This document shows positions 1 through 64,000 of a DNA stretch of 64,000 bases, piece after piece. The position numbers and the translations under genes are program-made. Origin of the DNA: Gemmatimonadota bacterium (GTDB lineage: Bacteria > Gemmatimonadota > Gemmatimonadetes > Gemmatimonadales > GWC2-71-9); the NCBI GenBank assembly GCA_003246755.1, contig QKDC01000102.1, forward strand, positions 32,804-96,803, in the 5' to 3' direction. A model generated the notes under the pieces. It had not been told where the DNA came from and did no database searches. It worked only from the letters and a program-made list of their open reading frames with translations. Position 1 is the first letter of the stretch, and every line of letters begins with the position of its first letter.

Positions 1-2724
1 AAGCCCGAGAACATTCTCATCGAAGAGACCGCGGGTGGTTACCGCGCCCTTCTCGCGGACTTCGGGATAGCGTTCGCCATGTGGAGTGAGGGGAATGGCA
101 CCGGTCCAGGAATCGCGATGGGCACCCCGGCCTACATGAGCCCCGAACAGGCGGCGGGGGAAGGCGTTGATGCCCGGAGTGATATCTATTCCTTGGGGGT
201 GGTCACCTTCGAGATGCTGGCAGGGCGTCCTCCGTTCGATGGACCACGCCGCACGGTGATCTCACAACAGATCGTGGACCCTCCGCCCGACCTGATCACC
301 CTCCGTCCCGACACGCCCCAGCATCTGGTCTCCGCGGTATCGCGTGCCCTGGAGAAGGTACCCGACGCCCGATGGCAGAGCGGCCATGATTTCCAGAAGG
401 CCCTCATGGGTCAGCTCGGCCCGGGAACCACAAAAGCCCCCGCCCGGAAGAGGAAACGGGCGTGGGTCTTGGCGGCGGCGATCATTGTGGCGTTCGCTGC
501 GGCGGGGTGGGCCACGCTTCGACCGGAAGGTCCCCCCAGCGGTGTGAATCCCAGGCACTCCTTCCTCGTCCTGCCGTTCGGCAATCTCCGGAACGACACG
601 CACTTTTCCTGGCTCGCCTCGGGTAGTGTCAGCATGCTCGACCTCGCCCTCGGCCAATGGCGGGAACTCACTGTGATCGGGCAGGAGCGTGTGCACGACA
701 TGCTCGTGGCCGAGGGCCTCGAAGCAGGGAGCCCCATTGGCCTCGACATGGCCCGTCGGCTGGCCCGCGAGGCAGGGGTGTGGACCGTGGTCCTTGGCGA
801 ATTTGAGCGAACGCGAGATTCGTTGCATCTCGTCGCCAGGGCGTTCGATGTTCAGACCGGGGCTCGCCTCGAGACGGCAGAGGCGTGGGGTCACCTCGGT
901 GATGACGCCCGGGTTCTCTTCGACGACCTGGCCGCCAGGCTCCTCGAACTGTCAGGGGCGCCTGACGGGCAACGGACGAATCTCGCCCGCGTGACCAGTT
1001 CATCGTTGGAAGCCTACCGAGCCTACCTCCGAGGACTCGATCGCCTGAACCGCTGGGATCTCGGCGAGGCGGAAGAGTATTTCAGCGAGGCCACCACCAT
1101 CGACAGCTCGTTCAGCCTCGCATTCTTCCGTCTGGCGGTCACACGGGGGTGGCGCTCGACTGCCCGGGACTCTCTCTCTGCTCGCTATCTCGCCGAAGCG
1201 ACTCGCTTCAGTGAACGACTGCCGCTTCGCGAGCAACAGATGATCGGCGCATACCGGGCGTTGTTCCAGGGGGAGTACCCGGAGGCGCGGAACCTCTACC
1301 AGGAGGTGCTCACTCGCGATTCGGCCGACGCCGAAGCTTGGTACGGCCTGGGTGACGCCTGGTTCCACGACCTTACACCCCAAGATCGTGCCGCGGCCAT
1401 GACCGCGTCTCTCGCTGCGTTCCGCAAGGCTCTGTCGCTGGATCCACACTTCGGCCTCGCCTACGAGCACGTCACCGCGATGCTCAACCAGTCCGCCCAG
1501 GCCAGGTCGCCGCTCGCGCTCATGCCGGGTGGCCGGTTCGTGCGGCGTTTCACACCCGGGGGCAACGACGCGATATCCAGCCCGACGCAGCAGCAGGCGA
1601 TCACGAGGGCCCAGACCGAGGCCATCGAGACGGCGCGTGCTTGGACCGAATACCAACCCGAGACTGTCCGCGCCCACCGTGCGCTACTCGAGGCCTATCT
1701 CGCCACGGGTGATCCCCAAAGTGCATTGGGTGTCGTTGGAGGCATCGGCAACTTGCTGTCTGAGGAGATGCGCCCGCTGGCAGGCTTCCTGGAGGCCCGG
1801 GTCCGTCTCGTCCTCGGTGATGCGTCGACCGCCGCCGGGGTGCTCCGGGATGCCTTGAGCCGTTTCGATCCCCTGGCAGTGAGCGGGACGGACCTCGAAC
1901 AGCAGGTCGTGTTCGATGTCCTGTCGGGGACAAACGTATTTGCCTACGTCGGTGATCTCACGAGCGCCGAAACGGTTATCCGTGTGGCCGATCAACTCCG
2001 TCGCAGGGCCCTGCCGCCCGGGACGATCGTGGACGCCTATGGGGATGATCGGGTGTGGGCGGATGCGCACCTCTCGTCCCTTCACAGTTCCGCCGGGACG
2101 CCTTCCTACGAACTCCGCGAGTTGTGGCGCCGGGTTTCCCGGGTGGCAAGAGGGGCCCTTCCGGCCGAGCGACCGATCTTGGCGTGGGCCGGCGCCTCCG
2201 CCGCACAGGGGTTGCTGCTTGGTGAGTCGGCGGACCCGACCGCCATCGACCAGCTGCGCGATCTCACCGGGGTTCCGCCGAGATCGGAACTTCGCGCCCT
2301 GGTGGCTGCCGTCACTGGCGATTCTGCGGCGGCCCGGGCGGCGCTCGTGGAGGGTGAAAAGGAGGGCAAGTACTTGGCGGACGAGCCTCACCTCAATCAA
2401 TCCGCTGCCTTCGCCATGGGCGACCCCCGACCGATCACCGCCGAAGTGCATTTCCTTCTCGGGGACTACCTCAAGGCGGTCGATCTGCTCGAATCGTTCC
2501 AACCCGAGCGTCTTGGTACCCGCGGGTTCGATTCCCGCTGGGGTTTGTTGGCCCGTGTACGCTTGCTTCGCGGCCTGGCCTACGAGAAGCTTGGACGGAC
2601 CTCCGACGCCAGCCGCGAATTCAACGATATCGTGGCGCAGTGGGATGGAGCCGATGAACGGCTGATGCCCGTCGTGGAACAGGCCCGTGCGGGGCTCTCC
2701 CGCATCCGAGGCGCCACGGGATAG
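1..2724 (+). CDS. Ser/Thr protein kinase, 5' end cut by the window edge; kinase C-lobe, one TM helix, large TPR-like C-terminal region
   Basis: Frame 1 is open from base 1 (KPENILIEE..DFGIA..GTPAYMSPEQ, Hanks subdomains VIb-VIII) and continuous with track ORF 79..2724. Hydrophobic segment WVLAAAIIVAFAAAGWA. Helical repeat-like C-terminus (SSLEAYRAYLRGL..). Confidence 0.85.
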   Translation, partial: KPENILIEETAGGYRALLADFGIAFAMWSEGNGTGPGIAMGTPAYMSPEQAAGEGVDARSDIYSLGVVTFEMLAGRPPFDGPRRTVISQQIVDPPPDLITLRPDTPQHLVSAVSRALEKVPDARWQSGHDFQKALMGQLGPGTTKAPARKRKRAWVLAAAIIVAFAAAGWATLRPEGPPSGVNPRHSFLVLPFGNLRNDTHFSWLASGSVSMLDLALGQWRELTVIGQERVHDMLVAEGLEAGSPIGLDMARRLAREAGVWTVVLGEFERTRDSLHLVARAFDVQTGARLETAEAWGHLGDDARVLFDDLAARLLELSGAPDGQRTNLARVTSSSLEAYRAYLRGLDRLNRWDLGEAEEYFSEATTIDSSFSLAFFRLAVTRGWRSTARDSLSARYLAEATRFSERLPLREQQMIGAYRALFQGEYPEARNLYQEVLTRDSADAEAWYGLGDAWFHDLTPQDRAAAMTASLAAFRKALSLDPHFGLAYEHVTAMLNQSAQARSPLALMPGGRFVRRFTPGGNDAISSPTQQQAITRAQTEAIETARAWTEYQPETVRAHRALLEAYLATGDPQSALGVVGGIGNLLSEEMRPLAGFLEARVRLVLGDASTAAGVLRDALSRFDPLAVSGTDLEQQVVFDVLSGTNVFAYVGDLTSAETVIRVADQLRRRALPPGTIVDAYGDDRVWADAHLSSLHSSAGTPSYELRELWRRVSRVARGALPAERPILAWAGASAAQGLLLGESADPTAIDQLRDLTGVPPRSELRALVAAVTGDSAAARAALVEGEKEGKYLADEPHLNQSAAFAMGDPRPITAEVHFLLGDYLKAVDLLESFQPERLGTRGFDSRWGLLARVRLLRGLAYEKLGRTSDASREFNDIVAQWDGADERLMPVVEQARAGLSRIRGATG

Positions 2725-2755
2725 GTCGGGACCCGATCGTCGATTACGTTTCCAA

Positions 2756-3139
2756 GGGGTCGGGCGGGATGGTCGCGGGAGAACTTCGGTTCACCCGAGG
2801 AAAGTCCGAGCTCCATCGGGTAGGCTGCCAGGTAACGCCTGGGCGCCGCGAGGCGACGGAACAGGGCCACAGAAAAGACACCGCCTCCACCCAATGGGTG
2901 TGGGGTAAGGGTGAAATGGTGGGGTAAGAGCCCACCGCATCACTGGCAACAGCGATGGCGAGGCAACCCCCAGTCGGAGCAAGGCCAAATAAGCGACGAG
3001 GTGTGACCCACACCGTCCCCCACCGGCAACGGTGTAGTCGCGGGTAGGCCGCTCGAGGCGTCCGGCGACGGACGTCCCAGAGAGATGACCATCTCCCTCA
3101 CGGGGGAAACAGAACTCGGCTTACGGCCCGGCCCACCCC
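2756..3139 (+). ncRNA. rnpB: RNase P RNA, bacterial type A
   Basis: Universal motifs seen directly: GAGGAAAGTCCG (2797-2808), CCAGGTAACGCCTGGG, ACAGAAAAGACACCGCC, GGGTGAAA, GGTAAGAGCCCACC, ACAGAACTCGGCTTAC near the 3' end. The 5' GGGGTCGGGC can pair with the 3' GCCCACCCC (P1). No convincing protein ORF here. Ends approximate to +/-10 nt. Confidence 0.9.
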
Positions 3140-3178
3140 CCGGACATGCCTTTGGCGTCCCGGGGGGCGTTTGTTTTT
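3136..3178 (+). terminator. Intrinsic terminator-like hairpin after rnpB
   Basis: CCCCCCGG (3136-3143) pairs with CCGGGGGG (3160-3167), 16-nt loop, followed by the T-rich tail GCGTTTGTTTTT. Confidence 0.5.
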
Positions 3179-3200
3179 GACACCCACACTCGAGGTTCCC

Positions 3201-3980
3201 ATGCTCTTCGCATCGTTGGTCTTCGCCACGGCCTTGACCGGCGCACCGGGCGATCCGGCCCCCGCACCGACTCGCTATCGCATAGAACAACAGATCGAAA
3301 GCCAGGTAGACCTCTCAGCGTTCGGGCAGGGCGAGCAAGTCCAGACCCAGAACTTCACCTGGTTCACCACCGTCGCGCTCTCCGACAGTGCTGGTGGGCG
3401 GGCACTGCACGTCATTCTGGATTCCGTTCAGGCGGATCTCGGTATTGCCCAGGTCTTGGCGGCGAGCTATGACAGCGTCCGAGGAACCGTGTACCATGGG
3501 TATCTCGATGACTGGGGCCGGCTTCAGTCGTTCACCACCACATCCAACGGGGGACTCTTCCAGGGACTCTTCGAGGCACAGGTGAAGGGGCTCTTCCCAC
3601 GCATCAAGCCGAATGCGCGCGAAGGGGAAAGTTGGACCGATACCCTGTCGATCGAGACCGACACACCTCAGGGCACGATGAACGCGGTGACAATCACTGC
3701 GTTTCAACTCGGCGGCTTCGAGATGCAGGCAGGGGTTCAGACCACCCGGATTGATGCTTCGTTCACGGCGACGACGCGGGGGACGTTGCAGACACCCGCC
3801 GGACCTGCGGACCTCGAGGGGCAGGGGAGTGGCACAGGGCGCTACTACCTCACGGTGGATGGTCAGCTCGTGAAGTCGGCGTCTTCCCTGACGGGTGATG
3901 CGCTCATGACTGGGGGGTTTGCACCGGTCCCGATCCCGATCAGGACGACCACTTCCACCACGGTCACCCGTATCGAATAG
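3201..3980 (+). CDS. Hypothetical secreted protein
   Basis: Track ORF 3171..3980. Its TTG start lies inside the terminator T-tract, so the in-frame ATG at 3201 (MLFASLVFATALTGAPG, signal-peptide-like) is preferred. No recognisable family. Confidence 0.55.
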   Translation: MLFASLVFATALTGAPGDPAPAPTRYRIEQQIESQVDLSAFGQGEQVQTQNFTWFTTVALSDSAGGRALHVILDSVQADLGIAQVLAASYDSVRGTVYHGYLDDWGRLQSFTTTSNGGLFQGLFEAQVKGLFPRIKPNAREGESWTDTLSIETDTPQGTMNAVTITAFQLGGFEMQAGVQTTRIDASFTATTRGTLQTPAGPADLEGQGSGTGRYYLTVDGQLVKSASSLTGDALMTGGFAPVPIPIRTTTSTTVTRIE

Positions 3981-3987
3981 CGGTAGC

Positions 3988-4773
3988 GTGTCGCGACCCC
4001 TCGTCCGGCGGAGTGCACGGTTGGGGTTCTATGGAGCCTCGGTCTTCGCCGTCTGGCTTCTGGCCGTCTGGCCACCACCCTCTTGGTACCGGGCACACGC
4101 GCCGCGCCGCACAGCATTCATGGCGATGCGAGCTCGGGAGGCGATCGCCTCCTCCGCTCACACCACCCACCAGTACCTTCCCGTCTCGCTCGACGAGATT
4201 GCCCCCTCGCTCCAGCAAGCGGTCATTGTCGCGGAAGACAGGCGGTTCTTCGAGCACGGTGGGGTGGATTATCAGGCCGTACGGGAGGCGATCGGGTATC
4301 GGCGAAGCGAATTCTCCTGGGGCAACCCAGGTGATCGAGCCGCGCTGTGGTCGGCACTCACCTCGCTCTGGGGCCGACGCCATGAGGTGAGGGGGGCGAG
4401 CACAATCACCCAACAACTCGCGAAGAACCTCTATCTGTCGCCGTCCCGCAATCCCTTGCGCAAGGTCAAGGAGGCGGCAACCGCATATCGACTCGAGGCC
4501 GTCCTGAGCAAGCATCGGATCCTGGAGTTGTACTTGACGGTGGTGGAGTTGGGGCCGGGTGTCTGGGGAGTGGGTGCCGCCAGTCATCACTATTTCGGCA
4601 AACCCCCGAGTCGGCTTACCGCTGGTGAGGCGGCTCTCCTCGCAGCCACACTACCCTCACCGCTCTCTGCCAACCCGGCCGATCATCCGGAGCGGATTCG
4701 CTGGAGGCGGGACATGATTCTCCGCCGCGCTCTGGGATACCCGGTGGCCATTCCGCCGCAGGATGAAAAATGA
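3988..4773 (+). CDS. mtgA: Monofunctional peptidoglycan glycosyltransferase (GT51)
   Basis: GT51 motifs AVIVAEDRRFFEHGGVDY, GASTITQQLAKNLYLSP and RKVKEA. N-terminal TM helix. In-frame GTG at 3988 chosen because the track start at 3919 overlaps the upstream gene. Confidence 0.85.
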   Translation: MSRPLVRRSARLGFYGASVFAVWLLAVWPPPSWYRAHAPRRTAFMAMRAREAIASSAHTTHQYLPVSLDEIAPSLQQAVIVAEDRRFFEHGGVDYQAVREAIGYRRSEFSWGNPGDRAALWSALTSLWGRRHEVRGASTITQQLAKNLYLSPSRNPLRKVKEAATAYRLEAVLSKHRILELYLTVVELGPGVWGVGAASHHYFGKPPSRLTAGEAALLAATLPSPLSANPADHPERIRWRRDMILRRALGYPVAIPPQDEK

Positions 4774-4775
4774 GA

Positions 4776-4802
4776 CGCGGCCGACACATGATGCCGGCCG
4801 CG
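4776..4802. terminator. Hairpin between convergent mtgA and dnaN
   Basis: CGCGGCCG (4776-4783) and CGGCCGCG (4795-4802) form a perfect 8-bp stem with an 11-nt loop; weak T-rich flank TTCTCTCGTT. Confidence 0.4.
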
Positions 4803-4826
4803 TTCTCTCGTTCCCCCGTCAGGATA

Positions 4827-5939
4827 TCAGTCTACAAGGCGTAGGGGCATCACCAACGTGAGATAACTGGCTGGGTCATCCCAACCCACCGGCTCACAGG
4901 TCGCGGCCCGCTCAGGGGCTTTGAAGGTCATGCGCACTTCTTCCGTCGGTGTGTACTTGAGGATCTCGAGCATGTACGCGGCGTTGAACCCAATCTCCAG
5001 AGGATCACCTTCGTAAGTCACCGCGAGTTCTTCCTGGGCCTCTCCGAGATCGGGTGTCTGAACGGAGAGTTTGCAGGTCCCCGCAGTGAAGGCCATGCGA
5101 ATCCGATGCGTCTGGTCGCTGGCCACCGTACTCATGCGGCGCAACGCAGAACTCAGGGCCTGGCGGTCGGCGGTAACGACCTTGTCATTTTCCCGCGGGA
5201 TGACCTGCTCGTAGTTGGGGTACGGTCCCTCGATCAAGCGGGTGAAAATTTGCGTCCGCTCGGATCGGAAGCCCAGGTGGTTCTCACTCTGCGCGATTTC
5301 GATGTCGTCCTCGGACCCGAAGAGCCGCCGAATCTGATCGAGCGCCTTGGGGGGAACGATGAGATCCGCTGTTGCACCCGAACTCGAGGTGATGGGAACA
5401 TCCATCTTCGCCAGCCGATGTCCATTGGTCGCTACCATCCGCATACGATCCGGTCGGAGTTCCCACAGGACTCCATTCAGGATCGGGCGGCTCTCTTCGA
5501 CACTTGCGGCAAAGGCCACGTGCCCGATGAGTTTCTGCAGTTCCGCCGACTGGACCTTCCAGGCATCCGTGAAGGAGACGGCTGGAAAGGCGGGGAACTC
5601 GTCCCGCTGTAGGCCCAGCAGCTTGAACTTGGATCGGCCGGACTCGAGGGACACCCGTTGTTCACCCGAACCGGCGAAGCGGATCCCCCCGGTGGGAAGT
5701 TCCCGGACGATTTCCACGAGTTTCTTGGCCGGGAGCGTGATGGCTCCCTCCTCCTCCACACTCGCCGCCACCGACGTCGTCACGGCGATATCCAGGTCCG
5801 TGCCCGAGAGACGGAGCCCTTGACCAGTCGCTTCCACCAGGATGTTGGAGAGAACCGGAAGGGTCGTCTTGGTCGGGACTGCAGCAGCGACCGCGACAAG
5901 TCCTTCTTGGAGGTTTTCACGCGTGATCGTGAACTTCAT
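4827..5939 (-). CDS. dnaN: DNA polymerase III beta sliding clamp
   Basis: 370 aa starting MKFTITRENL..LSNILVEA. Typical DnaN length and sequence, directly downstream of dnaA. Confidence 0.97.
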   Translation of the reverse strand: MKFTITRENLQEGLVAVAAAVPTKTTLPVLSNILVEATGQGLRLSGTDLDIAVTTSVAASVEEEGAITLPAKKLVEIVRELPTGGIRFAGSGEQRVSLESGRSKFKLLGLQRDEFPAFPAVSFTDAWKVQSAELQKLIGHVAFAASVEESRPILNGVLWELRPDRMRMVATNGHRLAKMDVPITSSSGATADLIVPPKALDQIRRLFGSEDDIEIAQSENHLGFRSERTQIFTRLIEGPYPNYEQVIPRENDKVVTADRQALSSALRRMSTVASDQTHRIRMAFTAGTCKLSVQTPDLGEAQEELAVTYEGDPLEIGFNAAYMLEILKYTPTEEVRMTFKAPERAATCEPVGWDDPASYLTLVMPLRLVD

Positions 5940-6170
5940 TCCGGTACCGACGGTGTGGGGAGGAGTTCTGTAACTATCATATTAAAAGATACTAGTAGTC
6001 GTAGTAGAGTACCGGGAAATGTGGACCCGGTGCGGAAGTCTCACGGAGAGAATGACTCCGGCCCCCTGACTTCATGTGAAACTCCTGTTGGCGTTCTGGA
6101 TACTGGTAGCCGAATGTGGTCAGGCGCTTTCCTTTCCCCATCGCTCCACACGACATATGCGCCGCGGCGA
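5940..6170. other. Candidate oriC (dnaA-dnaN intergenic): AT-rich unwinding element plus degenerate DnaA boxes
   Basis: A ~46-bp AT-rich island (5967-6012, TCTGTAACTATCATATTAAAAGATACTAGTAGTCGTAGTAGAG) in otherwise GC-rich DNA. Flanking TGTGGATAA-like 9-mers: TGTGGACCC 6020, TCTGGATAC 6095, TGTGGTCAG 6115, and GCTCCACA ending at 6150. Confidence 0.45.
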
Positions 6171-7565
6171 CTACCGTGCGAACAACTCCTGTTTCGCCGC
6201 CTCGACCCGCTCCCGGAATACCCGGTCTCGTTGTAACTGCTTCATCACCTTCTCGACGCTGTGGATCACGGTCGAGTGATCCCGGCCACCGAACGCCTGG
6301 CCAATTTCCACCAGCTGCATCTGCAGGAGTTCGCGCGCAAAGTACATGGCGATTTGGCGCGGCACGGTAAGACTCTTGATTCGCGCTTTCGAACGAAGGC
6401 CCTCAGGGGTGACCCCCCAGCGCCTGGCGACGACCTCCTGGACGCGATCGATCGAAGGAAGACTCTCGGGCTTCTTGGTTGCCTCGGAGGCCTCTGGGTG
6501 CAGTTTGTCGGCCAAGGCTTCGCGTGCAAGGTCTACCGACACTTCCCGGTGCCGCAGCGAGGCGTACAGGAGGAGTTTGATGATACAGCCCTCCAACTCA
6601 CGGACACTGGAGCGCACGTTCTGGGCGATGAAAGCCAGCACGTCATCCGGAATGGCCATCTCGAGGTGATCCTGCTCCGCCTTCTTCCTCAGGATCGCGA
6701 TCCGGTGCTCTAAATCAGGATGCCCAATGTCGGCCACCATCCCCCAGACAAAGCGGCTGACCAGCCGCTGTTCCAGCCCAGGCAACTCGTTCGGATGACG
6801 GTCAGAGGTCAGAACGATCTGCTTGCTTCCCTCGTAAAGCGCATTGAACGTATGGAAGAACTCCTCCTGTGTGGCCTCTTTCCCCTCCAGAAAATGCACG
6901 TCATCGACGAGGAAGAGATCCACGTCGTGCCGGTACCGTCGCCGGAGGTCGGGCATGGTGCGTCCGTGAATGCCTTCGATCACCTCGTTGATGAACTGCT
7001 CGGCCCCCACATAGAGGACGCGTGTCTCGGGTGTTCGAGCCAGGACCTGGTGGGCGACAGCCTGCATCAGGTGAGTCTTGCCGAGACCCGTGGCCCCGTG
7101 AATGAAGAGCGGGTTGTAGGTCTTCCCTGGGGTTTCCGCCACGGCAAACGCGGCGGCCGCGGCGAGTTCGTTCGACTTGCCGATGACGAAGGTCTCGAAG
7201 GTGTAGCGGTCGTTTAGCGGTTGTGCACTTGGATTCTCGCTGGCTACCGTCGCCCCGGCGGGAGCAGGTGGCGGGGCCACGAAGAAATCCATCTGGGGGC
7301 GTTGTTTCCGATCCTCCAAGACCCGAAACACGACTTCGGTGGGAACCTCGAGGACGGACGTCGCGAGCCGTGTGAGGAGCGGAGCGTGCTTCGATTCGTT
7401 CCACTGGACGGCGAACTCGTCCGGAGCGCCGAGCGTGAGGCAGCCACTGTCCAGACTCAGGGGCTCGGTTGGGGCAAGCCAGCTCTGAATCGTGTGGTCG
7501 GGCAGTTCTCCGCGAGCGGCGTCAAGGATCTGAGTCCACGCGTCTTTGGCGGATGGCTGCTGCAT
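6171..7565 (-). CDS. dnaA: Chromosomal replication initiator DnaA
   Basis: 464 aa. Walker A GATGLGKTHLMQA, AAA+ core, and the C-terminal DNA-binding signature GGRDHSTVIHSVEKV. Confidence 0.98.
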   Translation of the reverse strand: MQQPSAKDAWTQILDAARGELPDHTIQSWLAPTEPLSLDSGCLTLGAPDEFAVQWNESKHAPLLTRLATSVLEVPTEVVFRVLEDRKQRPQMDFFVAPPPAPAGATVASENPSAQPLNDRYTFETFVIGKSNELAAAAAFAVAETPGKTYNPLFIHGATGLGKTHLMQAVAHQVLARTPETRVLYVGAEQFINEVIEGIHGRTMPDLRRRYRHDVDLFLVDDVHFLEGKEATQEEFFHTFNALYEGSKQIVLTSDRHPNELPGLEQRLVSRFVWGMVADIGHPDLEHRIAILRKKAEQDHLEMAIPDDVLAFIAQNVRSSVRELEGCIIKLLLYASLRHREVSVDLAREALADKLHPEASEATKKPESLPSIDRVQEVVARRWGVTPEGLRSKARIKSLTVPRQIAMYFARELLQMQLVEIGQAFGGRDHSTVIHSVEKVMKQLQRDRVFRERVEAAKQELFAR

Positions 7566-7686
7566 TGCAACTCGAAGTGAGATGGTGACACCAAGGGAAG
7601 GCGATTGTAGAGGTTGAATGTGGAAAAGTCAACCTTGACCTTTGCGCCCTTGAATTGCTAGCTTTGCGGCCCTTATTGGAGGATCT

Positions 7687-7848
7687 ATGCTGCCCACCTA
7701 TCGCCCACGGAACAAGCGGCGAGTTCGAAAACATGGATTCCGCGCGCGGATGGCGACGCGCTGGGGCCGTGCGATACTATCACGTCGTCGCAAGAAGGGC
7801 CGCAAGCAACTGACGGTCCGGATTCCCACCAAGCACGGGGGATCCTGA
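7687..7848 (+). CDS. rpmH: 50S ribosomal protein L34
   Basis: Not in the track (53 aa). My translation is [53 protein letters not shown]. Classic L34 sequence, upstream of rnpA. Confidence 0.95.
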
Positions 7849-7895
7849 CGGCCAGCGAGGGTCTTCCCCCGTCCCACAGGCTTCGGTCGGCCGCC

Positions 7896-8192
7896 TTGGT
7901 GCGGCGGACCCTCCGGCAGGGGAAGCGGAAACGCCTGGATCACCTGGACGTGTCTTGGATGGACAATACAGCGGGCCACCCACGGTTGGGGCTGATCGTG
8001 CCGAAGCATCGGTCCACCGCGGTGGCCCGTAATCGTTTACGACGGCGGCTGCGAGAAGTGTGGCGTCGTGACCTTCAGAATCTGCTGCCGGCTTGGGATG
8101 CGGTGGTTCGCGCCCGGCGAGAAGCGTACACGGCGAGTTTCGCCGACCTGAGAAACCAATTACTCGCATGGCAGGCAGGGATCCCGCGATGA
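7896..8192 (+). CDS. rnpA: RNase P protein component; real start probably upstream, see finding
   Basis: [25 protein letters not shown] is the RnpA RNR motif region, in the rpmH-rnpA-yidD-yidC synteny. The first canonical start is TTG 7896, but conserved N-terminal residues continue upstream to CTG 7845. Confidence 0.9.
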
Positions 8193-8422
8193 CGATGCTG
8201 GGGCTCATGGCGCCGCGACGAATCGTGGCGGTCTTGATCAGGGGCTACCAGCGGTTTGTATCCCCGATACTTCCCGCAAGCTGTCGTTTTCATCCCTCCT
8301 GCTCCCAGTACACCCTTGAAGCTGTGACCCGATACGGGGTGGTCCGAGGCGGATGGCTGGGTTTCCGTCGGCTGATTCGCTGTCACCCTTTCAACCCTGG
8401 CGGGTTCGACCCGCTTCCCTGA
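8189..8422 (+). CDS. yidD: Membrane protein insertion efficiency factor YidD
   Basis: [38 protein letters not shown] signature. ATG 8189 overlaps the rnpA stop (ATGA). Confidence 0.9.
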
Positions 8423-8440
8423 AACCGGACTTCCACGCGC

Positions 8441-10141
8441 ATGGACCGTCGAGTGATTGCGGCAATCGTGTTGATGATGGCGATCGCCATGCTCCCAGCA
8501 GTGATCTTCAAGCGACCTCCCCCTCCTCCCGTGGAGGTGGACAGCGCCCTGGCGATCTCGTCGCCGCGCGTCGACACGCCGCAAACCACCAAGGCACCGA
8601 CCCCGGCCGCGCTCGAGCCGGCACCTCTGGCGGAAGAAACCCCGGTCGTCGTCCCAGTCACCCCCGAGCGCGTAGTGCAAATCCACACACCACTCGCCAC
8701 CTACGGGGTGAGCACCCGTGGTGGACGGTTGGTGGAGGCGACGCTCAGAGAATACCACTCCATGGTCGCGGGGGAGACGAGTGAGGCCGCCCAGATCCTA
8801 CCGACCGGGAGCGACCTTCTGGGGCTTCGTCTGGTGGTCGGACCCGACACCGTGTCGCTGAGAGACTGGGACTTCACACCCTCGTCCGGCACCCTCACGA
8901 TCAGCCAACCCACCCCCCTGACCCTCACGGCGCGTCAGGGACGAGTCAACGTGGCGCTGACGTATCGCTTTGAACCTGACCACTACCGTCTCGAGGTGGA
9001 TGGACGCATCGAGGGCTTGGGCCCCAATGGGGGCACGCTCCTCATCGGCATGGGGCCTGGGCTGCGCAACACCGAGTCCGACTCGGCCGAACACCTCCGG
9101 GAACTCGCGGTGGTGACCAAGGCCCAAGGGACCTCGAAGACCAGCTTTGGGAAGTTCGAGGAAGATGCCCCCACCGACCTGAGCGGCCCGTTCGAGTGGG
9201 TCGCGGTCAAGTCCAAGTATTTCGTGACGGCGGTCTTCGCCCTCGACACCGTCCCCGGTGGGACAGCTGGTCGGATTGCAGGCGTTCGGGCGCGTCGATT
9301 GGGGTCCACCCGATCCCAGGCCGAAATCCAAACCAGCCTCCCGATCACGGCGGATGGCCAGATTCACTACAGCGTGTACGCTGGCCCTATGGAGTATCCG
9401 CGCCTCAAAGCTGTCGGCCATGAGTTCGACGACGTGAACCCGTATGGTTGGCCGGGGTTCCGCACCATCATCCGACCGGTGGCCGTCGCAGGTCGATGGC
9501 TGCTGGTGTTCATGCACGATCGGCTGGGCATCTCGTATGGCGTGGCGCTCATTCTGTTCGGGATCCTGATTCGCCTGGCCCTCTGGCCGCTCAATCAGAA
9601 GGCAATGCGGTCGAGCATGGCAATGCAGGCCGTGCAGCCCCTGATCAAGGACGTTCAGACGCGATTCAAGGACGACCCGCAGCGGCTCCAGCAAGAGACC
9701 TTCAAGCTGTACAAGGAGCACGGCGTCAATCCCCTCGGTGGCTGTTGGCCCATGCTCATCCCGATGCCGATCCTCCTGGCTCTCTTCTTCGTGTTCATGA
9801 ACACCATCGAGTTGAGGGGCGCGCCGTTCCTTTGGCTCAATGACTTGTCCCGTCCCGATCCACTGTACATCATCCCGGTGATGATGGGTGTCTCGATGTT
9901 TGCGGTCTCCAAGATTGGTCAGATGGGAATGCCGCCGAATCCGCAGGCGAAGATGATGCTCTACGTCATGCCGGTGATGATGATGGTGTTGTTTCTCAGG
10001 TTCGCGTCGGGTCTCAATCTGTATTACGCGGTTCAGAACATCGCCAGCCTTCCGCAACAATGGCTCATCGCGAAGGAGCGGATGAAGTTGAACCCCAAGG
10101 CGCCCCCTCCGAAGGACCAGGCCAAGAAGAAGAAGAAATAG
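8441..10141 (+). CDS. yidC: Membrane protein insertase YidC
   Basis: 566 aa with a large periplasmic domain and a conserved C-terminal 60-kDa insertase core (LALWPLNQKAMRS..KLYKEHGVNPLGGCWPMLIPMPIL) and a lysine-rich tail. Confidence 0.96.
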   Translation: MDRRVIAAIVLMMAIAMLPAVIFKRPPPPPVEVDSALAISSPRVDTPQTTKAPTPAALEPAPLAEETPVVVPVTPERVVQIHTPLATYGVSTRGGRLVEATLREYHSMVAGETSEAAQILPTGSDLLGLRLVVGPDTVSLRDWDFTPSSGTLTISQPTPLTLTARQGRVNVALTYRFEPDHYRLEVDGRIEGLGPNGGTLLIGMGPGLRNTESDSAEHLRELAVVTKAQGTSKTSFGKFEEDAPTDLSGPFEWVAVKSKYFVTAVFALDTVPGGTAGRIAGVRARRLGSTRSQAEIQTSLPITADGQIHYSVYAGPMEYPRLKAVGHEFDDVNPYGWPGFRTIIRPVAVAGRWLLVFMHDRLGISYGVALILFGILIRLALWPLNQKAMRSSMAMQAVQPLIKDVQTRFKDDPQRLQQETFKLYKEHGVNPLGGCWPMLIPMPILLALFFVFMNTIELRGAPFLWLNDLSRPDPLYIIPVMMGVSMFAVSKIGQMGMPPNPQAKMMLYVMPVMMMVLFLRFASGLNLYYAVQNIASLPQQWLIAKERMKLNPKAPPPKDQAKKKKK

Positions 10142-10148
10142 GCGCGCC

Positions 10149-11477
10149 ATGTTGACGGACCCCATCGCTGCCCTTGCGACGCCGCCTGGCCGGGCGGCGC
10201 TCGCGGTGGTTCGGTTGAGTGGGGACGGTGCTTTTGAGGTGGCGAAGAAGGTCATTGTTGGGTTCAGGGCCAAGCCCCCCCGCACGGCACGATTGGCGGC
10301 CTTTCTCGCTGTCGACGGCACTCCCATCGACCGGGGGCTCTACCTCTCTTTCCCCGGGCCCGCGAGCTACACGGGTGAGGACATGGTCGAACTCACCTGT
10401 CACGGCGGGGTCCTCACCGCCGCGAGGCTACTCGCGGCACTCCAGGCCGCAGGGGCACGGCCCGCGGCGCCCGGGGAATTCACCAGGCGAGCCGTTCTCA
10501 ACGGGAAAATGGACCTGGTCCAGGCCGAAGGGGTCGCCGACCTGGTCGACGCGACCGCCCAGATACAGGCGCGACGCGCACTCCACCAGCTCGAAGGTGG
10601 CCTCTCGTGCCGGCTCACCGCCCTCCGGGAACAACTCCTCGGTCTCCTCGCATCGTTGAGCTACGAGGTGGACTTTCCTGAAGAAGATGACGGCCCAATC
10701 GAACGAAGTGCGCTGGTGGGCGAACTCGATACACTCCTCGCTGCGGTGGAGCGACTCCTTGCTTCGGCACCCATTGGTGAACGGATTCGGGAAGGGGCCC
10801 TCGTCGTCTTTGCCGGACGCCCGAACGCGGGGAAGTCTTCGCTCTTCAATGCCCTTCTCGGTAGCGAACGCGCCCTGGTGACGGAACTCCCCGGTACCAC
10901 GCGCGATACCATCGAAGCCTCAGTAGACCTCGAGGGCTGGCCGGTCCGCCTTGCCGATACCGCCGGCCTCTGGGAGGCTCCGGATCGCCTCGACCAACTC
11001 GGCATCGCCGTGAGCCGTCGCTATCTCGACGCAGCGGACCTCGTTCTCCTCTGCGTGGAGGTGGGGCTCGAACTGGAACCCGATGAGATGCGGATACTCG
11101 AGCACCATCCCTCGTTCCTGGTGCGAACCAAGGTCGATCTCGCCGGCTCGAGGGGCCAGGGGATCGGCGTATCCATCCTCACCGGGGAAGGACTCGATGA
11201 ACTGAAGCGCCGGCTGGTGGACCGACTGTTTGCCGACGGGAGTGGAGGGTATCCCGACCTCGAGCCGATGCTCACCAGGGAGCGGCACCTGGTCGCCCTC
11301 GATCGGGCACGGGACGCGCTCCGTGAGGCCCGCCCGCACCTTGTGCAGAACGGTGACGCGGTGCTGGCCGCTCATCACGTTCGGGTGGCGGTGTCCGCCC
11401 TCGACGAATTGGTGGGTGTCGTCGACACCGACGAGGTCTTCGAACGCGTGTTCCGACGCTTTTGCGTCGGGAAGTGA
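10149..11477 (+). CDS. mnmE: tRNA modification GTPase MnmE
   Basis: N-terminal DPIAALATPPGRAALAVVRLSG, G-domain GRPNAGKSSLFNAL..DTAG, and the C-terminal CVGK motif. Confidence 0.95.
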   Translation: MLTDPIAALATPPGRAALAVVRLSGDGAFEVAKKVIVGFRAKPPRTARLAAFLAVDGTPIDRGLYLSFPGPASYTGEDMVELTCHGGVLTAARLLAALQAAGARPAAPGEFTRRAVLNGKMDLVQAEGVADLVDATAQIQARRALHQLEGGLSCRLTALREQLLGLLASLSYEVDFPEEDDGPIERSALVGELDTLLAAVERLLASAPIGERIREGALVVFAGRPNAGKSSLFNALLGSERALVTELPGTTRDTIEASVDLEGWPVRLADTAGLWEAPDRLDQLGIAVSRRYLDAADLVLLCVEVGLELEPDEMRILEHHPSFLVRTKVDLAGSRGQGIGVSILTGEGLDELKRRLVDRLFADGSGGYPDLEPMLTRERHLVALDRARDALREARPHLVQNGDAVLAAHHVRVAVSALDELVGVVDTDEVFERVFRRFCVGK

Positions 11478-11485
11478 TGGGGTCC

Positions 11486-11731
11486 CTAGTCAGTTACTGG
11501 GGGAGCTGCCGTGGTAGGTGGTGGTGGGCACCGCTTGTGGGAAGCGTCGCAGAACGGTTTGCTTTCGGAAAACCCGCACGAGCAGAGCTTGATCACTCCA
11601 GGGGTCTTTCCGACGGGCGGCACGATCTCCGTTCCATCCGGCTGGACCAAGGTGACCGGTCCGCGAACCAGAAAAGGACCGACGGGTCGAATGGTGATGG
11701 TGACGGAGGTGGTGTCGCCTTCTTCGCTCAT
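11486..11731 (-). CDS. CDGSH-type iron-sulfur domain protein
   Basis: CSCGFSESKPFCDASH matches C-x-C-x2-S-x3-P-x-C-D-(G/A)-S-H. The start overlaps the upstream gene stop (ATGA). Confidence 0.75.
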   Translation of the reverse strand: MSEEGDTTSVTITIRPVGPFLVRGPVTLVQPDGTEIVPPVGKTPGVIKLCSCGFSESKPFCDASHKRCPPPPTTAAPPVTD

Positions 11732-12672
11732 GCACTCCTCATTCCCAAGGCCGCCTGCTCGGCGGCGTCAAAGTCACGAACCGGGGCCCGCAAGGCCCTG
11801 GCGATGCCCTCATCCTGCACCAGGGCCTCCGCCATCCGGTGGCCAAGGTAGTAGCCACATCGTTCGGGCATCACCTTTCCCTGAACCAGCCGCGTGGTGG
11901 GGCTGACCCCACCGGTCAGGTAGCGCAATCGGAGCCCCAGCCCGGCCTGATCGAGATCTGGGGCGACCGCACGAAGGAGAAACGCCTCCAGTTCCCGGAT
12001 CCGGGCATATTGACGCCGGGGATATCCGAAATAGTCAGCCGCGGCGAAGCCTGGTGCCACGGCTTGGGCGGCGTGAACCGCGAGACCCTCGTTGAGAAGG
12101 AGTTCGCGCAACGGTGCACGGCTTCCGATGTTCCAGTAGTCGTAGTACCCGCCTGCCCCCTCCACCAGTTGTCGGAGCCCACTTTCACTCCGGGGAGAGG
12201 TGTACCGGACACAGTGGGCGATCTCATGTGCGATCCAGAGCGGGATCAGCGCGGGAGCGAGCCCCATCCCCCAGGTGGAGGGGTTGGCCCGTCCGGTGAA
12301 GTGCTCCACACAGACGAAGGCGACCCCACGTCCCGCGATGACGAGTTCGCCGGCGTTGGCTGCTCCAACCCCGACCATCAAGACCACGTCCACCGGACAA
12401 TCCACGCCGAGCCTATCCTCCGCGATGGTCACCGCTTCTGTGGCCATGCCGACGAGATCGACCTTCGCGAGCATTCTTCTCAAGTCACTTCGGTCCGCTC
12501 GAAGTGTCGTCGCGACGACCTCGGCAGCGTGGGGGCCGTGTGGGTCCAACACGTAGTTCCGCCAGTAGGCAGTTAGTGTCGGCTTGTGTGAATCGAAGTA
12601 GGTCTGATAGGCCGACTCTGGGTCAGCCGCATCAAGGACGGAAAAAAACTCGGGGACGAGATTGTGGAGCAC
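11728..12672 (-). CDS. Putative Zn-metalloprotease-like protein (HExxH; DUF2268-like)
   Basis: 314 aa with a single HExxH (AHEIAHCVRY). The family assignment is from memory of DUF2268-type proteins and is not verified. Confidence 0.5.
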   Translation of the reverse strand: MLHNLVPEFFSVLDAADPESAYQTYFDSHKPTLTAYWRNYVLDPHGPHAAEVVATTLRADRSDLRRMLAKVDLVGMATEAVTIAEDRLGVDCPVDVVLMVGVGAANAGELVIAGRGVAFVCVEHFTGRANPSTWGMGLAPALIPLWIAHEIAHCVRYTSPRSESGLRQLVEGAGGYYDYWNIGSRAPLRELLLNEGLAVHAAQAVAPGFAAADYFGYPRRQYARIRELEAFLLRAVAPDLDQAGLGLRLRYLTGGVSPTTRLVQGKVMPERCGYYLGHRMAEALVQDEGIARALRAPVRDFDAAEQAALGMRSA

Positions 12673-12715
12673 GCGGCACGATAAGAAAGCTGCGCGCTCA
12701 ACGCAAGGACATCAA

Positions 12716-13633
12716 TCACGAATCGCCATCACCGCGACGTTTACGTTCCGAATACTCCGCCAGAGAAGCGCGTTCATCGTCGGTCAGGCTTCCGAGACCC
12801 CCGGCACTGATCTTGTCCAGCAAACGATCGATGAGGTCAGTGCTCGAGGGGAGAGGAGGCTCAAGGGATTCCGGCTCGGGAGCAGAGGACTCCGAAAGAT
12901 TGGAACCGTGATCGTGTTCGGCGCGTGCGCGCGTCAGGACGACATGCCGAATCGGCAAGGGCCTGACGGCTCGCGGCTGATGACCTACTGACCAGAGCCG
13001 CCAAAACAGGTAACCCGCGAAGAGCCCACCGACATGGGGGAGGGCCACCGCCGGAACCGGCAAGGCGACACTCGCCGTCAGGACACCGGCGGTGAGCCCA
13101 GCGAGCAGCAGGAGTACCGGGAGTCGTTCCGGGGTGATCCCAGGCGTGTCGTGGGCGCCAATCCATGAGCGTGCAAGGAGGATTCCCAAGACAGGCGCGA
13201 GCGCCCCACCCATGGGTGGGGTGGTGAAGAGCCCAGACAAGACAAGCCCTGCCGCGGCTCCACCGACGGTGCAATAGAGGTAGTACAAGAGAAAACGTCG
13301 CGACCCGAGGTGGTTGGCGACGGCAGGCCCCGTCAGGGAGAGCAGGGCCATGAGGATGGTCACGTGGACGAACCCATCGTGCACCAGCGGATAGGTAACC
13401 AGGGACCATGGCCTCGCCAGAACGGTTGCCGATTCGAAACGAAGTATGGCCCGGATGTCCGGAGCGGTGAACACCGTTGCGAGGCCCACCCAGACCGCGA
13501 GATGAACCACGACCAGGCGTTTGACGAGCACGACTGGGGACACGGGCGCGCGGGGGAGAACGCTGCGGTGCGGACGAGGAAGACGCTGGCTCACACTACG
13601 AAGTCCTTCGGGCGACAGAACTGATCTGCTCAC
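12716..13633 (-). CDS. Rhomboid-family membrane protein, possibly catalytically inactive
   Basis: Rhomboid topology and motifs (TYPLVHDGFVHV, PHVGGLFAGY). No Ser where the GxSG catalytic motif is expected (MGGALAPVLG). A GTG at 13594 is an alternative start that avoids overlap with ddl. Confidence 0.7.
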   Translation of the reverse strand: MSRSVLSPEGLRSVSQRLPRPHRSVLPRAPVSPVVLVKRLVVVHLAVWVGLATVFTAPDIRAILRFESATVLARPWSLVTYPLVHDGFVHVTILMALLSLTGPAVANHLGSRRFLLYYLYCTVGGAAAGLVLSGLFTTPPMGGALAPVLGILLARSWIGAHDTPGITPERLPVLLLLAGLTAGVLTASVALPVPAVALPHVGGLFAGYLFWRLWSVGHQPRAVRPLPIRHVVLTRARAEHDHGSNLSESSAPEPESLEPPLPSSTDLIDRLLDKISAGGLGSLTDDERASLAEYSERKRRGDGDS

Positions 13634-14612
13634 AGAGCTCTTCGAACTCGATACCGCTTGCGCGCGCCGACTTGGGCAGGAGGCTGGCCGCGGTGAGTCC
13701 GGGGAGCGTGTTCACCTCCAAACAAGAAGGATACCCCTCCGCCGTCAAGCGAAAGTCCACGCGTGAGTAGCCGCCGAGCTTGAGCGCGGCATGCGCGGCC
13801 TGGGCCAGGCGGCGGCACTCGGTGGTGATGTCGGGACCGATGTCGGCTGGGAAGATCTCCTGCGCCATTCCCGGCTGGTACTTGCACTCGTAGTCGAAAA
13901 TCTCGTGCGCCGGAACGATCTCACCCACCGTCAGGGCTTCACCATCCAACACGCCCACGGTGAGCTCACGGCCTGGGAGGTAGGCCTCCACCAGTACCTC
14001 GTCGTCGAATTGCTCGGCCAAACGGACGGCATCCGCATACGCCTGGGGACTCTTCACCAACGAAAGACCGACGGTACTCCCCTGTTTCGACGGTTTGACG
14101 ATCAGCGGCCATCCGAAACGGTCGCCGGCGTCCTCAACCGGGAGGCGTTCCATCGTCCAATCAGGTGTTGGAACATCGGCGAGCTGGAAGATGCGCTTAC
14201 TGAGATCCTTGTCCATCGCCAGGCCCGACGCCAAGGCACCCGAACCCGTATAGGGGAGACCGATCACGTCGAGGATTGCCTGTATAGTGCCGTCTTCACC
14301 GCGACCGCCATGGAGAGCGAGAAAGAGGACTTCGGCCTGCTCCACGGCGCGGCCCAACCCGGCAAGGAGGAACTCTCGTTCTCGAGTGTCGAGGGATTCG
14401 ATGGAAGGGGGGTGCGTCCCCACGCCCGCCTTCAAGAGGAAGTGCTCTTCGGGGGCGGCGACCTTTCCCGCTGCGATGTCCACCACATCGACCTGATGTC
14501 CAAGAGAGCGCAACGCGGCCAGGACCTGGGACGCGGAGGCCAGAGCGACGTCTCTCTCGGTGGACGCACCTCCCGTCAGGAGACCGACGCGTGTGACGGA
14601 ATGTGTCGGCAT
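13596..14612 (-). CDS. ddl: D-alanine--D-alanine ligase
   Basis: The track ORF runs to 15050 but overlaps the CBS gene. The in-frame ATG at 14612 gives MPTHSVTRVGLLTGGASTERDVAL.., a typical Ddl N-terminus, and an ATP-grasp core follows. Confidence 0.92.
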   Translation of the reverse strand: MPTHSVTRVGLLTGGASTERDVALASASQVLAALRSLGHQVDVVDIAAGKVAAPEEHFLLKAGVGTHPPSIESLDTREREFLLAGLGRAVEQAEVLFLALHGGRGEDGTIQAILDVIGLPYTGSGALASGLAMDKDLSKRIFQLADVPTPDWTMERLPVEDAGDRFGWPLIVKPSKQGSTVGLSLVKSPQAYADAVRLAEQFDDEVLVEAYLPGRELTVGVLDGEALTVGEIVPAHEIFDYECKYQPGMAQEIFPADIGPDITTECRRLAQAAHAALKLGGYSRVDFRLTAEGYPSCLEVNTLPGLTAASLLPKSARASGIEFEELCEQISSVARRTS

Positions 14613-14623
14613 GGTGCGGCGAA

Positions 14624-16012
14624 TCACCGCGCCCCAATCATTTGTTCCAGGACGTCGAAGCGGCTCACGATGCCGATGAGTTCCGACCCTTTTCGAACCA
14701 GCGCCGCCGGACTTTCCCTCGTGAGTAACGGAGCGAGACGATCGGATGGCAAGGAGGCGTCGACAACGGGCAGAGGTTCGTCCATGATCTCTCGCACTGG
14801 CCGCTCCAGCAATGCGGGTTGGGAAAGGGCTTGAGCCATCAACGGGCCGTCCACCAGGCTCCCGACACACTGCCCGTCCTCGAGGACGGGCAGTTGGCTC
14901 ACATTCCAAGTACGCATCAGGTTGAGGGCCTGACGAACGGCTGCCGCAGGAGCTACCGAAACCAGCGCCGGAGCGGCGGTCTTTCGGCGGGTCAGCAGTT
15001 CTTCGACGGTGATCCGTACCCCATCGAGCATCTGGTTTTCCTGCATCCACTCGTCATTGAACAACTTCGAGAGGTATCGTTCTCCGGTGTCGGCGAGAAT
15101 CGTGACCACCAGAGCCTCCGGGTCGTCCACCTCTCGAGCGACAGCAAGGGCCAGGGTCACATTGAGCCCGCTGGACCCTCCGACGAACATGCCCTCTTCT
15201 CTGGCCAGTCGGCGCGCCATCGTGAAGGCATCTCGGTCGGGAACTTGTCTGAACTCGTCCACGAAGTCCCACCAGATCGTGGTAGGGATCTTGTCGCCAC
15301 CGATCCCCTCGACCTTGTACGGCGCCCCCTCTCCCATGGTCTTGGTCTTGGCATATTCGGTATAGAGCGACCCCTCTGGATCTCCCGCGAAGACTCGGAT
15401 GTTGGCATTCTGCTCCTTGAGGAACTTGCCTACGCCGCTCACCGTTCCGCCGGTTCCAGCGCCCGCAATGAAGTGTGTGACCCGTCCTTCCGTTTGCTCC
15501 CAGATTTCGGGGCCGGTCGTTCGATAGTGTGCTTCGGGGTTCTCCTGATTGTAGAACTGGTTCGCCAACACTGCTCCCGGAGTATCCACCACGATTTGCT
15601 TGGCCTTCTTGACGTAGTTCTCGGGGTGGTCCGGCGGCACGGCCGTTGGCGTGATTACCACTTCGGCTCCGTACGCTTTGAGCAGACGGACCTTTTCCTG
15701 TGACATCTTGTCCGGCAGGGTGAAGATGCAGCGATAACCTCGGAGCGCTGCGGCGATCGCGAGCCCCACGCCGGTATTGCCGGAAGTGCCCTCGACGATC
15801 GTGCCCCCGGGCTGCAACTCTCCGGATCGTTCCGCGGCTTCGATAATGGCCAAGCCGATCCGGTCTTTGACCGATCCACCCGGGTTGGTGTACTCCGCTT
15901 TGACGTACACCGGGGTTCGCAACCCGGCCGTCACCCGGGTCAATCGAATGAGCGGAGTCCACCCGACGGTATCGAGAACACTCTCATAGGGACGCTGATG
16001 GGGTGGGGTCAT
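14624..16012 (-). CDS. Cystathionine beta-synthase (PLP fold type II plus C-terminal CBS pair)
   Basis: YTNPGGSVKDRIGL (PLP lysine motif), GTSGNTGVGLA, and C-terminal tandem CBS-domain-like region. Confidence 0.88.
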   Translation of the reverse strand: MTPPHQRPYESVLDTVGWTPLIRLTRVTAGLRTPVYVKAEYTNPGGSVKDRIGLAIIEAAERSGELQPGGTIVEGTSGNTGVGLAIAAALRGYRCIFTLPDKMSQEKVRLLKAYGAEVVITPTAVPPDHPENYVKKAKQIVVDTPGAVLANQFYNQENPEAHYRTTGPEIWEQTEGRVTHFIAGAGTGGTVSGVGKFLKEQNANIRVFAGDPEGSLYTEYAKTKTMGEGAPYKVEGIGGDKIPTTIWWDFVDEFRQVPDRDAFTMARRLAREEGMFVGGSSGLNVTLALAVAREVDDPEALVVTILADTGERYLSKLFNDEWMQENQMLDGVRITVEELLTRRKTAAPALVSVAPAAAVRQALNLMRTWNVSQLPVLEDGQCVGSLVDGPLMAQALSQPALLERPVREIMDEPLPVVDASLPSDRLAPLLTRESPAALVRKGSELIGIVSRFDVLEQMIGAR

Positions 16013-16434
16013 GGGTTCTCCGTCCCACCGGGATGCCGGAAGTGAATGGGTTGGCGAAATGGCGCTGCCACGGGTTGTCCGCCACGGAGTGCGGGCGCAT
16101 AGCGGAGAAGGGGGACCGCCGCCAGCGCTGCAGAATCGAGGTCGGCGTATCCACTGGATTCCTCAATGGCCGTCGAGTCGGGAACCACGGCCCCAGACTC
16201 GGTGACATAGAGCCGGAGAACCACCGTGCCGCTGACCCCGTTGGCGTAGGATTCCGGAGGAAAGGCCACAGGGGGGTTGGCGTCGAGGGGAACAGGAGGT
16301 GAGTCCTTCTCCGTCTCCACGGCAACGGGTGTCGTCGCCGGGGCCGGCTCCTCGTTGCAACCGCCGACGGCGAGCGTCAGTGAAACCAGGAATGCCAAAG
16401 ACGGGTGGGTGCGAGTAGTGGTCATCTGAAGCAA
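16009..16434 (-). CDS. TonB C-terminal domain lipoprotein
   Basis: Lipobox LAVGGC. The C-terminal segment GVSGTVVLRLYVTESGAV..YAPALRGGQPVA is a TonB_C fold signature. The stop overlaps the CBS start (ATGA). Confidence 0.7.
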   Translation of the reverse strand: MLQMTTTRTHPSLAFLVSLTLAVGGCNEEPAPATTPVAVETEKDSPPVPLDANPPVAFPPESYANGVSGTVVLRLYVTESGAVVPDSTAIEESSGYADLDSAALAAVPLLRYAPALRGGQPVAAPFRQPIHFRHPGGTENP

Positions 16435-16438
16435 AGTA

Positions 16439-19009
16439 CTACGATTCCTTGGCCCGTTGCTTCAACGCGGCCAATCGATTGAGGGCCTCGAGCGGCGTCA
16501 GAGAGTCGACGTCGAGGTCACGCAACTCCTCGGCGAGGGGTTCGGGAGCGCTGCCCGCGAACAACCCAAACTGACTCGCATCAGGGATCACGGGTGTGCC
16601 CGCAACGACCCGGTGTTCGCCCTCCAACTGGTGAAGCACCTCCGTCGCCCGGGAGACGACGCTCCGTGGGAGGCCCGCTAACTGGGCGACATGGACCCCA
16701 TACGAGCGATCCGTTCCACCCGGCTCGAGGCGGTGAAGAAAGACGACCGTGTCGGCGGTTTCCTGAACGGCAACGTTCAGATTTCGCGCATGTTCCAGTC
16801 GCTCGGGAAGCTGCATGAGTTCGTGGTAATGTGTTGCAAACATCGTCTTGCAGCCCACGCGGTCGTGCAGGTACTCGGTGACCGCCCAGGCAATCGCCAC
16901 GCCATCATAGGTCGAGGTGCCGCGGCCGATCTCGTCGAGCAGCACGAGGCTCCGTGCGGTTGCACCGTGGAGAATGGCGCTCGTCTCGCTCATCTCCACC
17001 ATGAAGGTCGACTGTCCTTGTGCGAGGTTGTCACTCGCTCCCACCCGCGTGAACAGGCGATCGACGACACCCATTCGTGCCTTCGTGGCGGGGACGAACG
17101 AACCCATCTGGGCCATGACGACCGTGAGACCGATCTGACGGAGGATGGTCGACTTCCCGGCCATGTTGGGCCCGGTAACCAGTTGAACCCGTTCGGTGGG
17201 GGTGAAGCACACGTCATTGGGGATGAATCGCTCCCGAGGCATCAGGCGTTCGAGCACGGGATGTCGGGAAGCAACCAACTCGATCGTGAACCCCACATCC
17301 ACGGTTGGCCTGACATAGCCGTGTGATTCGGCCACATCGGCGAGCGATACCCAGACATCCAGGTTCGCGACCACGACCGCGGTCCGCTGGATTCGCGAGA
17401 TTGCCTGTCCCACCTCGTCACGAAGGCTGGTGAAAAGCTCCGCCTCTCGGGCCTGGAGTGATTCCTCTGCGCCCAGAATCTTGGCCTCGTGTTCCTTCAA
17501 CTCAGGCGTGACATAGCGTTCGGAGGAGGTCAGGGTTTGACGGCGTTCGTAGTCGTCAGGGATGCGTGAACGGTGGGTGTGAGTGATCTCGATGAAGTAC
17601 CCAAACACCCGGTTGTATCCCACCTTGAGCGAGGGGATGCCGGTGCGCACTCGTTCCCGTTCCTGGAGGCTGGCGAGATATTGTTTGCCGCCATCTCTGA
17701 GCGATCGAAGTTCGTCGAGTTGGGGATCGAACCCCTCGCGAATCACATTGCCATCGGCCAAGGCGACGGGTGGGTGTTCGTGAAGGGCGCTGGTGAGGCG
17801 GGTGGTGAGGTCAGTCAGAGGATCGAGATCATCTGCGAGCGTCGCGAAAGGGCCTGTCCGATCCGGTGATGCGAGGTGGTCGAGGATCTCCGCTATCGTT
17901 GGGAGGCACTGGAACGAATCCCGAAGAGCGCCGAGATCTCTCGGGGTCGCACGCCCTGCCGCAGCCCGAGCCGCGAGGCGCTCGACGTCACGGACGCGGT
18001 GTAGGATGGTCCGGGCGTCCTCGCGTGCCCCGGACGCCCCCAACGATCTCTCCACCGCGTCCAGGCGACGACCGATCGCACCCTCCTCCGACAGGGGAGA
18101 GAGGACCCATTGTCGGAGAAGACGTGCCCCCATCGGTGTCGAGGTTCGGTCGAGAATCTCGAGGAGGGTCACACCTTGGGCCCCGGCACGAAGCGGCTCG
18201 ACGAGTTCGAGGTTCCGGCGCGTCATCTCATCGATCCAGAGGTACCCCTCCGAACGACGGACACTCGGTGGCCTCAACTGGGGGAGTCCCCCGGGCTGGA
18301 GGTCGCTGATGTACCGTAGGAGTGCCCCTGCGGCGCGCACGGCAGGAGCATCGTCAGTCTGAATGCCGAGGCCATCGAGGCCCGCCAATCCAAACCGCTT
18401 CGGCAATTCCTCGCGCGCGAGGTCGAGGTCGAATTCCCATGCCTCACGACGAGTACGCATGACTTCGGCGGGGTAGGGGACGTCGCCATCGGGAGGGAGT
18501 ACCAATTCTGACGGGCCGAAACGTCCCAGAGCCTCAGCAACGCCCTCCGGGCTGCTGGTCTCGAGCAAGAATTCTCCCGTGGAAAGGTCGATCGCCGCGA
18601 GGCCGATTCGGGTACCTGCGGGGGAAATGGCAACCAGGAAGTTGTTCCTCCCCCCGGCCACCCAATCCTCCTCGAGGACCGCGCCCGGTGTTACCGTTTC
18701 GACGACTTCCCGACGGACGATTCCCTTCGCCTGCTTGGGGTCCTCCACTTGCTCGCAGATCGCAACGCGGTGTCCCGCCGCCACAAGTTGGCGGAGGTAC
18801 TCGGTTGCGGCCTTCACGGGAACACCAGCGAGGGGAACGCCGTCGCCGCGTGAGGTGAGCGTGATGCCGAGCACCTTTGCCCCAAGGGTGGCATCGTCGA
18901 AGAACATCTCGTAGAAATCGCCCATCCTGAAGAACAAGATCGCGTCTTCATGATGCGACTTGATCTCCCGGTACTGGCGAAGGAGCGGCGTGGAGACACG
19001 CTCCGCCAT
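16439..19009 (-). CDS. mutS: DNA mismatch repair protein MutS
   Basis: The in-frame ATG at 19009 gives MAERVSTPLLRQYREIKSHHEDAILFFRMGDFYEMF, the canonical MutS N-terminus. Walker A GPNMAGKST. The track's longer start overlaps the upstream gene. Confidence 0.96.
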   Translation of the reverse strand: MAERVSTPLLRQYREIKSHHEDAILFFRMGDFYEMFFDDATLGAKVLGITLTSRGDGVPLAGVPVKAATEYLRQLVAAGHRVAICEQVEDPKQAKGIVRREVVETVTPGAVLEEDWVAGGRNNFLVAISPAGTRIGLAAIDLSTGEFLLETSSPEGVAEALGRFGPSELVLPPDGDVPYPAEVMRTRREAWEFDLDLAREELPKRFGLAGLDGLGIQTDDAPAVRAAGALLRYISDLQPGGLPQLRPPSVRRSEGYLWIDEMTRRNLELVEPLRAGAQGVTLLEILDRTSTPMGARLLRQWVLSPLSEEGAIGRRLDAVERSLGASGAREDARTILHRVRDVERLAARAAAGRATPRDLGALRDSFQCLPTIAEILDHLASPDRTGPFATLADDLDPLTDLTTRLTSALHEHPPVALADGNVIREGFDPQLDELRSLRDGGKQYLASLQERERVRTGIPSLKVGYNRVFGYFIEITHTHRSRIPDDYERRQTLTSSERYVTPELKEHEAKILGAEESLQAREAELFTSLRDEVGQAISRIQRTAVVVANLDVWVSLADVAESHGYVRPTVDVGFTIELVASRHPVLERLMPRERFIPNDVCFTPTERVQLVTGPNMAGKSTILRQIGLTVVMAQMGSFVPATKARMGVVDRLFTRVGASDNLAQGQSTFMVEMSETSAILHGATARSLVLLDEIGRGTSTYDGVAIAWAVTEYLHDRVGCKTMFATHYHELMQLPERLEHARNLNVAVQETADTVVFLHRLEPGGTDRSYGVHVAQLAGLPRSVVSRATEVLHQLEGEHRVVAGTPVIPDASQFGLFAGSAPEPLAEELRDLDVDSLTPLEALNRLAALKQRAKES

Positions 19010-19013
19010 TGGA

Positions 19014-19847
19014 TCAGTTGACCTGGAGCACGAAGGGGTCACCGCCGGTGAGACGGCGGATCCCAGGGAGGGCTCGTTCGGCGTCCGCACGTGTGGCATA
19101 AGGTCCCGCACGAACCTTGTAGAACCCCGCATCGGACACGACGACGGCGTCGATCTTCGCTCGAGCGAGGAGTGCGGCAAGATCGGTCGCGGCGTCTTGG
19201 TCGCGGAGGGCGACCACCTGGACGAACCATCCACGAGTGACAGGGGCCGTGGTTACCGGATCGCCTGCTGGTGGCACGGCGCTCGAAGTGTCCGGGCGCA
19301 GCATTCCCTCACACCGCTGCCGCTGGAAATCCAGGCGATTGCGCAACTCGACGTCATCGCCTGCTGCCCGTATTCCCAGCATGGCCCACTGACATGCCAG
19401 CGGAAATTGCCCCTGATCGAAGGCCGCACGGGATCCCCAAAGAGCCCCCCTCGCCCGGACTGGGCTCATGGGGTAGTCGGAGAGCAGTCGTTCCACCTGC
19501 CGGATCGCCTCATCGAGGTTTTGCTCGGCGTAGGCGAGCTGGGCCAGTTCCAATCGGGCGTCGTCGGCCCAACCGGATTGCGAAAACTCGACCGCCAGCC
19601 GCTGGAGATGCAGTCGTTTCTCCTCCACCGTCGCCGCCACCATCGCGACGGTATACAGGGCTTCGGGGTAGAGGTTAGCGCTCGGTGACGTGGCACTCAA
19701 AATCCGTCCGGCGATGGCGCGCGCCGAGTCCCCCAGGCCCTCCCGAGCCAACTGACGGGCCTCGATCAGCTTGGCATCGGTCTGTGCTCCAAGGGGGTTC
19801 GTCAGACCCAGCACCAACGAGGCAGTGACCAGGACCAGACGATTCAC
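19014..19847 (-). CDS. SPOR-domain protein with TPR-like repeats
   Basis: Signal peptide and helical repeat region. The C-terminal segment GWFVQVVALRDQDAATDLAALL..YKVRAGPYATRADAERAL is a SPOR domain. Confidence 0.75.
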   Translation of the reverse strand: MNRLVLVTASLVLGLTNPLGAQTDAKLIEARQLAREGLGDSARAIAGRILSATSPSANLYPEALYTVAMVAATVEEKRLHLQRLAVEFSQSGWADDARLELAQLAYAEQNLDEAIRQVERLLSDYPMSPVRARGALWGSRAAFDQGQFPLACQWAMLGIRAAGDDVELRNRLDFQRQRCEGMLRPDTSSAVPPAGDPVTTAPVTRGWFVQVVALRDQDAATDLAALLARAKIDAVVVSDAGFYKVRAGPYATRADAERALPGIRRLTGGDPFVLQVN

Positions 19848-20896
19848 GCGGCCTCCTGTCCAGGAAAAGCCATGGTCAGCACGAGATCGGACAAGATCCC
19901 CGTTTCACCCGAAATCGTGGTGCTCTTGAGAGCCTGGTCCGCCCTCAAGGCGGCGCCTAAGGCGACCTTGATTCTGGCATGGGGCCAGTGTGGGGCGAGG
20001 CTACTCCAATCGCGGCTACTCGCGCGGTAGTCCATTCCAAAGACCCGGGCCCGTTTGAGGCTGCCAATGATGGCCGATTGGAGGCGGCCCCCGCGGAGCC
20101 CCTGATCGTAATGGTCCCGCGCGAGACCGAGCCCGATAAAACTGCTGCCGAGGAGGGTCACCAATTTGACCCCCGACATTCCCGGCTGGGACAGAACATG
20201 CGGGAGCATGGCCAAGGCGCGCCCGTGTTGGTCGCCCAGGACGGCATCTCGCCAGTCGTATTGAGTCTCCCCATGTCGAATGCCCAGGAATGAGGAAACC
20301 AGATCGACGGTGATGATCTCATCGTCCCCAAGACCTGCGAGTTTGGCCAGTTCCGAAGCTGCGGCTCCGAGATCTCCGTCTACCGCGGCCAGAATGTGCG
20401 GTCCCGCTTCAGCATCGAGCTGGAGGCCCAACTCCTCCGCTCGCTTGATGAGCCATCGCTCCGCGTGGTCCTGTCGCAAGGCGCCGAACTCGACCGCGTA
20501 GCACTTCTTGGCGAGCTCACTATCTGGTTCGGGGTGACCGCCCCCCTGAACCAGGACCAGAAGTGTCTCGGGTGAAGGGCGATCGAGGTATCGGAGAACC
20601 GCTCCCTTGGCCTTGGCTCGCTTGGTCCACGCTTCGACATCACGAATGACGACCATGCGGCGGTCGGCCATCATGGGAAGGGAGGTACAGAGTGTCTCGA
20701 CTTCGTCCGGGAGCAAGGAGCCGGCACTCCGGACATCCACATTGAAGTCGCGGAGTCCGGGGTCCAGCACTCGGTCCAAGAGATGGGCAATCGCCTCGTC
20801 TTTGAGGATGTCGGTCACCCCGAAGAAGTAGTAACATGCCTGGGTCCGACCCCGCTTGAGATCCGACCAGAACGCCTGGTAATCGTTTGCGGCCAT
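19844..20896 (-). CDS. holA: DNA polymerase III delta subunit
   Basis: 350 aa. N-terminal YYFFG motif region and the HolA-like length and helical C-terminus. Confidence 0.8.
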   Translation of the reverse strand: MAANDYQAFWSDLKRGRTQACYYFFGVTDILKDEAIAHLLDRVLDPGLRDFNVDVRSAGSLLPDEVETLCTSLPMMADRRMVVIRDVEAWTKRAKAKGAVLRYLDRPSPETLLVLVQGGGHPEPDSELAKKCYAVEFGALRQDHAERWLIKRAEELGLQLDAEAGPHILAAVDGDLGAAASELAKLAGLGDDEIITVDLVSSFLGIRHGETQYDWRDAVLGDQHGRALAMLPHVLSQPGMSGVKLVTLLGSSFIGLGLARDHYDQGLRGGRLQSAIIGSLKRARVFGMDYRASSRDWSSLAPHWPHARIKVALGAALRADQALKSTTISGETGILSDLVLTMAFPGQEAA

Positions 20897-20908
20897 CTAC
20901 CAATTCTA

Positions 20909-21478
20909 TCAGACCGCGAGAGTGGTGCCAGGCGGGGCCGACCGGTGAAAGCTCTCTACGTAGAGCAAGGCCGTCATCGACTTGGCGTCGACCAAGCCCC
21001 CTTCCCGGAGAAGATCGAGCGCCGTGCTCCATCGTACCTCATGCACTTCGATGAATTCATCGGCTTCCAGCCGGGACGGCACGCGGGTCAGATCGGTGGC
21101 CAGGAACAGGTGGATGCGCTCGTCGGTGAAGCCCGGGGTCGTGAAGATGGTGGTGAGGTGCTCGAACCGACCGGCTGTCGCACCCGCCTCTTCCTCGAGC
21201 TCGCGTCGAGCGCAGGAGACCGGATCTTCGGTGCCGTCGAGTGTGCCGGCGGGGATTTCCCAGAGAAGCCCGCTTGCGGCATGCCGGAATTGCCGGAGGA
21301 GGAGAATGCGCGGGTCGGCGTCGCGTGGGGGGTCGAGAAAGGGGATCACCGCCGCCGCCCCAGGATGCCGAACCACCTCGAGGGTCCCAGACGAGCCGTC
21401 GGGGAAGCACACCGTATCGAGATCCACTGAGATTCGGCGGCCGGTGTGGAGATGTTTAGTGGTATAGTCGTACGGCAT
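20909..21478 (-). CDS. NUDIX hydrolase (ADP-ribose pyrophosphatase-like)
   Basis: Nudix box GTLDGTEDPVSCARRELEEEAGA. ATG 21478 (MPYDYTTKH..) preferred over the longer track start. Confidence 0.85.
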   Translation of the reverse strand: MPYDYTTKHLHTGRRISVDLDTVCFPDGSSGTLEVVRHPGAAAVIPFLDPPRDADPRILLLRQFRHAASGLLWEIPAGTLDGTEDPVSCARRELEEEAGATAGRFEHLTTIFTTPGFTDERIHLFLATDLTRVPSRLEADEFIEVHEVRWSTALDLLREGGLVDAKSMTALLYVESFHRSAPPGTTLAV

Positions 21479-21525
21479 GGGGGTCGTCGGGTTCCGGACA
21501 GAGGAATTTGGCCGAAGGATAATGC

Positions 21526-22782
21526 CTACATCGTGCTGATAGCTTCGATGGGATCGAGCCGTGCGGCGCGGCGAGCCGGGTACCACCCAAAGATGATACC
21601 CGCGAGGAGGGAGAAGACGACTGCAATGATGAGTGCCGGAACGTTCACCGGTATGGTATAGACTCTGCCGAACTTGGCGACGATCAACTCCGTGATGATC
21701 AAAAGCCCCATGCCCGCCCCCACCCCGATGCCCGCCCCCAAGCCCGCGAGGGTGAGAGATTCTGAGAGAAAGAGCCGAAGAATATCGCCCTCGTCCGCGC
21801 CCAGTGCCTTCCGGATCCCGATCTCACGCACGCGCTCGCGCACCGAGATCAGCAAGACGCTGAAGAGACCGATCCCGCCTACCAAGAGCGTGATCCCGCC
21901 GATGGTGAACATGACGACGTTCCAGCCGTCGAGAATACCATCCGCCATGGCGAGGTCGGAGAGGACTTCTGCTGCGTCGTTCTCGATCCGGAAGTCTTCG
22001 GCGCCACCATGCCTGTTCCGGACCACTCTGACTCCGGCGGCAAAGACCGTCCCGAAGTCGACGTCGGGGCGAGCTGTGACGATGGTGGCATCGACACGAC
22101 CGGGAGATCGGTTGTAACGGGTGAGATAGGAATACGGGATATAGATCCGGCGAGCCGTGAAGCTGAAGTCAGCCGGAATGAACGTGATTTCGATCGGTCC
22201 CACGACTCCCACGACCAGGAACTTCTTGCCGTTCAGTTTGATGGTCTGTCCGATTGGCGAGGCTGCTCCGAAGAGGTCGCGCACCAATTCCTGACCCACG
22301 ACGGCGACCGGCGCGCTATTGAGGATATCGAGTGGTCGCAGACTCCGGCCTGCCACGATCTGCATGTTGCGGAGCTCGAGGTACCCGGCGTCCACACCCT
22401 CGATGTCGATGTTCCGCCGGCCCACCGGACCCACGGTCAGCATGAATGCACGGTTGAATCCGTGCACCGACTCGACTCCTTCCAGGGAGGCAAGTGCCTG
22501 CATGTCCATCATGCGCAGGCCGGGGTGTCGCTGGGCCATGGCGCCCACGGCGTCTGGTTGGGGGGCACGGTCCTGAAAACTGAAGCTCCGCGGTAGCCCG
22601 ATCGCCTTGAGGTCATCCGAGGCAAGTCGCTGTACCGCACCTGCCAGGGAGATCATCGAGACCATCGATGCGGCACCGAAGACGATGCCCGACAGGGTGA
22701 GCATCGAACGAAGAGGATGAACGCGGATCTCCCGAAAGGCGTCGCCGAACAGTTCCAACCACTCGAGGAGCCGTCTACCCAT
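21526..22782 (-). CDS. ABC transporter permease, MacB/FtsX type
   Basis: N-terminal TM helix, large periplasmic domain, and C-terminal FtsX 3-TM module (REIGIRKALGA). Confidence 0.88.
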   Translation of the reverse strand: MGRRLLEWLELFGDAFREIRVHPLRSMLTLSGIVFGAASMVSMISLAGAVQRLASDDLKAIGLPRSFSFQDRAPQPDAVGAMAQRHPGLRMMDMQALASLEGVESVHGFNRAFMLTVGPVGRRNIDIEGVDAGYLELRNMQIVAGRSLRPLDILNSAPVAVVGQELVRDLFGAASPIGQTIKLNGKKFLVVGVVGPIEITFIPADFSFTARRIYIPYSYLTRYNRSPGRVDATIVTARPDVDFGTVFAAGVRVVRNRHGGAEDFRIENDAAEVLSDLAMADGILDGWNVVMFTIGGITLLVGGIGLFSVLLISVRERVREIGIRKALGADEGDILRLFLSESLTLAGLGAGIGVGAGMGLLIITELIVAKFGRVYTIPVNVPALIIAVVFSLLAGIIFGWYPARRAARLDPIEAISTM

Positions 22783-23998
22783 AACGGAGTGCCTCGACCG
22801 GTGAGATTCTCGCGGCGCGCAAGGCGGGGAAGAGTCCGGCGATGAGGCCTACACCGCCTGCAGTGGAGAGGGCAATGAGGGCAATCGCCGGGGTGACCGC
22901 TGCGGGGAGCCCCATCAGGCGACCGACGACACCGGTCAGTCCCGCACCAATCGCGAGGCCGACGAGCCCGCCGAGTAGTGTCACGACGAGCACCTCCGCG
23001 ACGACGTGAAGAAATACAGTACCCGGAGTTGCCCCCAGGGCCATCCGGGTACCCATCTCGCGAACCCGCTCGACCACCGATGCGAGGAAAATGTTGGCAA
23101 TGACGATGCCGCCGGTGAAGAGCGAGACCACCCCCGCCACCAGAAAGATGTAGTTGAACATCATGAGGAACTGTGTATCGTCCTCGCCGTTCCCCCCGGG
23201 CGGGGTTACATCGAAATCCTCGACGCCATGCCGGGCATACAACAGGCTCTTCACCTGCGCGTCGGCAGCTCGAACGCCATACGTGGGATCGGCTTTCAGG
23301 GTCATGAAGTCGAGGCGGTCGTTCTCGGCGAACTGCGAGACGGCGGTCGTAATCGGGATATAGGCCCGCTCGTTTCGGTACTCGAGTTGGTTGCCCGACC
23401 AGACGGCGAAGTAGAACTCCTCGCGCTCCATGACGCCCACGACCCGGAACGCCTTGCCTTGGACGGTGAGGACCTGACCCAAAGCCTTCTCGGCAGCACC
23501 GAAGAGCGAGTCGGCGAACTTCCAGCCCATCACGATCACGCGGGACTGCTGGAGCACATCCAGATCGGACAAGTACCGGCCGGCCATCGGCACGATGTCG
23601 TTGATCACGGCGTAGTCGGGCACCGTCCCGACGACCTGTCCGGTGAACCCGGTGTTGCCTGCCTGATAGCGCAACGATCGCGCCCATCCCGGACTCACGG
23701 CCGACAGCGTGGTGGCCCGCTGCTCGAGAAACTCCGCATCGTCGTAGGTGAGTCGCTTGGAGGCGAGCTCTCGGGCGGTCGGACTGACCGACATGTCACG
23801 ATCGCGAACGATGATGGTGCCGAGGCCGCCGACCTCAGCCAAGTAGTTCTGGGTGTTCTTCGCCTGGCCCCCGAAAAGTGCCAGGACGGTGACGATGCTA
23901 CCGGTGCCGAGAATGAGGCCGAGCAGAGAGAGCAAGGTCTGACCCAGATGACGACGCGCTTCGTCGAGCCCGGTGAGCAGAGATTCGAGGATGCCCAT
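22775..23998 (-). CDS. ABC transporter permease, MacB/FtsX type (second copy)
   Basis: Same architecture as the neighbouring permease (REMGTRMALGA). Overlaps the downstream permease by 8 nt. Confidence 0.88.
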   Translation of the reverse strand: MGILESLLTGLDEARRHLGQTLLSLLGLILGTGSIVTVLALFGGQAKNTQNYLAEVGGLGTIIVRDRDMSVSPTARELASKRLTYDDAEFLEQRATTLSAVSPGWARSLRYQAGNTGFTGQVVGTVPDYAVINDIVPMAGRYLSDLDVLQQSRVIVMGWKFADSLFGAAEKALGQVLTVQGKAFRVVGVMEREEFYFAVWSGNQLEYRNERAYIPITTAVSQFAENDRLDFMTLKADPTYGVRAADAQVKSLLYARHGVEDFDVTPPGGNGEDDTQFLMMFNYIFLVAGVVSLFTGGIVIANIFLASVVERVREMGTRMALGATPGTVFLHVVAEVLVVTLLGGLVGLAIGAGLTGVVGRLMGLPAAVTPAIALIALSTAGGVGLIAGLFPALRAARISPVEALRYG

Positions 23999-24001
23999 CG
24001 C

Positions 24002-24679
24002 TCAGGCCACGATCTTACCGTCTGCCATGGTGATCACCCGTTCCGCGTGAGCGGCGACGTTGGCGTCGTGGGTGACGAGAACCACCGTATGCCCAGCCGC
24101 GTGGAGTTCCTCGAATGTGGCCAGTACTTCCGCGCCGGAAGCGGAATCGAGATTGCCGGTCGGTTCATCGGCCATCAAGATCGTGGGTTCGCCGACCAGG
24201 GCGCGGGCGATGGCAACACGCTGACGCTGTCCTCCCGAGAGTTCGTCGGGGCGGTGTCCGATACGATCGGTAAGCCCGAGTCGATCGAGGAGCTTCATGG
24301 CCCGCTGCTTGCGCTCGCCGCGTGAAATGCCACCACGGTACTTGAGTGGTAACGCCACGTTCTCGTCCACTGTGAGGCGAGGCATGAGGTTGAAGGTCTG
24401 GAAGACAAAACCCACCTTGAGGTTCCTGACCCGCGCCAGTTGGCGGCGGCTCAGGTTGCTCACATCACTGCCATCCAGGATGTACTGCCCATCGGTCGCG
24501 CGGTCGAGACATCCGAGAATGTGCATGAGGGTGCTCTTCCCACTTCCTGATGGCCCCATGATGGCGACATACTCGCCCGCCTGAATGTCGACGTCGACCC
24601 CACGGAGGGCGGGAACGTTGACCTGGCCAAGCTTGTAGTTCTTGGTCAACGCCCGGGCGTGGAGTAGTGCTTCCGACAT
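24002..24679 (-). CDS. ABC transporter ATP-binding protein (MacB/LolD-like)
   Basis: Walker A GPSGSGKST, signature LSGGQRQRVAIARAL, Walker B ILMADEPTG. Confidence 0.95.
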   Translation of the reverse strand: MSEALLHARALTKNYKLGQVNVPALRGVDVDIQAGEYVAIMGPSGSGKSTLMHILGCLDRATDGQYILDGSDVSNLSRRQLARVRNLKVGFVFQTFNLMPRLTVDENVALPLKYRGGISRGERKQRAMKLLDRLGLTDRIGHRPDELSGGQRQRVAIARALVGEPTILMADEPTGNLDSASGAEVLATFEELHAAGHTVVLVTHDANVAAHAERVITMADGKIVA

Positions 24680-25782
24680 CAGCGGCGTGAAATGCTGGCG
24701 GCGCGCTCGCGGGCCGCGACCGGGTCTTCGAGCGCGACGGAATCACCGACGGCCAGGCCTTCGAGGATTTCGACGAACGAGAGGTCACTGAGTCCGAGCT
24801 CGACAGCCACCCTGTCGGTGGTGTCACCACGAACGCGATACACGATGGGGAGGCCTTCGCTCAGGAACACCGCCTCGACCGGTACGCGTATGACCCCCTG
24901 CCGGGACGGACCCCTGATCTTCACGTTGGCCGTCATGCCGGGCCGGAGGACCCCAGTTGCCAGCGCCCGGATCTCGACATCGAAGACACGGACCCTGTCT
25001 TCCTGGCGGGCGGCCGGTGGGACCAACCGAACGACACCCAGCACCGTATCGTTGGGGAAGGCGTCCACCGTCAATGAGACACTGTCACCCAGTGCCACCT
25101 TGCCGATGTCCACTTCGTTGATCGCCGCTTTGATTCGGAGGGCGGACAGGTCCGCGATGGTGAAGAGCTCCGTTCCTCCACCAACTGTGCTGGTGCCGCC
25201 GACCACCGTCTCACCTTCTTCCACTCCCCGCAGAATGACTACACCCGCCGTGGGTGCTGTAATCCGTGCCCATTGTGCGGTGATCCCGCTTTGCTCGACG
25301 TAACGGAGCTGGTCGACCGTCGTCTGAAGCTGGTTTTGGGCCTGTTCGAGCGCGGCCCGCGTCTTCTCGATCTCCTCCTCGGTAACCCCGCCTGCGGCCA
25401 GGAGCCCCTGGGCACGCTCGTGATCACGTTGGGCCCGCTCCACGGTGATTCGAGTCGAGACCTCCTCACTGCGTAGTCGCAAAATGCTGTTGGCCTGCGC
25501 GATATCGGGAACGACTCGGGCCATGAGTTGTCCGGCACGCACCCGGTCGCCTTCGCGGACCAGCAGCCGCTCGACGACGCCTGAAATGGGTGACTTCACG
25601 ACGATCTGTCGCTCGGGCTCCACCAGGCCGGTTTCCTCGACCACGACGCGGACCTCGCCGCGGTCCACCTCTCCAACCCGAAAGGGTCGGGTGACCCCAC
25701 TGTCCGCCCCCCCGGCCGCGGCACACCCGGCGATGGCAAGGGCGAAGGGGGTCAGAGCGAGCCAGCGAAACGTGCTATACAT
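24679..25782 (-). CDS. Efflux periplasmic adaptor (HlyD/MacA family) lipoprotein
   Basis: ATG 25782 gives MYSTFRWLALTPFALAIAGC (lipobox). Coiled-coil hairpin and beta-barrel regions typical of membrane fusion proteins. Confidence 0.85.
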   Translation of the reverse strand: MYSTFRWLALTPFALAIAGCAAAGGADSGVTRPFRVGEVDRGEVRVVVEETGLVEPERQIVVKSPISGVVERLLVREGDRVRAGQLMARVVPDIAQANSILRLRSEEVSTRITVERAQRDHERAQGLLAAGGVTEEEIEKTRAALEQAQNQLQTTVDQLRYVEQSGITAQWARITAPTAGVVILRGVEEGETVVGGTSTVGGGTELFTIADLSALRIKAAINEVDIGKVALGDSVSLTVDAFPNDTVLGVVRLVPPAARQEDRVRVFDVEIRALATGVLRPGMTANVKIRGPSRQGVIRVPVEAVFLSEGLPIVYRVRGDTTDRVAVELGLSDLSFVEILEGLAVGDSVALEDPVAARERAASISRR

Positions 25783-25967
25783 ACGAAAGGCCTTCTCTGG
25801 AGACTCGGCGGAGCGTGTTGGTGCCCCCACGACGACAGGGAGGAAATTCAAGTTTCACAATGTGACGCCCCACGCGATTCCCCTCGATAGCGTGGTGCTT
25901 TGAAGCTTCTTAACACGTGGTGACACAATAGGTTATGAGGTGCAGGGGGCGCGGGAATTCGGGTTAT

Positions 25968-26567
25968 CTACTCATGTCCGAGGAGATGGGTTCCCCACAC
26001 GATGGGTAGCTTGACGGCCTCGGCCGCCAGGTATCGGAGTTCTGCACCCAAGGAGGTGGAAATGGGACTGGTCTGGGTTGGCGACCCATGCGACTCGAGC
26101 CCATGGGCATTGGCTTCGGCTCGCAGGCGAGCGATATGGAAGGGGTCACTGACCAGAAGGACCGAAGTCCGGGAGCGATCGACGAGCCACTCGGCAGCGC
26201 TGGCCACCGATTCCCGCGAATTCCGACCGACCGGAATGACGACGACCGCCGTGTCCTGGACGCCATGCGCCACCAGGTATTGGCGGCTCACTGTTGCTTC
26301 GCTGACCACATCTCCCTCAGCCATCCCTCCCGTCACCACGATGAGCGGTGCCAACCCTTCTCCGTAGAGTTCCGCAGCATGGTCGAGCCGGGCTCGGAGT
26401 ACGTCGGAGGGCCGCCCGTTGTATTGCGCCGCACCCAAGACCACGATCGCATCACAGGGTTCGCGGCCATCCTGTCGGCTCACGGCCAGAACGTAGACGA
26501 AGAGGCCGCCGTAGACGATTACCGCGGCGGCCATGAGGCGGACGAGCCAACTCACGGCGCGCCTCAC
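25968..26567 (-). CDS. YdcF/DUF218 family protein
   Basis: N-terminal TM helix, then CDAIVVLGAAQYNGRPSDVLRARLDHAAELY..LIVVTGG, a DUF218 signature. Confidence 0.75.
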   Translation of the reverse strand: MRRAVSWLVRLMAAAVIVYGGLFVYVLAVSRQDGREPCDAIVVLGAAQYNGRPSDVLRARLDHAAELYGEGLAPLIVVTGGMAEGDVVSEATVSRQYLVAHGVQDTAVVVIPVGRNSRESVASAAEWLVDRSRTSVLLVSDPFHIARLRAEANAHGLESHGSPTQTSPISTSLGAELRYLAAEAVKLPIVWGTHLLGHE

Positions 26568-27946
26568 AACTCGAACCGTTCCCCATGCCGCGGAACGATG
26601 ACCTCACCAACCCCCTCCTCCTCCAGGATCTTGGCCATGGCGAGGGCCGGCCCGGGCTCTCCGTGGACCACGAATGCGCGCCGGATCGGGCCACCCAACT
26701 GCTGCACCCACTCACGGAGTTCATCCTTGTCGGCATGGGCAGAGTACCCGTCGAGGGTCTCTACCTCGGCTCGAACCGGAACCATGTCTCCGAAGATCTT
26801 GATCGGGTCCTGGCCCTCTTGGATCCGACGGCCCAGTGTGTGTTCGGCGAGAAATCCGACAAACAGCACGAGGTTACGGTGGTCACCGACGTGGTTGGAC
26901 AGATGGTGCAAAATCCGTCCGGTTTCCGCCATACCTGAGGCGGAAATGATCACGGCCGGCCCGTTCAGAGAATTGAGCCGTTTCGACTCTTCGACGTCTC
27001 GCGTGTAGTGCACGAGGGGGAAGTCGAGGATTTCGCTGGTCTGGGAGACGAGATGCTCACGCCGATCGAAGACCTCGGGGTGCATCCGAAAGACCGTCGT
27101 GGCCTCCACGGCGAGAGGACTGTCGATGAAGATTGGGATGTTGGGAATGGTGCCTTTGCGATACAAGGCGTGAAGAGAGTAGACGATCTCCTGGGTTCGT
27201 CCCAGTGCAAAGGCGGGAATGAGCACCTTCCCCCCCCGCGCAGCGACCCGGGCCACGAGCTCACCGAGTTTCGTCTGACTGCCTTCAGTCGACTCGTGTG
27301 TCCGGTCACCATAGGTCGATTCGATGATGAGGGTGTCGATGGGACCGGAGGGAGGATGCGGGTCCCGAATGATCGGGAGACCCGACCGGCCAATATCTCC
27401 CGAGAAGAGCAGTCGGTGCCCTGGAGGTTCGGTCAAACGGATGTCGACGGAGGCCGATCCCAGGATATGGCCGGCCTCGGCGAACTCGAACCGGAGGTGT
27501 TTCCGCAGATGCTGGACCCGGCGATAGGGGACACCCAACATGAGATCCTGAACTGCCAACGCGTCGGCCATGGTGTAGAGTGGCTCGCTCTCGGGACTCG
27601 CGCGCTTCCGCCTCGCGAGGTACTCCGCGTCGCGCTCTTGGATGGATGCAGAATCCCGGAGCATCACAGCACAGAGGTCACGCGTGGCCGGAGTGGCATA
27701 GATCGGTCCGTGAAATCCGTGCCGCACCAGGAGCGGAAGTCGTCCGCTGTGATCGATGTGGGCGTGGCTCAGGATCACCGCATCGAGCCGACGCGCATCG
27801 AACGGGAGTTGACGGTTCTTCTCCGAGGCTTCCTTCCGCCGTCCCTGGAAGAGTCCCGCATCCAGAGCGACCCGAGCACCCGCTGCCTCGAGCAGATGCA
27901 GCGATCCGGTGACTTGGCCCGCGGCCCCCCAGAAGGTCAGTTGCAT
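26564..27946 (-). CDS. MBL-fold beta-CASP RNA-metabolising hydrolase
   Basis: ATG 27946 gives MQLTFWGAAGQVTGS. HAHIDHSG motif and beta-CASP and C-terminal RMMBL-like regions. The longer track start overlaps upp. Confidence 0.85.
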   Translation of the reverse strand: MQLTFWGAAGQVTGSLHLLEAAGARVALDAGLFQGRRKEASEKNRQLPFDARRLDAVILSHAHIDHSGRLPLLVRHGFHGPIYATPATRDLCAVMLRDSASIQERDAEYLARRKRASPESEPLYTMADALAVQDLMLGVPYRRVQHLRKHLRFEFAEAGHILGSASVDIRLTEPPGHRLLFSGDIGRSGLPIIRDPHPPSGPIDTLIIESTYGDRTHESTEGSQTKLGELVARVAARGGKVLIPAFALGRTQEIVYSLHALYRKGTIPNIPIFIDSPLAVEATTVFRMHPEVFDRREHLVSQTSEILDFPLVHYTRDVEESKRLNSLNGPAVIISASGMAETGRILHHLSNHVGDHRNLVLFVGFLAEHTLGRRIQEGQDPIKIFGDMVPVRAEVETLDGYSAHADKDELREWVQQLGGPIRRAFVVHGEPGPALAMAKILEEEGVGEVIVPRHGERFEL

Positions 27947-27956
27947 ACGCGACTCG

Positions 27957-28601
27957 TCAACGGGTACCGAAGATCCGATCGCCAGCGTCCCCGAGTCCGG
28001 GCAGGATATAGCCCCGGTCGTTGAGTTGACGGTCGAGGGCGGCAGCAAAGACTGGGACGTCTGGGTGGGCTCCGGCCATCGCCTCCACGCCTTCCGGTGC
28101 AGCCACGATACAGAGGAAGCGGATTCGCTCGGCGCCGGCGGCCTTGAGACTCGCGACCGCAGCGACCGCAGAGCCACCGGTGGCAAGCATCGGGTCGACG
28201 ACCAGCCAGTCTCGGTCGGCCTCGGCGGATGGGACCTTGAAGTAGTAGCTGACGGGTTGCAGTGTGTCGTGATCCCGGAAGAGTCCGACGTGCCCGACTC
28301 GGGCGGACGGGATCAGGTGAGTGATCCCCTCTACCATTCCCAGGCCAGCGCGGAGGATGGGTACCAAGGTCAGCTTCTTCCCGGCCACCCGTTCGCCTGT
28401 CGTCTTCTCGAGCGGGGTTTCGACATCGACCTGTTCGGTCGCGAGGTCGCGCGTCACCTCGTACGTCATCAGCATGGCGATCTCGTTGACCAACTGTTTG
28501 AAGTCCTTGGTCGGGGTGGCGCGATCACGAAGAATGGCAACCTTATGCCGGATGAGAGGGTGATCCAGCACGGTGAGGTTTGGATGCGCGTGCGGAGACA
28601 T
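27957..28601 (-). CDS. upp: Uracil phosphoribosyltransferase
   Basis: 214 aa with [30 protein letters not shown], the Upp signature. Confidence 0.95.
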
Positions 28602-28642
28602 ACCGGAGAATATACCCGACGGATTCCCCGTGGTGTGGGGCG

Positions 28643-30997
28643 TTATGGTTGCAGGATCAATCCCACGAGGGTGGAGCGACCGAGACGGGGGGAGAGGTTG
28701 TCTTGAATCAAGCTTGCGTCATTGGCCGGATTGTCGACTCGCATGAACGCCGACACATCACCGGCGACTCGGTAGCCCAGTGCGACATAGGGTCGCAGAA
28801 CGCCTGGGTACTCCTCCCAATAATCCCGAACCCTGGCCCGGATCGGTGCCGTACCGGTTGACGATGCCTTGAGCGCCGTCCAATCGTACCCGATCCATGG
28901 TCCGAGCCATGACCCACCGATTTCCGCCTGGAATCGACCGCCATCGTAGCGAACGGACAGCGCACCGACGTTCGAGGGGACTTCGAGGAGTTGATCTCCA
29001 GGCTCGAGATCACCGGTGTAGCGGGGGGCAAGCTCACGGACCTCACTGTCCGTGAGGTAGAACAAACCCGTCACTGCTACGCGCCGCCACCGCATACCGG
29101 CTTCGAATTCTATGCCGCGATTGGCGATCGCGCCGACATTCTGGAACTGGTACCCCCGGGTGGCCCCGTCGGACCTGACCTGGACCTGTTGAATCAGATC
29201 GTTCGCTCGCTGGAGGTACCCGGTGACCCGGACGTGGGCCCTGTCACCCAAGAACAATTCCACGCCCCCTTCAACTCCACTCTGGGTCTCGGGTGTGAGG
29301 TCAGGGTTGGGCTCTTGCTGGATGGTCGCCGTGGCCATCGCTCGGCTCATTCCCGGGTCGGGGGGACGAATGCCGCGACCCCACGCACCGCGCAGGCGGA
29401 GGGTGGTCTGGCCCAGGTTTCGGCTCCACGACAGCCCGGCGCTGGAAGCCCAAGCAGCACCTTGGTTGGTGCCGACACTCGAACTCCATTCTGCACGAGT
29501 CCCGCCGGTCACGACGAAATGATCTCCCAATCGCACGCGCGTTTGCCCGAAAACGCCTGTGGAGCGCAGGTCATCGTCGTAGAGCGGTAACAGGTCACGG
29601 GTGGCGAGGGTGCGACGCACCGACCTTCGGATCGTGCGGTTGCCGTGTTCGGCGCCCGCCGACAGACTGGCCTCGTTCCGCCCGAGCGCGAGGTCCAGGA
29701 CGGTGCTGTATCGGATGGAGGCACGTGATGCCGTTTCATGAGTGGCCCCGAGAGGCAGTCTTGGAGTCAGCAAGGTGGGACGAGTCTCTTCGCGTGCGCC
29801 GCTCACCCAGTGGTAGCCTGTCACCAGAGTCTGGCGCCACCGACTCGTGATCGGGTGAATGATCGAGACCCCGAATCCACGCTCTTCGAGACTGAGTGGC
29901 GGGCTCGTCTCGAGCGCAGTGACGTCGGGGATGTATCGCTCGAGACTGTACTCGTATCTGCCGGCGCGGGCGGAGGCCTGGAGTACCACCGGGCCGAGCA
30001 GGGCTTGTCCACCACCATTCGTAGTCCAGGATCGGAGCCACGCGGCTCCGTCCGGTGACCCCGACTGCGCGTAGCTCCCTGAGAGGTCGTAGCCGACGCG
30101 AGTGGCACCGCCACTCAGGCCCAGGGCGTGGTCCTGGTAGAGCACGGGCGCTGTGAGGTCGGCCCTTTCGTAAGGCCCTGCGGTGACCGCTCCTCGGACG
30201 TGGGTCGCTGCGGTCCCCGGCCGGCCCTTCCGGGTCACGATCTGGAGCACGCCATTCAGGGCATCAGGTCCGTAGAGCGCAGCGCCCTGAGGACCCCGGA
30301 TCACCTCCATGCGTTCGATGCTTCTGCCGTCGAGCAGCGTAAACAGATCGGGCGAGGCGAGTTCGACCCCATCCACATAGGTCTTGAGCGCCCGCGACGT
30401 GAAGGAACTGACCCCGCGCACCGATGTGATCTGTGCGGGTGGCCCTGCGGGACCGCGATCCCAGAGTACCACACCGGGGAGCATCGTCCTGACCAGATCG
30501 GCGACCCGGGTGTGGGACGCCTGAGCCAGTCCGTCCGCGTTGATCACCGTGACGGCGGTCGGCTGTTCCCGCTCCGGGGCTCCGGCCACCGCGCTCCCCA
30601 TCACCACGAGTTGATCCAGTCGCCGGATCCCGGTGGCCAACCGCACTCGCTCCACGGCGAGGTCGCTCGAGCCCCGGGTGACGGTGGAAACACCACGTGG
30701 CCGGCGCGGGACGATTACCACGGTCCCCTCCCGAGTTACCACGATCTCGAGCCCACTGCCCTCGAGAAGGGTGACGAGCGTCGAGCCGAGTGGTTTGGTG
30801 GTTACCGCGAGGGTGATTCGGGTCTTGGAAGGAATGATGTCGGCGCTGTAGGCCAGGGGTATTCCCTGATGGTGGCGGAGTTGGGCGAGGGCATCGCTGA
30901 GCGTGACGTTCTCCACGTCGAGGGAAACCAACCTCGCGAGCACACTGTCGACAGCATCACCCGCCTGGGCTCGGACTTGGGGCGCAGCAACCGCCAA
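28643..30997 (-). CDS. TonB-dependent receptor with N-terminal STN signalling domain (FecA-like); start uncertain
   Basis: STN-like [20 protein letters not shown], plug domain, and a beta-barrel ending in ..VGLILQP. A signal-peptide-like sequence lies upstream of the TTG at 30997 with no canonical start (see finding). Confidence 0.85.
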
Positions 30998-31071
30998 GCC
31001 AACGGCGACGATCCAAGCGGTACGACCGCGGCAAAGCGCAGGAGGCGCCAGGCGAAGACGGGCAGAGAGAA

Positions 31072-32097
31072 CTATTGGATCACCAACGTGTCGGCGCGCT
31101 GCTGGATCTCGACACCGAGTGAGAGATTGAGGACGTCGATCGCGTCATCGAGCGCCTCACGCTGGAAAGTCCCGGTCAGGAGGCGTTCCCCGAGCGCCGG
31201 ATCGGCAATCAGAATGGTCATCCCATACCATCGGGACAATTCGGTGACCACCGAATCCAACCGTGCGTCGTCGAACACCATCCGGCCCTCATGCCAAGCC
31301 ACGAGGCGCCTGGCATCGGGAGCTCGCTGGACGCTGGGCCGGATGGCGCCGACCTCGAGTGTGGCAACGTCCATCGCCCCGAGCGTGGCACTTTCGGCTG
31401 CCGTGCCGGCTTCGCGTCGCAGAGACGCGCTCCCGGACACCACCACCACGCGGACCACGGATTCCTCGACCCGGGCTCGAACAGTGAACTCGGTGCCGAG
31501 ATCTTCGGTCACCGTTCCGGCCGCGTAGACACGGAACGGTCGATCGGCATCATGCGCGACCTCGAACCAAGCTTCTCCGCTGAGGTCGACCCGGCGCTCC
31601 GTCCTTCCGTAGTCGGCAGCCACGCGGAGTTCCGATCCCGCAGCGAGGGTGATTCGCGTCCCGTCGCCGAGGTTGATGGTTTCCTGTTGACCGGGGAGTG
31701 TGGCGAGAACCTGTGCGACGGCCGATGCCGAAGGGGCCATTCTGCGCAGCACGAATGTGGTACCGATGGCGAGGATGAGCATGGCGGCAAGGGCCAGGCG
31801 CCAAGTGTGGGGCGGGCGGACGAAGGAGAACACCGTCGAGGTCGGTACCTCGTCGAGGCGGGCAGCGACTCGACTCCATGCCCGGTCGACATCCCACTCG
31901 CCTGGGGTCGCCGCCGCCCATGTCGTGCGGAGGTGATCGAGCTCCGCCCGGTGAGCTGGATCGGCCTTGGCCCACGATTCGACCTCCGCTCGTTGGGCGG
32001 GCGATGCCTCCCCGGCGAGGTACCGGGCCAACAGATCGGGGTTCAGGGATTCGCTCATGGTCGTTCCACTCACAGCAGAGGTCGTACCAGTAGACAC
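31072..32097 (-). CDS. FecR-family anti-sigma factor
   Basis: N-terminal anti-sigma region, a central TM helix (WRLALAAMLILAIG), and a FecR domain. Sits upstream of the STN receptor. Confidence 0.85.
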   Translation of the reverse strand: MSTGTTSAVSGTTMSESLNPDLLARYLAGEASPAQRAEVESWAKADPAHRAELDHLRTTWAAATPGEWDVDRAWSRVAARLDEVPTSTVFSFVRPPHTWRLALAAMLILAIGTTFVLRRMAPSASAVAQVLATLPGQQETINLGDGTRITLAAGSELRVAADYGRTERRVDLSGEAWFEVAHDADRPFRVYAAGTVTEDLGTEFTVRARVEESVVRVVVVSGSASLRREAGTAAESATLGAMDVATLEVGAIRPSVQRAPDARRLVAWHEGRMVFDDARLDSVVTELSRWYGMTILIADPALGERLLTGTFQREALDDAIDVLNLSLGVEIQQRADTLVIQ

Positions 32098-32162
32098 CCC
32101 AAGGGTATCCGCCCCCTGACAGTGAACCCAGTGGTCCGTAAAATGCCGAAATTCAGGACATA

Positions 32163-32732
32163 TTGACCATGTCTACCCCTCGAGATCCCCTCCAGCCAGA
32201 GGTTCTCGCCCGCATCCGCGCGGGCGACAGGGAGGCGTTCGAACTGCTCTTCCGGGCCTGGTACCCCCGGCTCGCCGATTATGCCGCCCGTCTCCTTGCA
32301 AGCCGCGATGCCGCGGAGGACGCCGTTCAGGAGGTTTTTGTCGCCGTTTGGGGACGGCGGGAACGTCTCCCTGAGGGGACCAAACTCCCAGCCTACCTCC
32401 ACCGGGCGGTGAAGAACCGAGCGCTCAATCAGATCCGGAAATACAAGACCGCCAGCCGGTGGCTGGAGCAGGGAGACCATCAGGTGGCGGTCACCCCTGT
32501 TGGTGTGACCGACATGGAACATGAGGAATTGAACCAGGCCCTCCAGAGGGCACTCGACCAACTCTCACCGAGGGGCCGGGAGGTCTTCCAATTGAGTCGA
32601 GACCAAGGTCTCACGTATCCCCAGATTGCCGACACGCTGGGTATCTCGGTCAAGACAGTGGAGACCCTGATGAGCCGCGCGCTCAAGTCGCTCCGGGAGC
32701 AGCTCCTTCCAAGACTACAGGAAGACGGATAA
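32163..32732 (+). CDS. ECF (group IV) sigma-70 factor
   Basis: Region 2 (DAAEDAVQEVFVAVW) and region 4 (LTYPQIADTLGISVKTVETLMSRA). Divergent from fecR and the receptor. Confidence 0.9.
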   Translation: MTMSTPRDPLQPEVLARIRAGDREAFELLFRAWYPRLADYAARLLASRDAAEDAVQEVFVAVWGRRERLPEGTKLPAYLHRAVKNRALNQIRKYKTASRWLEQGDHQVAVTPVGVTDMEHEELNQALQRALDQLSPRGREVFQLSRDQGLTYPQIADTLGISVKTVETLMSRALKSLREQLLPRLQEDG

Positions 32733-32849
32733 CCGTACTGGGACCACCGTGTCAGGGGGCCGAGCACCAGGCAGTGTCTTCAGGGTGAACGCGTTATCGG
32801 ATGGCCTCGGTTTCGAGGACCGTGCGATCGCCAAGCCAGGAAGGTCCCT

Positions 32850-33590
32850 ATGTCAGTACGATTCGTTCGATTCGTCGGTGTGACTGTGTTCCTTGGCGGT
32901 CTGGTGACCGCTTGCGAGACCTCCACAACCGAACCGCTTCCGAGTGCCGCTGCGGACATCGAGGCCACCCTGGCGGTGATGGCCGCGGAAGCCAACAGCG
33001 CTGGGGATCATGATGCGGCTGACGGATTCAGTGGAGGCGCCCTCGCCCTCCGGCTGGGTGTTCGCCCCACCGAAATCGCGGTCTCCATCGATGGTGAGAC
33101 CGAGCGGTACCTGGCTGTCGTGGCGGGAATCGCCCACACCCTTCGGGGTGGTCCGAGCGTGCTCAAGCGATCGTTGATTGCCTGGGCACCGGTGACCGAC
33201 CGGCGTCCCACCGCGATCCTCCAAGTGAGTCTGCTGACCGACGAGGGCACTTTCGGTTTCCCCACCGACCTTACCACGGCCGTCGATCCACGAGGGCGTG
33301 CCCGAGGGACATGGGTCGACCTCGTTCACAAACTGCGGTTCGTCGCGACTTCTGGAGCGGCAGGAATCCTACTTGCCGAGGCGACGGACGGCCCGTGTGT
33401 CGGCGCTCTTTCGGAGTTGCCGGGTCTCCGATGCGTCAAAGCCACCTACGATATACACGCCGAAGGTCGGTTTGCCGCGCTGCTCGCACGGGATGCCCGC
33501 ACGGTGGATGAAGCCCGGATCATCCTCGTCCAGACTGCCGCCAGCAGAGTTCAAGGAATCCTGGTCACTCCGGTCCAGTCTCAGCCGTAG
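32850..33590 (+). CDS. Hypothetical lipoprotein
   Basis: Signal peptide with lipobox GLVTAC. No recognisable domain. Confidence 0.55.
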   Translation: MSVRFVRFVGVTVFLGGLVTACETSTTEPLPSAAADIEATLAVMAAEANSAGDHDAADGFSGGALALRLGVRPTEIAVSIDGETERYLAVVAGIAHTLRGGPSVLKRSLIAWAPVTDRRPTAILQVSLLTDEGTFGFPTDLTTAVDPRGRARGTWVDLVHKLRFVATSGAAGILLAEATDGPCVGALSELPGLRCVKATYDIHAEGRFAALLARDARTVDEARIILVQTAASRVQGILVTPVQSQP

Positions 33591-33630
33591 GACCGACGGC
33601 GATTCTCCCGTCCCCGAGGCCATCCCGTGG

Positions 33631-36258
33631 CTACTCGGCCCGGAGAACCTCAACGGGGCTTACCTGCCCGGCGCGCCACGCAGGCACAATCGCGGCCACA
33701 ACCCCCACGAGCAGTAGGGTCAGGCCGCTCACCCCAAGACTGACCGGGTCGGTCGGTGCGATCTCGTAAAGAAACGTCTCCACGATCGACGAGAGAGCGG
33801 CCGTGACGACCAGTCCTACTCCGACTCCGGCGGTCACGGGAACCACCCCGCGCCGGACGACTTCCCTCATGACCTGACGCGGTGCGGCCCCCATCGCCAT
33901 CCGGATGCCGAACTCCGCACGCCGGCGCGCCACCGCATAGGAGACAATTCCGTACACACCAATCATCCCCAGCACGAGCGCCAGTCCGGCAAAGAGACTC
34001 AGGAAGAACCGGAGTCGCAGCGGCTCCGCGAGCGCCCTTGCCACCACCCCGTCCATGGTGGTCACCCGGAAGATCGCCGCACGGGAGTCCACCTCGTTCA
34101 CCACTGCGCGAACGCTCATGACGACTGGTGCGGGGTCGGTAGAGGTGCGGAAGACCAACGCTTGAACCACCCCCGGTCTGCCTGCCTGCGCATATGGCAC
34201 GTAGTACACGACCGGGTTTTCCCCGATCATCCCGACCATCCGGGTCTCTTTGAACACCCCAACGACCGTCCGCCATTCGGAACCTCCCAGAAAGCCGGAT
34301 GCGATCCGTCGTCCGATGGGATCCTCCCCAGGCCACATGCGGCTTGCGAAGGACTCACTGACGGCTAGCACCAGGGGCGCTCCCGCGGCATCTGAGGCTT
34401 CAAAGCCGCGCCCTTTCCGGATCTCGATCCCCATGGTCTCGAAGAACCGGGGAGTGGCCCACCGAAAGAGACTGTTCGGTCGCTTGGTCCCCGTCAGATC
34501 CTCACGACCCTCGACGGTGATCGGGCCCTGCCACCCCCCATCCCGGACCGGCAGTCGGTTGGTGTAGCCCGCAGATACGACGCCGGGCAGGGTTTCGATG
34601 CGCTCCAAGACTGAACGGAAGAAGTCCAGTCGCTCCGGATCGCTCAGTTCATCGGGGCTCACCATAAGATCCATCGCCACGACGCCGGCGGGCTTGAATC
34701 CAGGGTCGAGAGCGCTGATACGTTCCACTGATCGGATGAGAAGTGTCGCCCCCACGACGAGTACCACCGCGAGCATGACCTCGAAAGCCACGAGCGTGTT
34801 GTGAGCGCGATGCGTCCCCGCACGTCCAGTCTCGGTCCGCTCTCCGCCCAACGCACCTTCGATACGACTGCTAAGCAGCCGCCGAATCGGGAAGATGGAG
34901 ACAACCCCACCCACCATGAGGGCCAGCCCGAGGGAGACCGCGAACGTGGTCCAATCCAGTGCAAGGGTGTCGCCGAAACCACCCTGGAGTGGCAACTTGG
35001 CCACGAGGGAACGGAACATGATAGCCGCCACAGCCGCGCCGGCTATTCCTGACAGCAAGGCGAGGGTGAGTGACTCGGTAAGGACCTGACGGGCGACGCG
35101 GCCACGCCCGGCACCGAGTGCGGTACGAACCGCCATCTCCTGCGTGCGGTCGGATGTACGCGCGATGAGCAATGCCGCGGTATTGGTGCAGGCCATGAGC
35201 AACAAGATCGTAACGGCACCGAGCACAAGCAGCACGGCGGGCTTCACGTCGCCGAGGAGGTATTCCCGCAAGGGAGTGACATGGGCCCCGACCGTCTTGT
35301 CCCACGCTTCCGGATAGGTGAACCGTTCACCGAGTGCAGTAGCGATGTCCTCAACGCTCTGCGCAACCGCCACCGGTGCGGCGGACGATGCGACCCTGCC
35401 CACGAGAACGAGCCAACCGTTGTTCGCATAGTTCGATGAGGCAGGATCGAGGTCGAGCGGTCGCCAGAGCCGGAACTCCGGCGTGGGAAAGTAGAAGCTC
35501 CGGGGCATCACACCGATGACCGTGGTCGAAATACCACCGAGTTGTAGCCGGGTCCCAACGACGTTGGGGTCGCCACCCAACTCCTGTTGCCAGAGCCCAT
35601 AGCTGATCACCACCACGGGTTCGGCCCCGGGTCGATCCTCGCCCGCAGCGAAGGTCCGTCCCATGAGCGGGGCCGCGCCGAGGACATCGAATAGCTCGGC
35701 AGAGGCCACCGTGGTCTCGAGGAGGGTGGTTCCGGCTTCCGTGTGGAGCAGGACCGCATCGGTCGAGAACGCTGCGAGATCATCAAAGGCCTGCCCGCGC
35801 CCCTTTACATGGTCGAACTCGACCCCCCGCCAGTTGTAGTCACTCCAGAACACCTGTACCCCGTCCTCATCGGTGACCGGGAGGGGGCGGAGCATGAGCC
35901 CATTCACGACGCTGTAGAGGGCCACCGTCGCGCCGAGCCCCAGCGCGAGTGTGAGGACGGCAACCGCAGTGAAACCTGGTTGCCGCCTGAACTGCCGGAA
36001 GGCATGTCGGATGTCGGCAGACAGGTCGCCGATCACACCGACACCCCACGCTTCCCTGACGCGCTCCTTCTGCCGAACGGAGCCACCGAAACGCCGCCGG
36101 GCCTCTTGCCGTGCCGCGGTGGGGGCCAGCCCCTCCGCCTCGAGTTTCCGTGCCTCCATGTCGAGATGGAATGCCATCTCGTCGTCGAGTTCATGCTCCA
36201 TGGAGCCAGGTCGGAAGAGCGCCTTGAGACGAAAACCGAGATCGTCGAAGAACCGCAT
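33631..36258 (-). CDS. ADOP-family duplicated FtsX/MacB-like permease
   Basis: 875 aa. The N-terminus MRFFDDLGFRLKALFRPG..ELDDEMAFHL is typical of acidobacterial duplicated orphan permeases, and there are two FtsX modules. Confidence 0.88.
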   Translation of the reverse strand: MRFFDDLGFRLKALFRPGSMEHELDDEMAFHLDMEARKLEAEGLAPTAARQEARRRFGGSVRQKERVREAWGVGVIGDLSADIRHAFRQFRRQPGFTAVAVLTLALGLGATVALYSVVNGLMLRPLPVTDEDGVQVFWSDYNWRGVEFDHVKGRGQAFDDLAAFSTDAVLLHTEAGTTLLETTVASAELFDVLGAAPLMGRTFAAGEDRPGAEPVVVISYGLWQQELGGDPNVVGTRLQLGGISTTVIGVMPRSFYFPTPEFRLWRPLDLDPASSNYANNGWLVLVGRVASSAAPVAVAQSVEDIATALGERFTYPEAWDKTVGAHVTPLREYLLGDVKPAVLLVLGAVTILLLMACTNTAALLIARTSDRTQEMAVRTALGAGRGRVARQVLTESLTLALLSGIAGAAVAAIMFRSLVAKLPLQGGFGDTLALDWTTFAVSLGLALMVGGVVSIFPIRRLLSSRIEGALGGERTETGRAGTHRAHNTLVAFEVMLAVVLVVGATLLIRSVERISALDPGFKPAGVVAMDLMVSPDELSDPERLDFFRSVLERIETLPGVVSAGYTNRLPVRDGGWQGPITVEGREDLTGTKRPNSLFRWATPRFFETMGIEIRKGRGFEASDAAGAPLVLAVSESFASRMWPGEDPIGRRIASGFLGGSEWRTVVGVFKETRMVGMIGENPVVYYVPYAQAGRPGVVQALVFRTSTDPAPVVMSVRAVVNEVDSRAAIFRVTTMDGVVARALAEPLRLRFFLSLFAGLALVLGMIGVYGIVSYAVARRRAEFGIRMAMGAAPRQVMREVVRRGVVPVTAGVGVGLVVTAALSSIVETFLYEIAPTDPVSLGVSGLTLLLVGVVAAIVPAWRAGQVSPVEVLRAE

Positions 36259-36267
36259 GGCACCTCC

Positions 36268-36603
36268 TCAGGTGGTGGCGGTCATAATGCGAATGACTCC
36301 GGCGGAAACCCGTTCCCAGTGCTCCGACTCTCGTTGGAGCTGGCGTTCCCCGGAGCGAGTGAGTGAGTAGTACCGGGCCTTGCGGTTGTTCTCGGTCGTT
36401 CGCCAGCCCGACCGGATCCAACCCTCCCGGGTGAGTCGGTGGAGGCTGGCATACAGGGACCCCTGCTGCACGCGAAGCAATTCCCCGGACATCTGCTGGA
36501 TTCGTTCCGAGATTCCCCAGCCATGCATGGGTTCGAGGGCCAGAACCTTGAGGATCAGCATATCCAGAGTCCCCTTGATGAAATCGGTCTTCTCCACGCC
36601 CAT
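36268..36603 (-). CDS. PadR-family transcriptional regulator
   Basis: 111 aa with LDMLILKVLALEPMHGWGISERI..GSLYASLHRLTREGWI, a winged-helix PadR signature. Canonical partner of ADOP permeases. Confidence 0.9.
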   Translation of the reverse strand: MGVEKTDFIKGTLDMLILKVLALEPMHGWGISERIQQMSGELLRVQQGSLYASLHRLTREGWIRSGWRTTENNRKARYYSLTRSGERQLQRESEHWERVSAGVIRIMTATT

Positions 36604-36763
36604 GGTCGCGTCTCCAGGTAGTCAGAGCTCCCCTCGGTAACCGAGAGATAATGTACCCCTAGACGCGGCGGGTACCAGAAAGGTTGCAACCAGAGTTGGG
36701 GAGACCTTGCGCAGCCCTCCTGAGCGGCCGATTCTCTGTGACACCTCCACGGAACCGAGATTC

Positions 36764-39535
36764 GTGTCAGACACCATTGCGCGCCTGAATGCCGCCCTTG
36801 CCGACCGCTACCGCCTTGAAGAGAAAATCGGGGCCGGGGGGATGGCGACCGTCTACCTCGCGCATGACCTACGCCACAATCGCAAGGTGGCGCTCAAAGT
36901 CCTTCGGCCCGACCTGGCGGCCCTGATTGGTGCCGACCGCTTCCTCAAGGAGATCGAAACCACCGCCAACCTGCAGCACCCGCATATCCTCCCGCTCCAC
37001 GACTCCGGTGAGGCCAACGGTTTTCTCTATTACGTGATGCCATTCGTCGAAGGCGACACGCTGCGAGACAAGCTCACCCGGGAAAAGCAACTGAGTGTGG
37101 ACGAGGCGATCGACCTGATTCGCGGGGTCGCTGCGGCCCTCGACTACGCGCATCGCAATGGGGTGATTCACCGCGACGTCAAACCGGAGAATGTGCTGCT
37201 CCACGACGGTCAGGCCACGGTGGCCGACTTCGGGATCGCGTTGGCCGTGCGGCAGGCCGGCGGCACCCGACTCACCGAAACCGGACTCTCCATCGGCACG
37301 CCGTCCTACATGAGCCCGGAGCAGGCGATGGGCGATCGCGAACTCGACGCCCGGAGCGACATCTACTCACTCGGCGCCATGCTCTACGAAATGCTCGCTG
37401 GCGAGCCGCCGTTCGTCGGAGGGAACGCACAGGCCATCGTCGCGAAGATCCTGACCGAGGCACCACCGCTGGTGACCAAAGCGCGAGCGACGGTCCCGCC
37501 CCATGTTGCGGCGACGATCCAGAAAGCGCTGGCCAGGCTTCCCGCCGATCGTTTTTCCACCGCCGCCGACTTTACCGCCGCGCTGCTCAACCCGGGGTTT
37601 ACCACCGGAACGGTGACCAATCTCGACGGCCAGCCGAAGCGGTCGCTTTGGAACCCTTTTAGCCTGGCTGCAACGGCTGTGGCCATCGCCGCCATCGTGG
37701 TAGCGGGATGGGTGCTTCTTCGACCCATCGCCAAGCCGGTCACCCGGGTCGTGTTGGGGTTCGCCGCCGGACAACCGGTACCGGCCTACTACGGTGGACC
37801 CACCGACGACCGCCTCGCTCTCTCCCCCGATGGAACGCGACTCGTGTACCAGGTAGGTACAAACGGGGACCATTTTCTTGTCGTTCGTCACCTGGCCCAG
37901 TTGGAGGCACGGACCCTCCCCGGCACCGAGGACGGGGGGTACCCTGATATTTCCCCCGATGGCGAGCGCGTGGCCTTCTTGGATCGGGGAGGTGTGACAC
38001 CGCGTATCAAGGTCGTGTCGCTCGCCGGCGGTCCCGCCACGACGGTGGTCGAAGGGGATGTCGGCAGTCCTCCAGCCTGGAGTTCGAGGGGCGAGCTCTA
38101 TTTCCTCGACGGGAGCGGGTTCGTCGTCCGGAAGGTTTCCGCCGGAGGGGGCCCGGTTGAAGAAGTGGTGCGACTCACTCCTCCAGGCGATCTACCGGGG
38201 TCGAGAGCGGCGACCACCAACCCTACGCTTGGCCTGGGTACTGGCCAGACCTTTGGTGTCTCCACGGGGACAGGACGGTTCAATCACCCTCAGGTGCTTC
38301 CCACCGGCGGCCTGCTCTTGACGTGGGTGCCGAGGGACAATCGCGCGACCAATTTCGGCCTCTACGCCGCGGACCCGGCCACGGGAGCGACCCGCCTCCT
38401 CATGGGCGGGGCTGCCCAGGGACGCTACGCCTCCTCCGGCCATCTGGTCTACGTCACGATCAACGATCAGGACTTCTCGGGTACGCTGATGGCCGTGCGC
38501 TTCGATCTCCGGCAGATGGAGATTCGGGGTAGGCCGCTTGCCGTGACGGAGGGGCTCGACGTCCGGAACCGGGGGAATCTCGACCTCTCGATTTCCGACG
38601 ACGGGACGCTGATCTATTCGACACTGGGCGCCCCAGCCACGGAGGATTTCGTGTGGGTCTCCCGTGACGGTACGGTGGAAATGGTGGACCCAACCTGGAC
38701 CGGCTATCACGAGTTCGAGGGGCTTGCGCTCTCCCCCGACGGCACGCGGCTGGCGGTGGAATTGGCGCAGGATGGCCGGACTGATATCTGGATCAAGCAA
38801 CTCGATCGCGGGCCGCTCTCGCGGCTCACCTTCGACGGGTCGGACAACATCGATCCGTCATGGAGCACCGATGGGCGCTGGGTGAGCTTTCATTCGGTGC
38901 AAGACTCGACGCTCGGCATGTGGCGTCGGGCCGCAGATGGCAGCGGTCCCCCGGAACCGCTGTTCGACATCCAGGGGCCGACGGTCACGCGCTGGTCTCC
39001 CGACGGCGGTTGGCTCCTCGGAGTCCACTTCAGTCCCGAGGGGTCCGATGTGGTCGCGATGGAAATCGGAGTCGACAGCCAGCCTCGGCCCCTCGTGGCG
39101 GAACGGTTCAACGAAACCACACCTGCCCTTTCCCCCGATGGACGATGGCTCGCGTACGCGTCCGACGAGTCGGGGCGTCTCGAGATCTACGTCCGACCGT
39201 TCCCTGATGTCGGGTCCGGGCGGTGGCAAATTTCGACGGACGGTGGCGTGGAACCTCTCTGGGGTCCGAACGGCCGCGAACTGTTCTATCGCAGCAGCGA
39301 CGGGGACGTCGTGCAGGTTGTAGATCTTTCGCGCGGCCCCAACACGCCGATCCACATGACGCCCATCCGACCGGGTGTGACACTGGAACTGAATGATGGA
39401 GAGGTCCTCTACGCCATCTCCCCGGATGGCACACGACTGATGATGATCCAGCAGGCAGGGTCGGGCGACGCGACGGGAGACATCATCCTGGTTCGTAACT
39501 GGTTCGAAGAACTGAAGCGGCAGGTGCCCGAGTGA
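36764..39535 (+). CDS. Ser/Thr protein kinase with TM helix and periplasmic PD40/TolB-like beta-propeller
   Basis: Hanks motifs GAGGMATVYLA, VALKVL, HRDVKPEN, DFG, SPEQ. TM helix LAATAVAIAAIVVAGWVLL. Repeated SPDG(T/R/E) PD40 motifs. GTG 36764 is preferred over TTG 36707. Confidence 0.88.
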   Translation: MSDTIARLNAALADRYRLEEKIGAGGMATVYLAHDLRHNRKVALKVLRPDLAALIGADRFLKEIETTANLQHPHILPLHDSGEANGFLYYVMPFVEGDTLRDKLTREKQLSVDEAIDLIRGVAAALDYAHRNGVIHRDVKPENVLLHDGQATVADFGIALAVRQAGGTRLTETGLSIGTPSYMSPEQAMGDRELDARSDIYSLGAMLYEMLAGEPPFVGGNAQAIVAKILTEAPPLVTKARATVPPHVAATIQKALARLPADRFSTAADFTAALLNPGFTTGTVTNLDGQPKRSLWNPFSLAATAVAIAAIVVAGWVLLRPIAKPVTRVVLGFAAGQPVPAYYGGPTDDRLALSPDGTRLVYQVGTNGDHFLVVRHLAQLEARTLPGTEDGGYPDISPDGERVAFLDRGGVTPRIKVVSLAGGPATTVVEGDVGSPPAWSSRGELYFLDGSGFVVRKVSAGGGPVEEVVRLTPPGDLPGSRAATTNPTLGLGTGQTFGVSTGTGRFNHPQVLPTGGLLLTWVPRDNRATNFGLYAADPATGATRLLMGGAAQGRYASSGHLVYVTINDQDFSGTLMAVRFDLRQMEIRGRPLAVTEGLDVRNRGNLDLSISDDGTLIYSTLGAPATEDFVWVSRDGTVEMVDPTWTGYHEFEGLALSPDGTRLAVELAQDGRTDIWIKQLDRGPLSRLTFDGSDNIDPSWSTDGRWVSFHSVQDSTLGMWRRAADGSGPPEPLFDIQGPTVTRWSPDGGWLLGVHFSPEGSDVVAMEIGVDSQPRPLVAERFNETTPALSPDGRWLAYASDESGRLEIYVRPFPDVGSGRWQISTDGGVEPLWGPNGRELFYRSSDGDVVQVVDLSRGPNTPIHMTPIRPGVTLELNDGEVLYAISPDGTRLMMIQQAGSGDATGDIILVRNWFEELKRQVPE

Positions 39536-41136
39536 AGCGCGTTCCGCAACCAAACCGGCGAGGGAGACGGCTCGCGTTCCTGCTGTCCCTTTGTTTCGCA
39601 TCCCTGCTCCCGGCTCAACGTCCGGAGCCGGTCGATCTGCTTCTGCTGAATGGCCGGGTGTTGGACGGGGCGGGGAATCCTTGGGTCGTCCGGGACATCG
39701 GCGTCGCGGGCGACCGGATCGTCTTCGTGGGTCAGGCCGGGAGTGCGGGAGTGATTTCTCGGGATACCGTGGACGTCACCGGACTCCTGGTCACGCCGGG
39801 CTTCGTGGACGCCCACAGTCACGCCGAACTCGATCAACCCTACGGCCGCGATGCGCTCCCCTTCCTCTACCAGGGGATCACCACGGTGGTGCTCGGCGTG
39901 GACGGCGGCGGAACCAACGCGATCAGCGAGACCTTCGCGGGATACCTGGCAAACGGTATCGGCGTCAACGTCATCCATTTCGTGGGTCACGGGGCCGCCC
40001 GACGGGCCGTGATGGGCAGTGAGGCTCGCGCGCCCACGGCATCGGAACTCGATGCGATGAAGTCGTATATCAGGCGTGGCATGGAAGAAGGAGCGGTTGG
40101 TATCTCGACGGGTCTCTTCTACAGCCCTGGAACATTTGCCGCGACCGACGAAGTCGTCGAGGTCACCCGCGTCGCCGCAGAGTACGGTGGTATCTACGAC
40201 ACGCACGATCGCGATCTCGGCGCGGCCTACCCCGGAATCGGTTTCCTCAACTCGATGCGCGAAGCGATCGAGATCGGAGAACGGGCGGGGACGGCGGTCA
40301 TTTTCAGCCACCTGAGTCCCCAAGGAAAACAGAACTACGGACGCGCCAACGAAGCGGCGGCGCTGATCGATGCGGCACGCGCACGCGGCGTGAACGTGAT
40401 GGCCGCGCACCATCCCTACACGGCAACCCAAAGCAATCTTCGATCGTACACCGTACCCGATTGGGCAGCCGCAGGGGGAGATGGTGCAATGCTGGCGCGG
40501 TTCCAGGACTCCGAGACCGTCACGCGTCTCGACGACGAGACCATGCGGATGCTGGCGATTCGCGGCGGTGCCGAGAAGATCCTCTTTGCCGACCCCCGAC
40601 CCGCCCTCAACGGGAAAACCCTCGCCGAGGTCGCCACCGAGATGGGGCTCCCCGTGCCTGCCACGGTTCGCCGCATCCTCACCGAAGGGAATGCGGCGGT
40701 GATGAATCTCGACCTCTACGACACCGAGAACATCAAGTATCTGGCGCGGATGGAGTGGATGATGACCTGCACGGATGGTCGGACCCCTCCTCCCGGCGCC
40801 GACATCACCCACCCGCGACCGTTTGGGGCCTTCCCTCGCAAACTGCGGATGGTCGCCCTCGAGGACTCGGTCGTGAGCTTGCCGTTCGTGGTTCGTGGAA
40901 TGACCTCGCTGGCAACCACGTTCTTCGGAATCCCGGATCGCGGTATGGTGCGTCCAGGGCTCTATGCCGATCTCGCGATCTTCGATCTCTCGCGCGTTCG
41001 CGATCGGGCCACCTTCGAGGACCCCCATCAGTATGCCGAAGGTGCGGTGCACGTGCTGGTCAACGGCCGCTTCGCCATTCGAGATGGGAAAGCCACGCAC
41101 ACCCTAGCGGGTAAGCCCCTTCCTCGTGGCGGTTAA
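39532..41136 (+). CDS. N-acyl-D-amino-acid deacylase (D-aminoacylase) family amidohydrolase, secreted
   Basis: Signal peptide, then LLLNGRVLDGAGNPWVVRDIGVAGDRIVFVG..VTPGFVDAHSH, the metal-binding HxH of the D-aminoacylase family. The GTG start overlaps the kinase stop (GTGA). Confidence 0.82.
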   Translation: MKRVPQPNRRGRRLAFLLSLCFASLLPAQRPEPVDLLLLNGRVLDGAGNPWVVRDIGVAGDRIVFVGQAGSAGVISRDTVDVTGLLVTPGFVDAHSHAELDQPYGRDALPFLYQGITTVVLGVDGGGTNAISETFAGYLANGIGVNVIHFVGHGAARRAVMGSEARAPTASELDAMKSYIRRGMEEGAVGISTGLFYSPGTFAATDEVVEVTRVAAEYGGIYDTHDRDLGAAYPGIGFLNSMREAIEIGERAGTAVIFSHLSPQGKQNYGRANEAAALIDAARARGVNVMAAHHPYTATQSNLRSYTVPDWAAAGGDGAMLARFQDSETVTRLDDETMRMLAIRGGAEKILFADPRPALNGKTLAEVATEMGLPVPATVRRILTEGNAAVMNLDLYDTENIKYLARMEWMMTCTDGRTPPPGADITHPRPFGAFPRKLRMVALEDSVVSLPFVVRGMTSLATTFFGIPDRGMVRPGLYADLAIFDLSRVRDRATFEDPHQYAEGAVHVLVNGRFAIRDGKATHTLAGKPLPRGG

Positions 41137-41166
41137 TATCGCCCCCACCCGATTTGGCCCCATGAG

Positions 41167-44100
41167 ATGCGAAAGGTGAATGTCATGTTTCGACGGCGTT
41201 TGTGCACTGCAGTGGTTGGCCTAGTCGCTACAACTTCACTTCACGCCCAGACCCCCGCCCGCGCACCCCTCACGGGGACACCGGAGCTCGCGGCCATCGA
41301 GCAATTGAAGTGGCGCTCCATCGGACCCGCCAATCAGGCTGGCCGGATTCCGATGGTGGTGGGTATCCCGGGCAACCGCTCGATCTACTATGTGGGTTCG
41401 GCTGCGGGTGGGCTGTTCAAGACCACCAATGGTGGGGTCACCTTCGAAGCGCTCTTCGACGATCAGTCCAACGCCTCGATCGGCGACCTGGCCATCGCAC
41501 CCTCCGATCCGAACATCCTGTATCTCGGCACGGGGGAGGGGAACCCGCGCAATACGGCGAGTGTGGGTGACGGGGTGTACAAATCATTCGATGCCGGGAA
41601 GCACTGGAAGAAGATCGGTCTCGAAAACACGGAAAAGATTCCCCGGATCCGGATCGACCCCCGCAACCCGGACGTGGTTTTCGTCTGCGCACTCGGTAAG
41701 ACCTGGGGACCCAACGAGGAACGTGGGCTCTTCAAGACCACCGATGGCGGCATCACCTGGAAGAAGATGCTTTACCGCGACAACCTCACCGGATGCAGCG
41801 ATGTGGATATCGACCCCGGCAACGCCAACGTGGTGTGGGCCGGGATGTACACCCATCAGCGCTGGCCCTGGTACTTCACATCGGGTGGCGGAGAGACGGC
41901 GCTCTACAAGTCGGTGGATGGTGGCGAGACCTGGGCCCGCCTCTCCGGGAAAGGCAACGGGCGAGGGCTGCCGGAAGGGGACATGGACCGGATCGGGGTC
42001 TCGGTACATCGCGCCAACCCGGATGTCGTCTATGTGCTCTCCGAAACGAAAACCGAAGGCGAACTCTGGCGCACCGACGATGGTGGTGAGACATGGGCCA
42101 CGGTCAACCGTTCGCCCAACATCAACTTCCGACCTTTCTACTACTCCGACGTCCGTTCCGACCCGGTCAACCCCAACGTTGTCTACACGCTCTCCGGGTC
42201 TCTCAACAAGTCTGAGGATGGAGGCAAGACCTTCCAGACCATCCGACGCGACATCCACGGCGACCATCAAGCGATGTGGATCGACCCGACCGACCCGCAC
42301 TACATCCTCGAGGGCTCCGACGGCGGGTGGCAATTGAGCTACGACGCGGGGGACAACTGGGAAGTGGTAAAGTCGCACTCGTTTGCCCAGTTCTATCATC
42401 TCAACGTCGATATGGAGCGTCCCTACAACATCTGTGGCGGGTTGCAGGACAACGGTCACTGGTGCGGCCCCAGCCAAACCCTCTCCAATCAGGGTAACCG
42501 TCGAAACGATTGGGTGACTGTCAGCGGCGGCGACGGTTTCTTCGCCGTGCCCGACCTCGATCACCCGTTCATGGTCTACTCTGCCTCCCAAGGCGGCGGG
42601 ATTGTGATCACGGACCTGCGCACCGGCGATCAGCGATCCATCCATCCCTATCCTCGCCGGGTCGGGTCGGCCGGAGATTCCCTCGCAGAGCACAAGTACC
42701 GCTTCAATTGGAACGCGCCGATCGTCCTCGCGCCCCACGACCCACACACCGTCTACTTCGGTGGCAACGTGGTGTTCCGGACGCGGAACTACGGGCAGTC
42801 CTGGGACGTGATCTCGGGAGACCTCACCACCAACGACAAGAGCAAGCAACAGTCCTCTGGTGGGCCGATCGTCACCGACAACACAGCGGCGGAATTCCAC
42901 GCGACGATTCTTTCGATCGCGCCCTCGCCGGTGGATTCGATGGTCATCTGGGTCGGCACCGATGACGGCAATATTCAATTGAGCCGAGACGGAGGAACTA
43001 CCTGGCGCAACACCTCGCAGAACCTGCGGGGCATTGCACCTTTTGCCTGGATCTCGACGATCGATGCGTCGCCGCACGATGCGGGCACCGCGTTCGTCGC
43101 GGCATCGCATTGGCAGACCGGGGACTACACCCCGTATGCCTATGTCACCCGGGATTACGGACGGACCTGGTCCCTCATCTCCTCCAATCTCCCGCGGCGC
43201 GGCTGGGTACACGTCGTGCGACAGGACCCCCGGAACCCCGACCTGCTCTATGCCGGAACCGAGTTTGGGATTTACGCTTCCTGGGACGCCGGGGCACGCT
43301 GGCACGACCTTCGGAAAGGTCTTTCCGCGGCACCGGTACGGGATCTTCTCGTGCACCCAAGAGACAACGACCTGATCATCGCGACCCACGGCCGAGGGCT
43401 CTATGTCTTGGACGACATCGCCCCACTGCAGCAGCTCGGTCCGGCGATGTCCGATGCGGTCACGCTCTTCCAACCCCTGCCGGCGGTGCGGTATGTGATG
43501 TGGAGTCGGGACGGGAATCTGGGTCAGAAGACTTGGAGTGGCGAGAACCCGCCCTACGGAGCAGTGATCTCCTATGCGGTGCACGACACGACGCGCAACC
43601 TCCGGCTCACAATCATGGACGAAGCGGGCAATCCGATTCGGACCTTACGCGATAGCCTCGCCACGCCAGGAGTGCACCAGATCGTCTGGGATCTGCGCTA
43701 CGACGCCGATCCCCCTGGTGACAGACCTGCCGCCGTCGCGGGTAGCAGCGGTGGCGGGGGTGGCGGGGGCTTCTTCGGGTTCGGTGGCGGTGGACCGTCT
43801 GTTGTTCCCGGCGTGTACAGCGTCACCCTGTCGGCTGTGGGTCAGGAGGTCACCAAACCACTTACGGTCGAGCTCGACCCGCGGGCAGTGGTTTCGATGG
43901 ACGATCTCATTGCGCAACGTGATGCGGCACTCCAACTGCGTGAACTCCGGAGCAGGGTCAACCGGATCGTCTCGCAAACCGAAGGCCTGGTGCGGCAACT
44001 CACCGAGGTGGGTGGAAACCTGCGGCGCAATGCGGCCTCCGAACGAGAGGCGATCGCCGAAGCGAGGGCCGCCCTTACGGAGTTGACGGAGTTCAAGGAC

Positions 44101-44364
44101 ACCGATCTCGAGCGCCCGCTGCAGGGCCTCGGATATCGGCAGTACCCACGACTCAGCGAGGAGGTCCGGTCGCTGTACGGCCAGGTCACGCGGTCGCTGA
44201 GCCGTCCCACGGACGCCCAAGTGGGCCGGTACGGGGAATTGACGGCCGAGACCGAGGCGGCACAGGCGAAACTCAATGCGATCGTGAACGGACGCATTGC
44301 GAAGTTGAACGAGTTGCTGAAGGACTTGCCACACATCATCGTACCGGGAGGGCGGATTAGCTGA
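41167..44364 (+). CDS. BNR/Asp-box repeat (sortilin/VPS10-like) secreted protein
   Basis: 1065 aa with a signal peptide, many S/TxDxGxTW Asp-box repeats (TNGGVTF, TTDGGITW, SVDGGETW, TDDGGETW, SRDGGTTW), and a helical C-terminus. Confidence 0.8.
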   Translation: MRKVNVMFRRRLCTAVVGLVATTSLHAQTPARAPLTGTPELAAIEQLKWRSIGPANQAGRIPMVVGIPGNRSIYYVGSAAGGLFKTTNGGVTFEALFDDQSNASIGDLAIAPSDPNILYLGTGEGNPRNTASVGDGVYKSFDAGKHWKKIGLENTEKIPRIRIDPRNPDVVFVCALGKTWGPNEERGLFKTTDGGITWKKMLYRDNLTGCSDVDIDPGNANVVWAGMYTHQRWPWYFTSGGGETALYKSVDGGETWARLSGKGNGRGLPEGDMDRIGVSVHRANPDVVYVLSETKTEGELWRTDDGGETWATVNRSPNINFRPFYYSDVRSDPVNPNVVYTLSGSLNKSEDGGKTFQTIRRDIHGDHQAMWIDPTDPHYILEGSDGGWQLSYDAGDNWEVVKSHSFAQFYHLNVDMERPYNICGGLQDNGHWCGPSQTLSNQGNRRNDWVTVSGGDGFFAVPDLDHPFMVYSASQGGGIVITDLRTGDQRSIHPYPRRVGSAGDSLAEHKYRFNWNAPIVLAPHDPHTVYFGGNVVFRTRNYGQSWDVISGDLTTNDKSKQQSSGGPIVTDNTAAEFHATILSIAPSPVDSMVIWVGTDDGNIQLSRDGGTTWRNTSQNLRGIAPFAWISTIDASPHDAGTAFVAASHWQTGDYTPYAYVTRDYGRTWSLISSNLPRRGWVHVVRQDPRNPDLLYAGTEFGIYASWDAGARWHDLRKGLSAAPVRDLLVHPRDNDLIIATHGRGLYVLDDIAPLQQLGPAMSDAVTLFQPLPAVRYVMWSRDGNLGQKTWSGENPPYGAVISYAVHDTTRNLRLTIMDEAGNPIRTLRDSLATPGVHQIVWDLRYDADPPGDRPAAVAGSSGGGGGGGFFGFGGGGPSVVPGVYSVTLSAVGQEVTKPLTVELDPRAVVSMDDLIAQRDAALQLRELRSRVNRIVSQTEGLVRQLTEVGGNLRRNAASEREAIAEARAALTELTEFKDTDLERPLQGLGYRQYPRLSEEVRSLYGQVTRSLSRPTDAQVGRYGELTAETEAAQAKLNAIVNGRIAKLNELLKDLPHIIVPGGRIS

Positions 44365-45575
44365 TGAGTCAGAGGTTGTTGGGTGGGCGTGTCGCCCCGG
44401 TTCTCTTGTTCGGTGTCCTCGCGTCCATACCTCTCGCCGCGCAGTCCGCCGAGCGCACCGAGTCACCGGTTGCGGTGTCTGGGCAAGTGTTCGAAGATCG
44501 CAACGGCAACGGGGTTCGGGACGACGGCGAACCGGTCATGGCAGGGATTGCCGTGTCGGACCAGGTCCAGGTGGTGCGAACTGACACCCAGGGCAGATTC
44601 GCATTCGAGGCCGCGGGATATGGATTCGTATCCGTGGCCCAGCCCACAGGCTTCGTCGTGCGAGGCCCCTTCTGGCGGCGTGTCACGGCCGGCGAGGACA
44701 TGGCCTTTCCGCTGGTACGCATCGGCGAGTCGACCGCGTTCGATTTCCTTCACGCCTCGGACACCCACATCAGCGAGGCGTCGGTCGAACGCACAAGACG
44801 CCTTCGCACCCTTGCCGACTCGCTCAAACCAGCATTTGTACTGATCACCGGCGACCTCGTCCGCGATGCGCTTCGGGTCAATGAAGAGACCGCTCGGGGG
44901 CTCTACGAGATACTCGAACGCGAGATCGCGTTGTTCACCGTGCCGGTCTATACCGTCCCGGGCAATCACGAAATCTTCGGCATCGAGCGCGCGAGTTCAC
45001 TGGTAAGCTCCAAGCACCCCCTCTATGGCAAGCGGATGTACCGGCACTATCTCGGTCCCGACTACTACTCGTTCACCTGGGGTGGGGTGCACTTCGTGGG
45101 GCTCAACAGTGTGGACTACGATGACACCGCGTATCACGGCCACGTGGACGACCTCCAAATGAAGTGGCTCGAACGCGACCTCGCCACGATTGGCGACGAC
45201 ACACCCGTGGTCACCTTCAACCATATCCCGTTCGTGAGTACCGGCCCGGTGCTCTACGGCGTAGATGAAAACAGCGTGGCGCCCACCGTGATCGAGATCC
45301 GAGGCGTGCCCCACTTCCGACACACGGTCTACAACAAGGACCAAGTGCTCGATCTCATCGGCGACAGGCTGGCCATCGCACTCGGTGGCCATTTCCACCG
45401 TCTCGAGAGGGTGGAGTACGAAACGACACATGGGCGACGACGGATCTATCAGACGGCGGCGGTCGTGGGGCCTCCCACCGGAACCGGACCGCTCGGGAGT
45501 GTGTCGGGGGTGACCCTCTACCGGGTGCGGGATCGCATCGTCGACAACGGGACTTTCATCCGATTGGATCCTTAG
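44364..45575 (+). CDS. Metallophosphoesterase with N-terminal SdrD-B/Cna-B-like domain
   Basis: Signal peptide. VSGQVFEDRNGNGVRDDGE (SdrD-B-like). Calcineurin-like motifs HASDTHI, GDLV, GNHE. Confidence 0.8.
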   Translation: MSQRLLGGRVAPVLLFGVLASIPLAAQSAERTESPVAVSGQVFEDRNGNGVRDDGEPVMAGIAVSDQVQVVRTDTQGRFAFEAAGYGFVSVAQPTGFVVRGPFWRRVTAGEDMAFPLVRIGESTAFDFLHASDTHISEASVERTRRLRTLADSLKPAFVLITGDLVRDALRVNEETARGLYEILEREIALFTVPVYTVPGNHEIFGIERASSLVSSKHPLYGKRMYRHYLGPDYYSFTWGGVHFVGLNSVDYDDTAYHGHVDDLQMKWLERDLATIGDDTPVVTFNHIPFVSTGPVLYGVDENSVAPTVIEIRGVPHFRHTVYNKDQVLDLIGDRLAIALGGHFHRLERVEYETTHGRRRIYQTAAVVGPPTGTGPLGSVSGVTLYRVRDRIVDNGTFIRLDP

Positions 45576-47050
45576 TCCACCACGGATGGTGCGCCGGGGC
45601 GGTGTGCCGGTGCGTAGCGTTCGAGGTAGCGGTTTACCCGCACTTTGCGGGCTGTGTTCTTGGAACTCATGTACCGGACCTTCCCGAAGATTGGTCGCTC
45701 CGGACCCCATGGACGATCGTACCGCCCGAACGTCCAGAGAATGCCACTGTACGAGTTTGGGTCCTGGCCATCCAAGGCAAAGCGATCGTTCAGGGTAATC
45801 AAGACGTCGAGGGCGACTTCCGGAGACTCGGACCATTCGAGGACCTTCTTGGCCCACAGCATCCTGAGATAGTTGTGCAGTCTGCCCTCGGTACGCAGTT
45901 GAGTCTGTGCGGCGTTCCACAGGCGGTCGTGGGTGTGTCCTCCCGCGAGCTCCTCGAGGGTGTACAGGTGAGGACGAGGATCGTCGGCGTGGTCGGATAG
46001 CGTGTCACGCGCCCATGTGGGGAGGGAGGAGAAGTCCACATAGTCGTGGCGGTGCTGACACATGTTGTATCCCAGTTCCCGCCATGTCACCAGTTGGTCC
46101 ACGAAATCGGCCCCACCCTCCTGCATCCCCCAGCCAGAGCGGCTTCCACGATCTTCCGGCCGCAACTGGTCCGGGGCCCACTCCGCCCATTCCGCGACGC
46201 GCCAGAAGACGTCATGGGCGCCGATGTGCCCAGCACGCAGATAAGGAGAGAGCTCGCTCGTGGCATCCTCATCGGGGACATTCCGGTCCCGCGCATACCT
46301 CGACAGCCGCGATGTCAAGAAATGATCCAGCGCAATCGCTCCCGCTCGAGCGCCACCTCGCTGCGGGGCGACTCCCACTTCGTGGTCGATCGGCAGCGCG
46401 GTCAATGCGGTGGGTGTCGCGGCCAGGAGCTCCGGGGTGGCGGCGGGCCACCGTGCCGCGATCGCGGGAGGCACTTTACCGAGGGATGGGAGACCCAGGT
46501 CCGAGAGTGGTTCGACGAGCGGTGACTCCGCGAGGTGGTCGCCCAACTCCCGATGCAGGAGACGTCGAAAGGAATAGGCAGTGGGATAGGGTCGCTCCGG
46601 GACTCCGAGCGGAACGAGCCCATTGCTGTCCACCGCTTCGACTCGTGGGCGCATGCGAGGTTCCACATTTCCGTGCGGTCGACGGAGAAAGGCCGGCACG
46701 TCATCGGTCACCACGACCGCGGCGTGCTCGGCCAGGGCTGAGGGGAGGTCGACCCCCTCCCCGGGAGTGGGTTCCACGTAGGGGTAGTAGGTGACCTCCG
46801 TAGTGGCGAATCGGGCGGCGTTGTCGTGCATGCCCTGCAGCGTGAAGGCATGGAGGCGATCGCTGGCCCAGGGATAGGTGATCGGTAGTGTTTCCAGGAC
46901 CACCAGAGGCTTGCTGGTCGCGTGCGCCCAGTGGAGAGCTCGCTCCAAAGCGAAGTTGAATCGGCACCGCCGGGTCGCGTGCATCCAATAGAGCACAAAC
47001 TCGCCGTCACCTCGGACGGGGGTGTCGCGTACGAGTCGCACTCGGTTCAT
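45572..47050 (-). CDS. phr: Class II CPD deoxyribodipyrimidine photolyase
   Basis: ATG 47050 gives MNRVRLVRD..GEFVLYWM. The C-terminal segment GRLHNYLRMLWAKKVLEWS..LDGQDPNSYSGILWTFGRYDRPW..FGKVRYM is the class II photolyase signature. Confidence 0.88.
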   Translation of the reverse strand: MNRVRLVRDTPVRGDGEFVLYWMHATRRCRFNFALERALHWAHATSKPLVVLETLPITYPWASDRLHAFTLQGMHDNAARFATTEVTYYPYVEPTPGEGVDLPSALAEHAAVVVTDDVPAFLRRPHGNVEPRMRPRVEAVDSNGLVPLGVPERPYPTAYSFRRLLHRELGDHLAESPLVEPLSDLGLPSLGKVPPAIAARWPAATPELLAATPTALTALPIDHEVGVAPQRGGARAGAIALDHFLTSRLSRYARDRNVPDEDATSELSPYLRAGHIGAHDVFWRVAEWAEWAPDQLRPEDRGSRSGWGMQEGGADFVDQLVTWRELGYNMCQHRHDYVDFSSLPTWARDTLSDHADDPRPHLYTLEELAGGHTHDRLWNAAQTQLRTEGRLHNYLRMLWAKKVLEWSESPEVALDVLITLNDRFALDGQDPNSYSGILWTFGRYDRPWGPERPIFGKVRYMSSKNTARKVRVNRYLERYAPAHRPGAPSVVD

Positions 47051-47140
47051 TGGCACCACGGTCGACACTCCCGGCAAGACTGATCGGATGGCATGCGAGA
47101 GGGAGGTGGGACAATGCCCACCTCCTTCCCGCACCGCCGG

Positions 47141-47668
47141 TTAGAAGTTCGCTCGAAAGCCTAATCCGAAAGGCCAGACCCAGCCGGCCTTGGTACCGAG
47201 CTCAGCCTCCTTGGTGAAGGCGATATCTCCCTGGGGGCTGATCAGGAGATCGAACTGATCCGAGAGCGCGATGGCGATTTTGGCGCCCGCGTTGATCGCG
47301 GGATAGGTGAAGCTTTCTGCCAAATCTCCGCCGAATTGGACGAGGCCGCCGCCCAGGTTGACCGTCACGGTCACCTTCTCGGAGGTGTAGAGATCGTAGC
47401 CGACCTTCCCCATCAAGTGGTAGGTGTTGATCTTCCCGGTTTCACCCTTGATGCCATGGTAGCCGACATCCCCGTCGACCATGAGGCGGATCCGGTCGCT
47501 CGCGAGATAGCCCAACCCTGCACCGAATCCAGGGCCGACTTCGGCGGCATCGGCGATCCCGAAGGTTGGCACCACGGCCACGCCGCGCGCCTCAAGGCTG
47601 AACTGCGCCTCTGCCGGACTGGCCAGCAGGGCGAAGAGTGCCAGGACTGGCAAGGACTTCTTGATCAT
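47141..47668 (-). CDS. Small outer-membrane beta-barrel protein
   Basis: ATG 47668 is preceded by AAGGAG. Signal peptide MIKKSLPVLALFALLASPAEA, alternating beta-strand pattern, and a C-terminal ..GFRANF (terminal Phe). Confidence 0.75.
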   Translation of the reverse strand: MIKKSLPVLALFALLASPAEAQFSLEARGVAVVPTFGIADAAEVGPGFGAGLGYLASDRIRLMVDGDVGYHGIKGETGKINTYHLMGKVGYDLYTSEKVTVTVNLGGGLVQFGGDLAESFTYPAINAGAKIAIALSDQFDLLISPQGDIAFTKEAELGTKAGWVWPFGLGFRANF

Positions 47669-47708
47669 ATTCCCGTTCTCCTTTGAACTCGAGTGAATCA
47701 CGACAGAA

Positions 47709-47726
47709 ACGTGGCAAACGCCACGT
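47709..47726 (-). promoter_or_regulatory. Perfect inverted repeat in the predicted 5' UTR of the OM-barrel/photolyase operon
   Basis: ACGTGGC-aaac-GCCACGT (7-bp arms) containing the CACGTG palindrome. Lies between the predicted -10 (47758-47763) and the start codon at 47668. Confidence 0.4.
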
Positions 47727-47757
47727 GGGACCGGCCCATCTGCCGTTTCCCGAGGGC

Positions 47758-47786
47758 AGAATACACAACCGGAGCTTGTTTGTCAA
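47758..47786 (-). promoter_or_regulatory. Predicted sigma-70 promoter for the OM-barrel/photolyase operon
   Basis: On the minus strand: TTGACA (47786-47781), 17-nt spacer, TATTCT (47763-47758). Confidence 0.55.
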
Positions 47787-47797
47787 GCGTTTGTCTA
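47776..47797 (-). promoter_or_regulatory. Two tandem 11-bp direct repeats (candidate CarH/LitR operator)
   Basis: Minus strand TAGACAAACGC (47797-47787) followed by TTGACAAACAA (47786-47776). The second repeat is the -35 of the minus-strand promoter and both lie in the spacer of the plus-strand promoter. Confidence 0.5.
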
Positions 47798-47804
47798 GTA
47801 TTCT
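47776..47804 (+). promoter_or_regulatory. Predicted promoter for the SDR/DUF2867 gene
   Basis: TTGTTT (47776-47781), 17 nt, TATTCT (47799-47804). An alternative is TTGTCT (47791), 16 nt, TATTCT (47813). ATG at 47832. Confidence 0.4.
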
Positions 47805-47831
47805 ATTGGACATATTCTCTACAAAGGTGTC

Positions 47832-49310
47832 ATGAGCAACCAGAACAGCGCGCGACGAGTGTTGGTGACGGGGGCCTCAGGCTATGTGGGCGGGCGACTT
47901 GCCCCGCGCCTCGCGGCGGCGGGGTTCGGGGTCCGGTGCTTAGCCCGGCGGCCGGAGGAACTGGCGCACCGGATGCCGGGCGGTGTCGAAGTGGTCGGCG
48001 GTGACCTGCGGGACCCCGCAGCCGCACGATCGGCGCTCGAGGGGGTGGAAAGCGCCTTTTATCTCGTGCACTCGATGGGGCGCTCCGAGCACTTCGCGTC
48101 TGAGGAGGCCGCGATGGCCACCACATTTGCCGAGGCGGCGAGGGACTCGGGTGTTCGACGTATCATCTACCTCGGCGGGCTTGGGGCTGACGGTCGGCTC
48201 TCCCCGCACCTCGCATCACGCCAACGCGTCGGGGAGTTGTTACGGGCCTCAGGTGTGCCAACCATCGAATTCCGGGCGTCGATCGTCATTGGATCCGGGA
48301 GCCTGTCGTTCGAGATGATTCGCTCGCTGGTCGAGCGGCTTCCGGTCATGGTGACCCCCCGATGGGTGAGCAAGAAGGCCCAGCCGATCGGGATCGAAGA
48401 CTTGCTGCAGTATCTGATAGCCGCGCTCGCCCTCGAGGGGTCCACGTCCGGGGTGTTCGAGATTGGGGGAAAGGACCAGGTGTCCTACCGTGACCTGCTC
48501 CTCGAATATGCTCGGCAGCGAGGGCTGCACCGCGTCATGATACCGGTACCGGTGCTGACGCCGCGTCTGTCCAGTCTCTGGCTCGCTCTCGTGACACCCG
48601 TGTACGCCAGGGTCGGGCGCCAGTTGGTCGATTCGATTCAGCACGATACCGTGGTAACCGACGAGCGAGCTCTTGCCGTTTTCCCCCTTCGACCCGCGGG
48701 CATGAGTGCTGCCATCGCCCGTGCCTTGGCCAATGAGGATCGCGAGTTTGCGGAGACGCGGTGGTCGGATGCCTTCTCATCCTCGGGGTTGTCGATGCAC
48801 TACGGTGGGGTCTCTCTCCACCGCCGCATTATCGACTCCCGGGCCATCAACGTTCCCGTTCCACCAGCTGTTGCTTTTCGACCCATCGAGCGCATCGGCG
48901 GAGCCAATGGGTGGTACTTCGCCGACTCGGTCTGGACACTCCGGGGTTGGCTCGACCTTCTCGCCGGTGGTGTTGGGATGCGCCGAGGCCGACGCGATCC
49001 CGAACAACTCGTGCCGGGAGATGCCGTGGACTGGTGGCGCGTGGAGGCCGTGGATCGCGGCGTCCGTCTCCGACTCCGGGCGGAGATGAAACTGCCCGGA
49101 CGTGCATGGTTGCAGTTCGATGTCGAAAGAGCGGAAGGGGGGAGTGTGGTCCGTCAGACGGCCCTCTTCGACCCGCGGGGCTTGCTGGGGCTCCTCTATT
49201 GGTATGCCCTCTACCCAATTCACGTGATCATCTTCCGAGGCATGCTGCGCGAGATTCAGCTGCGGGCTATCGCGCTGGCCTCGTCGACCAACTCCACAAC
49301 TTCGGTCTAG
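47832..49310 (+). CDS. Atypical SDR/NmrA-like NAD(P)-binding protein with C-terminal DUF2867-like domain
   Basis: Rossmann motif VLVTGASGYVGGRL. A ~200-aa C-terminal extension typical of SDR-DUF2867 fusions. Confidence 0.8.
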   Translation: MSNQNSARRVLVTGASGYVGGRLAPRLAAAGFGVRCLARRPEELAHRMPGGVEVVGGDLRDPAAARSALEGVESAFYLVHSMGRSEHFASEEAAMATTFAEAARDSGVRRIIYLGGLGADGRLSPHLASRQRVGELLRASGVPTIEFRASIVIGSGSLSFEMIRSLVERLPVMVTPRWVSKKAQPIGIEDLLQYLIAALALEGSTSGVFEIGGKDQVSYRDLLLEYARQRGLHRVMIPVPVLTPRLSSLWLALVTPVYARVGRQLVDSIQHDTVVTDERALAVFPLRPAGMSAAIARALANEDREFAETRWSDAFSSSGLSMHYGGVSLHRRIIDSRAINVPVPPAVAFRPIERIGGANGWYFADSVWTLRGWLDLLAGGVGMRRGRRDPEQLVPGDAVDWWRVEAVDRGVRLRLRAEMKLPGRAWLQFDVERAEGGSVVRQTALFDPRGLLGLLYWYALYPIHVIIFRGMLREIQLRAIALASSTNSTTSV

Positions 49311-50245
49311 GCGCTGACGACCAGGGCTTGGAGCACGGCTCTCAGGCTCGGCACGTCTCTCACCCATACCCCTCGAAGCTGGCGGATCGTCTCTTCGTAC
49401 GTCTGCGAAGCTTGTCCTCCCACGAGAAGTGCCACCCCCTCCCCGAGGAGTTGACCTAAGTGCATCAACTCGTCCCGGATATTCGGCGCCGTGGTCGTGA
49501 TACTGACCGCCACGGCGCGGGCGCGGGTGGCCTCGGCGACGCGGGCGATTTCCTGCGCTGGCAGGTCGCCCGAGAGGAACATGGTTCGCCAACCCTCCAA
49601 TGCCGCGACTGCGGTTACCAGGAGCGCACCCAATTCATGTCGCTGCTGAGCTGGAGTCGCGACGAGGATCAGTGGCGCCTCGTCTCCGGGTTGCAGGGTT
49701 TCCGTGAGACGCATGAGTGTCTGTCGGAGTAGCCCAGAGGCTAGGTGTTCGTAGCCCGCTGACATCTCCCCGGTATCCCAGAGTCGGCCGATCTCATACA
49801 TCAATGGGCGAGCGACGGACTCGAGGAACACCAAGGGTGGCAGGGCACTACAGGCCCGTTCGAGCCCCAGGCGCAAACGCTTCGGATCACAGGCGGTCGC
49901 CGCACCCACGACCTCTCGCAGATATGGGGTGGCGTCGTGCTCGTCAGTGCGCCCTGTCGCTGGAGTGCGGGTGCCTTCTGCCGCGCGATCCTCCGCCACG
50001 AGTTGCTGGAGTTCGGGGAGCCCCAGTCGGGCGACCTGCCCCACCCGGCGTCCAGCACCGATCGCCAACCGGATCAGGCGGAGCCGCTCCACGTCGAGAT
50101 CCGAGTACCGGCGCCGACCCGTCGTGCTCCGACCTGGGGTAACCGCCTCATAACGGCGTTCCCACGCGCGCAGGACGTCGGCCGTCAATCCCGCTCGGCG
50201 GGCCACGACCTGAATCGGGTGGCGGGGCTCGGTGGAGAATTCCAT
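49307..50245 (-). CDS. carH: MerR-HTH plus cobalamin-binding light-responsive regulator (CarH/LitR family)
   Basis: ATG 50245 gives [38 protein letters not shown] (MerR HTH). Helical bundle with W-x9-E-H ([12 protein letters not shown]). Rossmann B12 signature QRHELG..x41..SIT..x26..GG. Confidence 0.85.
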
Positions 50246-50255
50246 TTCAGAGGAC

Positions 50256-50284
50256 AAACTAGAGAAACGTACACCCTTTGTCAA
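50256..50284 (-). promoter_or_regulatory. Predicted promoter of the carH-like gene (near-leaderless)
   Basis: Minus strand TTGACA (50284-50279), 17 nt, TAGTTT (50261-50256). The ATG is only 10 nt after the -10. Confidence 0.5.
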
Positions 50285-50294
50285 ATATTGGTCT

Positions 50295-50316
50295 TTGACA
50301 AAACCTTGACAACATG
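50295..50316 (+). promoter_or_regulatory. Two tandem 11-bp direct repeats plus an inverted third copy (candidate CarH/LitR operator)
   Basis: TTGACAAAACC (50295-50305) followed by TTGACAACATG (50306-50316). An inverted copy, TTTGTCAAA, is at 50277-50285, and GACAAAC at 50253-50259. Confidence 0.55.
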
Positions 50317-50334
50317 GCATTCACTCGATATAAT
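50306..50334 (+). promoter_or_regulatory. Consensus sigma-70 promoter for the fasciclin/lipid-modification operon
   Basis: TTGACA (50306-50311), exactly 17 nt, TATAAT (50329-50334). Both hexamers match consensus perfectly in a GC-rich genome. AAAGGAG Shine-Dalgarno at 50401 before ATG 50414. Confidence 0.65.
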
Positions 50335-50413
50335 CATCGACAGGTGCTGGACAAGCTGTCTTTTCGAGCAACCGTGCTCAACATGTCGTTCAACCTCGGA
50401 AAAGGAGTTCACC

Positions 50414-50917
50414 ATGTTTCGTGCTGTCATCCCCGCTGTCGCCCTCGCTGCTCTGGGGTTTGCACCCCAGGCCGCCGTTGCCCAGACCAAGGCTCCGGCG
50501 CCGGATATCGTTGAGATTGCCGCATCTGCCGGCACCTTCAACACGCTGGTCGCCGCGGTCAAGGCCGCTGGCCTGGTCGATGTACTGAAGAGCGATGGCC
50601 CGTTCACGGTCTTTGCCCCGACCGATGAGGCGTTCGCCAAGCTCCCGGCGGGCACCGTCGAGAGTCTCCTCCTGCCGGAGAACCTCGAGCAGTTGAAGGC
50701 CGTGCTGACCTATCACGTTGTAGCCGGAAAAGTGCTCGCCAAGGATGTGGTCGGGCTCAAGACCGCCAAGACGGTGCAGGGGCAGTCGCTGACGGTCAAG
50801 ATCATGAATGGGGTACCGATGGTCGATAACGCCCAGGTGATCAAGACCGACATCATGGCCAAGAATGGCGTGATTCACGTGATCGATCAGGTCGTGTTGC
50901 CCAAGACCAACAAGTAG
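50414..50917 (+). CDS. Secreted fasciclin (FAS1) domain protein
   Basis: Signal peptide [26 protein letters not shown]1 motifs [10 protein letters not shown] and [13 protein letters not shown]. The track ORF 49937..50917 is trimmed to the ATG preceded by a Shine-Dalgarno. Confidence 0.88.
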
Positions 50918-51040
50918 TTTCCAGGGCCGCCTGCGGTGGACCGCCCTTCTCTGGTCCATCGCAGGTAGGTTCCCTCCAACTCGATATCGCCCCTCCGCTT
51001 GGGATGCGATGTCACCTGATGCACTGAGGAGACGGTGAGC

Positions 51041-51928
51041 ATGGGTTGGATCTCTCGGGTGGCCAAGTCGTTTGTCTTGTGGTTCGACACGCATGCCGTT
51101 GCTCCGGACACGATGTTGGCCAAGGACGTGGTGGACTGGTACCGCGTGATCCCCTTCATCGCCGTGCACGTGGCCTGTCTCGGTGTGATCTGGGTGGGAT
51201 GGAGCTGGACAGCGGTCGCAATCGCGGCGGGTCTCTACGCCGTGCGCATGTTCGCCATTACGGGGTTCTACCACCGGTACTTTTCACACCGCACCTTCCA
51301 GACCTCTCGCCTGACGCAATTCATCTTCGCCCTCCTGGGTGCCAGCTCGGCTCAGCGGGGTCCGCTCTGGTGGGCTGCCCATCATCGAAAGCACCACAGA
51401 CACTCGGACACCGAGCTCGATGTGCACTCCCCTGGGCAGCATGGCTTCTGGTGGAGTCACATGGGGTGGATCACGGCGCCGGGCAACTTCCCCACGGACC
51501 TGAACGAGGTGCGGGATCTCGCGAAGTATCCCGAACTACGCTTCCTGGATCGTTTCGATATCCTGGTTCCGGCCGCACTGGCCGCGACCCTGTTCCTGCT
51601 GGGCGGTGCGCAGTGGCTGATCTGGGGATTCTTCGTGAGCACCGTTGTGTTGTTCCACTGTACCTGCTTCATCAACTCGCTGGCACATCAACTCGGGACG
51701 CAACGCTACGATACCGGCGACCACAGCCGCAACAGCTTCTTGTTGGCCCTCGTCACCTTCGGGGAGGGGTGGCACAACAACCACCACAAGTATCCCGGGG
51801 CAGCACGTCAGGGATTCTTCTGGTGGGAAATCGATCTCACCTACTACGGTCTCTGGCTACTGGCGCGGCTGAGAATCATCTCCGATCTGCGGGGGGTGCC
51901 ACACCGTCTCCTCCAAGCACGCTCCTGA
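51041..51928 (+). CDS. Membrane acyl-lipid/acyl-CoA fatty acid desaturase (three-His-box)
   Basis: His boxes HRYFSHR, HRKHHRHSD and HNNHHKYP. ATG 51041 follows GAGGAG; the track start GTG 51035 is also possible. Confidence 0.88.
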   Translation: MGWISRVAKSFVLWFDTHAVAPDTMLAKDVVDWYRVIPFIAVHVACLGVIWVGWSWTAVAIAAGLYAVRMFAITGFYHRYFSHRTFQTSRLTQFIFALLGASSAQRGPLWWAAHHRKHHRHSDTELDVHSPGQHGFWWSHMGWITAPGNFPTDLNEVRDLAKYPELRFLDRFDILVPAALAATLFLLGGAQWLIWGFFVSTVVLFHCTCFINSLAHQLGTQRYDTGDHSRNSFLLALVTFGEGWHNNHHKYPGAARQGFFWWEIDLTYYGLWLLARLRIISDLRGVPHRLLQARS

Positions 51929-53157
51929 TGCGGATTGCGATCGTGGGGAGTGGGGTATCGGGCCTGATCGCGGGGTACCTGTTGTACCCCATGCATGACG
52001 TGACCGTGTTCGAGGCCGATTCGAGGATCGGTGGCCACGTCAACACGATCCCGGTGACGATCGACGGGAATGTCTGGCCCGTGGATACAGGATTCATTGT
52101 CTACAACGAACGCAACTACCCCCTCTTCACCAGGCTGCTGGCGCGACTCGGTGTCGAGACCCAGGCGTCTTCCATGGGGTTCAGCGTCCGCTGTGCCAGC
52201 ACGGGACTGGAGTACAACGGGTCGAGTCTTCGACAGCTGTTTGTCCAACCTCACAATCTCTTGCGCCCGCGATTCTATCGCATGCTGCGGGACATCCTCC
52301 GCTTCAATCGCGAGGCCCCGCGGGACGTGGCCGGCGGGACCGCAGCGACCATTCTGGGCGACTACCTGCAGGCTGGGGGGTATGGGCGGGAGGTGAGGGA
52401 CCACTACCTCGTCCCCATGGGCTCCGCATTGTGGTCGATGCCGCGGAAGAGCGTCACCGAGATGCCGACAGCGTTCTTCGTGCGGTTCTTCGAGCAACAC
52501 GGAATGCTCACCGTGGATGATCGACCCGAATGGCGCGTCGTGACCGGGGGCTCGGACCGCTACGTGAAGGCTCTGACCGCCGGATTCGGCGAGGCGATTC
52601 GCACCCGGTCACCCGTGCACGAGATTCGTCGCGCAATAGACCATGTTCGGGTGAATGGCGAGCGCTTCGATCAGGTGATTCTCGCCTGCCATGCCGATCA
52701 GGCTTTGGAAATGCTGGCGGATCCGTCACCCGCCGAAAGCGAGATTCTCGGGAGCTTCCCCTATCAACACAACGAGGCACTGCTCCACACCGATACCTCA
52801 ATACTTCCCAGCCGATCGCGTGCGTGGGGCGCCTGGAACTACTACCTCCGTGGTGATGCTGAGTCGGCTGCGACCGTGACCTATGACATGAACATCCTCC
52901 AGACCCTCTCCGCCCCCGAGACGTTCTGCGTGTCGCTCAACGCCGAGGACATCGTCGATCCGGCAAGGGTGTTGCACCGGGTGGCGTACACCCATCCCCA
53001 ATACACTGCCAAGGGACACGCAGCACAGGCACGTCGCGCCGAAATCAGCGGCCGAAGGTGCACGCATTACTGTGGCGCCTACTGGGGGTTTGGATTTCAT
53101 GAGGATGGTGTGCGGAGCGGGGTCGAGGCAGCGAAAGGGTTCGGGGCAGACCTGTGA
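51928..53157 (+). CDS. NAD/FAD-binding oxidoreductase (amine-oxidase/COG2907-like)
   Basis: MRIAIVGSGVSGLIAGYLL..VFEADSRIGGH dinucleotide-binding motif. The ATG overlaps the desaturase stop (TGATG). The N-terminal part of track ORF 51046..53157 is an out-of-context extension. Confidence 0.85.
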   Translation: MRIAIVGSGVSGLIAGYLLYPMHDVTVFEADSRIGGHVNTIPVTIDGNVWPVDTGFIVYNERNYPLFTRLLARLGVETQASSMGFSVRCASTGLEYNGSSLRQLFVQPHNLLRPRFYRMLRDILRFNREAPRDVAGGTAATILGDYLQAGGYGREVRDHYLVPMGSALWSMPRKSVTEMPTAFFVRFFEQHGMLTVDDRPEWRVVTGGSDRYVKALTAGFGEAIRTRSPVHEIRRAIDHVRVNGERFDQVILACHADQALEMLADPSPAESEILGSFPYQHNEALLHTDTSILPSRSRAWGAWNYYLRGDAESAATVTYDMNILQTLSAPETFCVSLNAEDIVDPARVLHRVAYTHPQYTAKGHAAQARRAEISGRRCTHYCGAYWGFGFHEDGVRSGVEAAKGFGADL

Positions 53158-53912
53158 AAAGTCGACTCTACATCGGAGCCGTCCGACACCGTCGGTTTCA
53201 CCCAGTGCCCCACGCATTCCGCTACCCCCTCTTCATGCTCTATCTGGACCTGGCGGAACTCCCCGTGGTGTTCGACGGGCGCTGGCTCTGGTCGGCCAGA
53301 CGCCCCGCTCCAGCCTGGTTTCGCCGAGCCGACTACCTCGGCGACGCAGCCGTACCGCTGGCCGACGCGGTGCGCAATACCGTATCGGCACATGGGGGCA
53401 AGCCACCCACCGGACCGATCCGGATGCTCACCCACCTCCGGTACTTCGGGTACGTACAGAACCCGGTCACCCTCTACTACTGCTTCGACACGGACGACCG
53501 TTCCGTCGATACGATCGTGGCGGAGATCACCAACACCCCGTGGGGTGAGCGGCACGCCTATGTCCTGACGCGCGAGGACAATCTGGGGAAGAACGGAGTG
53601 CAGCGGTTCCGGTTCGAGAAGGCATTCCATGTCTCCCCGTTCATGGCCATGGATCACCAGTATGATTGGCGGTTCAACGAACCGGGACGACGGCTGGTGG
53701 TACATATGGAAAACCGTCAGGCCGGCTCGAAGATCTTCGACGCCACCTTGGCGTTACGACGGGAGGCAATGACGGGTCGTGCGCTGGCGTCCGCGCTCGC
53801 GCGCTATCCCTGGATCACGGCGCGGGTAGCCCTGGGGATCTACTGGCAAGCACTGCGGTTGGGGATCAAGCGGGTCCCCTTCCACACGCATCCACGAAAG
53901 CAGGTTACATGA
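53154..53912 (+). CDS. DUF1365 family protein
   Basis: MKSRLYIGAVRHRRFHPVPHAFRYPLFMLYLDLAEL is the characteristic DUF1365 N-terminus. GTGA overlap with the upstream stop. Confidence 0.85.
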   Translation: MKSRLYIGAVRHRRFHPVPHAFRYPLFMLYLDLAELPVVFDGRWLWSARRPAPAWFRRADYLGDAAVPLADAVRNTVSAHGGKPPTGPIRMLTHLRYFGYVQNPVTLYYCFDTDDRSVDTIVAEITNTPWGERHAYVLTREDNLGKNGVQRFRFEKAFHVSPFMAMDHQYDWRFNEPGRRLVVHMENRQAGSKIFDATLALRREAMTGRALASALARYPWITARVALGIYWQALRLGIKRVPFHTHPRKQVT

Positions 53913-55144
53913 GATTGCTCCAGGAGCTCACGGAAAGGGCAGTCCGTCAACGCTTGCACCGATTGACACATGGAAGACTCACACTCAACTACGAGACTTC
54001 CACCACGGTCTTCGGTCAGGGCAACGGTCCGGCGGTCAGTGTGACAGTCCACGACTCCGCCTTCTTCACCGCACTCGCCTTCGGAGGGCACCTCGGTGCC
54101 GCCGAGGCCTACATCGACGGGGCATGGGAAACCGACGACCTCACCAGTTTGGTACAGCTCTTTCTCAAGAACCGCGATGTCCTCGACGGACTGGAGCGGG
54201 GGTGGGCCCGTCTCGTGCAACCGGTGCGGAAAGCACTCCACGCGTTGAGCCGAAACTCCCGGTCCGGGAGTCGTCGTAACATTCGGGCACACTACGACCT
54301 CGGCAACGAGTTCTTCGCACTCTTCCTCGACGACACGCTCACCTACTCCTGCGGCGTCTTCGAGCACGAGAGCAGCACCATGCGGGACGCCTCCGTGGCC
54401 AAGTACGACCGGCTCTGTCGCAAGCTGGAGTTGTCGCCGGAAGATCATGTTCTGGAAATCGGCACCGGGTGGGCCGGTTTCGCCGTACACGCGGCGAGTA
54501 CGTATGGTTGCCGGCTTACGACCACGACGATCTCCGAGCAACAGTATCAACTTGCGATCAAGCGCGTCGCCGACGCCGGACTCACGGATCAGGTCACCGT
54601 CCTGCGGCAAGATTACCGCGACCTCGAGGGTAGCTTCGACAAACTCGTCTCCATCGAGATGATCGAGGCGGTCGGGCATCAATACTTCGACACCTACTTT
54701 GCACAGTGCGCGCGCCTCCTCAAGCCGCATGGTCTCGCGGCGATCCAGGCGATCACCATCCAGGACCGGTACTACGATTCCGCGCGTCGCGAGGTGGACT
54801 TCATCAAGCGCTACATTTTTCCGGGCAGCTGCATTCCCGCCGTGTCCGTCCTGGCGGCATCGGCCGCGCGTACCGATCTCCGGTTGGTGCACCTCGATGA
54901 CATCACACCCCACTACGCCGAGACACTCCGGCTCTGGCGGAACCGATTCGTCGCGAACTGGGACCGCATCAAGGCCTTAGGGTTCTCGGCTGAATTCAAA
55001 CGACTCTGGGAGTTCTACTTCTGCTACTGCGAAGGCGGATTCCGCGAAGCCGTGCTGGGTGACGTGCAACTGCTGTTCGCCAAGCCCGCCGCGCGTCCTG
55101 CACTGGCAAGGCCTGGAGCCACATCGGTGGTCACCCCCGCATGA
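53909..55144 (+). CDS. Cyclopropane-fatty-acyl-phospholipid synthase family SAM methyltransferase
   Basis: CMAS family: HYDLGNEFFALFLD, SAM motif VLEIGTGWAGFA, C-terminal FYFCYCEGGF. ATGA overlap with DUF1365. Confidence 0.9.
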   Translation: MRLLQELTERAVRQRLHRLTHGRLTLNYETSTTVFGQGNGPAVSVTVHDSAFFTALAFGGHLGAAEAYIDGAWETDDLTSLVQLFLKNRDVLDGLERGWARLVQPVRKALHALSRNSRSGSRRNIRAHYDLGNEFFALFLDDTLTYSCGVFEHESSTMRDASVAKYDRLCRKLELSPEDHVLEIGTGWAGFAVHAASTYGCRLTTTTISEQQYQLAIKRVADAGLTDQVTVLRQDYRDLEGSFDKLVSIEMIEAVGHQYFDTYFAQCARLLKPHGLAAIQAITIQDRYYDSARREVDFIKRYIFPGSCIPAVSVLAASAARTDLRLVHLDDITPHYAETLRLWRNRFVANWDRIKALGFSAEFKRLWEFYFCYCEGGFREAVLGDVQLLFAKPAARPALARPGATSVVTPA

Positions 55145-55911
55145 TATCACTCGTCCTCATCGGGTGGGCGGTGCTCGCGGTCGCCCTCGGCCTGCTCTGG
55201 GCCCGTCAGTTGGTCACTAAGAATGCCACCAGTGTCGACGTTGCCTGGTCGGGTGGACTGGCATTTCTGGCTGGGTACTACGCGTGGTTCGCCGAGGGCG
55301 ACACCACCCGCCGGGCGCTGGTGGGAACCCTCGCCGGACTCTGGGCCCTGCGACTGGCATGGCATCTCCTGAGTGATCGTGTGTTGCGACACACGGAGGA
55401 AGACGGTCGCTATCGCGCGCTTCGGGCGGAGTGGGGGTCGCGTGCCGGACGGAACTTCTTCTTCTTCTACCAAGCCCAGGCGGCAGTGGCCGTGCTGTTT
55501 TCCCTCCCCATCCTCGCGGCGATGCGCGGAGGAGCCGTGGATACACTCGCCTGGGCTGGGGTGTTGATATGGTTCGTTGCCGTCGGTGGCGAGACGTTGG
55601 CCGACCACCAACTCGCGCGTTTCAGGGCTGATCCGACGAACCGGGGTCACGTCTGTCAGACGGGTCTTTGGCGCTACTCGCGACACCCGAACTACTTCTT
55701 CGAGTGGGTCCACTGGTGGGCCTACGTTGTGATTGGCACAGGCGCCTGGCTCACCTGGACCGGTCCTGTGCTGATGCTCCTCTTTCTCTTTCGACTCACC
55801 GGGATCCCTTACACCGAACAGCAGGCGCTCCGCAGTCGAGGGGACCGCTATCGCGAGTATCAGCGCACCACGAGCGTGTTCATCCCCTGGTTCCCCCGGA
55901 AGTCGTCGTGA
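55141..55911 (+). CDS. DUF1295 family membrane protein (steroid-reductase/ICMT-like fold)
   Basis: Multi-TM protein with GLWRYSRHPNYFFEWVHWW. ATGA overlap with the upstream gene. Confidence 0.85.
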   Translation: MISLVLIGWAVLAVALGLLWARQLVTKNATSVDVAWSGGLAFLAGYYAWFAEGDTTRRALVGTLAGLWALRLAWHLLSDRVLRHTEEDGRYRALRAEWGSRAGRNFFFFYQAQAAVAVLFSLPILAAMRGGAVDTLAWAGVLIWFVAVGGETLADHQLARFRADPTNRGHVCQTGLWRYSRHPNYFFEWVHWWAYVVIGTGAWLTWTGPVLMLLFLFRLTGIPYTEQQALRSRGDRYREYQRTTSVFIPWFPRKSS

Positions 55912-56954
55912 GTCCCGCACTCGGTGTTGCCTTGGCCGAACGCGGACTGGTGCCGCTTCCTGGGCTTCGGCTCGGTATCCGTCGACTTCTGGTCGAGCGG
56001 CTTCGGGAGCAAGCCGGGGCGCCCGGTATCGAAGACTTTCTCCGCGAACTCGAACGCGCTCCGATTGCGCTCCAGCCGGAGAAGGCCAACCAACAGCATT
56101 ACGAAGTGCCGCCGGCGTTCTTCGAACTCGTGCTCGGCCCACATCTCAAGTACAGCGGCGCCTACTGGCCCGAGGGGACTCGGGACCTCGGGGAGGCAGA
56201 AGCTCGCATGCTCGCCCTGACGTGTGAGCGTGCCGAGCTTGCCGATGGTCAAGCCATCCTGGAGTTGGGTTGCGGATGGGGATCACTGACGCTGTACATG
56301 GCCCGGCAGTTCCCGGCGAGTCGGATCGTCGCGGTATCCAACTCTGCCCCGCAACGACGGTTCATCGAGGCTCGGGCACCAGACAACGTCGAAGTCATCA
56401 CCGCCGATATGAACACATTTGCGACGGATCGCCGGTTCGACCGTGTGGTGAGCGTCGAAATGTTCGAGCACATGCGGAACCATCGCGAATTGCTGCGGCG
56501 CATTGCAGGGTGGCTCGGCGAGGATGGCAGGCTCTTCGTGCATGTGTTCTGCCATCACACATACGCCTACCTGTTCGAGACTGACGGCGAACACGACTGG
56601 ATGGGCCGGTTTTTCTTCACCGCCGGTCTCATGCCGTCCTATGACATGCTGCCTCGGATCGATGGCGACCTCGAACTCGACGCGCGGTGGCCCGTGAACG
56701 GTATTCACTACGCCAGGACGGCTGCGGCGTGGCGAATCAATCTCGAGAGACGTCGTCTGGAGGTAATGCACGTGTTGCGGGACACCTACGGAGGCGACGC
56801 CGAGCGTTGGTACCACCGTTGGCGACTCTTCTTCCTTGCCTGCGAGGAGCTGTTCGCCTATCACGACGGTGAGGAGTGGTTCGTAGGCCACTACCGTTTT
56901 CGGCCGCGCCTGCAACCCGAGTGTGGCCAGAGCACCCAGCCCGCTGATCCATGA
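55908..56954 (+). CDS. Second CMAS-family SAM-dependent methyltransferase
   Basis: GTG 55908 (GTGA overlap). ANQQHYEVPPAFFELVLGPHLKYSGAYW, SAM motif ILELGCGWGSLTLYMA, C-terminal WRLFFLACEELF. Confidence 0.85.
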   Translation: MSPALGVALAERGLVPLPGLRLGIRRLLVERLREQAGAPGIEDFLRELERAPIALQPEKANQQHYEVPPAFFELVLGPHLKYSGAYWPEGTRDLGEAEARMLALTCERAELADGQAILELGCGWGSLTLYMARQFPASRIVAVSNSAPQRRFIEARAPDNVEVITADMNTFATDRRFDRVVSVEMFEHMRNHRELLRRIAGWLGEDGRLFVHVFCHHTYAYLFETDGEHDWMGRFFFTAGLMPSYDMLPRIDGDLELDARWPVNGIHYARTAAAWRINLERRRLEVMHVLRDTYGGDAERWYHRWRLFFLACEELFAYHDGEEWFVGHYRFRPRLQPECGQSTQPADP

Positions 56955-57415
56955 CCTCAAACCTGCTCGAGCGTCGACAAGTGCTTCCCGCGCCCCTGGA
57001 AGAAGTGTTCGCCTTCTTCAAGGACCCGCTCAACCTGAGCATCATCACCCCGCCATGGCTCAATTTTCGTGTGCGCCGGATGACCGATCCGGTCGTGCGA
57101 CGTGGAACCAGGATCGGCTATGACATCAGGTGGATGGGCTTGCCCATGCGATGGGAGTCGGTCATCGCCGAGTACATCGAAGGGGAGCGGTTTGCCGACG
57201 AGATGATTCGAGGACCCTACACCCACTGGTATCATCTCCACTCCTTCCGCCGCGTGCCGAATGGCACCGAAGTGGGCGACCGGGTGGATTACGAACTACC
57301 GCTCGGCCCGGTCGGGAGGCTGGCACACCGTGTTCTGGTCCGCCGGCAACTCGAAGGGATCTTCGACTTCCGCAGGCGCCGATTGGAAAAGATCTTCCCG
57401 AAAGATCCGGGATAG
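56951..57415 (+). CDS. SRPBCC (START/cyclase-dehydrase-like) lipid-binding family protein
   Basis: 154 aa with VFAFFKDPLNLSIITPPWLNF..GPYTHWYHLHSF, typical of the COG4276-type SRPBCC. ATGA overlap with the upstream gene. Confidence 0.75.
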   Translation: MTSNLLERRQVLPAPLEEVFAFFKDPLNLSIITPPWLNFRVRRMTDPVVRRGTRIGYDIRWMGLPMRWESVIAEYIEGERFADEMIRGPYTHWYHLHSFRRVPNGTEVGDRVDYELPLGPVGRLAHRVLVRRQLEGIFDFRRRRLEKIFPKDPG

Positions 57416-57491
57416 GCCCGCCACGGTCCCCCTTGCGCCGACAGGCCGAGAGCCCGATTCTACGAGCTTCAACTCCCAGGACACACCCTCA

Positions 57492-60122
57492 GTGACAGAA
57501 CCCCGGACCCGTCTCGATGCGGCCCTCGCCGACCGCTACCGCCTGGAGCGGGAACTCGGTGCCGGTGGGATGGCCACCGTCTATCTCGCCGAGGACCTCA
57601 AGCACGATCGCAAGGTGGCTGTGAAAGTGCTGCGACCCGAACTCGCGGCCGTGATCGGTGCCGAGCGGTTCCTGCAGGAGATCAAACTCACCGCCAACCT
57701 GCAGCATCCCCATATCCTGCCGCTGCATGACTCGGGGGAGGCCGACAGCTTCCTCTATTACGTCATGCCTTACGTGGAGGGAGAGTCACTCCGGGACAAA
57801 CTCAATCGGGAGAAGCAGTTCGGGGTGGACGAGGCGGTCCGCCTGGCCACCCAGGTCGCGGCGGCGCTCGACTACGCGCACCGGCAGGGCGTGGTCCATC
57901 GGGACATCAAGCCGGAGAACGTCCTGATCCACGATGGCAACGCACAGGTGGCGGATTTCGGGATCGCGCTCGCCGTGAGTGCCGCCGGCAGCAGCCGGAT
58001 GACCGAAACCGGGATGAGCATAGGGACGCCGCAGTACATGAGTCCCGAACAGGCGATGGGGGATCGCGAACTCGACGCCCGAAGTGACATCTATTCCCTT
58101 GCCGCGATGCTCTACGAGATGCTGACCGGTGACCCTCCCTACACGGGGAGCACCGCGCAGGCGATCGTGGCCAAGGTGATCACCGAAAAGGCTCCGCCGG
58201 TGCGCCTGCATCGCGAAACAGTACCCGCCCATGTGTCCGCCGCCATCTCCCATGCGTTGAACAAGCTGCCCGCCGACCGGTTCGCGAGTGCCGCCGACTT
58301 CGCGGATGCTCTGGTTCGACCCGGAGCCATGGGGGCTCTGGCAGACACCAATTCGGAAGCCCCGGTCGCTCAGGTGGCACGACGTCCCTGGTGGCACGTG
58401 GCGGGCGCGCTCGTGCTCGGCGGTGCAGCAACAGCTGTGGCGATGCTCTTCCTCCTCCGCGAGCCGGCCGTTCCCGGTCAGGTCACGCGATTTGAGGTTG
58501 CGCACGATGAGATTGCGCTGCGCTTCTCGGTCAGCCCGGCACTCGCGCTTTCGCCCGACGGATCCCGGCTCGTCTTCCCGGGCAGCGAGGGGCTCTACCT
58601 CCGGGACATGGACAAGTTGGAGATCCGACTCCTTCCCGCGACCGAAAACGCAGTGAATGTCTCTTTCTCCCCCGACGGTGAGTGGATCCTTTACGATCAG
58701 AGCAACGAATTGAAGAAGGTTCGCCTTGCTGGTGGGGGCGCCATCACGCTGGCTCGAGGTATCGCTCGGGGAGCGTCGTGGGGCCCCGACGGCACGATCG
58801 CATACGCCAGTCCGGGTGGCGACCTGGTGCAAATGACAGACGCCGGGGCCAACCCGCGAGTCATCACACGGCCCGACACCGCCCAAGGTGAGGTAGAACA
58901 CCGCTATCCTGATGTCCTGCCTGCAGGTCGGGGTGTGCTCCTGACGGTGTGGAAGCAAGCTGCGCAGGATGCGCACATTGCGGTGTACGACGCCAATGCC
59001 GGCATGGTCAAAGACCTCGGCCCTGGCATCAGCGCACGCTATGTCGAGAGTGGATTCATCATGTACGGCGATCCCGTGGGTGGGGCCCTCCTCGCGGCCC
59101 CCTTCGACCTCGAACGCCTGGAAATGGGGAGTCCCGTGCCGGTCCTCGAGGGAGTGTCGATGACGACTGCGGTCGGGGGGCTCCATGCGACGGTTTCACG
59201 GTCGGGCGCCCTCGCCTATCTGACCGGGGCGCAGCGTGGCTCCAACCTCCTCAGAGTGGACCGTCGTGGGACGGCGGTCTCCCTCACCGAAGAGAAAAGG
59301 GGCTTCTGGGAACCTCGTTTTTCGCCCGATGGGCGACGCATCGCCGTGCGAGTGGGCGGGGAAAATGACGACATTTGGATCTATGACCTCGAAGGGAAAA
59401 CCCAGACCCGACTGACCGTGGAGGGGTCGAATCAGGACCCTGCGTGGACTCCCGATGGGCAGCGCGTGACCTTCTCTTCGGAGCGCAACGGGGTCAGGGG
59501 AATCTTCACACGGCCCTGGGATGGGAGCGCGGCCGCCGAGTCGTTGGTGACCGTCACGTTCCCGCAGGTGCATGCTGGAGGCTGGGCACCGGACGGGTCG
59601 TTGTTCGTCTATCGAGTCGTGGTCGATGCCGGCAACCGCGATCTTTATACCGTGGCTTCGACCGGTGGTTCGCCCACCCCGTTCCTCTCGACGGACTTCG
59701 ATGAGACCGCGCCTCAGATCTCTCCGAATGGCAGGTGGCTCGCTTACCAATCGAACGAATCGGGTCGCTTCGAGGTCTACGTGCGTCCCTTCCCGGGCGG
59801 AGGTGGCAGGATCCCGATTTCGACCAACGGCGGTGTTGAAGCGGTCTGGGGACCCGACGGCAAGGAGTTGTTCTACATCAACAACGACGGTGATCTGATC
59901 AGCGTCCAGGTCGAGTCGGCAGGCGCCTTCCGGGTCGGAGAGCGGGTTCCCATGTTCAGCGTCTCGGACTACAACCGACGCATCGTCGACGTCAACTACG
60001 ACATCTCCCCCGACGGTCAGTCGTTCGTGATGATGCGGGCGGAGGGCTCAGCCCGCGGCCTGATCCTGGTGCAGAACTGGATCGAGGAGGTACGACAAGC
60101 CGTCGGGCCAAGCGGCCGCTGA
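57492..60122 (+). CDS. Ser/Thr protein kinase with TM helix and PD40/TolB-like beta-propeller (paralog of 36764..39535)
   Basis: GTG 57492 gives VTEPRTRLDAALADRYRLERELGAGGMATVYLA. HRDIKPEN, DFG, SPEQ. TM helix ALVLGGAATAVAMLFLL. Repeated SPDG motifs. Confidence 0.88.
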   Translation: MTEPRTRLDAALADRYRLERELGAGGMATVYLAEDLKHDRKVAVKVLRPELAAVIGAERFLQEIKLTANLQHPHILPLHDSGEADSFLYYVMPYVEGESLRDKLNREKQFGVDEAVRLATQVAAALDYAHRQGVVHRDIKPENVLIHDGNAQVADFGIALAVSAAGSSRMTETGMSIGTPQYMSPEQAMGDRELDARSDIYSLAAMLYEMLTGDPPYTGSTAQAIVAKVITEKAPPVRLHRETVPAHVSAAISHALNKLPADRFASAADFADALVRPGAMGALADTNSEAPVAQVARRPWWHVAGALVLGGAATAVAMLFLLREPAVPGQVTRFEVAHDEIALRFSVSPALALSPDGSRLVFPGSEGLYLRDMDKLEIRLLPATENAVNVSFSPDGEWILYDQSNELKKVRLAGGGAITLARGIARGASWGPDGTIAYASPGGDLVQMTDAGANPRVITRPDTAQGEVEHRYPDVLPAGRGVLLTVWKQAAQDAHIAVYDANAGMVKDLGPGISARYVESGFIMYGDPVGGALLAAPFDLERLEMGSPVPVLEGVSMTTAVGGLHATVSRSGALAYLTGAQRGSNLLRVDRRGTAVSLTEEKRGFWEPRFSPDGRRIAVRVGGENDDIWIYDLEGKTQTRLTVEGSNQDPAWTPDGQRVTFSSERNGVRGIFTRPWDGSAAAESLVTVTFPQVHAGGWAPDGSLFVYRVVVDAGNRDLYTVASTGGSPTPFLSTDFDETAPQISPNGRWLAYQSNESGRFEVYVRPFPGGGGRIPISTNGGVEAVWGPDGKELFYINNDGDLISVQVESAGAFRVGERVPMFSVSDYNRRIVDVNYDISPDGQSFVMMRAEGSARGLILVQNWIEEVRQAVGPSGR

Positions 60123-60401
60123 GTGTTGTCCTCCGACAGCCGGCGGGACTACTGGCGACGGAACCTCACCTATGTCGGCGTACTCCTCGCCGTTTGGTTC
60201 ACGGTGTCGTACGGCTTCGGCATCCTCCTCGTCGACCAACTCAACCTGATCCGCATCGGGGGTTTCCAACTCGGCTTCTGGTTCGCCCAGCAAGGCTCCA
60301 TCTACGTCTTCGTATTGTTGATCCTCATCTACGTCCGGCTGATGAACCGGCTGGACCGCGAGTTCGACGTCGATGAGCGCGAAGAGGGAGAGATGCAATG
60401 A
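60123..60401 (+). CDS. DUF4212 small subunit of a solute:sodium symporter
   Basis: 92 aa with 2 TM helices, YWRRNL..GFWFAQQGSIYVFVLLI. Its stop overlaps the start of the large SSS subunit; its own start immediately follows the kinase stop. Confidence 0.8.
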   Translation: MLSSDSRRDYWRRNLTYVGVLLAVWFTVSYGFGILLVDQLNLIRIGGFQLGFWFAQQGSIYVFVLLILIYVRLMNRLDREFDVDEREEGEMQ

Positions 60402-62104
60402 ACGTCGGCGCTTGGACGTTCGTCATGGTTGCTGTCTCCTTCGCTCTCTACATCGGTGTCGCCATCTGGTCGCGAGCACGCTCGACTGGCGAGTTCTACA
60501 TCGCCGCCGCACAGGTGCACCCCGTGATGAACGGGATGGCCACCGCCGCCGACTGGATGAGTGCCGCGAGCTTCATCAGCATGGCCGGCCTCATCGCCTT
60601 CATGGGATACGATGGGTCGGTCTATCTCATGGGATGGACCGGCGGTTATGTGCTGCTTGCGCTCCTCCTCGCCCCCTACCTCCGGAAATTCGGCAAGTTC
60701 ACGGTTCCTGATTTCGTGGGTGATCGGTACTACTCGCAGACCGCGCGCATCGTGGCGGTGATCTGCGCGCTTTTCGTCTCGTTCACCTACGTGGCGGGAC
60801 AAATGCGCGGTGTCGGTATCGTCTTCTCCCGGTTTCTCGGCGTCGACATCACCCAGGGCGTGCTGATCGGCATGGGGATCGTGTTCTTCTACGCGGTGCT
60901 CGGTGGAATGAAAGGGATCACCTACACCCAGGTGGCCCAGTACTGCGTGCTGATCTTTGCCTATCTCGTGCCTGCGATCTTCATCTCGCTGCTGCTGACC
61001 GGCGTGATCGTTCCGCAGGTCGGGTTCGGCTCTACACTGGCCGATGGGTCGGGGACTTTTCTGCTCGACAAACTCGACGGGCTCACCACCGAGCTGGGTT
61101 TCGGTGCCTTCACGGCCGGACGCAAGTCGACACTCGACGTCTTCTTCATCACCGCGGCTCTCATGGTGGGAACTGCCGGTCTCCCGCATGTGATCGTCCG
61201 GTTCTACACCGTCCGCAAGGTGCGCCAGGCCAGGAGTTCTGCCGGCTGGGCCCTCTTCTTCATTGCCCTGCTCTATACCACGGCACCCGCGGTCGCCGCC
61301 TTCGCGCGGACCAACCTGATCACCACGGTGTCGAACGCGCCGTATGCGGAGGTGCCGTCGTGGTTCACCAATTGGGAGACCACGGGGCTCATTGCCTTCG
61401 ACGACAAGAACGGTGACGGGCTCATCCAATACACCGGCCCAGCCTCCGCCACGCCCAACGAGTTGACCATCGACCGCGACATCATGGTGCTCGCCAACCC
61501 CGAGATCGCCCGGCTTCCCAATTGGGTGGTTGGGCTGGTGGCGGCCGGCGGGCTCGCAGCGGCGCTCTCCACTGCGGCCGGGCTCCTGCTGGTCATCTCC
61601 ACCTCGGTGGCGCACGACCTGATGAAACGGGTCATCCGGCCTTCGATCACCGAACACCGGGAGCTCTTGACCGCGCGGGTGGCTGCCGGTCTCGCGGTGA
61701 TCGTGGCCGGGTACTTCGGCATTCACCCACCGGGATTCGTCGCCGAGGTGGTGGCACTGGCCTTCGGCCTCGCGGCTGCGTCCTTCTTCCCGGCGATCAT
61801 CATGGGGATCTTCACCAAGCGGATGAACATGCCGGGTGCCGTGAGCGGTATGGTGGCGGGGATCACCTTCACCGCAGGCTACATCGGCTACTTCAAGTTT
61901 TTGCACCCCGAACTCAATACGGCAGCAGACTGGTGGTTTGGTATTTCACCGGAGGGCATTGGGACGCTCGGGATGCTGATCAACTTCGCCGTGGCTGCGA
62001 CGATTTCGGCTTTCACCGCTCCCCCACCAGAGGACGTTCAGCGGATGGTGGAGGAGATCCGGGTTCCGCGGGGAGCAGGACCGGGCCACGAACTCTCGGC
62101 CTGA
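60398..62104 (+). CDS. Sodium:solute symporter family permease (cation/acetate symporter-like)
   Basis: 568 aa, ~13 TM helices, SSS motifs (GMATAADWMSAASFISMAG, GLPHVIVRFYT). Paired with DUF4212. Confidence 0.88.
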   Translation: MNVGAWTFVMVAVSFALYIGVAIWSRARSTGEFYIAAAQVHPVMNGMATAADWMSAASFISMAGLIAFMGYDGSVYLMGWTGGYVLLALLLAPYLRKFGKFTVPDFVGDRYYSQTARIVAVICALFVSFTYVAGQMRGVGIVFSRFLGVDITQGVLIGMGIVFFYAVLGGMKGITYTQVAQYCVLIFAYLVPAIFISLLLTGVIVPQVGFGSTLADGSGTFLLDKLDGLTTELGFGAFTAGRKSTLDVFFITAALMVGTAGLPHVIVRFYTVRKVRQARSSAGWALFFIALLYTTAPAVAAFARTNLITTVSNAPYAEVPSWFTNWETTGLIAFDDKNGDGLIQYTGPASATPNELTIDRDIMVLANPEIARLPNWVVGLVAAGGLAAALSTAAGLLLVISTSVAHDLMKRVIRPSITEHRELLTARVAAGLAVIVAGYFGIHPPGFVAEVVALAFGLAAASFFPAIIMGIFTKRMNMPGAVSGMVAGITFTAGYIGYFKFLHPELNTAADWWFGISPEGIGTLGMLINFAVAATISAFTAPPPEDVQRMVEEIRVPRGAGPGHELSA

Positions 62105-62173
62105 CCGCCAGATCCTGCGCGATCAGGCCTTGCGCCCGGCCCGGCTGCCCCCGATTGTCCTAGGCATCCAACC

Positions 62174-64000
62174 ATGACCGACGACCTCCAAACCCGGCTC
62201 CAGGCAGCACTTGGAGACAGCTACCGTATCGAGCGCGAGCTCGGTGGGGGAGGGATGAGCCGCGTTTTCCTTGCGGAGGAAGTGCGGCTGGCCCGCCAGG
62301 TGGTCATCAAGGTGCTTCCGCCCGAGATGGCAGCCGGTGTCAACGTCGACCGGTTCGAGCGGGAGATCCAACTCGCCGCACGACTCCAGCATCCGCATGT
62401 CGTGCCCCTGCTCACGGCCGGTGCCGAGGGGGATCTCCTCTATTACGTCATGCCGTTCATCAAGGGGGAATCCCTCCGGGCCAAACTCGCGCGCGAGGGG
62501 GAGCTCCCGATCGGAGTCGCGGTACGGATCCTCCGTGATGTTGCCGACGCACTGGCGTACGCCCACTCGGAGGGCGTGGTCCACCGCGACATCAAGCCCG
62601 ACAACGTGATGATTTCGGCGAACCACGCCCTGGTGGTGGACTTTGGTGTCGCCAAGGCGGTCTCCGCCTCGACCGGCGCGGTCAGCCTCACCTCGCTCGG
62701 CGTGGCGCTCGGCACACCCTCGTACATGGCGCCCGAACAAGCGGCCGCGGAACCCAATGTCGACCATCGCGCCGATGTGTATGCATTCGGTGCGCTCGCC
62801 TACGAGATGCTCACCGGGAGGCCCCCGTTCTTGGGACCAACGGCGCAGGCGGTCCTCGCGGCACATGTGACCCAGTCCCCGGACGCGATCACCTCGCACC
62901 GCGCGACGGTCCCGCCTTCGATGGCCGAGTTGGTGATGCGGTGCCTGGCGAAGAAGCCGGCCGATCGTTGGCAGAAGGCGGAGGATCTCCGGGCTCAACT
63001 CGAGGGGATGACCACGCCGACGGGGGGGATGACACCGACGGGGACCCAACCGGTCGCCGCGGTGGACTACGGCGCGGTGGCACGCCGGGCGCATCCGCTG
63101 CGGGTGGCTGGTCTCTTCGCGCTCGCCACGGTTGGTGTGCTCGCGATCGTGTACGTACTGGTTCAGGCGATCGGGCTCCCCGATTGGGTGACCTGGGGAG
63201 CAGCCGGGCTCATGGCGGTCGGACTCCCGATCATGCTCGTCATCGGTCGGCGCGAGCAACGGCGGGCCGAGGCGATGTTGACCGGAGTGCACATGACCAC
63301 GCCGGTCGGCCTGCCACGGCACATGACCTTCAAGAAGGCGATACAGGGCGGTGCCCTCGCCTTCGTGGGTCTGGCGGTTCTTGCTGGTGGCTACATGGCG
63401 ATGCGGAATCTCGGTATCGGCCCGGTCGGGACGCTCGTGGCGTCCGGAGTGCTCGACGAGGGTGGTGCGGTGGTGCTCGCCGATTTCGTCGACCGCACCG
63501 GCGACGCCTCGCTCGCGCGGACGGTGACGGAGGCCATTCGGGTGGACCTGAGCCAGTCGCGGGCCATTTCGCTCATGTCGCCCAATGCCGTGCGTGACGC
63601 TCTGGAGCGGATGCGGCGGAATCCTGACACCGTTCTCACGGAAGGCGTGGCCCGCGAGATCGCGAATCGTGAGGGGCTCAAGGCGATCCTCACCGGCGAG
63701 GTGAGTGCCGCTGGTGGCGGCTACGTGCTCACGGCCAACCTTTTGTCCGCTGAGACCGGAGACATTCTCACGGCCCAACGAGCCACCGCATCGGATTCAA
63801 CGGACCTCATCGCCGCGATGGACCGGCTCTCGGTCAGTCTGCGCGAGAGGATTGGGGAGTCACTCAAGACGATTCGAGCGCGTGAACCGCTGCTCTGGGC
63901 TACGACCGCTTCCCTCCCGGCGTTGCGGCGGTATACGGATGGGAACCTGGCCGTACTCGGAGGAGACATTGACCGGGGCATCGACCTGCTGCGCGAGGCG
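62174..64000 (+). CDS. Ser/Thr protein kinase, 3' end cut by the window edge; TM segments and a periplasmic domain resembling the kinase at 1..2724
   Basis: Not in the track because there is no stop within the window. ATG 62174, with the frame open to 64000. GGGGMSRVFLA, VIKVL, HRDIKPDN, DFG, APEQ. The sequence downstream of the TM segments, VVLADFVDRTGD..LTGEV, resembles the first kinase. Confidence 0.85.
   Translation, partial: MTDDLQTRLQAALGDSYRIERELGGGGMSRVFLAEEVRLARQVVIKVLPPEMAAGVNVDRFEREIQLAARLQHPHVVPLLTAGAEGDLLYYVMPFIKGESLRAKLAREGELPIGVAVRILRDVADALAYAHSEGVVHRDIKPDNVMISANHALVVDFGVAKAVSASTGAVSLTSLGVALGTPSYMAPEQAAAEPNVDHRADVYAFGALAYEMLTGRPPFLGPTAQAVLAAHVTQSPDAITSHRATVPPSMAELVMRCLAKKPADRWQKAEDLRAQLEGMTTPTGGMTPTGTQPVAAVDYGAVARRAHPLRVAGLFALATVGVLAIVYVLVQAIGLPDWVTWGAAGLMAVGLPIMLVIGRREQRRAEAMLTGVHMTTPVGLPRHMTFKKAIQGGALAFVGLAVLAGGYMAMRNLGIGPVGTLVASGVLDEGGAVVLADFVDRTGDASLARTVTEAIRVDLSQSRAISLMSPNAVRDALERMRRNPDTVLTEGVAREIANREGLKAILTGEVSAAGGGYVLTANLLSAETGDILTAQRATASDSTDLIAAMDRLSVSLRERIGESLKTIRAREPLLWATTASLPALRRYTDGNLAVLGGDIDRGIDLLREA

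Follow-up and report, generated by a model that had tools for sequence, protein, structure and literature searches.

Predicted CarH-type repressor sites shared by a photolyase and a furan-fatty-acid-like lipid operon in a Gemmatimonadota bacterium

We found that, in one Gemmatimonadota bacterium, a putative B12 light-sensing repressor, a photolyase and a furan-fatty-acid-like operon lie behind common predicted repressor sites. The cluster comprises 12 contiguous genes (45572-57415; Table 1), with the coordinates, strands and families that had first been read from the letters; Pfam searches confirmed the families, and PDB and TIGR00591 matches confirmed the photolyase. Since the GC content of the cluster equals that of its flanks, the word “island” used at first stands for a gene cluster, without horizontal acquisition implied. 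Statements about the window refer to the full 64-kb stretch analyzed, not to the cluster alone. As originally predicted, no rpoE-chrR pair is adjacent and crt genes are absent: neither a ChrR-type anti-sigma factor nor a carotenoid gene was found in the 64-kb window, and its sole ECF sigma factor (32163-32732) is partnered by FecR and a TonB-dependent receptor.

Our model, to which we assign a probability of about 0.75, is that AdoCbl-CarH represses these genes in the dark and that light relieves the repression. CarH loaded with AdoCbl would, in the dark, bind as an oligomer (probably a tetramer) to arrays of 11-bp TnGACA direct repeats; these arrays lie in two bidirectional regions (47781-47823 and 50268-50353) and overlap four promoters at their −35 boxes. 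Such occupancy would shut off four units, i.e., OMP-photolyase, SDR-DUF2867, carH and fasciclin-desaturase-UfaD-UfaO-methyltransferase-DUF1295-FufM-like-SRPBCC. Once light had cleaved the Co-C bond, the oligomer would disassemble and come off the DNA, and all twelve genes would be jointly derepressed. They would supply a DNA-repair enzyme driven by light, the envelope proteins fasciclin and OMP, and enzymes that use cis-unsaturated acyl chains of phospholipids to build methylated furan fatty acids, probably dimethyl ones, as scavengers of singlet oxygen. The earlier proposal that a singlet-oxygen effector set is wired to a CarH-type sensor is supported by the regulator family, the shared operators and the conservation across phyla; the light dependence is what we infer.

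Table 1. Positions of genes, predicted operators, promoters and other elements of the cluster
Feature	Position	Strand	Details
Class II CPD photolyase	45572-47053	-	PDB and TIGR00591; second gene of the OMP-phr unit
Small outer-membrane beta-barrel (OMP) with signal peptide	47141-47671	-	PF13505 OMP_b-brl E 2.7e-8
OMP-photolyase promoter	47758-47786	-	TTGACA-17-TATTCT; 10/12 consensus; first repeat of O1 serves as −35 box
Operator O1 (predicted)	47781-47823	.	two tandem 11-bp repeats TGTCAAgcgttTGTCTA (+) face two TGTAGAgaataTGTCCA (-), 26 bp start to start
SDR-DUF2867 promoter (putative)	47791-47818	+	TTGTCT-16-TATTCT; 13 nt from ATG; read from the letters, under scanning-tool threshold
Atypical SDR (NmrA/NAD_binding_10) fused to DUF2867	47832-49310	+	Pfam
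CarH/LitR class I regulator, 312 aa	49307-50245	-	MerR_1, B12-binding_2, B12-binding (Pfam)
carH promoter	50256-50284	-	TTGACA-17-TAGTTT; 10 nt from −10 box to ATG
Operator O2 (predicted)	50268-50311	.	degenerate pair cGTACAcccttTGTCAA (+) faces perfect pair TGTCAAggtttTGTCAA (-), 27 bp start to start
Fasciclin-lipid unit promoter	50306-50334	+	TTGACA-17-TATAAT; 12/12 consensus, best in region
Third repeat pair	50337-50353	-	TGTCCAgcaccTGTCGA; just 3' of −10 box; 42 bp from pair at 50295
Secreted fasciclin-domain protein, 167 aa	50414-50917	+	PF02469 E 5e-40; start per public gene call
Hairpin	50930-50965	+	15-bp stem, no U tract; between fasciclin and desaturase
Membrane acyl desaturase, stearoyl-CoA (delta-9) type	51041-51928	+	PF00487 FA_desaturase; best PDB SCD1 4ymk E 5e-25
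FAD amine-oxidase-family enzyme, UfaD-like	51925-53157	+	PF01593 Amino_oxidase; best PDB LkcE E 1e-34
DUF1365 protein, UfaO-like	53154-53912	+	PF07103 E 1e-84
CFA-synthase-family methyltransferase, Cfa/UfaM-like	53909-55144	+	PF02353 E 5e-83; E. coli Cfa 6bqc E 1e-54
DUF1295 membrane protein, steroid-reductase/ICMT-like	55141-55911	+	PF06966 E 5e-68
Coclaurine-N-methyltransferase-like methyltransferase, FufM-like	55908-56954	+	6gkv E 4e-65 vs Cfa E 6e-25
SRPBCC lipid-binding-fold protein	56951-57415	+	PF10604 and PF03364

Each of the seven genes at 51041-57415 shares a 4-bp overlap with its neighbor, a sign of translational coupling. Together they include homologues of all four furan-fatty-acid enzymes, namely a methylase, an FAD desaturase, a DUF1365 protein and a second, coclaurine-N-methyltransferase-like methylase. 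At the domain level (Pfam, PDB), this agrees with the original assignment of the effectors to the furan-fatty-acid/singlet-oxygen gene set (PMC7380195), a source that defines UfaO as a DUF1365 protein and also the role of UfaD. The call of a second CMAS methyltransferase holds for its family and gene position. We rejected its reading as a second CFA synthase; the match to 6gkv beats that to Cfa (Table 1), and the protein is coclaurine-N-methyltransferase-like, as is FufM, with just 25% identity to the first methyltransferase. AT4G33110, in turn, is presumably annotated as coclaurine-N-methyltransferase-like. FufM is 37.9% identical to this protein (AT4G33110/LIME1; PMC10940516). The labels UfaM-like and FufM-like, given to the first and the second methyltransferase, mark an orthology suggested by indirect comparison.

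Taken alone, the prediction of a furan-fatty-acid product is close to an even call. A lesser but real possibility is that the regulatory part of the model is right and the operon makes cyclopropane, methyl-branched or conjugated-diene chains, or another lipid (hopanoid, sterol-like lipid or quinone), with other roles for DUF1365, DUF1295 and SRPBCC. Consistent with such a product, true CFA synthases give the first methyltransferase its best scores (6bqc and the NCBIfam Cfa models, in the latter case under the equivalog cut-offs), the DUF1295 protein resembles steroid 5-alpha-reductase and ICMT, and the best solved relative of the FAD enzyme is the polyketide amine oxidase LkcE. In addition, the Cfa-like RSP1089 of R. 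sphaeroides, encoded in the ufaD-ufaO operon, is dispensable for furan fatty acids, as are RSP1088 and RSP1087 of the same operon (PMC7380195). However, homologues of all four activities are translationally coupled here in one operon whose gene order is conserved in three phyla, and in R. palustris ufaD, ufaO and ufaM are contiguous (PMC7380195), which argues for furan fatty acids.

The identification of the regulator as CarH/LitR-type was borne out by sequence, motifs and predicted fold. [quoted passage not shown] The profile searches proposed as a check on its family returned the three expected Pfam domains and, as best NCBIfam model, CarH, at 99.7 bits and so far under the equivalog cut-off of 400. 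We found the motifs RAWERRY (RxWERRY), Wx9EH and QRHELG-x41-SIT-x25-GG (H-x2-G-x41-SxT-x25-GG), with the Trp, Glu and His of Wx9EH and the axial His invariant among 26 homologues. For the AF2 model (pLDDT 93.8), the top 50 PDB fold matches are all TtCarH/LitR, and its cobalamin-binding domain gives TM 0.80-0.85 and 2.4-3.0 A against CarH/LitR structures. Two positions differ: Gln stands two residues before the axial His (in 71 of 82 subfamily members), where the usual B12 motif has Asp/Glu, and Asp replaces the His after Trp that serves as light-state upper ligand in TtCarH. Save for this Gln, sequence and modeled fold support an AdoCbl-dependent class I CarH/LitR, and we infer AdoCbl binding.

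We consider it unlikely that the protein is instead a MerR regulator reporting B12 availability or redox, or a B12-independent CarA-like repressor, with a cue other than light. The Gln-x-His variant, the lack of His after Trp and the NCBIfam score under the CarH cut-off favor such a protein, as does the window, in which no genes for cobalamin synthesis, uptake or adenosylation and no cobalamin riboswitch were found. However, Wx9EH, which separates AdoCbl-dependent CarH from CarA (PMC9304148), is intact here and in 76 of the 82 subfamily members, the predicted cobalamin-binding-domain fold agrees with dark-state CarH, and the targets in related loci have a connection with light (photolyases of two types, the singlet-oxygen gene set, YbgA and crtI).

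The claim that every identified promoter shares one repeat also held, the repeats being CarH-type 11-bp direct repeats over −35 boxes. Their unit, TnGACA, conforms to the repeat published for CarH (nnnnTnnACAn), also in its 11-bp period and −35 overlap (PMC8156234, PMC9304148). Whereas characterized CarH operators have 3-4 tandem repeats, we find inverted pairs and a phased third pair. O2 spans both −35 boxes of its bidirectional region, the whole array with the third pair extending over 50268-50353, and the two best sigma-70 promoters of the window (12/12 and 10/12) have their −35 boxes inside repeats. The short distance from the −10 box to the ATG of carH points to a leaderless-type mRNA, and TTGACA-17-TAnnnT is kept at the carH promoters of six related loci. 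Searching the 64 kb for TGTCNA-N5-TGTCNA with at most one mismatch gave six matches: four in the two intergenic regions (47781-47797, 47807-47823, 50295-50311 and 50337-50353) and two intragenic, each with one mismatch and at chance level (about 1.1 per shuffle). The stricter TTGTCNA-N4-TTGTCNA gave three matches in the window vs 0.12 expected.

That the regulator is a classical MerR-type activator remodeling promoter DNA, rather than a repressor, appears very improbable, even though its DNA-binding domain is of the MerR family and the repeat pairs of O1 and O2 form an overall inverted repeat. Activators of the MerR type depend on overlong spacers of 19-20 bp, whereas those of the target promoters have the optimal 17 bp, and the hexamers are close to consensus. 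Rather than over the spacer, the predicted sites lie over −35 boxes and the +1 region, and their half-sites are 11-bp direct repeats, as for CarH repressors (PMC8156234).

The neighborhood comparison suggested with the original prediction, made over 80 related carH loci from at least eight phyla, showed that linkage and operator are both conserved across phyla. The repeat-pair motif is present within 300 bp upstream of carH at 66 of the 80 loci, at 5.15 per kb vs 0.069 elsewhere (75-fold). Convergent pairs have offsets peaking at 26-27 bp (modal) and 69 bp, same-strand pairs at 11 and 42 bp (the latter in 14 cases), and a divergent arrangement was never found across the 80 loci. It is scarcely credible that the motif is merely the sigma-70 −35 hexamer in AT-rich intergenic DNA, clustered with these genes by coincidence: TTGACA is the −35 consensus, and the four TTGTCAA heptamers of the window, all within the two bidirectional regions, are not above chance in number (3.5 expected), but the repeats form 11-bp tandem pairs, one of them 3' of a −10 box, with the enrichment and fixed geometry just described, and the TGTCNA-N5-TGTCNA search found paired repeats nowhere else between genes in the 64-kb window.

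Away from carH, motif matches precede fasciclin, OMP, SDR-DUF2867, phr and desaturase/lipid-operon genes; with the strict motif, an operator is chained to just 10 of 18 photolyase and 13 of 20 SDR genes. SDR-DUF2867 lies at most 10 kb from carH in 20 of the 80 loci, SRPBCC occurs in 21, and OMP in three, each with an operator upstream. The lipid operon adjoins carH in five Gemmatimonadota loci, in four from Latescibacterota (co-directional, downstream of carH) and in one from Acidobacteriota. In eight other loci, crtI-family genes flank carH, linking the subfamily with what CarH classically does.

Novelty was at first rated too high. Halomonas PhrR, from work by Romine in 2017, is reportedly B12-dependent and connects photolyase-type genes with an AdoCbl sensor, and control of phr/ufaM clusters by LitR classes II-IV is published. 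As such, the cluster adds little-studied phyla to the range of a known type of bacterial light switch; the mechanism itself is not new, and the variant details here are the operator layout, the Gln-x-His motif and the regulon content. Nor is fasciclin an uncharacterized extra, as had been supposed: no other partner is as common in this carH subfamily (27 of 80 loci, with an operator upstream in 21 of the 27), and an Azospirillum fasciclin protein is described as under RpoE-ChrR control (Dubey 2021, as cited in PMC10949492).

The photolyase, for which the Pfam search gave no match, matches M. mazei 2xry (E 4e-71), 8oet (about 1e-71; residues 4-484), rice class II CPD photolyase 3umv (E 3e-55) and TIGR00591 phr2 (340 bits), and its start may reach upstream to GTG 47134. 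Finally, the 126-nt stretch around the hairpin folds at -56.6 kcal/mol (z -3.15), and the hairpin may act as a partial terminator or mRNA stabilizer.

The original prediction that carH encodes a CarH/LitR-type regulator is borne out by the domains of the protein, its RxWERRY and Wx9EH motifs, and its fold. Specifically, a Pfam search identifies MerR_1, B12-binding_2 and B12-binding domains (MerR domain PF13411, E = 2.5e-14), and a PDB search returns T. thermophilus LitR/CarH as the nearest solved structures by sequence, spanning both domains (E = 1e-20). Among NCBIfam models, CarH (NF052513) scores best, albeit at 99.7 bits against an equivalog cut-off of 400; the protein belongs to a distant subfamily and does not count as equivalog to the curated CarH proteins. 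A defining feature of CarH class I is an N-terminal DNA-binding domain of the MerR type whose recognition helix carries RxWERRY (PMC9304148). The window regulator carries RAWERRY, and RxWExRY is present in all 82 subfamily ORFs. Wx9EH is found in 76 of the 82, and an alignment of 26 homologues shows its residues (Trp at 156, E166 and H167) to be invariant, as are the axial His and the GG. The residue after this Trp, His132 in TtCarH, is Asp in the window regulator. In the AlphaFold (AF2) model of the regulator (pLDDT 93.8), the cobalamin-binding domain superposes on TtCarH/LitR with a TM score of 0.80-0.85 at 2.4-3.0 Å (5c8a, 8c31), and the top 50 PDB fold matches are TtCarH/LitR without exception.

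The subfamily is set apart by its cobalamin motif. Relative to the classic B12 motif, D/E-x-H-x2-G-x41-S-x-T/V-x22-27-GG, the regulator reads QRHELG-x41-SIT-x25-GG, with His, Gly, Ser and GG in register and Gln at the first position. Two positions before the axial His, the subfamily has Gln in 71 of 82 ORFs and Glu in 7 of 82, where the classic motif has Asp/Glu. Judged from sequence, Gln-x-His is thus a consistent departure of the subfamily from the classic motif.

The twelve genes of the cluster (45572-57415) belong to the families originally named for them, as Pfam searches confirm, and public gene calls (source contig, JGI metagenome 3300027987) give the same starts for carH (312 aa), the SDR gene (492 aa), the fasciclin gene (167 aa, ATG 50414) and the desaturase gene (295 aa, ATG 51041). 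The seven genes from the desaturase onward overlap by 4 bp at each junction, which indicates a single translationally coupled operon. The photolyase protein has no match in a Pfam search. In the PDB search, it matches class II CPD photolyases over its full length (2xry, E = 4e-71; 3umv, E = 3e-55) and reaches only E = 6e-4 with the class I enzyme 1tez; its top NCBIfam model is TIGR00591 phr2, with a score under the model cut-off. By full-length similarity, the photolyase is therefore assigned to the class II CPD type. The GC content of the cluster equals that of its flanks, and horizontal acquisition is unsupported by this composition profile. As had been noted, carotenoid genes are absent and no rpoE-chrR pair is adjacent; indeed, neither a carotenoid gene nor ChrR was found in the 64-kb window. 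The sole ECF sigma factor of the window (32163-32732) is partnered by FecR and a TonB-dependent receptor instead of ChrR, and this cell-surface signalling unit has no relation to RpoE-ChrR. Cobalamin genes and a cobalamin riboswitch were also searched for in the window, and none was found.

The predicted operators O1, between the OMP-photolyase unit and the SDR-DUF2867 gene, and O2, between carH and the fasciclin gene, consist of 11-bp direct repeats of TnGACA (TGTCNA on the opposite strand), a unit that agrees with the published CarH repeat nnnnTnnACAn (PMC9304148), which in CarH operators occurs in tandem across the -35 or -10 box. At this 11-bp period, the repeats overlie the -35 boxes at 47781-47786, 50279-50284 and 50306-50311, and the top two sigma-70 matches of a promoter scan of the region carry their -35 hexamers within them. 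By eye, TTGACA-17-TAnnnT likewise precedes carH in six orthologous loci (L001, L003, L005, L006, L031 and L049). The carH promoter lies so close to the start codon that a leaderless-type mRNA is indicated, and carH is probably translated from a leaderless or near-leaderless message. The claim that the promoters of the cluster share one repeat motif holds, since TnGACA pairs occupy both intergenic control regions and the paired pattern elsewhere in the 64 kb is at chance level, with two one-mismatch intragenic matches. These matches, at 18137 and 27431, lie inside mutS and a beta-CASP gene and were treated as chance. The overall count of TTGTCAA shows no enrichment in the window; the informative statistics are those on pairing and position alone.

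Positions of the features discussed, in nucleotides of the window
Feature	Position	Description
carH	49307-50245 (-)	312-aa regulator
Photolyase	45572-47053	predicted class II CPD type
Fasciclin gene	50414-50917	secreted protein
Lipid operon	51041-57415 (+)	seven genes
Predicted operator O1	47781-47823	perfect pair opposite one-mismatch pair; 26 bp start to start
Predicted operator O2	50268-50311	degenerate pair opposite perfect pair; 27 bp start to start
Third perfect repeat pair	50337-50353	42 bp beyond O2 pair
Fasciclin-lipid promoter	50306-50334	TTGACA-17-TATAAT; 12/12 consensus
OMP-photolyase promoter	47786-47758	TTGACA-17-TATTCT; 10/12 consensus
carH promoter	50284-50256	TTGACA-17-TAGTTT; 10 nt from -10 box to ATG
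Hairpin, fasciclin stop to desaturase start	50930-50965	15-bp stem, no U tract
Palindrome in predicted 5' leader of OMP-photolyase transcript	47709-47726	perfect, 18 nt: ACGTGGCAAACGCCACGT
FecI-type ECF sigma, FecR anti-sigma, TonB-dependent receptor with STN domain	28643-32732	cell-surface signalling unit
RNase P RNA, dnaN, dnaA, yidC, mnmE	2756-3139, 4827-7565, 8441-11477	grouped together
Ser/Thr protein kinases, three	79-2724, 36707-39535, 57531-60122	two fused to PD40 (TolB-like) beta-propeller repeats, one to TPR

We scanned species-representative genomes with the regulator alignment and recovered at least 590 relatives, of which 80 loci were kept, from Gemmatimonadota, Acidobacteriota, Latescibacterota, Ignavibacteria, Verrucomicrobiota, Methylococcales, Zixibacteria, Calditrichota and others. 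Upstream of carH, 66 of the 80 loci carry the paired motif, whose density reaches 5.15 per kb over the 300 bp before the gene, compared with 0.069 per kb elsewhere, a 75-fold difference. Across the 80 loci, the convergent offsets of repeat pairs peak at 26-27 bp (21 cases) and, for the outer pair, at 69 bp, and the divergent arrangement has zero cases. On the same strand, the main peaks are at 11 bp and 42 bp (14 cases each) and minor ones at ~32 and ~53 bp, a pattern that fits helical phasing. Altogether, the fixed offsets suggest same-face binding, possibly by two cooperating oligomers.

The linkage of carH to the genes of the cluster recurs across phyla along with the operator. Within 10 kb of carH, we found fasciclin genes in 27 of the 80 loci, SRPBCC in 21, SDR-DUF2867 in 20, class II photolyase in 18, and lipid genes in 8-11. 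A complete lipid operon adjoins carH in five Gemmatimonadota, four Latescibacterota and one Acidobacteriota loci; those of the Latescibacterota are co-directional with carH and lie directly downstream of it. Operator targets were counted from tblastn-anchored gene starts and operon chaining, since counting operators within 300 bp of longest-ORF starts undercounts targets when ORF starts are over-extended in high-GC DNA. Under conservative chaining, predicted operator control extends to fasciclin in 21/27 loci, the OMP gene in 3/3, the SDR gene in 13/20, the photolyase in 10/18, and the lipid genes in 7-8 of the 8-11 loci.

Other neighbours show that the regulon varies by lineage. In eight loci (L009, L011, L029, L036, L042, L047, L053 and L061), carH is flanked by crtI-family genes that pass the TIGR02734 (phytoene desaturase) cut-off, some loci having two copies; therefore, the classical carotenoid link is present in other lineages of the subfamily. 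Further recurrent neighbours are YbgA/DUF1722 (12 loci), a photolyase-related DPRP protein (5), Fpg (4) and DinB (4), which point to a broader light/UV damage regulon. With such neighbours, the subfamily behaves as a light-stress regulator. The YbgA neighbour consists of DUF1722 and a 2-thiouracil desulfurase domain, Fpg is a glycosylase and the DinB-type protein a polymerase; example loci of this set are L052 15812-16780, L034 16066-18150, L029 17191-18081 and L080 12502-13641.

The commonest neighbour of the subfamily is the secreted fasciclin protein; its gene is usually divergent from carH, with an operator common to both. The single precedent that we found is a fasciclin protein of Azospirillum that RpoE-ChrR controls, a case cited in PMC10949492.

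Furan-fatty-acid synthesis in C. sphaeroides and R. palustris proceeds stepwise through UfaM (a SAM methylase), UfaD (an FAD desaturase) and UfaO, a DUF1365 protein using O2, with FufM acting in addition for the dimethyl form (PMC7380195). In the window, DUF1365 (PF07103, E = 1e-84) and FAD amine-oxidase (PF01593, E = 1e-22) genes overlap, and at the level of domain families this pair corresponds to UfaO and UfaD of the pathway. Of the two methyltransferases, the first resembles Cfa (E. coli enzyme, 6bqc, E = 1e-54) and shares only 25% identity with the second. The latter, originally called a second CMAS, does prove to be a methyltransferase, but one that is much nearer to plant coclaurine N-methyltransferases (6gkv, E = 4e-65); CFA synthases match it at E = 6e-25. 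We take the Arabidopsis protein AT4G33110 to be annotated as coclaurine-N-methyltransferase-like. FufM is 37.9% identical to AT4G33110/LIME1 (PMC10940516). Given this resemblance, the second methyltransferase is best read, through an indirect comparison, as FufM-like. The desaturase belongs to the stearoyl-CoA delta-9 type (SCD1 4ymk, E = 5e-25) and might provide the cis-monoene substrate. For DUF1295, SRPBCC and SDR-DUF2867, the counterpart genes in the R. sphaeroides operon are not needed to make furan fatty acids (PMC7380195). We propose that the lipid product of the operon would be furan fatty acids.

Among the closest known systems is CarH class I (T. thermophilus CarH/LitR, M. xanthus CarH and B. 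megaterium CarH), with which the window regulator shares the order of MerR HTH, four-helix bundle and Rossmann B12 domain, the RxWERRY, Wx9EH, axial His and SxT...GG motifs, and the fold of the cobalamin-binding domain. Also alike are the 11-bp TnnACA direct repeats over -35 boxes, the autoregulation predicted here, and the crtI neighbours of some subfamily members. However, the window regulator has ~27% identity to this class, Gln in place of Asp/Glu two residues before the axial His, and no His after the Trp; its operators have inverted pairs of tandem repeats plus a helically phased extra pair, whereas characterised operators have 3-4 tandem repeats; and its predicted targets are a photolyase and genes for lipid modification in place of carotenoid genes. 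PhrR of the non-phototroph Halomonas sp. HL-48 is reportedly a B12-binding, light-responsive MerR-family regulator whose reconstructed regulon is said to comprise photolyase and other photoprotective genes, not carotenoids, with targets that reportedly stress folate and ubiquinone biosynthesis. By this description, PhrR resembles our system in its family and its photolyase-centred regulon and differs in being proteobacterial; the Halomonas regulator, described by Romine et al. (2017, PNAS), is mentioned by citation in PMC9068703.

LitR classes II-IV (Pseudomonas, Burkholderia and Vibrio) likewise have a LitR/CarH-family MerR gene beside a light-induced cluster, which holds photolyase, short-chain dehydrogenase, FAD oxidoreductase, ufaM (CFA-synthase-like) and hypothetical proteins (PMC9758184, PMC5241685). 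The B12-independent class II LitR of Pseudomonas controls clusters of photolyase, ufaM, SDR and FAD-oxidoreductase genes (PMC9758184), and the merR-phr operon of V. cholerae contributes to the blue-light response (PMC5241685). Unlike the window regulator, these proteins have no Rossmann B12 domain, and they sense light with the help of a LOV partner protein or in an unidentified way; their photolyase is the class I PhrB, and reports on their clusters mention no desaturase, FufM-like or fasciclin gene. The RpoE-ChrR/furan-fatty-acid pathway of Cereibacter sphaeroides and R. palustris shares the photolyase, UfaD, UfaO, Cfa-like and FufM-type families (PMC7380195), but its input is an ECF sigma/anti-sigma pair responding to singlet oxygen, not a DNA-binding photoreceptor. 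Its genes are scattered over several loci, whereas here they form a single cluster to which a delta-9-type desaturase and an SRPBCC gene are added. Among the papers searchable, we found no link of CarH/LitR to Gemmatimonadota, fasciclin or DUF1365.

The standard CarH model is the best supported for this locus: in the dark, AdoCbl-bound oligomers would occlude the -35 boxes of four promoters, and light would photolyse AdoCbl and so release repression. Since the promoters are near consensus with 17-bp spacers and the sites are positioned as described, repression is favoured over MerR-style activation; the light dependence of the regulator and its AdoCbl binding are what we infer. Beyond this model, we tentatively propose, with a probability of roughly three in ten, that the Gln-x-His subfamily (Gemmatimonadota, Acidobacteriota, Latescibacterota, Ignavibacteria, Verrucomicrobiota and others) uses a distinct operator grammar, in which two inverted pairs of tandem 11-bp repeats, with which the four DNA-binding domains of a tetramer could all make contact, combine with a helically phased auxiliary pair, and that light would thereby directly turn on dimethyl furan-fatty-acid synthesis and secreted fasciclin. 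If true, this would be the first furan-fatty-acid production under a photoreceptor instead of singlet-oxygen sensing, and fasciclin would be a core, still unexplained part of bacterial photoprotection.

The original finding of a CarH-type regulator amid singlet-oxygen effector genes is correct, and LitR-family control of photolyase/ufaM clusters is already known. Four variant features merit further study, namely an operator grammar of inverted pairs, the Gln-x-His motif, a complete lipid operon with its FufM-like gene, and the rank of fasciclin as best-conserved target. The locus provides a concrete candidate light regulon for Gemmatimonadota and neighbour phyla, which are abundant in soils and sediments and hardly studied experimentally. 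It suggests that other lineages have brought the alpha-proteobacterial singlet-oxygen effector set under the direct control of a B12 photoreceptor; their cells would anticipate photo-oxidative damage instead of reacting to it. Predicted co-regulation with the furan-fatty-acid enzymes narrows the likely roles of DUF1295, SDR-DUF2867, SRPBCC, fasciclin and the small OMP. Synthetic biology might use the operator-repressor pair, which is compact and has a promoter at 12/12 consensus, as a green-light switch.

The remaining window is housekeeping in content (RNase P RNA, dnaN, dnaA, yidC, mnmE, mutS and MacB-type ABC systems), with the FecI/FecR/TonB-receptor set, PadR and Ser/Thr kinases also present. 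The clustering of RNase P RNA with dnaN, dnaA, yidC and mnmE indicates that the window adjoins a probable chromosomal replication origin; a coarse profile of the window shows no clear GC-skew switch. One kinase gene (57531-60122) comes straight after the lipid operon, with no operator upstream of it. The 117-bp gap between the fasciclin and desaturase genes was ruled out as an additional promoter or operator, as it contains neither repeat nor promoter match, only a hairpin. The 126-nt stretch with this hairpin folds at -56.6 kcal/mol (z = -3.15), and the hairpin could allow fasciclin and the lipid genes to be expressed at different levels. The OMP-photolyase leader has an unremarkable fold z-score (-1.6), and the palindrome within it may form a hairpin in the RNA or provide a second site for protein binding.

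Follow-up and report, generated by a model that had tools for sequence, protein, structure and literature searches.

A predicted CarH/LitR-type operator of paired 11-bp repeats between divergent photolyase and SDR genes in a Gemmatimonadota genome

The window analysed here, meaning the whole 64-kb stretch of DNA, carries on its minus strand a gene for a class II CPD photolyase (45572..47059), recognised through PDB entries 2XRY and 8OET (E about 1e-71) and giving no Pfam-A match at E 1e-3. Public gene calls place its start at 47059 (495 aa) and not at the first GTG at 47134. The neighbouring gene on the same strand encodes an OM beta-barrel (47141..47668; Pfam OMP_b-brl), and the two, for which L047 provides gene calls, are presumed to form one co-transcribed operon (45572..47668, minus strand). 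Divergent from them lies a gene for an SDR (NmrA/NAD_binding_10) fused to DUF2867 (47832..49310, plus strand; Pfam). Further along, Pfam matches outline a plus-strand lipid operon (50414..57415), predicted to be carried on a single transcript, with the order fasciclin, fatty-acid desaturase, amine oxidase, DUF1365, CMAS, DUF1295, CMAS and polyketide cyclase. Taken at full ORF length, both CMAS genes (53154-55144 and 55141-56954, plus strand) run ~250 nt into their upstream neighbours (53666 versus 53912 and 55668 versus 55911). The true starts probably lie more 3', which is where the gene calls of relatives (411 and about 340 aa) put them. Two genes, at 36707-39535 and 57261-60122 (both plus strand), encode large Ser/Thr protein kinases with PD40/beta-propeller repeats at the C-terminus, and the second of them comes directly after the lipid operon; in the related loci L056 and L057, the litR cluster is likewise flanked by kinases. 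A full-length RNase P RNA of bacterial class A (2756-3139, plus strand, 285 bits) is the sole Rfam match in the window.

Between the SDR gene and the lipid operon, 1.5 kb from the repeat pair described below, Pfam, PDB matches and the public gene call identify a CarH/LitR-type regulator of 312 aa (litR; 49307..50245, minus strand) with a MerR-type HTH followed by both B12-binding domains. MerR_1 (E 2.8e-14, residues 36-98 of the long ORF) aligns to the DNA-binding domain of Thermus thermophilus CarH (TtCarH), with a recognition-helix stretch close to LSAEVLRQWERRY of that protein; PF02607 (B12-binding_2, four-helix bundle) and PF02310 (B12-binding, Rossmann-type) follow with E-values of 9.6e-08 and 1.2e-10. 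The best PDB matches are T. thermophilus LitR (3WHP) and CarH (5C8D), both at E about 1e-20. A W-x9-EH motif is present and aligned with AWHRGEIGVAEEHLAS of TtCarH; this motif caps the upper axial adenosyl group and defines class I LitR/CarH proteins. At the axial histidine, LitR has QQRHELGA versus GERHEIGA in TtCarH, so that the His and Gly of (D/E)xHxxG are conserved and its first, acidic residue is replaced by Gln.

The 47.8-kb spacer, between the OM-barrel and SDR genes, holds on its minus strand the repeats TAGACAAACGC (47797-47787) and TTGACAAACAA (47786-47776), which the initial annotation had pointed out and which are indeed adjacent and in an 11-bp register. Set in the published CarH register, the units become ATACTAGACAA (47801-47791) and ACGCTTGACAA, and both fit TnnACA. 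The upstream core, TAGACA (47792..47797), was recovered by motif search and by a position weight matrix (PWM), and the downstream core, TTGACA (47786-47781), doubles as the predicted -35 of the OM-barrel/photolyase promoter, with the -10-like hexamer TATTCT (47763-47758) 17 nt 3' of it. An independent promoter scan returned this sigma-70-like site with 10/12 matches, in agreement with the promoter proposed earlier, and its transcription start site (TSS) is predicted at ~47751 on the minus strand. TTGACA is the sigma-70 -35 consensus, so some of the repeat signal is promoter and not operator. No third or fourth tandem repeat adjoins the minus-strand pair, as neither flanking 11-bp unit, read on both sides, fits TnnACA. 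Rfam yielded neither a riboswitch nor any further RNA within or close to this spacer, which rules out an RNA element as the explanation. A terminator-like hairpin, GCTTG-TTTGT-CAAGC (47774-47788), was discounted, as it has a 5-bp stem, lacks a proper T-run and arises merely from TTGACAAGC adjoining GCTTG.

The 50.3-kb region was expected to mirror this architecture of an upstream repeat followed by a repeat that equals the -35, and it does so in sequence and in both the motif and promoter scans. The predicted fasciclin/lipid-operon promoter and operator (50295..50353, plus strand) consist of TTGACA-N5-TTGACA, the second copy being the -35, then 17 nt and TATAAT (50329-50334), a 12/12 site in the promoter scan; 2 nt past TATAAT a second pair begins, TCGACA-N5-TGGACA (50337-50353, plus strand). 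Eight fasciclin-type promoters (that of the window and those of seven relatives) have the common layout T(G/A)GACA-N5-TTGACA(-35)-17 nt-(-10)-2 nt-TnGACA-N5-TnnACA. In the opposite direction, the predicted litR promoter (50256..50284, minus strand) uses TTGACA (50284-50279) as both repeat and -35 and TAGTTT (50261-50256) as -10, with a 17-nt spacer that contains the pseudo-repeat TGTACG (50273-50268). The same order of -35 repeat, N5, repeat or pseudo-repeat within the spacer, and -10 is found before litR in the related loci L049, L057 and L058. Within 50918-51034, ahead of the desaturase gene, neither reading of the sequence nor the PWM revealed a repeat pair or promoter-like site, and the desaturase is therefore assumed to be transcribed from the fasciclin promoter. 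An imperfect inverted repeat between the fasciclin and desaturase genes (50918-50975, plus strand; CCTGCGGTGGACC ... GGTCCATCGCAGG) has no T-run and is a possible attenuator or processing site.

On the plus strand of the 47.8-kb spacer, the hexamers that the initial annotation had assigned to the SDR gene are present, namely TTGTTT (47776-47781), 17 nt and TATTCT (47799-47804), with the minus-strand repeats lying in the spacer between them. These hexamers are weak, matching at 3/6 and 4/6 positions, and the predicted promoter (47776..47804, plus strand) was called from the sequence and from a geometry that matches the fasciclin promoters. Between its -10 and the SDR start codon we found a second direct-repeat pair that had not been described before, TGGACA-tattc-TCTACA (47807..47823, plus strand), which scores 15.7 bits with a PWM trained on relatives only. 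This pair begins 2 nt past the predicted -10 (TATTCT-at-TGGACA), exactly as in the fasciclin promoters, and this agreement of the 3' half supports the -10 call of the initial annotation. The position of the pair suggests that it covers the predicted SDR start site and leader. Since the SDR gene has a plus-strand pair of its own, the predicted 47.8-kb operator would comprise four repeats and not two.

How far these repeats depart from chance was assessed within the window. The sequence TWGACAAA has four matches in 64 kb versus 0.83 expected, a count reached in 1/100 shuffles, and all four lie in the 47.78-kb and 50.28-kb intergenic regions. The earlier proposal of four repeat copies sharing T(T/A)GACAAA holds insofar as there are four matches and both spacers contain them, but one of the 50.3-kb copies (50284-50277) belongs to the minus strand, and the plus strand has TTGACAAC as its second copy at 50.3 kb. 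The conserved core is TnGACA rather than T(T/A)GACAAA. The tandem form TNNACA-N5-TNNACA, which renders the published CarH rule and is the better-grounded motif, likewise has four matches in 64 kb, versus 0.42 expected, and here 0/100 shuffles reached four. Its sites, at 47797-47781 (minus), 47807-47823 (plus), 50295-50311 (plus) and 50337-50353 (plus), are confined to the two intergenic regions flanking litR. With the relatives-only PWM, which contains no sequence from the window, the minus-strand pair at 47.8 kb ranks first in the window at 30.7 bits (maximum of 18.1 in 20 shuffles), and the six best matches all fall in the 47.8- and 50.3-kb spacers. The repeat pair is far beyond chance.

A search for LitR homologues returned proteins up to 58-60% identical, those with names coming from Gemmatimonadota/Gemmatimonadales MAGs, and their contigs were compared. 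Nine litR-homologue loci were used, 126.7 kb in all and probably from Gemmatimonadota MAGs, with LitR identities of 43-60%. Together they hold 27 tandem pairs versus 0.76 expected, a ~35-fold enrichment (maximum of 4 in 100 dinucleotide shuffles). As a control, 46 distant, non-orthologous loci with B12-binding domains (25-39% identity) contain six pairs in 447 kb. Each pair that was compared with the gene tables fell in a non-coding gap next to litR or to a photolyase, desaturase, fasciclin or OM-barrel gene. The neighbours of litR are themselves conserved among the relatives, comprising fasciclin, SDR-DUF2867, a photolyase-like gene, an OM barrel, and the series desaturase/amine oxidase/DUF1365/CMAS/DUF1295/CMAS. 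The order of the lipid genes beside litR is identical in L053, L055 and L057, a Pfam-less photolyase-like gene of roughly 490 aa adjoins litR in most relatives, and SDR-DUF2867 lies there within a fasciclin operon headed by repeat pairs. Photolyase, SDR and lipid operon had previously been linked into one predicted regulon, and this grouping is borne out at the nine other loci, where such genes adjoin the sites or belong to site-headed operons; the same is true of the OM-barrel and fasciclin genes.

The content of the predicted regulon differs among lineages. In L053, crtY/crtI/crtB lie directly 3' of litR (8989-12577), and L051 carries genes for RudS (2-thiouridine desulfidase plus DUF1722) and for a DPRP-type (FeS-BCP-like) relative of photolyases (4668-5645 and 10481-12040). 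In L054, a TonB-dependent receptor gene precedes litR and a cob(I)alamin adenosyltransferase gene (CobA_CobO_BtuR) follows it (8001-9545), with repeat pairs at 7828 and 5241 on the minus strand. Such neighbours would fit a need for making or importing the AdoCbl chromophore.

The initial annotation had proposed that the repeats should be conserved in orthologous intergenic regions. The closest SDR homologue (71% identity) is encoded on L060, a contig of the sample that also gave L057, the locus of the closest LitR relative. The SDR gene of L060 is divergent from a photolyase-like gene, as in the window. The sole tandem match on this contig, TATACAAACGCTTGACA, is located in the photolyase/SDR spacer. 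A pairwise alignment of the two spacers shows CTA-ACAAACGCTTGACA as their longest stretch in common, and L060 keeps TAnACAAACGCTTGACA while the flanks have diverged, which upholds the proposal. The upstream core TAGACA is TATACA in L060, and the downstream repeat is retained as an identical AAACGCTTGACA in both L060 and L055. The plus-strand ACA cores, visible as their TGT complements, are also retained in L060, both in register, and the minus- and plus-strand pairs are offset by 10 bp in the window and in L060 alike. At the SDR promoter, L060 offers an alternative, TGGACA-17-TAGATT, with a -10 ~3 nt further upstream, and for this reason the exact SDR -35 and -10 hexamers stay a prediction. 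On the other side of the spacer, L060 has a predicted promoter and then a leader of ~255 nt before the photolyase-like gene (2476-2730). In the window this place is taken by the OM-barrel gene, which suggests that one lineage has gained or lost the OM barrel.

We consider it highly probable that the minus-strand repeat pair is one half of an operator for an AdoCbl-dependent CarH/LitR repressor, the one encoded at 49307-50245 on the minus strand. Motif, promoter scan and conservation all favour the operator and the divergent promoters that were predicted initially, to which a putative regulator of the CarH/LitR type can now be assigned. In the dark, each 11-bp repeat, with its TnGACA core, would be contacted by one MerR-type DNA-binding domain of an AdoCbl-bound oligomer. 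Occupied at 47781-47823 (~43 bp), the operator would mask the OM-barrel/photolyase -35 together with the spacer, the surroundings of the -10, the start site and the leader of the SDR promoter, so that one occupied block would shut both directions. The same protein, bound at 50268-50353, would repress litR itself and the fasciclin/lipid operon. On illumination, AdoCbl would be photolysed and the oligomer would dissociate, allowing all four transcripts to be made. A single light regulon would then comprise the class II photolyase, the OM barrel, SDR-DUF2867, litR, fasciclin and the desaturase/DUF1365/CFA-synthase-like lipid genes. In this scheme, DNA binding and repression, the response to light and the oligomeric state are inferred from knowledge of the family, and the TSSs and operon boundaries are predictions. 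Points that weigh against it are the Gln at the first position of (D/E)xHxxG, the weak SDR -35 (TTGTTT), the slightly different -10 suggested by L060, and the number of good tandem repeats, which is two per strand, whereas characterised CarH tetramers engage three or four in one orientation.

It may be that LitR binds these sites and acts in some other manner, either as a light-dependent activator or as a B12-independent, CarA-like repressor in need of an antirepressor. The family does include such variants (PMC9758184, PMC9304148), and light-dependent activation is reported for class III LitR. The Gln in place of the acidic residue of (D/E)xHxxG is a further point in favour. However, the position of the sites, over the -35 and over the leader, is typical of repression, both B12 domains, the W-x9-EH motif and the axial His are present, and the cobalamin adenosyltransferase gene of L054 follows litR. 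In addition, 17-nt spacers and near-consensus hexamers mean that activation of the MerR type is not needed. We regard a different mode of LitR action as improbable.

A similarly small probability attaches to the sites being the operator of another regulator, be it a different MerR- or TetR-type protein or a factor whose gene lies beyond the window. The link between LitR and the sites consists of proximity, co-occurrence and likeness to the published CarH repeat, which leaves room for such a protein. On the other hand, the sites accompany litR homologues of 43-60% identity at every locus compared, the promoter of litR itself included, they obey the TnnACA/11-bp rule of CarH, the recognition helix of LitR is near that of TtCarH, and the motif is scarce at the distant B12-domain loci. 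Still less probable, to the point that we give it hardly any weight, is that the repeats are only promoter elements, a set of sigma-70 -35 hexamers, tandem or alternative, in a compact divergent promoter region that lacks a dedicated repressor site. The -35 consensus and the recovery of both strong sites by a plain promoter scan speak for it. Against it, no -10 belongs to the partner T(G/A)GACA, which sits exactly 11 bp upstream, more pairs cover the leader past the -10 (at 50337-50353, at 47807-47823 and in seven relatives), and the enriched tandem motif is restricted to litR-linked spacers.

Returning to the CarH/LitR operator, the spacing of its repeats suggests a higher-order arrangement. 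Same-strand distances from T to T peak at 11, 31, 42 and 53 bp, and back-to-back repeats on opposite strands are 11 bp apart in 11/13 cases; in the window the corresponding distances are 11 bp (50284/50295) and 10 bp (47797/47807). At three loci, back-to-back repeats at 11 bp occur with no divergent gene, as we read the gene tables (L049 at 10567, within 10551-10594; L051 at 13311-13327; L054 at 5241-5257), suggesting that the opposite-strand repeats belong to the operator and not to a second promoter. We tentatively propose, as a possibility short of even probability, that the operator of this clade is a head-to-head unit of four repeats, two per strand and diverging from a centre, whose four T residues would fall on an even 11-bp ladder. 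One tetramer, engaging all four of its DNA-binding domains with two-fold symmetry, would there shut two divergent promoters, and strong promoters would add a further pair 42 bp downstream. Such a unit would fit the earlier idea that one bound repressor shuts both directions. Alternatively, there may be two adjacent two-repeat operators.

The predicted light switch comes with a named regulator, some 14 target genes and four promoters, whose TSSs are predicted at ~47751 (minus), ~47811 (plus), ~50249 (minus) and ~50341 (plus), in a lineage for which we found no published work on B12-based photoreception; a literature search on CarH/LitR in Gemmatimonadota gave nothing relevant. The regulon would couple DNA photorepair by a class II photolyase to a conserved lipid-modification cluster, fasciclin, an OM barrel and the widespread and uncharacterised SDR-DUF2867 protein. 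Several domains of unknown function would thereby gain a functional context in the response to light or to photo-oxidative stress. The paired head-to-head geometry could inform how flexibly CarH tetramers read DNA and is relevant to CarH-based optogenetic tools.

Canonical MerR-type activators use a palindromic site within an over-long (19-20 bp) spacer between -35 and -10. In contrast, all four window promoters have 17-nt spacers, and their direct repeats overlap the -35 or the leader. In Thermus, LitR acts at the litR-crtB divergent region, where one regulator in a short spacer serves two divergent transcripts, one of them its own. The 47.8-kb region is similar in having one predicted regulator site in a short spacer between two divergent transcripts, but here neither transcript encodes the regulator and the targets differ.

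In Pseudomonas, the LitR regulon includes photolyase, short-chain dehydrogenase, FAD oxidoreductase and furan/cyclopropane-type fatty-acid synthase genes, and there are two LitR sites per promoter, at the -35 and between TSS and start codon (PMC9758184). The system predicted here resembles that of the class II LitR proteins PplR1 and PmlR2 in its very similar regulon content and in its sites at the -35 and in the leader. Unlike the LitR of the window, however, the Pseudomonas class II proteins have no Rossmann-type B12 domain, and light is sensed via LOV partners. Their site is palindrome-like, TGTACA-N12-TGTACA, with T(G/A)TACA-N12-TGTA(C/T)A as its degenerate form, and allowing up to one mismatch it has no match in the window.

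The closest likeness of site and protein is to CarH of Thermus thermophilus, Bacillus megaterium and myxobacteria, with which LitR shares its domain architecture, the W-x9-EH motif and the axial His. CarH operators are built of tandem 11-bp direct repeats, 5'-nnnnTnnACAn-3', one of them with the -35 TTGACA; there are three repeats in Thermus and four in B. megaterium, in one orientation, and operators with one or two good repeats are also bound (PMC9304148). The predicted operator follows this plan in its 11-bp TnnACA direct repeats, one of which carries the -35 TTGACA, and an autoregulated gene would again lie beside its targets. It differs from the CarH operators, which have three (T. thermophilus), four (B. 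megaterium) or five (Mx) repeats in one orientation, in having two good tandem repeats per strand. The second pair is placed head-to-head with the first, 10-11 bp away from T to T, and fasciclin-type promoters have a further pair 42 bp downstream. The core here is TnGACA, and the predicted targets are photolyase, lipid-modification, SDR and OM-barrel genes, whereas CarH mainly controls carotenoid genes. By domain content, cofactor motifs and operator type, the predicted system would be a class I LitR/CarH system, a well-supported new example of a known family and not a new mechanism.

Follow-up and report, generated by a model that had tools for sequence, protein, structure and literature searches.

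What controls the two promoters that stand back to back between a carH-like regulator gene and a fasciclin gene with lipid genes behind it? The question is raised by a window of 64,000 nucleotides (the whole stretch of DNA that was analysed) from a Gemmatimonadota bacterium, for which a sequence-only reading had proposed a CarH operator overlapping both promoters. Our results favor this proposal, but the sites that it gave were incomplete, in that one half-site, one pair and a whole second operator had been missed. We put the probability at about 0.8 that positions 50256-50353 form a compound operator-promoter module for the adjacent AdoCbl-light-sensing repressor of the CarH type.

Promoters and half-sites in the window

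The plus strand of the carH/fasciclin intergenic region holds a predicted fasciclin/lipid promoter that agrees with the consensus at 12/12 positions, with TTGACA at 50306..50311, a 17-nt spacer and TATAAT at 50329..50334. This perfect match, present just as the sequence-only reading had described it, is the sole one in the 64 kb even at one mismatch (0.02 expected). On the minus strand, TTGACA (50279..50284) lies 17 nt from TAGTTT (50256..50261), which stands 10 nt before the carH ATG at 50245 and would be the -10 of the carH promoter. The TAGTTT hexamer, also pointed out before, matches TATAAT at 3/6 positions and was missed by the promoter scan. All promoters considered here are predictions, as is the overlap of their -35/-10 elements by the TTGACA at 50306, at 50284 (minus strand) and at 47786 (minus strand).

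Six phased T-n-n-A-C-A/G half-sites make up three 11-bp pairs in this region, and their T positions fall at -22, -11, 0, +11, +42 and +53 when counted from the T at 50295. The proximal pair lies on the fasciclin/lipid strand (TTGACA at 50295..50300 and 50306..50311, plus), its second half-site being the -35 of that promoter, and it begins the two direct repeats TTGACAAAACC (50295-50305) and TTGACAACATG (50306-50316), whose 11-bp spacing had been noticed earlier. In the carH-side pair, on the minus strand, the first half-site is the TTGACA that serves as the carH -35, and the second, a degenerate TGTACG (50268..50273), sits in the spacer of the carH promoter, 11 bp from the TTGACA at 50284. The distal pair, TCGACA-N5-TGGACA (50337..50353, plus), begins 2 nt past the -10, over the expected transcription start. 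Both the TGTACG (50273..50268) and the TCGACA/TGGACA past the -10 (50337-50353) had escaped the sequence-only reading. The former is the one half-site of the main region that reads ACG rather than ACA; relatives have TGGACG (locus L129), TGGACA (L130), TAGACG (L132) and TAGACA (L134) at this position, with ACG again in L129 and L132. As had been claimed, TTTGTCAAA (50277-50285) and TTTGACAAA (50294-50302) are exact reverse complements of each other. The 9-bp inverted repeat that they form lies in the middle of a conserved core of four half-sites, whose central spacer is fixed at 10 nt.

The published CarH repeat is given as nAnnTnnACAn (PMC8156234) and as nnnnTnnACAn (PMC9304148), and the sequence-only reading, in which CarH operators were described as tandem 11-bp repeats of the former kind, agrees with the first of these sources. 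The 11-mer AACCTTGACAA (50302-50312) matches all five specified positions and its neighbour only the T and ACA, as previously read; of the half-sites in the main region, only 2/6 have the A that the published consensus places at position 2. Binding is also described for operators in which just one or two repeats are good (PMC9304148).

These elements are rare in the window. TTGACA is depleted, with 8 occurrences where 19.4 are expected, and 4/8 lie in two intergenic regions of the carH gene cluster, as do all four occurrences of TTGACAA. The pattern TNGACA-N5-TNGACA has 3 matches in the 64 kb (0.05 expected) and TNNACA-N5-TNNACA has 4 (0.42 expected), a number that 0/100 shuffles reach. All four of the latter matches are in the same two regions beside carH, and the CarH-type pairs of the window are thus 50295/50306, 50337/50348, 47797/47786 (minus strand) and 47807/47818. 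Matches of more relaxed patterns (T..AC[AG] x2, T.GAC. x2) in coding sequence elsewhere in the window were close to the shuffle expectation and were dropped as operators.

The search pattern T[TA]GACAAA-N3-TTGACAA, suggested in the sequence-only reading, returned a second site at 47780-47797 on the minus strand when we applied it to the window. It belongs to a second operator, wholly overlooked before (47781-47823), between the OMP/photolyase operon and the SDR/DUF2867 gene. One pair, TAGACA-N5-TTGACA (47781..47797, minus), includes a TTGACA that would be the -35 of the OMP/photolyase promoter, with TATTCT at 47758..47763 (minus) as its -10 (TTGACA-17-TATTCT, 10/12 consensus). The other, TGGACA-N5-TCTACA (47807..47823, plus), ends 8 nt before the SDR/DUF2867 ATG. 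Together 47781-47797 and 47807-47823 make up a core of four half-sites arranged divergently around a 9-nt centre, and a comparable pair was found 5' of the OMP gene in locus L132. A distal pair 3' of the OMP promoter was looked for in the window and not found.

Phasing and layout in carH homologues

Same-strand TnnACA pairs were surveyed in the 160 nt 5' of 72 metagenomic carH homologues. By far the commonest spacing is 11 bp (67 pairs); each other spacing up to 21 bp has 0-7 pairs, and lesser peaks stand at 22 bp (11), 32 bp (9), 42 bp (14) and 43 bp (13), the last two in keeping with the distal pair. Shuffled upstream sequences gave a mean of 0.5 pairs at 11 bp, the carH coding sequence contained 0, and the upstream density was ~110-fold that of the rest of the loci. 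The motif accompanies carH in at least 47 of 73 diverse loci, AT-rich to GC-rich, which are partly non-independent (L104 and L111, for example, have the same site sequence); loci L001-L046, which came from a single-protein scan of the genome collection, were left out. When 6-mers were ranked without a prior motif, TTGACA, TAGACA, GACAAA and TGGACA came out on top, and the position matrix of 72 pairs reads nAnnT-n-G-A-C-A-a, with A at -3 in 51/72, and so is the same as the CarH repeat in the literature (PMC8156234, PMC9304148). The sequence-only reading had hesitated over finding two clear direct repeats where three would be expected for CarH. This reservation falls away, since pairs are the modal unit in the homologues (~60 pairs against 5 triples among exact TnnACA chains 5' of the gene). 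No conserved third repeat flanks these pairs; their flanks hold little information, and an exact third at +22 occurs in 7/71.

The order distal pair, proximal pair, 10-nt centre, carH-side pair, TAnnnT and ATG is common to L129, L130, L132 and L134; the CarH proteins of these loci share 51-58% identity with that of the window. In a gapless alignment of 15 cores the half-sites are conserved, the distal positions included, and the spacers are not. The most conserved half-site is the TTGACA at 50306 (TGTCAA in carH orientation), and most of the cores have TTGACA at the position of the carH -35. In 484 kb the four-half-site core with a 10-nt centre has 21 matches, and each other centre from 8 to 22 nt has 1-3. 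The succession of carH -35, 17 nt, TAnnnT, 6-10 nt and ATG recurs in five relatives as well as in Gemmatirosa and Thermus, which supports the earlier suggestion of a nearly leaderless and autoregulated carH. In the relatives the motif is found at other promoters of a light-related gene set as well.

The repeats might be promoter elements only, that is, duplicated or alternative -35s and A-rich upstream sequence that serve strong bidirectional transcription, with an incidental 11-bp spacing. The two most conserved half-sites are indeed exact TTGACA, placed as -35 boxes with a -10-like hexamer 17 nt further on, and a further weak promoter-like match on the minus strand (TTGTCA-17-AATATT, 50312..50284) overlaps the repeats. 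Since the half-sites that never vary are at the same time -35 hexamers, their conservation is owed partly to sigma-70 recognition and not to the repressor alone. However, half-sites that could not serve as -35s are also held at fixed 11-bp offsets, namely the pair past the -10 and the carH-side site in the spacer, and the non-consensus forms TAGACA, TGGACA and TCGACA retain the T and ACA positions. Moreover, the 11-bp peak is confined to the sequence 5' of carH, the rest of the window is poor in TTGACA, and the TTGACA at 50295 is without a usable -10 at 16-18 nt. That promoter function accounts for the repeats by itself is therefore hardly credible.

Could the repeats instead be the operator of some other, unlinked regulator, with CarH nearby for unrelated reasons? 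Regulators of the OmpR/PhoB type likewise use 11-bp-phased direct repeats near the -35, and Pho-box-like sites are direct repeats of 11-bp periodicity in which TGTCA occurs. The activator boxes of that family, however, are direct repeats standing in for a missing -35 at activator-dependent promoters, and the perfect -35 and -10 found here suit repression rather than activation; one pair even lies 3' of the -10. By domain annotation there is no response-regulator gene in the cluster. The motif follows carH, in the loci counted above, and extends to other light-gene promoters in the relatives; it agrees with the CarH repeat established by experiment (PMC8156234), and one 11-mer equals a repeat of the Thermus operator. 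We consider another regulator very unlikely, and CarH remains the preferred candidate.

The arrangement of the sites may also say something about how CarH would bind them. Two half-sites pointing leftward, a 10-nt centre and two pointing rightward may constitute an inverted four-site core, with the extra pair three helical turns away. In L130 (7551-7636) the six-site geometry is the same to the base, the distal +42/+53 sites being at 7620/7631, and the core, for which gene calls are available, keeps its spacing without a divergent gene. Because the exact spacing is kept there, the core is perhaps bound as one unit. This site is our only example of a core without a divergent gene; in Gemmatirosa the gene 5' of carH gave no Pfam match on either strand, and its strand is ambiguous. 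Tentatively, and with less than even odds, the CarH of this clade might follow an undescribed grammar, a fixed six-half-site module in which the inverted core may take one two-fold-symmetric tetramer and a second oligomer would sit at +1. In the Thermus structure three of the four DNA-binding domains are on three same-direction repeats, whereas all four would be engaged here. The segment between the domains is ~20 residues longer in the window regulator than in Thermus CarH, and this could permit symmetric binding by four domains.

The regulator protein and its proposed cofactor

The carH-like gene (49307..50245, minus strand) encodes a protein of 312 aa with a MerR winged-helix DNA-binding domain, a four-helix bundle and a Rossmann-type B12-binding domain. 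Pfam detects MerR_1 at residues 11-73 (E 2.5e-14) and, in the C-terminal part, B12-binding_2 (111-178) and B12-binding (193-292), both above their cut-offs. Both domains are covered in the match to the Thermus CarH structures 5c8d/3whp (E 1e-20), the B12 module matches the CarH B12 domains of PDB 5c8a/8c31 (E ~2e-13), and in the alignment the recognition-helix segment is near-identical to Thermus CarH GLSAEVLRQWERRY. The Wx9EH motif, which discriminates B12-dependent CarH from B12-independent CarA (PMC8156234), is intact (W156, E166, H167) and invariant in 40 homologues, as are the lower-axial H203 and G206; the signature positions GxxW, EH and P229 are also intact and invariant. Together these features support the assignment, anticipated in the sequence-only reading, of the regulator as a probable CarH/class I LitR-type protein. 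Independent gene calls agree on the 312-aa start. A longer 337-aa reading (ATG 50320) was rejected, because homologues and the independent gene calls favor the shorter form and the longer one would start inside the opposing promoter. The single-protein scan of the genome collection yielded B12-domain relatives that were all distant (25-39% identity) and came mostly from Chloroflexota and Deltaproteobacteria.

The sensing of light through AdoCbl should be interpreted with some caution. The CarH cobalamin-binding motif is E/DxHxxG-x41-SxV/T-x22-27-GG (PMC8156234), and the regulator has H203, G206, S-I-T 41 residues on and GG 25 further, with Gln201 at the first position. Position 201 is Gln, not Glu/Asp, in 39/40 clade members, and Ser225 is peculiar to the window regulator, Gly being found there in the other 39 of 40 relatives. 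Because Gln replaces the acidic residue and the Gly-to-Ser change is unique, AdoCbl binding by the window regulator is not guaranteed. The NCBIfam CarH equivalog NF052513 is the top-scoring family and is matched from end to end, but the score of 99.7 bits is far short of the cut-off of 400; the regulator is a distant relative of the sequences behind this model. These three features would fit a protein that binds the sites without an AdoCbl/light switch, be it CarA-like, responsive to another cobalamin form or dependent on a partner protein, and LitR classes II-V do sense by other routes (PMC9758184). On the other hand, the motif that separates CarH from CarA is intact and invariant (PMC8156234), the lower-axial His is in place, as are the positions GxxW, EH and P229, both B12-binding domains exceed their Pfam cut-offs, and the target genes are light/UV-protective. 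We therefore think that a repressor of this other kind is unlikely, though less so than the alternatives weighed above.

Predicted target genes and known light switches

The first gene past the consensus promoter encodes a secreted fasciclin-domain protein (50414..50917, plus; Pfam Fasciclin E 5e-40). A fasciclin gene adjoins carH in 23/80 metagenomic loci, usually divergently, and the two are divergent in L129-L132. The lipid operon had been named as the target of the promoter, but the lipid genes begin at 51035, after a stable 13-bp hairpin without a T-run (50930..50965, plus) between the fasciclin and desaturase genes (folding of 50915-51034: -56.6 kcal/mol, z -4.25); because of this hairpin, their co-transcription with the fasciclin gene is uncertain. 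The operon itself (51035..57415, plus; Pfam, NCBIfam) is tightly packed, with overlapping start and stop codons, and its order is fatty-acid desaturase, FAD amine-oxidase-like, DUF1365, cyclopropane-fatty-acid-synthase-like, DUF1295, a second CMAS-like methyltransferase and SRPBCC. By gene order only, it may be likened to the furan-fatty-acid operon RSP1091-1087 of Rhodobacter (PMC7380195). Beside the second operator lie three further predicted or possible members of the regulon. The outer-membrane beta-barrel protein gene (47141..47668, minus; Pfam OMP_b-brl) is followed on its 3' side by a class II CPD photolyase gene (45572..47050, minus; PDB 2xry/8oet E ~1e-71, NCBIfam TIGR00591 phr2 E 3e-101), for whose product a Pfam search gave no match. 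The third encodes an NAD-binding SDR/NmrA-like protein with DUF2867 (47832..49310, plus; Pfam) and is convergent with carH; in relatives it is found directly 3' of the fasciclin gene, in the same direction. No carotenoid genes were found in the cluster by domain annotation.

The sequence elements, their scarcity in the window, the way they are conserved and phased in relatives and the domains and motifs of the regulator are observed directly. We infer that CarH is the binder, and the number of protomers, the transcription starts and the logic of dark repression and light induction given here would hold by analogy with the characterised CarH of Thermus, Bacillus and myxobacteria. In the dark, oligomers of CarH with AdoCbl in place would occupy the six phased T-n-(G)-A-C-A/G half-sites of the three 11-bp pairs. 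The carH-side pair would place the protein over the -35 and spacer of the near-leaderless carH promoter, leading to autoregulation. The proximal pair would cover the -35 and the region just 5' of the perfect sigma-70-type promoter of the fasciclin gene and probably of the lipid operon, and the distal pair the transcription start of the fasciclin promoter, so that RNA polymerase would be shut out at both promoters. Light would photolyse the cofactor, the oligomer would disassemble and both promoters would fire. Through the second operator (47781-47823) the OMP/photolyase operon and the SDR/DUF2867 gene would come under the same control, and since this operator is of the same type, the module would drive a light/UV damage-protection regulon.

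The closest known counterpart is CarH (LitR) of Thermus thermophilus (PDB 5C8D/5C8E/5C8F), which like the window protein has two domains, Wx9EH and the lower-axial His. Its 11-bp nAnnTnnACAn repeats include one that doubles as a TTGACA -35 (PMC8156234), as in the window. The region upstream of Thermus carH reads TGTACAAAAGC TTGACAAAACC TATACATTGCC, in which the middle repeat is the -35; the window 11-mer at 50295-50305 is identical to this central repeat. In both, 6-10 nt separate the carH -10 from the ATG, which suggests a leaderless mRNA, and carH adjoins a photolyase and other light-response genes. In contrast, the three Thermus repeats are contiguous and in one direction, with no inverted or distal pair, whereas the window has three separate pairs, one of them inverted. 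Going by the title of Takano et al. 2014 (cited in PMC11417400) and the annotation of ldrP, crtB and photolyase are controlled indirectly through LdrP in Thermus; no ldrP homologue lies beside the window carH, and the operators are directly on the target promoters. The window regulator also differs in the Gln that takes the place of the acidic residue of ExHxxG.

Tandem 11-bp TnnACA repeats over the -35 and/or -10, as here, are also found with CarH of Bacillus megaterium and of the myxobacteria Cystobacter, Sorangium and Haliangium. Those operators are described as runs of three to five adjoining repeats, all with the same orientation, and control carotenoid genes, whereas the window has discrete pairs, 31 bp apart or inverted across a fixed 10-nt centre, in a cluster without carotenoid genes. 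Every CarH operator characterised by structure or biochemistry has a run of at least three contiguous same-orientation repeats (three in Thermus, four in Bacillus, five in Myxococcus), whereas no conserved third repeat adjoins the pairs here. Inverted half-sites may have a precedent in the operator of Myxococcus xanthus CarA, a CarH paralogue, where pI/pII were first described as inverted repeats, one over the -35; a later interpretation sees five repeats in one direction at this site (PMC9304148). Unlike the window protein, CarA has no Wx9EH; it is B12-independent and relieved by the anti-repressor CarS (PMC8156234).

In its targets the module is rather reminiscent of class II LitR in Pseudomonas (PplR1/PmlR2), where a MerR-type repressor likewise governs a light-induced gene set that comprises photolyase, a short-chain dehydrogenase, an FAD oxidoreductase and a cyclopropane-synthase-like fatty-acid enzyme (PMC9758184). 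The cyclopropane-fatty-acid-synthase, DUF1365 and FAD-oxidase genes of the window resemble these regulons, and the Pseudomonas promoters also have two sites each, over the -35 and between transcription start and start codon (PMC9758184). Their half-sites, however, are TGTACA-N12-TGTACA, against T-n-G-A-C-A at 11 bp here, and no such site was found on reading 50246-50413 and 47669-47831. The Pseudomonas proteins are without a full B12 module and work with a LOV-domain anti-repressor (PMC9758184), whereas the window protein has a complete B12 module.

The locus would thus represent a known kind of switch in an unstudied phylum, with a somewhat different, conserved layout of sites. No study of CarH in Gemmatimonadota was found in the literature searched, and the B12-photoreceptor repressor paradigm would be extended to this phylum. 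The predicted light regulon is compact and made up of damage-protection genes rather than carotenoid genes: a class II photolyase, the lipid operon (furan-fatty-acid-like), the fasciclin protein, the OMP and the SDR/DUF2867 enzyme. The fixed T offsets provide a precise, testable operator model that could reveal how a flexible tetramer reads varied half-site layouts. CarH is widely employed as an optogenetic and biomaterial tool, and a natural bidirectional promoter module of consensus strength and tight repression could be of practical use. The same core is present in a cultured relative, Gemmatirosa kalamazoonensis KBS708, at ~780851-780894 of its plasmid 2 (NZ_CP007130.1), and the predictions are therefore testable. 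The predicted light regulon of the relatives also includes the tRNA 4-thiouridine desulfidase RudS.

Promoters and paired half-sites beside carH

The perfect-consensus plus-strand promoter claimed in the sequence-only reading, TTGACA (50306-50311), 17 nt and TATAAT (50329-50334), was confirmed by reading positions 50100-50500. Reading of the sequence likewise bore out the minus-strand promoter (TTGACA 50284..50279, 17 nt, TAGTTT 50261..50256, 10 nt, ATG 50245), the direct repeats TTGACAAAACC and TTGACAACATG starting at 50295 and 50306, and the 9-bp inverted repeat formed by TTTGTCAAA (50277-50285) and TTTGACAAA (50294-50302). The promoter and repeat elements of this carH/fasciclin intergenic region are not chance features. 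The 12/12 consensus promoter is unique in 64 kb, even at one mismatch (0.02 expected), and TTGACA is scarce in the 63.5% G+C window, where it occurs 8 times whereas dinucleotide-preserving shuffles predict 19.4 copies (100 of 100 shuffles contained at least 8). Four of these eight copies, and all four copies of TTGACAA, lie within two short intergenic operator regions. The promoter scan also returned TTGTCA-17-AATATT (50284-50312, minus strand; 9/12), which overlaps the proximal repeats and may be another carH promoter, located upstream of the first; judged by eye, it had no apparent conservation in the aligned carH intergenic regions of relatives.

Two half-sites 11 bp apart (TNNACA-N5-TNNACA) occur four times in the window versus 0.42 expected, a number reached in none of 100 shuffles, and all four matches fall in the two intergenic regions near carH; the stricter TNGACA form gives three matches versus 0.05 expected. 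Besides the proximal pair of the sequence-only reading (50295-50311, plus strand), there are three pairs that it had not seen. The distal pair TCGACA/TGGACA (50337-50353, plus strand) begins 2 nt past TATAAT and therefore spans the expected transcription start. The remaining two make up a second operator between the OMP/photolyase operon and the SDR/DUF2867 gene: TAGACA/TTGACA (47781-47797, minus strand), whose TTGACA is the -35 of a predicted TTGACA-17-TATTCT promoter directed toward the OMP/photolyase genes, and TGGACA/TCTACA (47807-47823, plus strand), which ends 8 nt 5' of the SDR gene ATG. The motif proposed earlier for a regulon search, T[TA]GACAAA-N3-TTGACAA, has a second match within the window, at 47780-47797. 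On the carH side, a degenerate half-site, TGTACG (50273..50268, minus strand), lies 11 bp past the TTGACA at 50284, and the T positions of the module are 50273, 50284, 50295, 50306, 50337 and 50348 (offsets -22, -11, 0, +11, +42 and +53). Half-site centres on the fasciclin strand, at 0, 11, 42 and 53 bp, are near whole helical turns apart and the sites therefore lie on one DNA face, as has been reported for DNA binding by other CarH proteins (PMC9304148).

Conservation of the probable operator

Querying metagenomes with 40 aligned homologues yielded 80 loci with CarH relatives (33-48% identity), and spacing was analysed in the 160 nt upstream of carH in 72 of the 80. Same-strand TnnACA pairs numbered 67 at 11-bp spacing versus 0-7 at other spacings up to 21 bp, with secondary peaks at 22 bp (11 pairs), 32 bp (9) and 42/43 bp (14 and 13). 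Mononucleotide shuffles of the upstream regions contained a mean of 0.5 such 11-bp pairs, the carH coding sequence none, and the remainder of the same loci 11 in 212 kb. TTGACA, TAGACA, GACAAA and TGGACA were the top upstream 6-mers in an unbiased ranking by ratios only. From 72 exact pairs, a position matrix of nAnnT-n-G-A-C-A-a was obtained, 51 of the 72 having A three bases 5' of the T; it is the CarH repeat published as nAnnTnnACAn (PMC8156234) and nnnnTnnACAn (PMC9304148). That the repeats are the operator of a different regulator is unlikely, since the motif accompanies carH over diverse loci and is identical to the defined CarH repeat. Relative to the carH start, pairs begin at -39..-31 on the carH strand and at -51..-45 and -97..-85 on the opposite strand; those of the window, at -39, -50 and -92, fall one in each cluster.

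Closer metagenomic relatives, with CarH 51-58% identical to that of the window (L129, L130/131, L132/133 and L134/135), show the same order of elements between carH and the fasciclin gene: distal pair, ∼31 bp, proximal pair with TTGACA as outer member, 10-nt centre, carH-side pair with TTGACA as first member, TAnnnT exactly 17 nt on, and ATG 6-10 nt on. L129 and L132 share with the window a second carH-side half-site that ends in ACG. Across 484 kb, the four-half-site core had a 10-nt centre in 21 matches versus 1-3 for each other length from 8 to 22 nt. When 15 distinct cores were aligned without gaps, half-sites and -10 regions were conserved and spacers were not. This in practice excludes that the repeats are pure promoter elements, since half-sites unable to act as -35 boxes are also conserved. 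The complete module recurs in L130 (7551-7636) between two same-strand genes, with T offsets exactly those of the window; divergence of promoters alone therefore does not account for the inverted pair. In L132, pairs lie ahead of the OMP gene as well, and Gemmatirosa kalamazoonensis, a cultured Gemmatimonadota species, shares the inverted core, which there precedes a carH homologue (plasmid 2, L137). That homologue has two more exact pairs in its vicinity, TAGACAATAGATTGACA and TGGACAATCCATTGACA (L137 1806-1822 and 4964-4980), one of them directly 3' of carH.

The regulator and its proposed mode of action

The gene at 49307-50245 (minus strand) encodes 312 aa from a start used by independent gene calls and by homologues, with domains MerR_1, B12-binding_2 and B12-binding. 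Across both domains, the protein matches the Thermus thermophilus CarH structures 5c8d and 3whp (E 1e-20), and the recognition-helix segment is nearly identical to that of Thermus. The NCBIfam CarH equivalog is the top match over the full length, at a score far under the cut-off. Homologues bear Gemmatimonadota names, and Gln replaces the acidic residue of the E/DxHxxG cobalamin motif (residue 201) in 39 of 40 clade sequences; residue 225 is Ser in the window protein alone and Gly in the other 39 of 40. Wx9EH (W156, E166, H167), the lower-axial His203 and G206 are invariant among the 40 aligned homologues. Less likely is that the protein works independently of B12 or light, as Wx9EH and the His are intact.

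The best-supported reading is that, in the dark, AdoCbl-bound CarH oligomers would occupy the half-sites and shut out RNA polymerase from the carH promoter (-35 and spacer), the fasciclin/lipid -35 and the fasciclin/lipid start site. The second operator would repress the OMP/photolyase and SDR promoters in the same way, and light, by breaking the CarH oligomer, would release every repressed promoter. The perfect-consensus promoter fits a strong-by-default design held down by a repressor. CarH stoichiometry, the positions of the transcription starts and the response to light at these operators are what we infer.

Upstream of Thermus thermophilus carH (L136), TGTACAAAAGC TTGACAAAACC TATACATTGCC form three contiguous repeats, the middle one, identical to the first repeat of the window, doubling as the -35, with TACCCT 17 nt on and the ATG 6 nt further. 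Unlike the window, this operator has neither an inverted nor a distal pair. Class II LitR of Pseudomonas mendocina offers a parallel, its two sites likewise lying at the -35 and past the start (PMC9758184). Whereas characterised CarH operators consist of three to five contiguous repeats, the window has pairs, one of them inverted at a fixed distance and another, distal, at +1, and its predicted target genes also differ; that this layout stems from a distinct mode of DNA binding is less likely than not. The region probably houses a repressor-operator pair of the known CarH kind, in a phylum as yet uncharacterised, and the literature searched contained no paper on CarH in Gemmatimonadota.

Genes around the probable operators

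First on the plus strand is a secreted fasciclin-domain protein (50414-50917), separated from the next operon by a 117-bp gap with a strong hairpin. This 13-bp, G+C-rich hairpin (50930-50965, plus strand) stands directly 3' of the fasciclin stop codon with no T-run after it; for the 120-nt fasciclin-to-lipid gap the folding energy is -56.6 kcal/mol (z -4.25). The hairpin could serve transcript processing or stability, or else terminate transcription in part and so set the expression of the fasciclin gene relative to the lipid genes. The tightly packed lipid operon that follows on the plus strand (desaturase, FAD amine-oxidase-like, DUF1365, cyclopropane-fatty-acid-synthase-like, DUF1295, a second methyltransferase and SRPBCC) resembles in gene order, by inference only, the Rhodobacter RSP1091-1087 furan-fatty-acid operon (PMC7380195).

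On the far side of carH, the SDR/DUF2867 gene (47832-49310, plus strand) diverges from an outer-membrane beta-barrel gene whose downstream neighbour is a class II CPD photolyase gene. The predicted OMP 5' leader holds a 7-bp inverted repeat, ACGTGGC-N4-GCCACGT (47709-47726, minus-strand transcript), with TTTCTGT next on the transcribed strand, which may be a leader structure or weak attenuator.

The relatives' loci add light-related genes, namely those for the tRNA 4-thiouridine desulfidase RudS, for a DPRP protein related to photolyase and for SRPBCC (PMC11417400). Near carH in L132 (1668-2645 and 7481-9040) and L129-L131 there are a RudS-type desulfidase (2-thiour_desulf + DUF1722), DPRP and single- or triple-fasciclin genes, which points to a broader conserved set of light-response genes.

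Large genes on either side of the light cluster (57261-60122 and 41167-44364, both plus strand), without operator-like pairs, encode a fusion of a Ser/Thr kinase with PD40/TolB-like beta-propeller repeats and a protein with BNR/sortilin-type repeats. The sole Rfam match in the window at the gathering threshold is a full-length bacterial class A RNase P RNA (2756-3139, plus strand; 285 bits).
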